DNA of 32,000 nucleotides. Source: Candidatus Jordarchaeales archaeon. GTDB lineage: Archaea; Asgardarchaeota; Jordiarchaeia; Jordiarchaeales; Freyrarchaeaceae. The DNA lies in assembly GCA_038858525.1 (NCBI GenBank), contig JAWCFL010000009.1, positions 32,512 through 64,511 of the forward strand, read 5' to 3'. Of the stretch, positions 1-32,000 are shown piece after piece. The position numbers and the translations under genes were made by a program. The notes below the pieces were generated by a model. That model made no database searches. It saw nothing but the letters and a program-made list of their open reading frames with translations, and was not told where the DNA came from. Numbering within the stretch: the stretch's first letter is position 1; every line of letters starts with the position of its first letter.

Positions 1-1
1 A

Positions 2-289
2 TCGTATGAGGGGCTCCTCGAAATCTTCTGGAGAAGTATAGACTTCATGGATGCAGGTGGGCAGTTCGCTGATCGAGGCACGCAGTACCGCACAGCGATA
101 TTCTACATGAACGAGGATCAGAGGATTCGGGCGACAGCCTCTAAGAAAAAGATTGAAAAGGCGTTGAACGCCTCAAACATGGTGGCGACGCTGATACTTA
201 AAGCGTCGAAGTTTTATAAGGCTGAGCGAATCCATCAGCTTACTGCAAGAAAAAAGGTCCAAAATGAGGCCACGCCTGGCTCCGTCTGA
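2..289 (+). pseudogene. msrA: 3' part of peptide methionine sulfoxide reductase MsrA (runs off the left edge); C-terminus looks frameshifted or degenerate
   Basis: Frame 2 from base 2 reads SYEGLLEIFWRSIDFMDAGGQFADRGTQYRTAIFY, matching the MsrA Q-x-x-D-x-G-x-QYR-[ST]-AIF core. The usual FYxAEEYHQxY is FYKAERIHQL, and YCKKKGPK* continues in the -1 frame from 241. Confidence 0.75.
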
Positions 290-338
290 GCTTGTTACGT
301 TGCCGTATACAAACAATTTACTTTTATCCGCCTTAGGA

Positions 339-375
339 CCCCTGGGAGCTTGATACTTTTTAACTCCGTCAGGGG
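339..375. terminator. Possible stem-loop between the convergent msrA and CDF genes
   Basis: CCCCTG-GGAG (339-348) can pair with CTCC-gt-CAGGGG (364-375) around a T-rich loop. Function is inferred from position only. Confidence 0.25.
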
Positions 376-559
376 GCTTCTTTGCAGGTCTGCATCCCTT
401 TCAAGTCAAGAACTAGCCTTTTGGGTGCATCGCTGAAAGTTTAAATGCTACGCTAATAACTGGGCGTAGCAAAATCAGGGCTTGTTGCGTTTCGAAGCGT
501 CTTTCGTTCTTTGAGAAATGCAGGAGGTCTGCCTTTTACCGGGAGTGGAAGCGTATATT

Positions 560-2014
560 CTAATCTTTTTTAGTTTCTTCGGGTTCCAGGTGGACGTTCA
601 CTTCCTCAACGTTCAGTATTCTTTTTCTTACTTCGTTTTCGGCTTCCGCAGCCAGCCTGTGTGCTTCATCTATAGAAGTGGAGCCGTTAAGTATACAGTT
701 GACGTAGATGCTAAGTCTCCCATCCACCTCTCTTACCGTTACTTTACGGCACCTCCCCTCTCCGACCACGGACTCCACGGCCTCTTTAACTTTGAGGCTT
801 GAAGTCTCCCCTGTGATATCTTTGGAGTTAGTGGTTTCTCTTCTAGACGGCTCTATGTGTACATTCACTTCCTTAACTCCTTCGATACATGCCTGTACTT
901 TTTCCTCCAGTTCGTCTGCCACCTTGTGCGCTTCATTGAGGCTCATCCATGATGGGACCTCTAAATGCAGGTCTACGCTAAGCGCTCCATTCAATTTGTG
1001 GACGTGAACGTCGTGAACTTCGAAGCCGCTTGAGAGCGCAATCCCCCTAGTCCTCTCGGCAACGTCTCCCTCAACCTCTGCGGGCTCCACGTGAACCATG
1101 ACGTCCGCCTTTGGCAACATGCTCCGTATTTTGCTTTCAACTTCTGATGCTACCTCATGGGTTTTCGCGAGGGGGCATGACGGATCAACGGTTATTACGA
1201 CATCCACGAAGTATGCTGACCCAGTTGACCTGACCCTAATCCTCCTGCACTCTTTAACCATGCTCACGCTCCAAACAGCGTTCTCTACGAGTTCACGTGC
1301 CCTTGCGGGGGCTCTATCTAAGAGGACGTCTACCGCCCTCCTTCCAAGCCTGAAACCGGTGAGGAATATTATGAGGGAAACGAGGAGCGCGGCGACGGAG
1401 TCAGCGTGGCGCAGCGGGCTTGCGCTGACCATCTTCATCAACGGATAAAGCATGGTGTACTCGAAGTACCTTAAGGGGACGCCTAACCATTTTTCGGAGA
1501 GCCAAACCAGAGCTAAGCCAATGATCACCACCGAGGAGCTCAGCATGTCTGTGCTAAAATGGAGTGCATCAGCCTCTAACGCTTGGCTACTATACTTTCT
1601 AGCTGCTCTGTAGAGGACACGGGAACGCGAGAAGTCAACGAAGATGGAAACAGCCATGACGAAGAAAGCCCACAAGCTTGCCTCAACCATCACTTCGTCC
1701 GAGAGAATTCTGCTAACCGCCTCGTGAATTATCCATCCACAAGCGATGAAGAGAAAGGCTATCTCGACCAGAGCAGAGAGACTTTCGATCTTGCCGTGCC
1801 CATAATGGTGGTCGACGTCAGCAGGCCTACCCGCAGCCCTGACGGCGAAGAACGTGACAGCTGCAGCTGCCAAGTCCAGTCCTGAGTGTAAGGCTTCAGA
1901 GAGCACACCTAAGCTACCTGAAGCCCACCCAACGACAAGCTTCAAGGTGACTAGAAAAACTGCAGCCGCAACGGAGCTAAAAGCAGCAGTCACCGCCCCT
2001 CTTCTCTCTTCCAT
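560..2014 (-). CDS. Cation diffusion facilitator (CDF/FieF family) transporter with three tandem C-terminal dimerisation-type domains
   Basis: Motifs SLGVLSEALHSGLD (TM2), RPAD..HHYGHGKIE and ALEADALHFSTD (TM5), followed by three repeats ending in VxVHxEP. The likely start is ATG 2014 (MEERRG); the ORF track extends to 2074. Confidence 0.92.
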   Translation of the reverse strand: MEERRGAVTAAFSSVAAAVFLVTLKLVVGWASGSLGVLSEALHSGLDLAAAAVTFFAVRAAGRPADVDHHYGHGKIESLSALVEIAFLFIACGWIIHEAVSRILSDEVMVEASLWAFFVMAVSIFVDFSRSRVLYRAARKYSSQALEADALHFSTDMLSSSVVIIGLALVWLSEKWLGVPLRYFEYTMLYPLMKMVSASPLRHADSVAALLVSLIIFLTGFRLGRRAVDVLLDRAPARARELVENAVWSVSMVKECRRIRVRSTGSAYFVDVVITVDPSCPLAKTHEVASEVESKIRSMLPKADVMVHVEPAEVEGDVAERTRGIALSSGFEVHDVHVHKLNGALSVDLHLEVPSWMSLNEAHKVADELEEKVQACIEGVKEVNVHIEPSRRETTNSKDITGETSSLKVKEAVESVVGEGRCRKVTVREVDGRLSIYVNCILNGSTSIDEAHRLAAEAENEVRKRILNVEEVNVHLEPEETKKD

Positions 2015-2323
2015 AAAGAGACCCTTAGTAACACAGAAAAATTCTCCCTTTAAATTTTCCTCGTATATGTGCAACCAGCTGTTCGTCTACTAGGACGCGA
2101 AACACATGTCTCTCGTATTCTAAGGCTTCATAACTTCTATCAATGGATACGTTTTTATACGTGTTTCTCCATTCTTCGCTTGACGTCCATGCTTGATTTA
2201 CTTCGCGGGCGGACGTTAAAGGTTTGATTGTGAATCCTACTTGTAGGAGGAGCTGGGCTCTTAGAGTGGTGTGATGTTGCCCTCGTATTTGATGAGTCCT
2301 CCTAAGGCTTGGTGGTGTCCTTG

Positions 2324-3127
2324 ATGGAGAAGGTGGACTTTTCAGTTCTTGCTGAGAAATATGAGGAGATGGCTTTTGCTCAGAAGACGGCCGCGGAGAT
2401 CCTTCTGAGTCTCATGGACTTGAAGGGGTACGAGGATGTCTTGGATTTAGGGTGTGGCACGGGGATGCTGACTAGGCGGATAAGGGAGATGACCAGTGGG
2501 CGGGTTGTCGGCATCGACCCGTCGCTTGGAATGATAAAGGAAGCCATAGAGAAAAGTAGGGGGTTCAACATAATCTACGAAGTTAAGAGCGCTGAGGAAA
2601 TGGACTACGACGAGGAGTTTGACGTAATCATCTGCAATTCGGTGATGCAGTGGTTTAGGGACCCTGATAAAGCTTTGGAGAACTGCTATAGAGCTCTGAG
2701 GCCGGGTGGGCGTATTGGCGTCCAAGCAACAGCTAAGAAGATTTATTGTCCGAACTTCGTTGAGGCGGTGGAGCGCGTGAGGAAAGACGAGAGAACGAGG
2801 AGTGTTTTTGCCCATTTCAGGGAGCCTTGGTTCTTCCTCGAGTCTGAGGAGGAATACGTCCTCTTTTTCGAGAGACACGGCTTCAAGGTAGTTTTCTCAG
2901 ACATGCGGGCTCTTACAAGCGAGCACACGCCTGATGAGGTCTTCAAAATATTCTCCTCAGGCGCCATGGCGGGCTACCTTAACCAAGACTACTACGACGT
3001 CCCCCTAACAGAGGATTACATATCCGCTTTCAACGAGATCGTGAAGGAAGAATTCAGGAAGCAGGCAGGCAGTGATGGAAAAGTGAAGCTAACGTTCAAC
3101 AGAGTCTTCATAATAGCTGTAAAATAG
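2324..3127 (+). CDS. Class I SAM-dependent methyltransferase (Tam/BioC-like)
   Basis: VLDLGCGTG motif I, VVGIDPS motif II, FDVIICNSVMQW and LRPGGRI. ATG 2324 follows a GGTGGTG RBS; the ORF track start is 2309. Confidence 0.88.
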   Translation: MEKVDFSVLAEKYEEMAFAQKTAAEILLSLMDLKGYEDVLDLGCGTGMLTRRIREMTSGRVVGIDPSLGMIKEAIEKSRGFNIIYEVKSAEEMDYDEEFDVIICNSVMQWFRDPDKALENCYRALRPGGRIGVQATAKKIYCPNFVEAVERVRKDERTRSVFAHFREPWFFLESEEEYVLFFERHGFKVVFSDMRALTSEHTPDEVFKIFSSGAMAGYLNQDYYDVPLTEDYISAFNEIVKEEFRKQAGSDGKVKLTFNRVFIIAVK

Positions 3128-3153
3128 TAGTCTACTTGCTCTTCCCGCCATTT

Positions 3154-3175
3154 TAACGTGTCAGTAACGTGTCAG
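3154..3175 (+). repeat. Perfect 11-bp tandem repeat TAACGTGTCAG x2 upstream of the cimA-ilv promoter
   Basis: Copies read directly at 3154-3164 and 3165-3175. GTGTCAG recurs at 3241-3247. Confidence 0.85.
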
Positions 3176-3190
3176 GTTTTGCGGGAGCAC

Positions 3191-3205
3191 GAAAGACTTA
3201 TAAAT
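3191..3205 (+). promoter_or_regulatory. Archaeal BRE/TATA promoter of the cimA-ilv operon
   Basis: GAAAGAC followed by TTATAAAT, about 45-70 nt upstream of the cimA coding start region. Confidence 0.7.
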
Positions 3206-3253
3206 TATTCTTTCATCTAGTGTTGACAATAGTCTAAAGGGTGTCAGAAGTGA

Positions 3254-4864
3254 GGGAGTGCCAAATCCAGGAGGGTCGAGATCTACGACGCTACGCTCCG
3301 CGAAGGGGCACAGGCATGCGAGGTTGCCTTCTCACTGCAGGACAAGCTGCGCGTGACTCTTAAGCTTGACGAGCTCGGCGTTCCCTTCATAGAAGGGGGT
3401 TGGCCTAGTTCTAATCCAAAAGACAAGGAGTATTTTAAAGCTCTAAGGGATGTTAGTCTATCTTACTCCAAAGTCACGGCTTTCGGTAGTACGAGGAGAA
3501 AGGGGATTCCGGCGTACAAGGATGAGGGGCTCCAATCCATAGTGGAGTCAGATGTCGAGTGGGCAACGATCTTTGGCAAGTCTTGGGATCTGCACGTGAC
3601 GCATGTGCTAGGCGCTTCTCTCGAAGAGAACTTGGAGATGGTCGCGGACTCCATAGAGTATCTTGTGGGGCACGGGTTAAATGTGATATTCGACGCGGAA
3701 CACTTCTACGATGGATTCAAGGCTAACAAGGAGTACGCGTTAAAGGTGATCAAGACTGCCGCTGAAGCCGGTGCGTCCCGCGTGGTGCTCTGCGACACCA
3801 ATGGGGGGACGTTGCCGTGGGAGTTTGTCGAGATAACACGCGAGGTGTTAAGAATGTTTGTCACGCCGCTCGGCGTCCACTGCCACAACGACTCCGGAAT
3901 GGCTGTGGCCAATAGTCTCCTCGCGGTCGTCGAGGGTGTCTTCCAGGTTCAGGGGACGATCAACGGGATAGGTGAGAGGTGCGGTAACGCAGACCTCTGC
4001 CAAGTTATACCATCACTTGAGCTGAAGATGGGAGTGAAGTCGGTGTCGGGCCCGCTTAAAAAGATAAGCGAGGTTTCAAGTTACATCTACGAGTTGACGA
4101 ATCTTAAGCCGAACCCATACCAGCCATATGTTGGCAAGTATGCGTTCGCACATAAGGGCGGCGTCCACATAGACGCGGTGCTTAAGGTTGAGAGGAGCTA
4201 CGAGCACGTTGACCCGGCGTCTGTGGGGAATATGAGGATCATAGCTCTCTCAGAGGTTGCTGGTAGAACAGCCATAGTCGCTAAGGCTAAGGAGCTTGGG
4301 TTCGAGCTTGACAGAAATTCGGAGGAAACATTGCGCCTCCTTAACCGCGTGAAGCAGCTTGAAAGCATGGGTTATCAGCTGGAGAACGCCAACGGGACCT
4401 TCTACATAATGTTGCTGGAGGAGCTCGGGTTAAAGATGGATTGGCTTAAGCTCATATCATGGAAGACGCTTGTTGAGGGGAAGAACGGCGAGGTCGTGTC
4501 GGAGAGCACCGTTAGGGTTAAGGTGGGCGACAGGGTTTTCCATGAGATATCGGAGGGAGATGGACCAGTTCATGCGCAGGACATGGCGATCAGGAAAGCG
4601 CTAGTAGAGTCTTACCCTGAAATCGAAAAGGTGCGCCTCATAAATTACAAGGTTACAACGGTCGACGTTCATCCGGGAATAGATGACAAGACGGGGACTG
4701 GCGCGACGGTCAGAGTATTCATCGAGTTCAGCGATGGGCAAGAGACGTGGGCGACAGTTGGAGTCTCACCCAACATACTGAAAGCCACAAAGGAAGCTCT
4801 CCTAGATGGATACTCTTACTACATACATAGAACTCGCCTCAGCCATTCTCAGAGGAGGGTTTAG
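3254..4864 (+). CDS. cimA: Citramalate synthase (LeuA/CimA family, DRE-TIM metallolyase with LeuA-type regulatory domain); start codon unresolved
   Basis: RVEIYDATLREGAQ lies in frame upstream of the ORF-track start. Other motifs are FIEGGWPSSNPKD, FDAEHFYDG, LCDTNGG, GVHCHNDSGMAVANSL, QGTINGIGERCGNADL, AFAHKGGVH and GDGPVHA. No ATG/GTG/TTG occurs between TGA 3251-3253 and GTG 3353. Confidence 0.85.
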   Translation, partial: GSAKSRRVEIYDATLREGAQACEVAFSLQDKLRVTLKLDELGVPFIEGGWPSSNPKDKEYFKALRDVSLSYSKVTAFGSTRRKGIPAYKDEGLQSIVESDVEWATIFGKSWDLHVTHVLGASLEENLEMVADSIEYLVGHGLNVIFDAEHFYDGFKANKEYALKVIKTAAEAGASRVVLCDTNGGTLPWEFVEITREVLRMFVTPLGVHCHNDSGMAVANSLLAVVEGVFQVQGTINGIGERCGNADLCQVIPSLELKMGVKSVSGPLKKISEVSSYIYELTNLKPNPYQPYVGKYAFAHKGGVHIDAVLKVERSYEHVDPASVGNMRIIALSEVAGRTAIVAKAKELGFELDRNSEETLRLLNRVKQLESMGYQLENANGTFYIMLLEELGLKMDWLKLISWKTLVEGKNGEVVSESTVRVKVGDRVFHEISEGDGPVHAQDMAIRKALVESYPEIEKVRLINYKVTTVDVHPGIDDKTGTGATVRVFIEFSDGQETWATVGVSPNILKATKEALLDGYSYYIHRTRLSHSQRRV

Positions 4865-4866
4865 AA

Positions 4867-6549
4867 GTGAAGATGAGTGGAGCGAAAGCCTTTATAGAAG
4901 CCCTTAAGAGGGAGAACGTTAAGCTGATATTCGGTTTACCTGGAGGAGCAATCCTCCCCGTTTATGACGCTCTATATGATGACGGTGAGATAAGGCATGT
5001 ACTGGCGAGGCATGAGCAGGGAGCGGCTCACATGGCTGATGCCTACGCTAGGGTTAGCGGTAGGGTTGGCGTATGCATGGTGACCTCAGGTCCCGGAGCA
5101 ACGAACACTGTAACTGGGATCGCCGTTGCCCACATGGACAGCTCCCCGATGGTCACCATAACGGGACAGGTCGCAACATCCATGATAGGAAGGGACGCGT
5201 TCCAGGAGGCGGACATCGTCGGAATAACTACTCCGATAACCAAAGAGACCTTTCAGCCAAGAAAAGCCAGAGAGGTCCCACGCATCGTTAAAGCGGCTTT
5301 TTACATAGCCTCTACGGGAAGACCCGGACCAGTGCTCATAGATCTTCCAAGGGACGTCCAGACTGAAGAGTGCGAAATGGAGTTCCCGGAGAAGGTTGAG
5401 CTATTAGGTTACAGGGTTAAAATGGAGCCTGACCCGCTCCAGGTTAGGCGTGCTGTTGAAGCGCTGATGAACGCTGAGAAACCCATAATAATCGCTGGCG
5501 GAGGCGTGATACTCTCAAACGCCAGTCATGAGCTCCGATCCCTCTCAGAGCATCTCATGATTCCAGTTGCAACTACACTTATGGGTAAGGGGGCTATGCC
5601 TGAAAACCACCCTCTTTGCCTTGGAATGATCGGAATGCATGGGAGGTATGAGGCAAACAAGCTCGTCACCGAGGCAGACGTAATCTTAGCTGTTGGGACA
5701 AGGTTTTCTGATAGGTCCACGGGGAAGTTTAGCGAGTTCGCCCAAGATGCCAGAATAATACACGTCGACATAGACCCCGCAGAGATATCGAAGAACGTGC
5801 CAGCCCACATACCAATAATATGCGACGCGAAGATAGGGCTCTCAATGATTCTGGAGGAGGCTAAAAGGAGAATAAAGAAGTCCTCTAACTCGAAGTGGGT
5901 TAAGAGAATAGAGGAAGTTAAGGAGGAGGCGCGTTCAGTGTATGACCTTGAGGGCGACCTCAAGCCGGGGGTCTTAATGAAGATGCTGAGAAAAATGCTG
6001 CCTGAAAACGCAATAGTTACGACGGGTGTTGGCCAGAACCAGATGTGGGCTGCGCTATTCTTTGACGTTTATCATCCTCGAACATTCATAACGTCAGGTG
6101 GCCTGGGAGCTATGGGGTTCGGCTTCCCAGCAGCTGTGGGAGCAAGGGCTGCGGCTCCGGATAGGGTAGTTGTCGATGTAGATGGGGATGGAAGCTTCAT
6201 GATGACCGGCAAAGAGCTTGCCACGTCTGTAGCCGAGGAGCTACCAGTTATAGCGGTTATACTTAACAATGGATGGCTCGGAATGGTTAAGCAGTGGCAG
6301 TGTCTTTTCTACGGGAAGAGGTATATTGCGACGAACTTGAAGGGTAACCCTGACTTCGCTAAGCTTGCCGAGGTTTACGGGGCGCAGGGCTTCACTGTTT
6401 ACTCCTACGATGACTTTGAAAGCGCTATGAGTGAGAGCTTAGGCTGCGAGGTCTCGTCAGTAATAGACGTGAAGATATCCCCCGACGAGAAGGTGTTCCC
6501 CTTTGTGCCTCCAGGAAAAAGCCTGAAGGAGATGATTCTTCATGAGTAG
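4867..6549 (+). CDS. ilvB: Acetolactate synthase large subunit
   Basis: FGLPGGAILP, RHEQGAAHMADAYAR, TSGPGATN, GRPGPVLIDLPRD and the GDGSFMM...LNN ThDP motif. GGAGGG RBS at 4854-4859. Confidence 0.96.
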   Translation: MKMSGAKAFIEALKRENVKLIFGLPGGAILPVYDALYDDGEIRHVLARHEQGAAHMADAYARVSGRVGVCMVTSGPGATNTVTGIAVAHMDSSPMVTITGQVATSMIGRDAFQEADIVGITTPITKETFQPRKAREVPRIVKAAFYIASTGRPGPVLIDLPRDVQTEECEMEFPEKVELLGYRVKMEPDPLQVRRAVEALMNAEKPIIIAGGGVILSNASHELRSLSEHLMIPVATTLMGKGAMPENHPLCLGMIGMHGRYEANKLVTEADVILAVGTRFSDRSTGKFSEFAQDARIIHVDIDPAEISKNVPAHIPIICDAKIGLSMILEEAKRRIKKSSNSKWVKRIEEVKEEARSVYDLEGDLKPGVLMKMLRKMLPENAIVTTGVGQNQMWAALFFDVYHPRTFITSGGLGAMGFGFPAAVGARAAAPDRVVVDVDGDGSFMMTGKELATSVAEELPVIAVILNNGWLGMVKQWQCLFYGKRYIATNLKGNPDFAKLAEVYGAQGFTVYSYDDFESAMSESLGCEVSSVIDVKISPDEKVFPFVPPGKSLKEMILHE

Positions 6550-7066
6550 CAACGGGATGCACGTGATAGTCACGCTTGTCGAGGACAAGCCGGGAGTCCT
6601 CTTCAAGGTTACCAGCTTGATAAGAAGGCGGAACTTCAACATAGCAACTATAACGGTCGGCTCAACAGAGCAAGAGGGAATATCCCGCATGACCTTCACG
6701 ATATACGGGCAGGAAGAGGAGCTGAGGCAAGTGGTCTACCAGCTCGACAAGCTTGTAGAGGTTATAAGCATAGTCTCGATGAAGCCGGAAAATATGGTAA
6801 TCAGAGAGCTTGCGCTCATAAAGATGGTGATGCCGAACAACGGGCTCCAAACCGAGGTCATAGAGAAGATTAACAGATACAGGGGTCACGTGGTAGACAT
6901 GACGCCGAGGACAATCACCGTTGAGCTCGTCGACACGCCTGAAAAAATAGACAGCTTCATAAGAGAGATAGGGAAGATAAATATCGTCGAGATAGCTAGG
7001 ACGGGGATAACAGCAGTTGTTAAGGGCGCCGAGCCAACGATAAAGGAGGTGGGTGTGAATGGCTAA
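6542..7066 (+). CDS. ilvH: Acetolactate synthase small (regulatory, ACT) subunit
   Basis: [29 protein letters not shown] and EIARTGITA. Overlaps the ilvB stop. Confidence 0.93.
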
Positions 7067-8045
7067 AATCTTTAAGGACGCGGATGTTGACTCATCAATA
7101 CTTAACGGACGAACAGTAGCGGTGATAGGTTACGGAAGCCAAGGAAGAGCCCAAGCCCTTAACTTGAAGGACAGCGGAGTGAATGTCTTAGTCGGCCTTA
7201 GGAAGGGAAAGTCCTGGGATGCTGCCTCATCAGACGGACTTAGAGTGCTTGAAATAAGCGAAGCCGTCAAAAAAGCCGACGTCATCCTCATGCTCATCCC
7301 AGACATGGTTCAACCCGAAGTTTACGAGGAGCACGTGGCGCCGAACATTAAGAGGGGAGCAGCACTAGGATTCGCCCACGCCTTCAACATATATTACGGC
7401 CTGATAAAGCCGCCTGAGACTGTTGACGTCTTCATGGTTGCCCCCAAGAGTCCGGGCGCTATGGTTAGGGAGCTCTACGTTCAGGGGTTTGGGGCGCCAG
7501 CACTAGTCGCGGTCCACCAAGACTACACAGGAAACGCTATGAAGATAGCCTTGGCAGTAGCCAAGGCGATAGGCGCAACTAGGGCTGGGGTCATAGAGAC
7601 AACTTTCAAGGAAGAGGTCGAAACGGACCTCATAGGTGAGCAGTGCGTTCTTGTCGGGGGACTTATGGAGCTCATAAAGAAAGGTTTCGAGGTTCTCGTG
7701 GAAGAAGGATACCAGCCTGAAGTGGCTTACTTCGAAGTGCTTAACGAGGCGAAGCTCATAATGGACATGATATATAGGGGCGGCATGACCGGCATGCTGA
7801 AGGCGGTTAGCGACACAGCCAAATACGGGGGGCTAACCATTGGCCCAAAGGTGATCGATGACAAGGTCAAGAAGAACATGAAGGAAGCAGCAAAAAGGGT
7901 CAAAAACGGGTCATTTACGGAGGAGTGGGTTAAAGAGTACAAGTCAGGGCAGAAGAAGCTTAAGGAACTGATGGATAAGATGGCAAGCCACCAAATAGAA
8001 GTTGTGGGAAGAACACTGAGAAAGCTGGCTGGAATAGAAAAGTAG
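7059..8045 (+). CDS. ilvC: Ketol-acid reductoisomerase (short, class I)
   Basis: [43 protein letters not shown] and SDTAKYGG. Confidence 0.97.
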
Positions 8046-8085
8046 AACTTCTGTTTTTCCTCTCTATTTTCCTGGAGGTTTTGGT

Positions 8086-9756
8086 TTGAGGAGTGAGGAG
8101 GTTAAGAGGGGAGTTGAGAGGGCGCCTCACAGAGCACTTCTCAAGGCGCTCGGCGTAACAGATGAAGACCTTGACAAACCATTCATAGCAGTGGTTAACA
8201 GTTACAGTGAGATTGTTCCGGGGCACATTCACCTGAAAAGGCTTGCAGACCTCGTCAAGCTGGGTGTGGTGTCGGCTGGAGGCGTGCCCTTCGAGGTTAA
8301 CACTATAGCGATATGCGACGGGATAGCGATGGGGCACGCTGGGATGCATTATTCTCTCCCGTCAAGAGAAGTCATAGCGGACTCTGTCGAGCTCGTAGTT
8401 GAAGCCCACAGATTTGATGGCGTGGTCCTAATAACCAACTGCGACAAGATAACGCCCGGCATGTTAATGGCAGCCGCCAGGATAAATATTCCGTCAATAG
8501 TCTTGACGGGGGGCCCGATGCCGTCTGGAAGCTATAAAGGTCAGAGGATAGGCGTTGCAAGCATGTTCGAGGCTGTCGGCCGCTATAAAAGAGGAGAGCT
8601 CACGCTGGAGGAGCTGAAATCGATGGAAAGCGCCGCTTGTCCAGGGGCTGGTTCCTGTAACGGCTTGTTCACCGCCAACACCATGGCTTGCGTGACTGAA
8701 GCGCTTGGAATGTCCCTTCCAGGGTGCGCTACGGCTCAAGCCTGCTCCGCAAAGAAGGAGCGGATAGCTGTTGAAACAGGCAGGCTGGCGGTTAGAATAG
8801 TGGAGGAGGAAATTAGGCCTAGAGACGTGATGAGTGAAGACGCCTTCAGGAATGCCATAGCGGTTGATGTGGCTCTTGGAGGCTCAACCAACACTGTGCT
8901 CCATCTTCCAGCTATAGCGGCGGAAGCCGGAGTGAAGCTGAGCATCGACGTTTTCGAGGAGGTGAGCAGGTCAACTCCGCAGTTATGCACTATAGTTCCT
9001 GGAGGAAGCCACACGATGGAGGACTTGGAGGAGGCTGGCGGCATACCGGCCGTGCTGTCAGAGCTGAAGAGCCACCTTAACCTTGACGCCAAAGCAGTCT
9101 ACGGCACGCTTAGGGACTCTGCTGCTAGGGCTAGCGTTTTGAGAAGGGACGTGATAAGGCCGGTCAGCAACCCCGTTAGAAGACATGGATCGATAGCTAT
9201 TCTCAAGGGAACTCTCGCACCCGAAGGGAGCGTGATAAAGCTCTCAGGATTAAGGGACGAAAACGTCGTCATGGAGGGGCCAGTCAGGGTTTTCGATGGT
9301 GAGGAACTATGCATGAAAGCCGTAATGAGCGGGGAGATCGATGAAGGCGACATACTGGTTATAAGGTATGAGGGTCCACGTGGCGGACCGGGAATGAGGG
9401 AGATGCTCTCCGTGACCGCCGCGGTATCCGGCATGGGGTTGGGAGAGAAAGTCGCCCTCCTCACTGATGGGCGCTTCTCGGGTGCGACGAGAGGGATAAG
9501 CATAGGGCACATTTCTCCGGAGGCAGCAGAAGGTGGACCAATATCGCTCTTGGAGGATGGCGACATTGTTAGAATAAGCCTTCCAGAGAGGAGGCTCGAC
9601 GTTCTCCTGCCGAGAGAAGAACTGGAGGAAAGGAGGAAAAAGTGGAGTTGGTCTCCTCCCGGACACGCGATGAAAGGCTACCTCAAAAGGTACATGAACT
9701 CTGTTTCATCCGCCAGCTCGGGCGCCATCCTTAGGGCTTGTGTCTCTTCCTTCTAG
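8086..9756 (+). CDS. ilvD: Dihydroxy-acid dehydratase
   Basis: [60 protein letters not shown] and [12 protein letters not shown] start. Confidence 0.97.
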
Positions 9757-9759
9757 TGG

Positions 9760-9772
9760 GAAATCTTTATTA
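9760..9772 (+). promoter_or_regulatory. BRE/TATA-like promoter for the toxin-antitoxin pair
   Basis: GAAAT followed by CTTTATTA, about 35 nt upstream of ATG 9807. Confidence 0.5.
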
Positions 9773-9806
9773 CTTTTCCCACCATTTTTACCTGATCGGT
9801 GTTTCC

Positions 9807-10070
9807 ATGCTGGCATCCAGGGTTGACTCTAAAAGGAGGATAAGGATCCCCAAAAAGGTTTTTGAGGCAATGGGCATAAGAGTGGGAGACATTGTCCGCT
9901 GGGTTCTAGTTGGGGAGCGTGTGGCGGCGGTAATCGCCGAGAAGGAAGAGGAGGAGAACGAAGTTCTAAGTTTCCTCGAAAACCTTCCCTCAAAAAAGAT
10001 CGAGAGGACTGGAGAACCGGACTATAAGGAGGCATCGAAGTCCGAGCTCTGGTTGGAGGAAGAAACTTGA
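9807..10070 (+). CDS. AbrB/MazE/SpoVT-family DNA-binding protein (putative VapB-type antitoxin)
   Basis: SRVDSKRRIRIPKKVFEAMGIRVGDIV is the swapped-hairpin signature, followed by an acidic C-terminus. It overlaps the start of the PIN gene. Confidence 0.85.
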   Translation: MLASRVDSKRRIRIPKKVFEAMGIRVGDIVRWVLVGERVAAVIAEKEEEENEVLSFLENLPSKKIERTGEPDYKEASKSELWLEEET

Positions 10071-10513
10071 GCATATTCTTCATAGATTCCGGAGTGGTTT
10101 GGCGCCTGTTAGACCCTCTTCACCCCGAAAGAGAACCCTGCCTTAGTGTGGCACGCCGATGCTTCTCGTCGAAGCCCGACTTCCTCATGGGGGTAAATTC
10201 CGTCGTGATAGTTGAGGCGATGATCAGCCTGGTTAAGCGCTCAAAAATATTACCTTCAACCGCCTCCTCAATAATTCATGATGGCTTTCTCAAAGCGAAG
10301 AGCCGAGTCCTAGTTTACAATGTTACTAGGAACACGCTTCTGGAAGCGCTACGCCTCCAGCGGGAAAACGGAGAAGCCGAGTTCCCTGACTGCGTTATAG
10401 CTGCAACAATGAAGGAAAACAACATTTCAACGATACTAACAACAAACCCGGAACACTTCGAAGCATTCAGCTTCGTGGAGAAAGCTATAGACCCGCGCTT
10501 CACAACGATATGA
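10067..10513 (+). CDS. vapC: PIN-domain ribonuclease (VapC-type toxin)
   Basis: FFIDSG, NSVVIVEA and FPDCVIAATMKENNISTILTTN carry the acidic PIN tetrad pattern. TTG start. Confidence 0.85.
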   Translation: MSIFFIDSGVVWRLLDPLHPEREPCLSVARRCFSSKPDFLMGVNSVVIVEAMISLVKRSKILPSTASSIIHDGFLKAKSRVLVYNVTRNTLLEALRLQRENGEAEFPDCVIAATMKENNISTILTTNPEHFEAFSFVEKAIDPRFTTI

Positions 10514-10573
10514 ACTCCTCCTAGAAAAGCCCGAAAGCAGAAACTCGTCAATAAGCGATTAAAAGACAAAAGT

Positions 10574-10590
10574 AAAAGAAACTTTATTTG
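10574..10590 (+). promoter_or_regulatory. BRE/TATA-like promoter for the lipoate cluster
   Basis: AAAAGAAA followed by CTTTATTT. The spacing favours TTG 10626 as the start of lipS2. Confidence 0.5.
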
Positions 10591-10625
10591 CCTGTGTGGT
10601 TGACCTTCATAGCGGTGGATCTAAA

Positions 10626-11738
10626 TTGGAGCTTGAAGGAGCTCGAAGCCGCGAGTCGCCTGAATATGTGAGGGTGAGCTTGGCTGCCGCTATCACTCTA
10701 GGCATGCGTCCCGGAAGCTTCTTTAGGGGAGCTAAGCTTTACTGTCTAAACCTGCTGCTGACGTATGATGATGGGTGCATCGGCAGGTGCGCCTACTGCG
10801 GGCTTTCAAGGTCTAGGGTCCCCGTGTCAGAGTGGGTTGAGCGCAGCTTCATACGGGTAGACTGGCCTGTTGTCTCCCTCAAGGAAGTCGTGGAGAGAGT
10901 TGCTGAAGGGGTGTGTCAGCACGTTGAGCGCGCTTGCGTCTCCATGGTCACGCATAGGAGGGCTAGGAGGGACACGCTGAAGGTTGTCGAGGCCGTTAAG
11001 AGCGCCATCGATGAGGTCTCAGCCCTAATCTCCCCCACCATAATAGACAAGGAATGGCTTTGGAGCCTTGAGAGCGCCGGCGTCGACAAGGTTGGAGTAG
11101 CTGTGGATGCCGCTACGCCTGAGCTGTTCGAGAAGCTTAGGGGGAGAGGCGTTGGAGGACCTCACAGGTGGGAGAAGTACTGGGAAACAGTTGAGGAATC
11201 CGTGGAGGTTTTCGGGGCATTCAACGTCGGAATCCACCTAATAGTTGGGTTAGGTGAAATGGAGAGAGAAGCAGTTCGCGTCATTCAGACTGCCTACGAT
11301 ATTGGCGCGCTAACACATCTTTTCTCGTTCTTCCCAGAGGCGGGCTCCCTCCTAGAGTCGAAACCCCAGCCTCCCATAGGAAGCTACAGGAGAGTTCAGC
11401 TGGCAAGATACCTTATAAATAAGGGGCTTGCTAGGTATGAGGACATGGGGTTCGACCAGAGGGGGAGAATCATGGATTTCGGGGTCCCAGAAAGTGTTTA
11501 CGTGAAGGTGGTTGAGAGCGGGCTTCCCTTCATGACCTCAGGCTGCTCCAGTAAAAACAGGGAGAACGCGTGTAACAGGCCGTTCTCAGACTTCACACCA
11601 TACCAGGCATACCTGGGCGAAATAAGAAATTACCCTTTCAAGCCCGGCAAAGATGACGTGGAGATAATAAAGCGTCAGCTGGGAGATTACTCCGACACGC
11701 CAGTCAAGGTATGGGTGGAGGAGGCGATCGATGACTAG
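10626..11738 (+). CDS. lipS2: Radical SAM sulfur-insertion enzyme, LipS2-type lipoyl synthase component
   Basis: CX3CX2C motif (CIGRCAYC) and C-terminal TSGC...ACNRP, matching the TxGCPxC(N/D)RP motif described for LipS2 with an insertion. The ORF track start is 10596. Confidence 0.8.
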   Translation: MELEGARSRESPEYVRVSLAAAITLGMRPGSFFRGAKLYCLNLLLTYDDGCIGRCAYCGLSRSRVPVSEWVERSFIRVDWPVVSLKEVVERVAEGVCQHVERACVSMVTHRRARRDTLKVVEAVKSAIDEVSALISPTIIDKEWLWSLESAGVDKVGVAVDAATPELFEKLRGRGVGGPHRWEKYWETVEESVEVFGAFNVGIHLIVGLGEMEREAVRVIQTAYDIGALTHLFSFFPEAGSLLESKPQPPIGSYRRVQLARYLINKGLARYEDMGFDQRGRIMDFGVPESVYVKVVESGLPFMTSGCSSKNRENACNRPFSDFTPYQAYLGEIRNYPFKPGKDDVEIIKRQLGDYSDTPVKVWVEEAIDD

Positions 11739-12732
11739 GGGGCTTAGCCGTCACCAAGTGGTTGACTACTGCTTCGAGTGTGGTTCAGAGGAACTAAGGC
11801 GCCTGCTAGGCGCCGCTTACAGGGTAAGATCCGAAAACTTCCCTAACACCATCCAGTTCTACTTTCCAGGTATGGTTCACTTCGAGGCGAGCTTTCACAG
11901 GGCGGTGAACCCCTACCGTTTCCCTGCGGTATCCGTGACTGGGAAAGCATGCCAGCTGAACTGCGACCACTGCAAAGGCAGACTGCTGAGAAGCATGATG
12001 CCGGCGAAAAAACCCAGGCAACTCTATGAGGCTGCCTTGAAAGTGAAGAAGGAAGGAGGGGCTGGCGTCTTGGTTAGTGGTGGAAGCCTTGCTGACGGCA
12101 GCGTCCCCCTAAAACCGTTCTTCAGTGTGATGAGGAAAATTAAGGACGAGCTGGGCTTGAGCGTTGTTGTCCACACCGGGCTGGTTGACGAGGAGACCGC
12201 CGAGGGCCTTGCATCAGCCGGCGTGGATTGCGCCATGATAGACGTCGTCGGCTCCAACGAAACAATAAGGGAAATACTGCACCTGAACCGAGGCGTTGAG
12301 GAATATATTCGCTCGCTCGAGTTGCTCGAACTTCACGGTGTTCCGTTAGCCCCCCACATAGTGGTGGGGCTTCACAGGGGAATGTTGAGGGGGGAGAGGG
12401 AGGCGCTAAAGGCGATCTGCGAGAGAAAAGTTTCGGCCTTGGTCATCGTTGTCCTGACGCCCTTCGAGTCAACAGAGTCCCCGCCCTCCATAAGGGATGC
12501 GTTGAGGGTTATAGTCGCGGCAAGAATGATGAAGCCGAAAACCCCCCTACTCTTGGGGTGCGCTAGGCCGAAAGGCAAGTATAAGGATGCGCTTGACGTT
12601 TTAAGCATAAAGGCTGGGGTGAACGGGATAGCCTACCCGTCTGAGGTGGCTTACCGTGTGGCAGTTAGACGCAACCTATCCGTTAAGCTTCACGACGAAT
12701 GCTGCTCACTTGCTTGGAGGGATACGAACTGA
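11731..12732 (+). CDS. lipS1: Radical SAM sulfur-insertion enzyme, LipS1-type lipoyl synthase component
   Basis: CQLNCDHC, LLGCARP (the GC(M/A)R motif) and C-terminal ECCS (the CC motif), as described for LipS1. Confidence 0.82.
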   Translation: MTRGLSRHQVVDYCFECGSEELRRLLGAAYRVRSENFPNTIQFYFPGMVHFEASFHRAVNPYRFPAVSVTGKACQLNCDHCKGRLLRSMMPAKKPRQLYEAALKVKKEGGAGVLVSGGSLADGSVPLKPFFSVMRKIKDELGLSVVVHTGLVDEETAEGLASAGVDCAMIDVVGSNETIREILHLNRGVEEYIRSLELLELHGVPLAPHIVVGLHRGMLRGEREALKAICERKVSALVIVVLTPFESTESPPSIRDALRVIVAARMMKPKTPLLLGCARPKGKYKDALDVLSIKAGVNGIAYPSEVAYRVAVRRNLSVKLHDECCSLAWRDTN

Positions 12733-14330
12733 AGCCTGTTTGGCGTCTCCTAGACACCGGGCCTAGGACTGCCGCGGAGAACATGGCGCTTGACGAAGTG
12801 CTACTTGAGTGCAGGGCGATGGGTGTAAGCCCGAACACCTTCCGCCTCTTGAGGTTCAAACCTCCAGCAGTCCTAGTGGGCTACCATCAGGATGTCACTC
12901 AAGAGGTGAGATTGGACTACGTTGAAGAGAAGGGTATACATGTAAATAGGAGGATAACTGGTGGCGGCGCAATATACTTCGACGAAGAGTCAGTCGGCTG
13001 GGAAATCGTGGCTTCGAAAAGTAGCCTTCCACCGTATGGAAGCGTCGAGTCTCTCTTTAGGGTCATGTGTACCGGCGCCGTGAAGGCTCTGGAGAAGCTT
13101 GGGGTTAAGGCGTCTTTTCGCCCAAAGAACGACATAGAAGTTAAGGGGAGAAAGATCTCCGGGACAGGGGGAACGGAGAGGAGTGGAGCTATACTGTTTC
13201 AGGGGACGCTTCTAGTCGACTTTGACGTTGAAACGATGATTAAGGCTTTGAGGGTTCCCGTTGTGAAGCTTAAGGACAAGGAGATACGGTCAGTGAGGGA
13301 GAGGGTCACCTGTCTTTCGTGGGAGCTAGGCTACAAGCCGACCTACGAGGAGGTTAAGAGATGCTTGGTAAGCGGCTTCGAGGAGGCGATGAGCGTGGAA
13401 CTAAGGGAGGCGGGTCTCCTCGAGGAGGAGGAACGGATGCTTCGCGAGAAGTTACCGTACTTCCAGTCTGACGACTGGGTTTTCCTCGACAGGAAGTCGT
13501 CTGAAGAGCCAGCAGTCCTTTACTCCATAGCGAAGAAGCCTGGTGGACTGATAAGAGTGTCGCTGACGGTCGACAAGGAGGCGAAGATAATAAAGAGCTT
13601 ACTCATAACGGGTGACTTCTTCGCTTTCCCACCTAGAGTAATATACGACCTTGAAGCATTCCTGAAGTTCTCGCCGTGCAACGAGGAGGAGATACGTGGA
13701 AAGGTAAGGAAGTTCTTTGAAGCGAGGGGGGAGTGCATCCTCGGAGTCTCCCCAGACGACATCGCCAACCTGATAATTGAAGCCGCTGGAAAACTCTCCT
13801 ATGAAAGGTACGGGTTGAAGGGGGACGAGTTGAACTACATATTCCCCGTCACGGAGAAGGCGTGGATGGTGCCGCTGGGTGAGTGCGACTACCTGCTACT
13901 CCCCTACTGCGCGAAGCACATAGAGTGCAGCTACAGGAGAGTTGAAGGTTGCGAGAAGTGCGGCGTCTGTAGCATTGGGGACGCTTACAGGATGGCTGAG
14001 GAGGCTGGGCTAACCCCAATCACCATACAGAACTTCGAGCACCTCATGGAGGTCCTAAGCCTCATGAAGGAGAGAAAAATGAGGGGCTTCGTGGGGTGCT
14101 GCTGCGAGGCTTTCTACCAGAAGCACAGGGACGAGCTTGAAGCGATGGGCGTTCCTGGAATCATAATAACGATAGACGACAAGACATGTTACGAGCTGGG
14201 GAAAAGCGAGGAAGCATACAGAGGAGACTTTGAAGCCCAGACGAGGATTAAACTGGGCACGTTATCCAAAATAATAGGTAGCATATGCAAGTTCAGGAGT
14301 GGAGGCAGAAATCCAGTTGAAGCTCTGTGA
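12699..14330 (+). CDS. lplA: Lipoate-protein ligase (catalytic plus accessory domains) fused to a C-terminal Cys-rich DUF116-like domain
   Basis: NMALDEVLL, VNRRITGGGAIYFD, PKNDIEVKGRKISGTG, LFQGTLL and accessory-domain ITGDFF. These are followed by LPYCAK..C...CEKCGVCSIG...GCCCE. The true start may be TTG 12714 or CTG 12729. Confidence 0.88.
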   Translation: MLLTCLEGYELKPVWRLLDTGPRTAAENMALDEVLLECRAMGVSPNTFRLLRFKPPAVLVGYHQDVTQEVRLDYVEEKGIHVNRRITGGGAIYFDEESVGWEIVASKSSLPPYGSVESLFRVMCTGAVKALEKLGVKASFRPKNDIEVKGRKISGTGGTERSGAILFQGTLLVDFDVETMIKALRVPVVKLKDKEIRSVRERVTCLSWELGYKPTYEEVKRCLVSGFEEAMSVELREAGLLEEEERMLREKLPYFQSDDWVFLDRKSSEEPAVLYSIAKKPGGLIRVSLTVDKEAKIIKSLLITGDFFAFPPRVIYDLEAFLKFSPCNEEEIRGKVRKFFEARGECILGVSPDDIANLIIEAAGKLSYERYGLKGDELNYIFPVTEKAWMVPLGECDYLLLPYCAKHIECSYRRVEGCEKCGVCSIGDAYRMAEEAGLTPITIQNFEHLMEVLSLMKERKMRGFVGCCCEAFYQKHRDELEAMGVPGIIITIDDKTCYELGKSEEAYRGDFEAQTRIKLGTLSKIIGSICKFRSGGRNPVEAL

Positions 14331-15354
14331 CTTGATCGTTGTTGGGGCTGGCCCGGCAGGCGTAGCAGCAGCTATAAAGTCGGCTGAAGCGGGTTACAGC
14401 ACCATAATAGTCGAGAAGAGCGAGGGGCGGCGGAAGCCATGCGGAGGAGTTCTCACCACGGCGTGCATAGACGTCCTCTCACGTGAGTTAAACTTAAGTC
14501 TGCCCGAGAACGTTCTGAGCTCGCCCAGTAGCCTCAGCCTGTTCTACGTTTCCCCAAGCGGGTATGGGGGACGCGTGAGGAACTACAGTCTCGTGAACGT
14601 TGAAAGGCGTGCCTTCGACGAGTGGCTTAGAAGCGAGGCCTACGAGAGAGGAGCCAAACTGCTTTATGGCGCCAGCCTCGTGGACATCGAGCAGCGTGGC
14701 CGTGAAGTAATTGTTAACGTTAAACATAGGGGGCGAGTGGAGAAACTAGCGGCAAGGTTTCTAGTCGGGTCGGATGGGGCTCTCTCAAAAGTCAGAAGAG
14801 CACTTTATCCCGAAACGAGCTTTAAGCTGGCGTCCGTGGTTCAAGAGCACTGGGATGGTAATGGCGAGATCGAAGATTGCTTTTACATGCTTCTCTTGGG
14901 TTCTGACGTCACTCCTCTCTACGGCTACCTGATACCGAAGGGCTCCACATTAATCATTGGAGCGGGAGCACCGACGCTCAGAGAAGCCAGAGCCAGCCTC
15001 GCGAGGGTCAAGGATGCCCTAAAAGAAATGGACTTTAAGCCATACAGGTTGGTTAGGAAAGAACACTGGTTTATCCCTCAGGGAACAGTTCTGTATGGAG
15101 ACGGAAACATTGTTCTGGCGGGTGACGCTGGAGGCTTCTGCAACCCCTTCTCAGGTGAGGGAATCAGGTTCGCCCTTGAGACAGGGGCAGCCGCCGCACA
15201 AGCCTTGAAAAACGAAGACGGCTTCTCTGAAAGCTACAAGGGAGAAGTGGAGGAGATAGCATCCCTCATAAAGGTTCTTTCCCAATTTATGGTGAGATTA
15301 GATGACGAGGCAAGGGATGAATTTGTTAAACGCGAGCTCCGCAGATTCTTCTAG
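14317..15354 (+). CDS. Geranylgeranyl reductase-family FAD oxidoreductase (LipT-like by gene context)
   Basis: DLIVVGAGPAG, KPCGG, LVGSDG, YGYLIPKG and GDAGGFCNPFSGEGI. It overlaps the ligase stop. The ORF track start is 14299. Confidence 0.8.
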   Translation: MKLCDLIVVGAGPAGVAAAIKSAEAGYSTIIVEKSEGRRKPCGGVLTTACIDVLSRELNLSLPENVLSSPSSLSLFYVSPSGYGGRVRNYSLVNVERRAFDEWLRSEAYERGAKLLYGASLVDIEQRGREVIVNVKHRGRVEKLAARFLVGSDGALSKVRRALYPETSFKLASVVQEHWDGNGEIEDCFYMLLLGSDVTPLYGYLIPKGSTLIIGAGAPTLREARASLARVKDALKEMDFKPYRLVRKEHWFIPQGTVLYGDGNIVLAGDAGGFCNPFSGEGIRFALETGAAAAQALKNEDGFSESYKGEVEEIASLIKVLSQFMVRLDDEARDEFVKRELRRFF

Positions 15355-15385
15355 GAAAAAAGGGGTGGTCCTGTTTCGTCTTCAG

Positions 15386-16741
15386 CTACCATGCCTCATA
15401 ATTTAATCCCCTGTCTTGTAACTCCTTCTTCATCCTGGAGTAGAGTTCCAGGTATTCTTTTCCTGGCTTAAGGGTTTTCATGTCGTACTTCTCCAGTATG
15501 AGAGTCTCGCTGGGGAGGCTAACCTTCACTTTTCCCTCGTATTTTGCGAGCAGCTCCTTCACTATTTCGACGCCGTCGCTTGTCTTGATGCCCGCTGCGG
15601 CCCTCGCCACTTCCCCGCCCCATCTTCCCTCTATTCCCGGCACGCCTCCCGTAAGCCACATTCCCTCCATGCCAGAGATGGTGTTAGTTATGACCGTGGC
15701 AGCGATAGCGTAGAAGGACACGTCGGTCGCCTGCTGCCCCGTAACCCCACCACCATAACTTATCCATGGAACCCTTATGTTCCTCTCTGCGGCGAGTGCT
15801 TGGGCGGAGTTAGCCCAGAAAACGTCTCTTCCCTCGTATCTTCCCTCGACCGTCGCGCTCATGGCTTGGGCAAAGGAGCCGCCGGAGTACGCCATCATTC
15901 CGAGAACATGAGCGATGCCCTCAACAGCAGCCTCCTCTGGGCCTCCTATGTAGGCGTACATGGTGGGACAACTGCTGATCCATGGGTTTATACCGTTCTG
16001 CTGGGCGAAGAATGCTAGGTTAAGCCTGTCATAGTCGATCCTCATGTCCTGTATAATGTGAACTGGGCACATGCAGTTGTGCCTCGTGTAACCTGCAGGG
16101 TGAAATGAGCCCATCACAGCCTTGGCGCTTGACACGCTCATGGGAATCCCTAGATACATGCCGGGTCTGCCTACACGGACTGCCGCCTCCCTGAGAATGA
16201 ATCCCTCAGTTAGCCCTAGGAGGGTTTCGCTGGGAGTCTCGCTCGTCGGCTTCAAGTCACCTATGCCCTGAAGCGGTAAAGCTATAAGTCCGTCAGCGAC
16301 AGGCTCCTTAGCTGCTGAGAGCACGTATGCCTTGTAAAGCTCAATGTTGCTGGTCAGAATTCCGGCGGGCAGAAAGGTCCTCGGCGGATCTCTGTCCTCC
16401 GGCTTCCTGAGCCTCAAAGCGATCTGGTCTCTTCCCTCCCCCAAGACCAGCTCCCTCTTCCTCGTGGCGAGGACCTCCTTGATCTCCTCCTCCGTGAACT
16501 TCACTATTCTCTTCGTGTCCTTATTATACAGGCCAACTTCCAGCAGGAGCTCGAGTCCAGCCTCGAAGATCTCGTCAGCCATACTGGCGTCGGTCATGAC
16601 GACCTCTTCCGGATCGTATTTTATCCCGTGCTCCCTCACGATTTCCTTTATTTTTGACGGGAAAAACTCGGTTTCAAACTCCTCCTCCTTCATGAGAGGA
16701 CCTGTCTGAGACCTTTCCAAAACCTCCCACAGCAACGACAC
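15386..16741 (-). CDS. mtmB: Monomethylamine methyltransferase MtmB-family protein, pyrrolysine-free
   Basis: Collinear with MtmB: FEAGLELLLEVGLYNKDTKRIVKFTEEEI, LGEGRDQI, GRPGM, YAYIGGPEE, GEVARAAAG and YDMKTLKPGKEYLELY. There is no in-frame TAG. GTG start with a GGAGG RBS. Confidence 0.88.
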   Translation of the reverse strand: MSLLWEVLERSQTGPLMKEEEFETEFFPSKIKEIVREHGIKYDPEEVVMTDASMADEIFEAGLELLLEVGLYNKDTKRIVKFTEEEIKEVLATRKRELVLGEGRDQIALRLRKPEDRDPPRTFLPAGILTSNIELYKAYVLSAAKEPVADGLIALPLQGIGDLKPTSETPSETLLGLTEGFILREAAVRVGRPGMYLGIPMSVSSAKAVMGSFHPAGYTRHNCMCPVHIIQDMRIDYDRLNLAFFAQQNGINPWISSCPTMYAYIGGPEEAAVEGIAHVLGMMAYSGGSFAQAMSATVEGRYEGRDVFWANSAQALAAERNIRVPWISYGGGVTGQQATDVSFYAIAATVITNTISGMEGMWLTGGVPGIEGRWGGEVARAAAGIKTSDGVEIVKELLAKYEGKVKVSLPSETLILEKYDMKTLKPGKEYLELYSRMKKELQDRGLNYEAW

Positions 16742-16776
16742 GTTAACCCCTCCGATCTCTTCAAATAAGAGAATTC

Positions 16777-16796
16777 AAAAATATATATGTGTTTTC
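16777..16796 (-). promoter_or_regulatory. BRE/TATA-like promoter for the mtmB-like gene
   Basis: The minus strand reads GAAAACAC-ATATATATTTTT, about 36-55 nt upstream of the start. Confidence 0.5.
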
Positions 16797-16860
16797 TTAA
16801 GGGGAGTTAATGCCACGAGAACGAATTTGCTCCGATTTTAGTCATAGAAACTTCTTCTGA

Positions 16861-16903
16861 GAAAAACTTTTTAGTGAGAAGAGCCGCAATTTTTTCTTTG
16901 CGG
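16861..16903 (+). promoter_or_regulatory. BRE/TATA-like element plus inverted repeat CCGCAA-N8-TTGCGG before the flavoprotein operon
   Basis: GAAAAA-CTTTTTAG at 16861-16874. Inverted repeat arms at 16884-16889 and 16898-16903. Confidence 0.45.
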
Positions 16904-16915
16904 TTGGATGGGAGG

Positions 16916-18601
16916 ATGGTGGGCTTGTCGACGTGGGATGTTGAAGTGGATGTTGTGGTTGTCGGTAGCGGTGCTGGCGCTCTGACCGCAGCCATAGTTG
17001 CTCATGACAAAGGAGCTAAAGTCATCGTCCTCGAGAAGACGGACAAGGCTGGAGGAGCAAGTGCTGTCTCTGGGGGAGCTGTCTGGGTGCCAAACAACAG
17101 GTTCATCAGGGAGGGGTTCCAGCCCGAATTTTGGGATCCCGACAGAGGAGAATGGGTTAAGGCTCCCGACTCCGAGGATAAAGCCTTCAAGTACATGAAG
17201 GCGATAGCCGCTGGCAGGTCTAGTGATGAGCTGATAAGAACGTATCTCAGAACGGTAAGTGAGGCTTGTGACTACTTGGAGAAGAACACGCACGTTAAGT
17301 GGTCGCACGTGAAGCTGATGCCGGACTACTTCCCCGAGTGGGAGGGCGGAGTAAAGGGTGGCAGGGTCATGGAGGCGCAGCTCATAAGCTTCAACTCTCT
17401 ACCCAAAGAGGTGGCTGAGCGAGTGAGGCTCTCCCCGGTCAGCCTCCCCATACTGCTCGAGGAACTGGTCGAGTGGGGCGGGCTGGCGACCATGATGAGC
17501 GGCAGGTGGGACTTCAACCTTATAAACGAAAGGCTGAAGGAAAGGTTCTACGGGTGGGGGACAGCGCTCATAGCTCGCCTACTGTACTCCTGCTACGAGA
17601 GGGGCATCGACATCAGGTATAATACTCCAGCTAAGAGGCTCATCGTTGAGGGGGGCAGAGTTGTCGGAGTGGTGGCGGGGCACGAGGGAAAGGAGCTTAG
17701 AATACGCGCTAGGAAAGGCGTGATCCTAGCGACCGGCGGCTTCGAGTGGCATGAGAAAATGCCTTCAGCCTTTCTGAGGGGGCCGATGAGGGGGCCCATG
17801 TCCCCGCCGCACAACACCGGCGACGGGCACCGTATGGCGATGGAGGTCGGAGCACAGGTCGACTTGATGTGTGAAGCGTGGTGGTTCCCAACGGTTTACA
17901 CAGGCGACTCCTACGATGGTAAACCATACTATAGGGGCATATTCTTCGAGAAAGTTCTACCTGGAGTCATAATAGTCAACAAGTATGGGAAGCGGTTCGC
18001 TAATGAGGGAGCGAATTACTTTGACTTCACGAGGGCGATGCACACCTGGGACCCGAATAGGCATGAGTATCCGAATATTCCGGCGTGGATGATTTTCGAT
18101 GAGCGCGTGCACCAGAGTTACACGATATTCACTCTTTATCCGGGAGCTGAGCCTACTGATCCACCGTTCAAGTGGGCTGACACGCTAAGAGACCTAGCAA
18201 GGAAGGCTGGAATAGACCCAGATGGGCTCGAAGAGACTGTTGAGAGGTTCAACAGGTATGCTAAGGAGGGCGTCGACCCGGACTTCCACCGTGGGGAGAG
18301 CTACTTTGACAGGTTTTATGGGGATCCGAACTGGAAGCCTAACCCAACCCTCGGACCGCTGGAGAAGCCGCCATTCTACGCCATCGAAGTATACCCGGGA
18401 TGCCTAGGCTCGTGTGGCGGCTTAAAGATAAACGAGAAGGCGCAGGTTCTCGACTACAATGACAAGCCTATACCCGGACTGTACGCGGCTGGCAACGTCA
18501 CAGCGGCAGTGTCAGGGGGAGGATACCCGAGCAGCGGCATAACTATAGGCGCGGGTATATGCTTCGGCTACATAGCGGCGAACGAGGTCACAAAAAAGTG
18601 A
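16916..18601 (+). CDS. FAD-dependent oxidoreductase of the FAD_binding_2 superfamily, 3-ketosteroid-delta1-dehydrogenase (KstD)-like
   Basis: DVVVVGSGAG, GGASAVSGGAVWVPNN, PDYFPE, LATGGFE, NTGDG, VNKYGKRFANE, FHRGES, PNPTLGPL, GGLKINEKAQVL, GLYAAGN and YPSSGITIG. ATG 16916 follows GGAGG. Confidence 0.85.
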   Translation: MVGLSTWDVEVDVVVVGSGAGALTAAIVAHDKGAKVIVLEKTDKAGGASAVSGGAVWVPNNRFIREGFQPEFWDPDRGEWVKAPDSEDKAFKYMKAIAAGRSSDELIRTYLRTVSEACDYLEKNTHVKWSHVKLMPDYFPEWEGGVKGGRVMEAQLISFNSLPKEVAERVRLSPVSLPILLEELVEWGGLATMMSGRWDFNLINERLKERFYGWGTALIARLLYSCYERGIDIRYNTPAKRLIVEGGRVVGVVAGHEGKELRIRARKGVILATGGFEWHEKMPSAFLRGPMRGPMSPPHNTGDGHRMAMEVGAQVDLMCEAWWFPTVYTGDSYDGKPYYRGIFFEKVLPGVIIVNKYGKRFANEGANYFDFTRAMHTWDPNRHEYPNIPAWMIFDERVHQSYTIFTLYPGAEPTDPPFKWADTLRDLARKAGIDPDGLEETVERFNRYAKEGVDPDFHRGESYFDRFYGDPNWKPNPTLGPLEKPPFYAIEVYPGCLGSCGGLKINEKAQVLDYNDKPIPGLYAAGNVTAAVSGGGYPSSGITIGAGICFGYIAANEVTKK

Positions 18602-18639
18602 AAAACGCGCGATGAAGCGTTTCTAGTGGGGGTGGTTTT

Positions 18640-19272
18640 TTGGTTGATGTTTCAGACCTCAGGAAGGCGATAGCCGAGATAAGAGAGGACGCGGAGGAGG
18701 TGACGAAGAAGCTTCTGGATGGGGGGGTAGACCCCGTAAAGATAATTGAGGAGGGAGTGGTCAAGGGGCTCTACGACTTGGGCGGAAAGTTCGAGAAGAG
18801 GCAGGCATTCATCCCAGACTTGGTTAAGGGAAGCAAGATCGCTAGGAAATGCATTGAGTTAATTGAAAGTGTTCTGCCGAAGGAGAAGGCTGGAGCCAAG
18901 AAAAAGGTTGTAATAGGAACGCTCCTCAGCAAGCATAACATTGGGAAGAACCTCGTGAGCACCTTTCTCACCATCAACGGCTTCGAGGTATACGATTTAG
19001 GGGAAAACCTTGAGCCTTGGGCGTTCTACGAGAAAGCTGAAGAGGTCGGGGCAGACCTTATAGCGGTCTCGATAGTCTTCACTCCCGCCCTAACAAAGTT
19101 TGAGGAGCTGATCAGGATACTTAAAGAGATGGGTGTCCGCGACAAGTACAAGGTGATCGTTGGGGGCGCCGTGACGTCGAAAGAATGGGCTGAGAGCGTG
19201 GGAGCTGACGGCTGGGCGCCGGACGTGGAGGGAGCAGTTAGGCTGGCGAAGGAATTGCTTGGAGTAAGCTAG
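18640..19272 (+). CDS. Methyltransferase cognate corrinoid protein (MtmC/MttC-like)
   Basis: N-terminal cap domain (GVVKGLYDLGGKFE..FIPDL), then HNIGKNLV, GFEVYDLG, ADLIAVS and KVIVGGA...GADGWA. TTG start. Confidence 0.9.
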   Translation: MVDVSDLRKAIAEIREDAEEVTKKLLDGGVDPVKIIEEGVVKGLYDLGGKFEKRQAFIPDLVKGSKIARKCIELIESVLPKEKAGAKKKVVIGTLLSKHNIGKNLVSTFLTINGFEVYDLGENLEPWAFYEKAEEVGADLIAVSIVFTPALTKFEELIRILKEMGVRDKYKVIVGGAVTSKEWAESVGADGWAPDVEGAVRLAKELLGVS

Positions 19273-19283
19273 GAGCCGAAAAC

Positions 19284-20198
19284 ATGCTTCTCCGCTTCAA
19301 ATCCCAACAGAAAATATTCAGGATAGCCGGCGTCAAAGTCGGCGGACAGCCAGGCGAAAACCCGACGGTGCTCATCGGAACAATATTTCATGAAGGAGAC
19401 AAAGCAGTGAAGGACCCAATTAAGGGTATTATCGATAGGGGGGAAGCCGAGGCGGCTTTGCTGAGGCAAGACGAGCTCTCCGACTCCACCGGGAACCCAT
19501 GCATGGTTGACGTCGTGGGACGGACAGGCAAGACGCTTATCAACTACTTAGACTTCGTGTCAAACGTAACTGATGCCCCAATCCTCATAGACTCCCCCTC
19601 GTTCGAGGCCCGGCTTGAAGCGTGCAGGCACGCCGTCGAAGTAGGACTAAAAGAGCACGTCGTGTACAACTCTATAAGCCCGGATTCCAGCCTGAAAGAA
19701 CTTGAAGCCCTGAAGGAAATGAAACTGGAGAGCGCCGTCCTCCTAGCATTCAGCGAGTATGAATTCTCACCGGAGGAAAAGCTGAGGCTGCTTAGCGGAG
19801 AGGGCGAATCACTCCTCCTAAAGGCGGAGAAGGCAGGCATCAAGAACATGCTCGTGGACGTCTCACTGCTAGATGTAGCAAGCATGGCGTACGCAGCGGA
19901 ATCCATAAAAGCAGTAAAAGAGACGCTTGGCCTCCCTAGCGGTTGCTCGCCTGCAAATGCCTTCGACACTTGGCGCCGCGTCAACGAACTAGCCCCACAA
20001 GCCAAGAGGACATGCCTAGCTTCCCTATGCGTCTTCGCACGATGCTTCGGGGCGGACTTCATACTATACGGCCCAGTGAGACTAGCAGAAGCGGTATTCC
20101 CGGCGTGCGCAATGGCTGACGCCATACTCACATACAGCCTCACGAAGGAAGGCTACGAGCCAGAAGACAAGAACATCCCGCTCTACAAAATCCTTTAA
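19284..20198 (+). CDS. mtrH: MtrH-family methylcorrinoid:tetrahydropterin methyltransferase (stand-alone, MtgA/MtxH-like)
   Basis: IAGVKVGGQPGENPTVLIGTIFH, PILIDS, VYNSI, LPSGCSPAN and GADFILYGP. No mtrA-G genes are present in the window. Confidence 0.9.
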   Translation: MLLRFKSQQKIFRIAGVKVGGQPGENPTVLIGTIFHEGDKAVKDPIKGIIDRGEAEAALLRQDELSDSTGNPCMVDVVGRTGKTLINYLDFVSNVTDAPILIDSPSFEARLEACRHAVEVGLKEHVVYNSISPDSSLKELEALKEMKLESAVLLAFSEYEFSPEEKLRLLSGEGESLLLKAEKAGIKNMLVDVSLLDVASMAYAAESIKAVKETLGLPSGCSPANAFDTWRRVNELAPQAKRTCLASLCVFARCFGADFILYGPVRLAEAVFPACAMADAILTYSLTKEGYEPEDKNIPLYKIL

Positions 20199-20264
20199 AC
20201 CCCTATTTTCAAAAGAAAGTGATGAAAGGATTTCTAGATAGAAGAGGCGCTTTAATCTCTGAAG

Positions 20265-21644
20265 CTACGTTGACGCCACCCACGGGTACATCTCTTTCAG
20301 CTGTCTTATTGCTTCATTCACCTTCTCTTCCGGGTACTCGTAAGACTGCAGTTTACCGTTGTTGTACGCATCATAGGCTTGAAGGTCGAAGAAGCCGTGT
20401 CCGCACAACGTGAAGAATATAGTCTTCTCCTCACCCGTCTCCCTGCACTTGACCGCTTCATCTATCACCGCCTTTATAGCGTGGGCTGGCTCAGGCGCCG
20501 GCAAGAGCCCCTCGGTTCTGGCGAAGAGCGTGGCCGCCTCGAACACTTCAACCTGGTCATACGCCACCGCTTTAACGTAGCCCTCAACATTGAGCAGGCA
20601 GAGCGTTGGAGCCATACCGTGATACCTCAGTCCACCAGCATGTATGGGTGGAGGAACATAAGTGTGGCCTAGCGTGTGCATTTTTAGCAGCGGCGTCAGC
20701 CTAGCGGCGTCCCCATGGTCGTAAATGTATTCGCCTTTGGTGACCGAGGGACAGGCTTTAGGCTCCACAGCCAGGAACTCTGTGTCCTTAGGCGCCTTCC
20801 CCGTCACTTTATCATGATAGAAGGGCCAGAATGTGCCGGAGAAGCTGCTTCCTCCCCCTATGCATCCTATTACGATGTCGGGGTAGTCGTCGACTAGCTC
20901 AAACTGCTTCTTGGCCTCGAGCCCTATAACCGTCTGGTGCATCAGCACGTGGTTAAGCACGCTTCCAAGAGTATACTTGGTGTTCTCGCTGCTGAGCGCA
21001 TCCTCTATCGCCTCACTAATCGCTATTCCGAGACTACCCGGGTTGTCCGGGTCGCTTCTCAGAATCCTCCTGCCGAACTCCGTCCTATCGCTTGGGCTTG
21101 CGAGGACCTCGGCCCCCCAAGTCTCCATGAGAACCTTTCTGTAGGGCTTCTGCTGGTAGCTCGCCTTAACCATGTAGACGGTTGTTTTCATGCCGAAGAG
21201 GCAGCAGCTGAAGGCTAGGGCTGAGCCCCACTGTCCTGCTCCCGTCTCCGTGGTGAGCCGCTCGACGCCCTCCTTCATGTTGTAGTATGCTTGGGCGACT
21301 GCGGTGTTAGGCTTGTGGCTACCTGGAGGGCTCACCCCCTCGTTCTTGAAGTATATTTTGGCAGGCGTCTTAAGGGCTTTCTCAAGCCTGACTGCTCTGT
21401 ACATGGGGGTAGGCCTCCACACCATGTAGACCTCTCTTACCTCCTCCGGGATCTTTATCCACCTTTCCTGGCTGACCTCCTGCCTCACGAGCTCCTTAGC
21501 GAATATCCTTTCGAGCATGCTTGGGTTCACGGGTTTGCCGTCGGGGCCTCTTGGCGGTGGAAGAGGCTTTGGCAGGTCTGGCAGAATGTTATACCACTGC
21601 TTTGGCAGCTCATCCTCTTCGAGCACGATTTTTCTTGGCGGCAT
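20265..21644 (-). CDS. trpB2: Tryptophan synthase beta-like protein, type 2 (TrpB2)
   Basis: [27 protein letters not shown] (PLP lysine), [20 protein letters not shown] and [13 protein letters not shown] 21644; the ORF track start is 21674. Confidence 0.95.
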
Positions 21645-21695
21645 TCTTTCACTTCCTGATTTCGTCACATTCAAGTCCAGAATTACCTTTCCAAG

Positions 21696-21707
21696 TTAAA
21701 TTTAAAT
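21696..21707. promoter_or_regulatory. Palindromic TTAAATTTAA element, a candidate shared TATA box for the divergent trpB2 and ACT regulator genes
   Basis: Perfect 10-bp palindrome at 21696-21705, about 35 nt from TTG 21742 and about 50 nt from ATG 21644. Confidence 0.5.
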
Positions 21708-21741
21708 CTTGCGTGAACATAAATGTGCATGGTGGTTTGGT

Positions 21742-22245
21742 TTGTGGAGCAAAATAGCACACTACTTTAGCGAATACCCTAAAAGGCTAAGCGTAGCCAA
21801 AGTTCTCGTCGAGAACGGGTTAAGCGTCAGGGACGGCAGAATATTCTGCAACGAGATCGAGGTTCCACCTGTAAGGGTGGCAAGGGTTGCGGGCGTCGAC
21901 AGGAGGACCGTCGTGGAGACGGTGAAAATGATAACCGAGGATGAGGAGCTCAGAACCATATTTTCTCTCATAAGGAACGCTGGTGCGTCCCTCAGGGAAG
22001 TCGCGCGCCCACTCAACTTCGGTGTTGTGGAGATAACGCCCATCGACCCCAAAATGGTCGGCATAGTGGCCGGGGTAACCTCAATTCTAGCACAGAACAA
22101 CATAAGCATAAGGCAGGTGCTCACGGACGACCCCGAACTCAGCCCCGACCCGAAGCTGACCGTGATAGCCGACAGGAAAATACCCGGCGAGCTCATACCG
22201 GAGTTTCTAAAAGTGAGGGGAGTGGCGAAGGTCTCAGTATACTGA
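21742..22245 (+). CDS. Predicted regulator of amino acid metabolism with a C-terminal ACT domain (COG2150-like)
   Basis: MWSKIAHYFSEYP.RL.VAKVLVENGLSV, ARVAGVDRRTV (HTH-like) and GIVAGVTSILAQNNISIRQ (ACT). TTG 21742 follows GGTGG. Confidence 0.85.
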   Translation: MWSKIAHYFSEYPKRLSVAKVLVENGLSVRDGRIFCNEIEVPPVRVARVAGVDRRTVVETVKMITEDEELRTIFSLIRNAGASLREVARPLNFGVVEITPIDPKMVGIVAGVTSILAQNNISIRQVLTDDPELSPDPKLTVIADRKIPGELIPEFLKVRGVAKVSVY

Positions 22246-22747
22246 AAACCCATTCAGGAATCTCTCGCCTGCCAGCACTATCATAGTCCATGAGTATTAT
22301 ATGTTCTTTCGTCCTTACTAGTTAAGAGTGAGCTTCTCGGCATCATTAAGGGAGCCGTGCCGGGCGAGCTGGAAAGAAAATTTAGGGAACCAGCTAGAAA
22401 CTCGTTCCAGAAAAGGATGAAATATACGTCAAAGTCGACACAGGGTATAACGGTGACCTGCTTCCGAGTCACGATGACTACGTTAGGCTCAGCTAGAAAT
22501 GGAGATACGTCTCCAAGTAGCCTACACAGCATACAATAACATATCCAGTAACCCGGTAACCCAAGAATAGAAAAATACCCGGCAAGTCTAGTAGATTAGA
22601 GGGTCAGCGGTAGGCAGAAAGAGACATCTAAGAGTGCTCCTCCATTAGGCCGGGCAAGCGGTTACTGAAGACCGCCGAGCAAGGAAGGTAAGCAGAAACA
22701 TATCTTTGTTAAAAAAAATTAAAAGCGTAAAAAAATTTAAAAGCATA

Positions 22748-22769
22748 ATTAAATTAATATTAAATTAAT
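22748..22769. repeat. Perfect 11-bp tandem repeat ATTAAATTAAT x2 within an AT-rich promoter region
   Basis: Copies at 22748-22758 and 22759-22769, inside a stretch of about 60 nt that is nearly all A/T. Confidence 0.7.
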
Positions 22770-22801
22770 TTGTTCAGGAAGCTGGATGGAGGTGCAAGAA
22801 G

Positions 22802-23002
22802 TTGGTCCCCCTACAGTTCGAGTTTCTAGCGTTCGGCATCTGGCTTGCCGTTGTTATAGGGTTGATAATTCTCGACATCGTAATCGCTGTCTGGGTTTAC
22901 AGGGACGCCAAGAGAAGAGGGATGGAGGCAGCGCTCTGGCTGCTGATAGTCCTCCTAACAGGGCTAATAGGGCTAATCATATACTTGATAGTGAGAGAGT
23001 GA
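22802..23002 (+). CDS. Small membrane protein, PLDc_N (cardiolipin synthase N-terminal)-like
   Basis: Two hydrophobic helices with WVYRDAKRRG...WLLIVLLTGLIGLIIYLIVR. GGAGGTG RBS before a TTG start. Confidence 0.75.
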   Translation: MVPLQFEFLAFGIWLAVVIGLIILDIVIAVWVYRDAKRRGMEAALWLLIVLLTGLIGLIIYLIVRE

Positions 23003-23181
23003 TGGTGAGAGAGGGCTAAAGTGGGGCGGAAAAGCCTTCTTTATTATTTCTTTTTTTGAAGAAATTTTGAGTTGTTTGCTTTGTGCCGCATGGTGTTGGT
23101 TGCTCGTCATCGGCTTTGAAGGCTGGTTTTGCGAAACTGATAAGTGTCCTCGTGGTGCTTTATTTCGTTTGGGTGTTGTGG

Positions 23182-24525
23182 ATGTGTGATACGCTCGTCG
23201 CTTTGGGGAACTCGACCGAGGATGGCTCGGTGGTTTTTGGGAAGAATAGTGATAGAGCACCGAACGAGGCGCAGGTTTTAAGGTATTTCCCGCACGCTGA
23301 GCACCCTGAAGGAGCTGTAGTCAGGTGCACTTACATTGATGTCCCTCAGGTTCATGAAACGTACGAGGTTGTCTTGTCTTCTCCATACTGGATTTGGGGA
23401 GCTGAGATGGGGGTTAACGAGCACGGGGTGGCTATAGGGAACGAGGCTGTCTGGTCTAAGGAGCCATACAGGAAGACCGGGCTTCTGGGAATGGACTTGT
23501 TGAGGCTTGCGCTTGAAAGGGCTGACAGTGCCCGTAAAGCTCTGCAGGTCATAGTGGAAATGATAGAGAAGTATGGTCAGGGTGGGTCTGCTAACAGGGA
23601 CTTCGAGCTTCTCTACCATAACTCCTTCATAATCGCTGATACGAGAGAGGCCTGGGTGCTGGAGACCGCTGACAGGTTTTGGGTTGCAGAGAAGGTTAGG
23701 GACGTGCGTTCAATATCCAACGGGTACACTATAAGGGACAGGTGGGACTTGGCGTCGCCCGGGCTGGTGGAGCACGCCGTGGAGATGGGGTGGTGTGAGT
23801 CTAGGAAGGACTTTGACTTCGCCCGCTGCTACGGGGATGCTCAGATGGACGCGATAACCATGTGCTCTGAAAGACTTGCTAGGTCGACGGAGCTACTCAA
23901 AGAGAACAAGGGGAACATAACTGTTGAGCTCATGATGAGCTTCCTGAGGGACCATGGAGGCGAAGGCTGGGATCCTTGGAGCCAAACGACTGCGACAATA
24001 TGCATGCATGCGAGCCCGAGCGTCGTGAGCAACACTGCTGGAAGCTACGTCGGCCACTTGATGGCTGAGGAGCAGGTTCACTGGTTTTCCCCCTCATCAC
24101 CCTGCCTGAGCTTATACATACCTGTTTTCATGGGAGGCGTCGGGGTCCCGGAGGAGGCGGGCAAGGGTGAAGGCGTTTTCAGCGCTGACTCTCCATGGTG
24201 GATTCACGAGAAATTCGTCCGCACGGTTCACATGAAGGGGTACAGTCGACTGGCAGGCTTGGTGAAGGCTGAGCTCGACGTACTCCAGAAGAAGTTTTTA
24301 GAGGACGCTTACAGCGCTAGAGAAAAATGCTTCGGGCTTCCAGCGGACGAGAGGCGAAGACTCCTCAGAGAGGCCACAGAGCGCTGTTTTAAGACCGCTT
24401 ACAAGAAGTACGAGGAGTGGGGTAGGAGAGTCTCCGAGGAGGTTGCAGGTAAGCCGCCGGAGAAGTACTACGAGTACTGGAGCCTACAGAACTACGCTGC
24501 AAACATCAGCATCCAGCCTCTTTGA
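23182..24525 (+). CDS. Peptidase C69/secernin-family Ntn hydrolase (dipeptidase-like)
   Basis: MCDTLVA (N-terminal Cys nucleophile), FGKNSDR.PNEAQ, WGAEMGVNEHGVAIGNE, LLGMDLLRLALER and YHNSFIIAD. ATG 23182. Confidence 0.92.
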   Translation: MCDTLVALGNSTEDGSVVFGKNSDRAPNEAQVLRYFPHAEHPEGAVVRCTYIDVPQVHETYEVVLSSPYWIWGAEMGVNEHGVAIGNEAVWSKEPYRKTGLLGMDLLRLALERADSARKALQVIVEMIEKYGQGGSANRDFELLYHNSFIIADTREAWVLETADRFWVAEKVRDVRSISNGYTIRDRWDLASPGLVEHAVEMGWCESRKDFDFARCYGDAQMDAITMCSERLARSTELLKENKGNITVELMMSFLRDHGGEGWDPWSQTTATICMHASPSVVSNTAGSYVGHLMAEEQVHWFSPSSPCLSLYIPVFMGGVGVPEEAGKGEGVFSADSPWWIHEKFVRTVHMKGYSRLAGLVKAELDVLQKKFLEDAYSAREKCFGLPADERRRLLREATERCFKTAYKKYEEWGRRVSEEVAGKPPEKYYEYWSLQNYAANISIQPL

Positions 24526-24730
24526 TGTATTTGAGGTAGAGTAGTGCTGTGAAGCCGCCGAGCGACAATGTTGTGATGAGAATTATGGCTAAAGCGGCTA
24601 GAGGAGTCAGGAAACCTGCTTTCTTCAGCGCCGCCGCGACAACCGAGCCAAGAAGTGCGGACAGAAGAACCAGTATGAGGACGCCGTAAGCACCATACCT
24701 TGAAAGAACCCTGAAGAAATTCTCAGTCAT
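24506..24730 (-). CDS. Small two-helix membrane protein coupled to the upstream NSS-like gene
   Basis: 74 aa with two hydrophobic segments. Its start overlaps the stop of 24723..26201. Confidence 0.55.
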   Translation of the reverse strand: MTENFFRVLSRYGAYGVLILVLLSALLGSVVAAALKKAGFLTPLAALAIILITTLSLGGFTALLYLKYIKEAGC

Positions 24731-26201
24731 TACTCTCCTCCTCTTTCATTTTCCTTTTTTCAGCGACGATTTTGAGGGTGAGGGGCGCCGCTACGCTGAC
24801 CGATAACCACGCCGCTGAGGAGTAAATTAGGGATGATGAAACGTCTTGCGGCATTAGGGGGACCAGGGTGGTTAGGGGTGGAGCTATCAGGTGGACTTGT
24901 TGCCAAGGTGAAAGAATGGATAATGCGATGATCACCAGTAGCGCTGCCGGGGCAACGAAGCGTAAGACCAGCTCCAAAGCCTCTTGAGTCATGGGTGAGG
25001 AAGCTAGTCCAAGCTGCTTGGCTACACGTTCCACCCTTACAATCCATCCGACGACTAATGTTTCAACCAGAGCCACGACGCATGCGCCTAAAGTGATCCA
25101 CCAAACCAAGAAAGCTAGGTGAACCCATGAAGGGGCAAAAGTGACCATTATGCTTAACGCGGCTGCTGGCGCCATAATCACGAGAAGGGCAAGCCGACCG
25201 CTAACCCTCAACTCTTCACGGATAGTGGCTGACGCCGAGTCAAGCGTGGCTGAACACCCCAAAGATGCGGCGAAGGTGAATGCGCAAACCATGAAGCTTG
25301 AGGCAGCGTTCCCTAGGGCTCCACGCCATGTGGAGAGCGCAGCTGACGATGCAAGCCACCACTGGAAGACGTCCAGTAGAGCGGCTGGGAGAATTGCCCG
25401 GCGCGCAGCGTCAACCATCCCGGAAGCCCCTCCACTGCTGAAGAACGCCATCGATGCGAGGAAGACGACGCCTATAACCACCAGAGGGTAGAGCATGGAC
25501 TGGAAGCCTGTGTTTGCTTCGCCTTTCGCGTTATGGAAGAGAACTCCCATGCCGGCGCCGACGCTCAGAACGGGTGTGGCTAATACTAAAGGCGGCAAAC
25601 TGCTACGCCAACCGCCCTCGAAGATGTAGTTCACTCCGGGGTTAACCCCACCTGGCAGAGTCAAGCTCAGCGCCGTAAAGAAGACTAGGGATGCTACCGT
25701 CGCTAACAGTATAACTTTAAACACTGCTGTTTTTCTACGTGACTTGTTGAGCGCGAACATTGAGGCTAAAGTTACAACCCAAAACGTTGAAATTCCGAAG
25801 GCACGGTGCCAGCTTAGATGCCAAAGCAGGAAAGATGTGAGCTGCGCGGTTGCCACTATTCCGAGCAAGGATGGAATGAGCGATAGTAACAGCAATGTTG
25901 CCAGCATTAATCCGAGCGTGACACTCAGCAGTCCTGCAAGCCAGACGGCGTTCACCAACGCAAGCCACCCTACGATTTCCAGCCTCCTACTAATCTGCCT
26001 CAGTGAGCCCGGCAATGTGGAGGCGAAGGGCGTCAGTGCGACTTCAGATAGAGCTGACGGAAAACCTGCGAGGAACACGAGTAGAATGAAGGAGAAAACA
26101 GCCAGTCCGCCTCCACTCATGACACCGAACTCGGAAAACCATAAAGCCACGATGCCTAGAGACAAAACCGCGCCCACGCCAGCTAGACGCAAACCCAGCA
26201 C
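24723..26201 (-). CDS. Divergent sodium:neurotransmitter symporter (NSS/SNF, LeuT-fold)-like membrane protein
   Basis: About 12 hydrophobic segments. NSS-like order of motifs: TM1 LAGVGAVLSLG, SGGG, LAGFPSALSEVAL, IVGW, ETLVVGW and LRFVAP. Canonical residues are eroded. Confidence 0.65.
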   Translation of the reverse strand: MLGLRLAGVGAVLSLGIVALWFSEFGVMSGGGLAVFSFILLVFLAGFPSALSEVALTPFASTLPGSLRQISRRLEIVGWLALVNAVWLAGLLSVTLGLMLATLLLLSLIPSLLGIVATAQLTSFLLWHLSWHRAFGISTFWVVTLASMFALNKSRRKTAVFKVILLATVASLVFFTALSLTLPGGVNPGVNYIFEGGWRSSLPPLVLATPVLSVGAGMGVLFHNAKGEANTGFQSMLYPLVVIGVVFLASMAFFSSGGASGMVDAARRAILPAALLDVFQWWLASSAALSTWRGALGNAASSFMVCAFTFAASLGCSATLDSASATIREELRVSGRLALLVIMAPAAALSIMVTFAPSWVHLAFLVWWITLGACVVALVETLVVGWIVRVERVAKQLGLASSPMTQEALELVLRFVAPAALLVIIALSILSPWQQVHLIAPPLTTLVPLMPQDVSSSLIYSSAAWLSVSVAAPLTLKIVAEKRKMKEEESND

Positions 26202-26449
26202 CCTCCTCCCTATTTAGGGGGGACCTTCCTCAAAAGGCTAACGGCCCCCGTAGAGCGCCAAGAAAAAATTCAGTGGCTCCCTATTTTTTAACAGGGATTT
26301 ATAGTGTTTCAGCTTCAAGCTTCCTTTTTCCCTCGACGAAGTTGGTTGCATGTGTCTCCATGTAGTGCGGGAGTACTGAAATGGCTCTAGGTGTGCTTTA
26401 ACCGAAAAATTTACTAAAAGGGTTTCCACAATGTTTTTTGGATGATATA

Positions 26450-26791
26450 ATGACGAAGCTTGAAATTTGGTTTGAGGGCCCTGTCTATTATCGTCTCCCG
26501 AAGTCTGGCAAACTGGAGGCTGCGGGTAACAGACGAACACTTGAAGGAGTAAAGCAGTACAGCTACTTCACTATAACATGTGACTGGTACATGCAAATAA
26601 TGCAGTATGAACGGCGGAACTGTTGCACTATCCGATACTACATCGTCAAGAGCTATGACGAGTACTACCTTATACTGCACTCTTCCGGCTGTGAGCAGCA
26701 CCCCGGAGTACTAGATTACAGGGACGTGGACAAGGAGACGGTTACTCGGGCGCTACAAGCCTCAAAAAGGGAGCAGTCTGCAAGCGGTTAA
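26450..26791 (+). CDS. Hypothetical protein (Tyr-rich, four Cys)
   Basis: 113-aa ORF from ATG 26450 (ORF track start TTG 26438) filling the gap between flanking genes, with an AT-rich promoter-like region at 26404-26420. No recognisable motif. Confidence 0.55.
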   Translation: MTKLEIWFEGPVYYRLPKSGKLEAAGNRRTLEGVKQYSYFTITCDWYMQIMQYERRNCCTIRYYIVKSYDEYYLILHSSGCEQHPGVLDYRDVDKETVTRALQASKREQSASG

Positions 26792-26905
26792 CCGCGTATT
26801 TTTAAAAAAATTGAATTCTTATTTCTTGATCTTGAAGTTGGGGGAAGAAAAGGGTTAAAAGGCGGGTTTACAAGGGTTTCCGTTTTTTGTGTACGTTGCT
26901 TTCCC

Positions 26906-29900
26906 TTACTCGAAGAACTGTTTAACTATGTTCTCCGGTTCTTTTCCGCGCCTTATGAGCTCCGTCACTGTTTTGTCGAGTTCTTCTTCACTTATGCCTG
27001 CACGCCTGAATATCTCGTCTAGGAGGTCTCTCGTCGCCCAGTCTCTTTCGACATACGCGATGAATGCTGGCGGTGTTCCCTTGCCGCCCCTGTAGCTGTG
27101 GAGGGTCCACGTCCACGCTGAGCAAGGTAGGAATGTTCCGTCCGGTAGGGTTGAGGCTAAATGGTAGCATGCTATCATGTTCTCGATTGCCTCAGCTAGG
27201 CTGGTGTGTCCTTCCTCCTTAAGTTTCTCCACCGTTTTTTTCAGGCGCTCAACGAATATCCGGTGGTTTTTGTTTTCAAAGATCGAGTGAGCTGAGAGAG
27301 CCTCGACACCCCAGTGTTCCCTTATAGAGTTTGCCACGCTGACGCCGAACTTTCTCTTGCCGACGAAGCTCTTCCACATTTCGCCGAACCTCTCCAGTTC
27401 TACGATGTGCTTAGCGATCCTTATGAAGGCACGTAGCCTCGGAAACTCTCCTCCAACCCCAGCCTTGAGAGTGCTCACTATCACTCTGCCCGTAAGCCTA
27501 GAGATAGCCGTGCCCTCCCTTAGCTCTAGAACCATCGGTAGAAGCTCGTGCTCTACGACTATAGGCTTAATACTCACCTGCTCAAAGTGGTCTGGTTTCG
27601 CGTTGCTCTCCAGCCACCTCCAAATCCTGTTGTCGTATTCCCTTCCCTCTGAGAAGCTTGCCAGAGCTAATATGTCACAATACTCGCAGGGTATCTCTTC
27701 TATAAGGTTGCACCCAAACTTGCTTGGAAGATTAATTGGCGGGTTATCCTTCAAAATTTGCTGGGCAACTTCCGTCTTCAGAGCGAATGTTTCCCCGTGG
27801 GGGAAGTATGACAAAACGGAGTCCACAAACCTCTTAACGCCGTCGACAGAATAAAGGTCTCCCTGGAAAACTTTGCCTAGCTCCTCCTCCAGCCTTAACA
27901 TAATAGACTTGACTGCCTCAATAATTTTTGATGATGAAGCATCTCGAGGTAGTCTAAGCCTCTCAAAAATGAACTTTTCAAACTCTCTTTTCCTCCTATC
28001 GAGCACCGCCCTGTACGCTTCCTCCACTCTGAATGATCTGCCGTCCAAGGACATCATAACGGATGGCAGGGTCAACGGGGCACCCGGAATGAAGCCCTCC
28101 AGCGTCACCCACTCTGGCGCAGGCTCCACTCCAAGGTGGCGTAGGACGTCTCTCACGCTGATCGTGGCCACCCCGACAACCGTGTCAGCTCCACCATAAT
28201 AGAGGAATATCGTGTCCTCGATGAGCACTGCGCCGCAAGGGAAGACTACGTTCGGAACTTGGCCCCACCTCTCATACCACTCCTCCGGCTCCATGAGCGG
28301 CTCCTCAGATCTAGCTATGACCCTGAGCGGGTTCTCCGGGTCGAGCAGGAGCACACCAACCCGATAAACTCCCTCCTCGGAGACGCCGTGGTAGAAGAGA
28401 AGCCAGCCTTCCCTGATCTTTATCGGTGGAGGACCAATCCCGACTTTTCTACTATCCCACATCCCCTTTCTGGGGAAGATCCAAGAGTGGTGCTTGAGAG
28501 GCTTTCCGGTGAAGTCTAGATTCTCGCGCAGCTCGTAATCTATGCAGTCTCCCATGCGGTGCACAACTATGAAGCTGTCCATGTACTTCTCCGGAAAAAT
28601 GCAGGAGTTCTTGTCGAAGACGTCGTAGGGCGAGATTATGACGGGATACGACCACTTATCCCATCTTCCCGCCAAGAAGTCATCTACACTTATCGATGTC
28701 AGAGCAACACGGGCATTCAACCCATCGTAGGCAGTGTACGTCATATAGATTTTGTCGCCGATCAGCACCATCCTCGGATCCTCGCAGCCGGAGCCTAGGC
28801 CGGGAGCCGCCTTCTTCTCGAACGGCGCCCTAGGAACATATATCGGTTCGGGGGAACGATAGGTTATCTTGACACCGTCCTCACTGGTGGCGTATCCGAG
28901 AACAGAGGTGTTGTCCTCGGACTGCGCCCTGTATATTATGTGAACCTTCCCGCCCAAGTATATCGCAGCAGGGTTGAACGTCGCCTTAGCCTCCCAGTAG
29001 TGGGACCTTACCGGGGTTATTATGGGGTTTCCTTGGGGACGCACAAGCTTAACCGGCTTCTCCCTCATCGTCCACACTAAGAGTGGGAGGTTTATGTATG
29101 CCAAACAACACGTGGTGTCAGCCGCCCCGTAGTAAAGGTATATCGTGTCGTCCTCGAGCAGGGCCCCGGAGGGAAAAACAACGTTTGGCACCATACCTAT
29201 TCTTTCGTAGTACTCGCCCGGCGTCAATATTGGGGAATCCGTTCTAGCGATGATCCTCGCAGGGTTACGTAGATCCAAAAGCACCGCCTCGATACCGAAA
29301 AGCCTTTTCTGAGGCGAGAAGTAGTCTCTTATGTAGGAGTATATTAGAAGCCAACCGTAGGGCGTCTCGATTGGCGGAGCACCGACCTCGATGTGGTCCT
29401 GCGGCCTCCTCTGGAGGGGGAGGCTGTGCTTATCGAACTCGGAGTACCATTTTCTCCAGTAGTCCTCAGACCACAATTCACTTTCATCCTCGAATGATGC
29501 GAGACAGATCCTCGCTGGCGGCTTATCCGTGTGAACGGTCAGAACAGCCCACAGGGATCCGTTAATCCTTTCAGGAAACAGCGCCATGGCCTTTGCGTTG
29601 AACGGCGTAACCAAATGCTTCTCCTCAACTCTTCTAAGGTCTCTGCTCACGGCAACAGCGACCTTAATCCCGTCCGGGGTCGGTGGCCACTGTGACAGAG
29701 CAGTGTAAAAAACGTAATATTTTCCGTCGAGCTCGGTCACCCTCGGGTCCTCGCAGCCAAACCACTCCCAGCGATGCTCAGGGTATATGAACACTCTTCT
29801 GCCGTAAAATTCGACTCCATCCTCGCTCTCAGCCAGCCCTATCCTTGAAAGCCTCAGAGTCACGCCATCAACTGTTTCAAATGAGGATAAGGCACGGTAA

Positions 29901-30019
29901 AGCAAGCAGATCTTCCCATCCTTCCTGACGGGGCAACCATTAAAGACGGCTTCAGCCTCCCAACTAACACTCGGGTTAGGCCTTAGTACCGGATTTACCT
30001 CCGAGCGTTGAGCCAGCAT
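26906..30019 (-). CDS. Two tandem GH130-like (PH1107/TM1225-type beta-propeller) domains plus a C-terminal ~390-aa domain of unknown function
   Basis: Two copies of the NP..P...WE....FN / GCEDPR / YTAL or YTAY / VPNVVFP.GA / YYGxAD pattern, at about 29070-30019 and 28140-29050. Likely start ATG 30019. Confidence 0.88.
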   Translation of the reverse strand: MLAQRSEVNPVLRPNPSVSWEAEAVFNGCPVRKDGKICLLYRALSSFETVDGVTLRLSRIGLAESEDGVEFYGRRVFIYPEHRWEWFGCEDPRVTELDGKYYVFYTALSQWPPTPDGIKVAVAVSRDLRRVEEKHLVTPFNAKAMALFPERINGSLWAVLTVHTDKPPARICLASFEDESELWSEDYWRKWYSEFDKHSLPLQRRPQDHIEVGAPPIETPYGWLLIYSYIRDYFSPQKRLFGIEAVLLDLRNPARIIARTDSPILTPGEYYERIGMVPNVVFPSGALLEDDTIYLYYGAADTTCCLAYINLPLLVWTMREKPVKLVRPQGNPIITPVRSHYWEAKATFNPAAIYLGGKVHIIYRAQSEDNTSVLGYATSEDGVKITYRSPEPIYVPRAPFEKKAAPGLGSGCEDPRMVLIGDKIYMTYTAYDGLNARVALTSISVDDFLAGRWDKWSYPVIISPYDVFDKNSCIFPEKYMDSFIVVHRMGDCIDYELRENLDFTGKPLKHHSWIFPRKGMWDSRKVGIGPPPIKIREGWLLFYHGVSEEGVYRVGVLLLDPENPLRVIARSEEPLMEPEEWYERWGQVPNVVFPCGAVLIEDTIFLYYGGADTVVGVATISVRDVLRHLGVEPAPEWVTLEGFIPGAPLTLPSVMMSLDGRSFRVEEAYRAVLDRRKREFEKFIFERLRLPRDASSSKIIEAVKSIMLRLEEELGKVFQGDLYSVDGVKRFVDSVLSYFPHGETFALKTEVAQQILKDNPPINLPSKFGCNLIEEIPCEYCDILALASFSEGREYDNRIWRWLESNAKPDHFEQVSIKPIVVEHELLPMVLELREGTAISRLTGRVIVSTLKAGVGGEFPRLRAFIRIAKHIVELERFGEMWKSFVGKRKFGVSVANSIREHWGVEALSAHSIFENKNHRIFVERLKKTVEKLKEEGHTSLAEAIENMIACYHLASTLPDGTFLPCSAWTWTLHSYRGGKGTPPAFIAYVERDWATRDLLDEIFRRAGISEEELDKTVTELIRRGKEPENIVKQFFE

Positions 30020-30146
30020 CCGCCTAGCAAACAACAACATCACCTTAATTAAAATCAGGATCAACTACAAATAAAAGTATGCCGTTAGAAACATGAGGAA
30101 TCACATAAAAAAGAAGAAAAGTTGAGTTCTCACTGCTTGCGCGAAA

Positions 30147-31145
30147 CTACTTGGTTAAGTAGTCGAGGAGTTCGTCCAAGTTGGTGTACGCCACGCAGAC
30201 ATGTGTATCCGCAGCACCATAATACACTAGGAGCTTGGAGTCCTTGACGACTGCTCCTGTGACGTACGTGACTCCCGGCTTGAATCCGCTGAACTCATAG
30301 TGCTCCTTGGGGCCAAGGAGCGGCGCCCTCGACCGGTATAGCATCTTCGTCGGGTCATCGATGTCCATTATCATCGCCCCAACTCTGTAGTAGCCATCAT
30401 CGCCCGTGGCGTGATATAACAGTAACCATCCCGGATCAGTTCTTATCGGGGGCGCCGCCGCGCCCCTAACAAATCTGTCCCAAGTGTCTCTAGGCACAGG
30501 TCTATAGTAGCTCTGTATGGGGCCCGGCTCATCCAAACTGTCCAAGTAGGCGATGCCAATTTCAGGACTTAGGCTGTGAAGTATGGCGTACTTGCCCTCT
30601 ATCTTTTCTGGGAAGAGAACCCAGTTCTTATGCGGCTGGTCTGGAGGAGATAGCAGGATAGGCACTTTCCAGTTCCACCTTTTCTCCGAGAGGTCATTGG
30701 CATTTATTGCGGTTAGCATGATCCCTATGCTTCTCCCATCATAGAAGGTGTACGTCATGTAAACCCTGTCTTCCCCCTTCATTTTGACTAGGCGTGGATC
30801 CTCAACTCCGAACGCCCCGCCACCGGAAAAGTACTCCTCAGTAATGTTCGAGGACGCGAACGGCGAAGACCACCGGTGCTCGTAAACCGGGTAGGGCAAC
30901 CTTTCATCAATGTTAAATCCATCCCTCGAAGAAGCGTAACCGACACGGGAAACCCAATCCTCACCAATAGCACGGTAAAGAACGTGAACCCGTTCATCCA
31001 GCAAAACCACACCAGGATTGAAGGTCTGCATGTTCTCCCAGCGGTTCCCACTAGGCGACAGAATAGGGTTCCTCATCCACCTTGTCAGTCTTTCCTTAAC
31101 TTCCTTCTCGCTCAACACTCGTTTCAACCCCTCCTTAAATCTCAA
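30147..31145 (-). CDS. GH130-like glycosidase/glycoside phosphorylase, single domain
   Basis: RNPILSP, TFNPG, GVEDPRL, KNWVLFPEKIEGKY, GWLLLYH and VYYGAADTHVC. Confidence 0.9.
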   Translation of the reverse strand: MRFKEGLKRVLSEKEVKERLTRWMRNPILSPSGNRWENMQTFNPGVVLLDERVHVLYRAIGEDWVSRVGYASSRDGFNIDERLPYPVYEHRWSSPFASSNITEEYFSGGGAFGVEDPRLVKMKGEDRVYMTYTFYDGRSIGIMLTAINANDLSEKRWNWKVPILLSPPDQPHKNWVLFPEKIEGKYAILHSLSPEIGIAYLDSLDEPGPIQSYYRPVPRDTWDRFVRGAAAPPIRTDPGWLLLYHATGDDGYYRVGAMIMDIDDPTKMLYRSRAPLLGPKEHYEFSGFKPGVTYVTGAVVKDSKLLVYYGAADTHVCVAYTNLDELLDYLTK

Positions 31146-31569
31146 AGTTAAATAAAGCGTAATGCTTTAAAAAACTTAACCCATATATTTTTTTCATTTC
31201 ACATTTCTTTAACTTATATAATATTTTTACTTCCTTCTTTTGTTTTTATTTTCTCGTTTACTTTTATTTTTCTACATTTTTCTTTCGAGTTTTCATGGCA
31301 CGTCCATTACTGGTAAACTTTGGGCTGATTCACCCAGGGTGTTTCAGCGCTAATAGGTGGCTCTGTCTCCAAGTTACGCACCTACTTGATTCTTGAAATT
31401 TTTCGCTCTTCACTAAAACCACGCTTACACCCTAATTTCTCCTGAAAGAGAAAGCGCTTCTCTTACCTTCTTTTCCATGTCTCTAGTTGAGTCCTCGGTT
31501 TATATTGATGCCACGCTAATTATTTCTCGCGCTCTGAAAGGGAAGTTGGTGGCGCTTCACGTTAACCCA

Positions 31570-32000
31570 TTACTTCGCGTAGATTTTGATCACTATTGCC
31601 TGTTCTCCCTCAATGGTGTATTTGCCTGTTACTGCTGGAACAAGGCATGAGTATCCCTTTCTGAGCCTGGCTTTTTCGCCGCCGCTTCTCAGCATCACGT
31701 CTCCATTAACGCAGAATAAAATGTTGAACGCGTCTTCAGTGCTCAGCTCGGCTGAACCATTCACCTTTATTGTTTCCAAACCGAAATTGGCCATTTCAAA
31801 CATACCCTTTTCGCCTCTGACTTCGCTCTCCCTGCTCCTAGAAAACCTCATAGCCCTTATCGCCCTCTCGAGCTGAACTTCTCTTCCCTCAAAATCGAAG
31901 ACTCTATAAGTGATGTTCGAGTTCGTGGAGACTTCTAGGAGGCGCACGTTTTCTGCAAAATGAACTGTTCCTGCAGGTATCATGAAGGTGTCCAATAACT
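31570..32000 (-). CDS. C-terminal part of a class I mannose-6-phosphate isomerase-like cupin (runs off the right edge)
   Basis: FMIPAGTVH and LLEVSTNSNITYRVFDF.GRE resemble the ManA IPAGTxHA / EIQQNSDxTYRxYD motifs. The frame is open to base 32000. Confidence 0.75.
   Translation of the reverse strand, partial: LLDTFMIPAGTVHFAENVRLLEVSTNSNITYRVFDFEGREVQLERAIRAMRFSRSRESEVRGEKGMFEMANFGLETIKVNGSAELSTEDAFNILFCVNGDVMLRSGGEKARLRKGYSCLVPAVTGKYTIEGEQAIVIKIYAK

Follow-up and report, generated by a model that had tools for sequence, protein, structure and literature searches.

Four genes and the intergenic region between two of them were analysed in a 32,000-nucleotide stretch of DNA from a Candidatus Jordarchaeales archaeon (hereafter the window; contig JAWCFL010000009.1). 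Sequence and profile searches place a methyltransferase gene (MT1) divergent from a plus-strand unit encoding a flavoprotein, a corrinoid protein and an MtrH-family protein (MT2):

15386..16741, minus strand: MT1, pyrrolysine-free MtmB family ('clade W'); 451 aa; PF05369
16742..16915, no strand: divergent intergenic region; 174 nt between start codons
16916..18601, plus strand: AcmB/KstD-type FAD-dependent 3-ketosteroid 1-dehydrogenase-like flavoprotein; 561 aa; PF00890
18640..19272, plus strand: cognate corrinoid protein; 210 aa; PF02310 (B12-binding) and PF02607 (B12-binding_2)
19284..20198, plus strand: MT2, stand-alone MtrH-family methylcorrinoid:pterin methyltransferase; 304 aa; PF02007

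This arrangement agrees with the preliminary description of the locus, which had put the divergent genes about 175 nt apart and had given the same plus-strand gaps of 38 nt (flavoprotein to corrinoid protein) and 11 nt (corrinoid protein to MtrH); this tight unit begins with the flavoprotein gene. Its reading frame opens with GTG at 16874, but the likelier start is the ATG at 16916, with GGGAGG directly 5' of it. Within the unit, Shine-Dalgarno-like motifs lie 5' of the second gene (corrinoid protein; GGGGGTGG) and of the third (MtrH; GGAG), and two putative TATA-like A/T-rich elements can be read in the intergenic region, AAAAATATATAT at ~16777-16788 and AAAAACTTTTTA at ~16862-16873. As had been proposed, the locus is predicted to encode a complete chain of MT1, corrinoid protein and MT2.

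MT1 matches the MtmB profile PF05369 over positions 4-450 of 450 (211.9 bits, cut-off 25, E 2e-62). Its gene has no in-frame stop, and in an alignment with M. barkeri MtmB (1L2Q; 152 bits) Gly198 stands opposite pyrrolysine-202 (GRPGMYL-G-IP versus GRPGMGV-X-GP), this glycine being invariant among the 24 clade members compared. The absent in-frame amber codon, with Gly198 in its stead, excludes a pyrrolysine-dependent monomethylamine methyltransferase MtmB, and because glycine replaces pyrrolysine, monomethylamine is very unlikely as a substrate; the preliminary description had reached the same view on both points. An EmtA orthologue is ruled out as well: it shares 32% identity with EmtA of D. 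oestradiolicum, an orthologue 71% identical to the genetically validated EmtA (B9N43_10325), and the window MT1 and EmtA fall into two separate clades, each with an SH-aLRT value of 100. For these reasons, the EmtA substrate is not transferable to MT1 by orthology. Judging from its sequence, MT1 belongs to an uncharacterised clade within the MtmB family, here termed clade W, with 28-33% identity to EmtA; its identity to the clade-W protein DENOEST_v1_1155 of D. oestradiolicum is 46%.

The corrinoid protein is MtgC/MtbC-like, with NCBIfam scores below the cut-offs of those models. Its signature is GTLLS-K-HNIGKNLV, in which the Asp of the DxHxxG motif is lost and the loop is one residue shorter, with the His and Gly kept (S-K-H-N-I-G). 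S-x-H instead of D-x-H was found in every corrinoid protein adjoining a clade-W MT1 gene (20/20). GDxH is retained in EmtB, in the EmtB-like protein of a Binatia cluster, in the corrinoid protein paired with an Asgard MT1 paralogue of 36% identity, and in both other corrinoid proteins of this genome. MtrH, one of four homologues in the genome, matches PF02007 with 279.6 bits (E 4e-83) and exceeds the cut-off of the PRK00979.1-1 subfamily model (292 bits, cut-off 287), while remaining under the equivalog cut-offs for MtgA (273 versus 550) and mtrH (245 versus 271).

The flavoprotein matches PF00890 (FAD_binding_2) with an E-value of 1e-80. Its top NCBIfam matches are 3-ketosteroid 1-dehydrogenase models, and no NCBIfam equivalog cut-off was reached in the profile search (PRK12844, 3-ketosteroid-delta-1-dehydrogenase, 474 bits versus 789; PRK07843, 431 versus 788; ChcC1, 451 versus 1000). 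The closest solved relative is 7P18 (E 2e-108, residues 11-559 on 8-558), deposited as a 3-oxosteroid 1-dehydrogenase, which we take to be AcmB of Sterolibacterium denitrificans; residues 152-214 of the flavoprotein align with 7P18 but not with KstD1. Alignments with 7P18 and 8JOJ/4C3X place Tyr138, Tyr368, Tyr537 and Gly541 on KstD1 Tyr119, Tyr318, Tyr487 and Gly491, the catalytic residues of that enzyme (4C3X work). The flavoprotein was the only member of its family found in the genome; substrates of this family extend to cyclohexanones other than steroids, 4-oxocyclohexanecarboxylate (ChcC1) being one. The analysis revealed no evident electron acceptor for the flavoprotein, and no further steroid-catabolic genes were recognised within the window.

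The same gene set, in varied order and orientation, occurs in five Asgard genomes of two genera (g1, g3), at three of the six MT1 loci of the Bathyarchaeota chromosome OY970340.1, in another archaeon (L074) and on a metagenome contig of unplaced origin (L076). The pairing of MT1 and flavoprotein is more than chance: for the 3.05-Mb Bathyarchaeota chromosome, a rough hand estimate gives ~5e-6 as the chance that three of five KstD-like genes lie within 2 kb of one of the six MT1 genes. Identity of the L076 proteins to those of the window is 37% for KstD and 58% for MT1, which suggests that the KstD on L076 was recruited separately. In a set of 400 Asgard genomes, MT1 and the flavoprotein had close orthologues only in the same genera, and in 300 other Bathyarchaeia genomes neither was found. 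A flavoprotein never syntenic with such methyltransferases had been named in the preliminary description as evidence against the proposed system; instead, synteny is found in several phyla, and given this conservation the flavoprotein appears to be a genuine partner of the methyl-transfer chain.

Clade W also occurs close to known steroid genes. The Binatia cluster holds two clade-W MT1 genes beside a gene 68% identical to EmtA, and in D. oestradiolicum DENOEST_v1_1155, together with 1153 (pterin-binding) and 1156 (corrinoid), lies ~13 kb from emtA in an estradiol-induced island. Published proteomics reports induction of this clade-W copy on estradiol relative to acetate; because acetate was the reference and the island is a large one related to cobalamin and C1 metabolism, the induction may reflect co-regulation rather than a steroid substrate. 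The adjacent KstD genes, the clustering with EmtA-type genes and the Denitratisoma induction are three observations linking clade W to steroids.

RamA and mtrA-G are absent from the window, as observed previously; elsewhere the genome carries an MtrA-MtrH fusion and two RamA genes, of which one is located on this contig, 11-13 kb upstream of the window. Mch and CdhC are encoded in the genome (92.7% complete), in which McrA and FTHFS were not found. From this gene content, the methyl group should reach the tetrahydromethanopterin (H4MPT) C1 pool, in line with the earlier expectation. Two other methyl-transfer modules in the genome, MttB-family and URO-D/Mto-like, are of the heteroatom type and each has its own MtrH.

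The earlier statement that no characterised system uses a pyrrolysine-free MtmB or a KstD-type enzyme is outdated, as EmtABCD (10.1101/714501), AbeABC with a 3-oxosteroid 1-dehydrogenase (PMC11912376) and MtqBC (PMC13044021) have been published, and 'undescribed system' is too strong a term for what is an uncharacterised sister clade and an archaeal arrangement of a type already known. In Phosphitispora sp. TUW77, a 3-oxosteroid 1-dehydrogenase yields 1-dehydrotestosterone, and AbeA (a pyrrolysine-free MtmB homologue reported to be ~40% identical to EmtA), AbeB and AbeC transfer the androgen C19 methyl to tetrahydrofolate and on into the oxidative Wood-Ljungdahl pathway (PMC11912376). This anaerobic bacterial estrogenesis has the same logic as that proposed for the window locus, from KstD-formed dienone through pyrrolysine-free MT1, corrinoid protein, MT2 and pterin to the Wood-Ljungdahl pathway; in the window, MT1, corrinoid protein, pterin MT2 and a KstD-type gene share one locus, and CdhC and Mch are in the genome. 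As in the Bathyarchaeota relative, the MT1 of the AbeABC system occurs in several paralogous copies. AbeA, however, would belong to another clade than the window MT1 (the relation of clade W to AbeA and MtqB being judged by published identities only), and AbeC with tetrahydrofolate is replaced by MtrH with H4MPT as the likely carrier. The window further differs in its S-x-H corrinoid protein, in the linkage of the dehydrogenase gene to the methyl-transfer genes at one locus and in its archaeal host.

EmtABCD of Denitratisoma, whose pyrrolysine-free MtmB homologue EmtA serves C10-methylation of estradiol (10.1101/714501), resembles the window in its MtmB-family MT1 with glycine at the pyrrolysine position, its dedicated corrinoid protein and its RamA-type activation, but EmtB keeps GDxH, a pterin MT2 is absent, SAM is used and the direction is methylating. 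MtqB of Methanococcoides methylutens Q3c, a pyrrolysine-free MtmB homologue for tetramethylammonium and choline with a conserved Met/Cys and aromatic signature in its binding site, likewise has its own corrinoid protein (MtqBC/MtqA); unlike the window system, it acts on quaternary amines, relies on MtbA to deliver the methyl group to coenzyme M and lacks a flavoprotein partner. The same work mentions non-pyrrolysine MtmB homologues in Asgard archaea and places MtqB near the pyrrolysine-containing MtmB enzymes (PMC13044021). MtmB/MtmC/MtbA of Methanosarcina (1L2Q, 1NTH) has the PF05369 fold and family and the MT1/corrinoid principle in common with the window, but pyrrolysine and a CoM methyltransferase where the window has Gly198 and MtrH, with no mcr genes found in the Jordarchaeales genome. 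AcmB (7P18) and KstD1 (4C3X) share the FAD_binding_2 fold and the Tyr/Tyr/Tyr/Gly set with the flavoprotein, its similarity to 7P18 being full-length, whereas the flavoprotein is archaeal, embedded in a corrinoid methyl-transfer operon and below the NCBIfam equivalog cut-offs. MtgA (glycine betaine) and Mto-like methoxy modules also employ a stand-alone MtrH homologue as MT2, but with an MttB-family or URO-D-type MT1, whereas in the window MtrH is paired with a KstD-type flavoprotein and an MT1 of the MtmB fold.

The best explanation, which we hold tentatively and at somewhat less than even confidence, is that the four genes form one oxygen-independent catabolic module that removes the C-bound methyl of a cyclic, steroid-like ketone, through desaturation and then an aromatising C-demethylation feeding methyl-H4MPT. 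To judge by its family and its intact catalytic residues, the flavoprotein, of AcmB/KstD type, would desaturate a 3-oxo-4-ene-type ring beside the carbonyl, giving a cross-conjugated dienone whose quaternary ring carbon would still bear the angular methyl. By analogy with the paralogous AbeA and EmtA, the pyrrolysine-free MT1 would bind this dienone and transfer a methyl cation to Co(I) of the S-x-H corrinoid protein, with aromatisation of the ring to a phenol as the probable driving force. MtrH, to go by its family, would pass the methyl group from methyl-Co(III) to tetrahydromethanopterin, and the presence of Mch and CdhC genes suggests that methyl-H4MPT would enter the archaeal Wood-Ljungdahl pathway, to be oxidised or built into acetyl-CoA; oxidised Co(II) would be reduced again by a RamA activator, two of which are encoded outside the window. 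Candidate substrates are androgen-type steroids, sterol or triterpenoid ketones and other methyl-substituted cyclohexenones. By sequence, MT1 itself is no more than a remote relative of the bacterial enzymes for which such steroid chemistry is proven. The preliminary description had envisaged a probably cyclic, N- or O-methylated compound on which the flavoprotein acts. A cyclic substrate oxidised by the flavoprotein is still the best reading, but an N- or O-methyl group is less likely than the C-bound angular methyl of a steroid-like dienone, because the catalytic residues of the AcmB/KstD type are intact and the clade of MT1 is associated with islands of steroid genes.

Three other readings were weighed against this aromatising C-demethylation. 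We consider it unlikely that the module removes an N-, O- or S-methyl group from a ring compound, perhaps a steroid or terpenoid, with the KstD-like enzyme preparing the substrate ring or further oxidising the product ring and with the corrinoid protein and MtrH relaying the methyl group to H4MPT. Such a reaction would accord with the N-methyl substrates of the MtmB-family enzymes characterised outside EmtA and AbeA (monomethylamine for MtmB, tetramethylammonium and choline for MtqB; PMC13044021), with the heteroatom type of the two further MtrH-containing modules of the genome and with the distinctness of clade W from the EmtA clade. It leaves unexplained, however, why a catalytically intact KstD/AcmB-type desaturase was repeatedly recruited beside MT1, and ring-A chemistry on steroids is indicated both by the emtA-linked, estradiol-induced copy in Denitratisoma and by the Binatia cluster. 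The known O-demethylases also have MT1 folds other than that of the MtmB family.

A lack of any functional coupling, with MT1, corrinoid protein and MtrH forming a methylotrophy module for quaternary amines or other small molecules and the flavoprotein an unrelated neighbour by inherited synteny, seems quite improbable. A KstD-like gene is absent within 10 kb at most bacterial clade-W loci, another Asgard family has stand-alone KstD-like genes with methyltransferase genes absent within 10 kb, and half of the MT1 copies on the Bathyarchaeota chromosome (3/6) have no KstD neighbour, all of which would fit independent genes. Yet the adjacency recurs in Asgard archaea, Bathyarchaeota, L074 and L076, and, because gene orders are shuffled and the KstD lineage on L076 is divergent, neither inherited synteny nor chance would be expected to produce it; the flavoprotein moreover heads a tightly spaced unit with the corrinoid and MtrH genes. 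Highly improbable, in our view, is a reverse, Emt-like route for anaerobic degradation of phenolic steroids, in which methyl-H4MPT would methylate the corrinoid protein through MtrH, MT1 would C-methylate a phenolic (estrogen-like) ring to a dienone and the KstD-like enzyme, running in reverse, would reduce the 1,2 double bond. EmtAB performs such ring methylation in Denitratisoma (10.1101/714501), where estradiol, a phenolic substrate, induces the clade-W proteins, and in extracts either partial reaction can also run backwards (PMC7448270). Jacoby et al., however, found the methylation of the phenolic ring by methylcobalamin to be endergonic and to need SAM as the driving donor, for which methyl-THF is no substitute (PMC7448270). 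A pterin-type MT2 is always present at clade-W loci and SAM-regeneration genes are absent from them, which argues further against this direction, as does the fact that downstream 2,3-seco-type genes were not seen within the window.

Early-diagenetic aromatisation of ring A of steroids and triterpenoids occurs in anoxic sediments. It is possible, if doubtful, that clade-W MT1, S-x-H corrinoid protein and KstD-type desaturase constitute a second, independent lineage of oxygen-free 'aromatases', taking the angular methyls of sterol and triterpenoid ketones as C1 substrates for the Wood-Ljungdahl pathway in Asgard archaea, Bathyarchaeota, Dehalococcoidia-like and other uncultured sediment and soil organisms. 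If so, such a lineage would supply the missing enzymology for this diagenetic aromatisation and would place a steroid-transforming capacity in relatives of the eukaryotic ancestor.

The module occupies positions 15386–20198 of the window, and the gene and profile matches bear out the preliminary description of four adjacent genes encoding an MtmB-family methyltransferase (MT1), a flavoprotein, a corrinoid protein and MtrH, the methylcorrinoid:pterin methyltransferase (MT2).

15386–16741, minus strand: MT1 of the MtmB family, 451 aa, PF05369 matched over the whole profile
16874 (opening GTG; probable start ATG 16916) to 18601, plus strand: flavoprotein, FAD_binding_2
18640–19272, plus strand: corrinoid protein
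19284–20198, plus strand: MtrH (MT2)

The start codons of the MT1 and flavoprotein genes have 174 nt between them, while the plus-strand gaps are 38 nt (flavoprotein/corrinoid protein) and 11 nt (corrinoid protein/MtrH). The probable flavoprotein start, ATG 16916, directly follows GGGAGG; GGGGGTGG precedes the corrinoid gene and GGAG the MtrH gene.

The best solved relative of the flavoprotein is 7P18 (E 2e-108, residues 11–559 against 8–558), deposited as a 3-oxosteroid 1-dehydrogenase (AcmB of Sterolibacterium denitrificans); Rhodococcus-type 3-ketosteroid 1-dehydrogenases (KstD) are the next-best structures, with fumarate and urocanate reductases far behind. Residues 152–214 align with AcmB only, and Tyr138, Tyr368, Tyr537 and Gly541 align with Tyr119, Tyr318, Tyr487 and Gly491 of KstD1, the catalytic set of that enzyme. 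The protein falls below every NCBIfam equivalog cut-off and is the sole member of this KstD-like family found by searching the source genome.

The MT1 gene has no internal stop, and alignment with 1L2Q, the structure of M. barkeri MtmB, puts Gly198 of its product at the pyrrolysine position. The preliminary description knew of no characterised system with a pyrrolysine-free MtmB, a statement now outdated, since three pyrrolysine-free MtmB homologues have been characterised. In Denitratisoma, EmtA adds a methyl group to C10 of estradiol (10.1101/714501; PMC7448270). The substrate of AbeA from Phosphitispora sp. TUW77 is 1-dehydrotestosterone, from which it removes a methyl group (PMC11912376), and MtqB of Methanococcoides works on tetramethylammonium and choline (PMC13044021). 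A family search found two MtmB-family members, 13 kb apart, in the D. oestradiolicum genome. The product of DENOEST_v1_1155 (P0161), 46% identical to the window MT1, was considered as EmtA and rejected on gene order, published locus tags and the 71% match of the other copy to B9N43_10325; the assignment of the window MT1 as an EmtA orthologue was therefore dropped. EmtA of this species is DENOEST_v1_1170, the copy followed by glyA and 71% identical to the knocked-out B9N43_10325, and it shares only 32% identity with the window MT1.

Trees of 149 and 75 MtmB-family members, drawn without AbeA and MtqB, placed the window MT1 in a clade here termed clade W (SH-aLRT 100) and EmtA in a different clade (SH-aLRT also 100). 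Archaeal members of clade W are Asgard sequences, six paralogues of one Bathyarchaeota chromosome and one further archaeon, and its bacterial members are from Dehalococcoidia, Myxococcota, Delta- and Gammaproteobacteria, Binatia and D. oestradiolicum (DENOEST_v1_1155). Clade W is 28–33% identical to EmtA, against a published value of about 40% for AbeA, which suggests that AbeA lies with EmtA. Clade W is therefore related to the steroid methyltransferases without being orthologous to them, and is itself uncharacterised.

The corrinoid protein of the window carries GTLLS-K-HNIGKNLV at the site where canonical partners have GT-x-x-GD-x-H. Every corrinoid protein adjoining a clade-W MT1 gene (20/20), from Asgard archaea to Denitratisoma, has this S-x-H motif and a loop shortened by one residue, whereas GDxH is kept in 5/5 comparison proteins (EmtB, the EmtB-like protein of a Binatia cluster, the corrinoid protein paired with an Asgard MT1 paralogue of 36% identity and the other two corrinoid proteins of the source genome). 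Judging from this complete separation of motifs, the clade-W MT1 and its corrinoid protein are a co-evolved pair. The MT2 of clade-W loci is MtrH in archaea and, in bacterial and unplaced loci, a PterinBD-DUF4346 protein that is often fused to a thymidylate-synthase-like domain.

The preliminary description had proposed synteny of the flavoprotein with such methyltransferase genes in related genomes as a test, and adjacency was found in several lineages. Clade-W MT1 genes have a KstD-like neighbour in divergent layout in five Asgard genomes of two genera, at 3/6 MT1 loci of the Bathyarchaeota chromosome OY970340.1 (in the orders KstD, MT1; corrinoid protein, KstD, MT1; and MtrH, corrinoid protein, MT1, KstD), in the archaeal locus L074 (KstD then MT1) and on L076, an 811-kb metagenome contig of unplaced origin (KstD, MT1, corrinoid protein). 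The L076 KstD-like protein is only 37% identical to that of the window, compared with 58% for MT1, which points to separate recruitment of KstD on this contig and not to an inherited gene order. Close orthologues of the window MT1 and of the flavoprotein occur in the same two genera among 400 Asgard genomes, and neither was found in a class-wide sample of 300 Bathyarchaeia genomes other than OY970340.1. That chromosome has six MT1 paralogues of clade W, together with five genes of the KstD-like type (loci L014/L059, L025, L029, L030, L034, L087 and L084); frameshifts, perhaps long-read indel errors or a sign of pseudogenes, interrupt two of the MT1 copies (L029, L034) and one of the KstD-like copies. 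The split MT1 genes at L029 and L034 were also considered as pyrrolysine-codon cases and rejected, the interruptions being frameshifts and not in-frame TAG. Most bacterial clade-W loci have the composition TetR, pterin-binding protein, MT1 and corrinoid protein, without an adjacent KstD gene. A stand-alone KstD-like gene, 38–42% identical to that of the window, is present in 23/31 genomes of another Asgard family, f8 (e.g. L080:9589-11208, L081, L082, L083), and at the four loci examined the 10 kb to either side of it are free of genes for a clade-W MT1, a corrinoid protein or MtrH.

Links to steroid metabolism are found outside the Asgard archaea. The clade-W set of D. oestradiolicum (L062:8937-12103, LR778301.1) consists of genes for a pterin-binding protein (1153), MT1 (1155) and a corrinoid protein (1156), flanked by a TonB receptor on one side and by cobalamin salvage, RamA and emt genes on the other. 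Entries of the published proteome tables (PMC7448270 supplements), assigned to these genes by our own gene mapping, show log2 changes in estradiol-grown relative to acetate-grown cells of 18.4 (1153), 23.2 (1155) and 4.1 (1156). Table S3 of that study annotates DENOEST_v1_1155 as 'PurM' and lists no counterpart of this set in either strain DHT3 or S. denitrificans (PMC7448270); the protein is in fact MtmB-family, encoded between the pterin-binding protein and the corrinoid protein. The Binatia cluster contains two clade-W MT1 genes together with a gene 68% identical to EmtA. Old-Yellow-Enzyme-type reductases and molybdopterin oxidoreductases serve anaerobic steroid metabolism; Old-Yellow-Enzyme/Pyr_redox reductase and molybdopterin oxidoreductase genes flank the Bathyarchaeota locus L059, a molybdopterin oxidoreductase gene precedes the KstD-like gene in L074, and these neighbours lend weak support to the steroid link.

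The source genome (2.09 Mb in 63 contigs; window at G000:C9:32512-64511) has its nearest public loci in Candidatus Jordarchaeum contigs (MT1 93% identical) and in contigs labelled Freyarchaeota. The 90%-identity cluster of the window MT1 is variously labelled Thermosphaera sp., Candidatus Jordarchaeales and Candidatus Freyarchaeota in NCBI; of these labels, Thermosphaera sp. probably arose through faulty binning or naming. The genome encodes four homologues of MtrH and two RamA activators, gives seven B12-binding matches, and includes the following further methyl-transfer loci.

G000:C9:19223-26502 (L053:5223-12502), 6–13 kb upstream of the window start on the same contig: module of MttB-family MT1, corrinoid protein, MtrH and RamA
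Contig C51 (L054:2669-8769), all on one strand: Mto-like module of corrinoid protein, URO-D-type methyltransferase, MFS transporter, MtrH and RamA
G000:C12:34869-36278: MtrA-MtrH fusion, both domains in one 519-aa open frame

The module upstream on C9 comprises an MttB-family gene (504 aa, uninterrupted by stops), a corrinoid protein that keeps the canonical GDIH, a paralogue of the thermosome and MtrH. Its RamA is represented by two ORFs, of 522 aa and 202 aa, whose RACo_C_ter matches overlap, so a frameshift or an assembly error may have split the gene. The genome search located one TAG inside the RamA match of the C51 module, and the C12 fusion seems to correspond to the 'MtrAH' of Sun et al. 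2021. The genome encodes Mch and CdhC, and searches for McrA and formyl-THF synthetase in this 92.7% complete genome found neither. Given these presences and absences and the several methyl-transfer modules, the organism looks like a non-methanogenic archaeon feeding several methyl sources into an H4MPT-type Wood–Ljungdahl pathway, in agreement with the proposal of Sun et al. for Jordarchaeia (PMC9723677).

Our best reading of the module, held tentatively, is a steroid-like ring desaturation followed by aromatising C-demethylation into methyl-H4MPT. From the observed gene set, its conservation, the conserved residues and the presence of RamA, Mch and CdhC, we infer catalytic steps in which the flavoprotein would convert a 3-oxo ring to a cross-conjugated dienone, MT1 would hand the angular methyl group on to Co(I) of the S-x-H corrinoid protein in a reaction driven by aromatisation, and MtrH would pass the methyl to H4MPT for entry into the Wood–Ljungdahl pathway, with RamA repairing Co(II). 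Such a mechanism would mirror the AbeABC scheme, in which KstD and a corrinoid three-component demethylase lead to the Wood–Ljungdahl pathway, but its logic would here be run by an uncharacterised MT1/corrinoid lineage with an archaeal MT2. Removal of a heteroatom-bound methyl from a cyclic compound, although consistent with the wider MtmB family, leaves the recurrent KstD partner unexplained and seems to us rather unlikely. The shuffled yet persistent adjacency across lineages makes it improbable that the flavoprotein has no functional coupling with the methyl-transfer genes, and an Emt-like methylating direction, disfavoured by both published thermodynamics and the pterin MT2, is the least probable of these alternatives.

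No archaeal version of such a module, nor any treatment of clade W, was found in the literature searched. If the aromatising demethylation is correct, this O2-independent chemistry would not be limited to one fastidious Firmicute and, in reverse, denitrifiers, but would also occur in archaea (Asgard, Bathyarchaeota) and several uncultured bacterial lineages. Angular methyls of polycyclic terpenoids would then be an overlooked C1 substrate for Wood–Ljungdahl organisms, and the module would provide candidate genes for estrogen-like and ring-A-aromatic products in anoxic sediments. A clade-W MT1 with Gly at the pyrrolysine site, a corrinoid protein with LS-x-HNIGKN and a pterin MT2 together offer a testable signature, recognisable from sequence, for gene-centric surveys, and the analysis also singles out DENOEST_v1_1155, an unstudied protein that is strongly estradiol-induced and tabulated as 'PurM'.

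Several neighbouring genes were also noted. A geranylgeranyl-reductase-family flavoprotein gene (window 14299–15354) stops 31 nt short of the MT1 stop codon and is also kept beside MT1 in Ca. Jordarchaeum (L002, 71% identity). Directly downstream of the MtrH gene, a TrpB-like PLP enzyme (TIGR01415 type) is divergent to a TrpY-family regulator (window 20265–22245), a pair conserved in L002 and with no evident link to the methyl-transfer module. Window 10596–14330 contains genes for LipS2-like and LipS1-like lipoyl synthases of the radical-SAM type and, after them, one for a 543-aa lipoate-protein ligase with a fused DUF116 domain. At 26906–31145, the gene for a protein of 1052 aa that includes a GH130 mannoside phosphorylase domain adjoins genes for a shorter GH130 paralogue (332 aa) and for a cupin-type mannose-6-phosphate isomerase.
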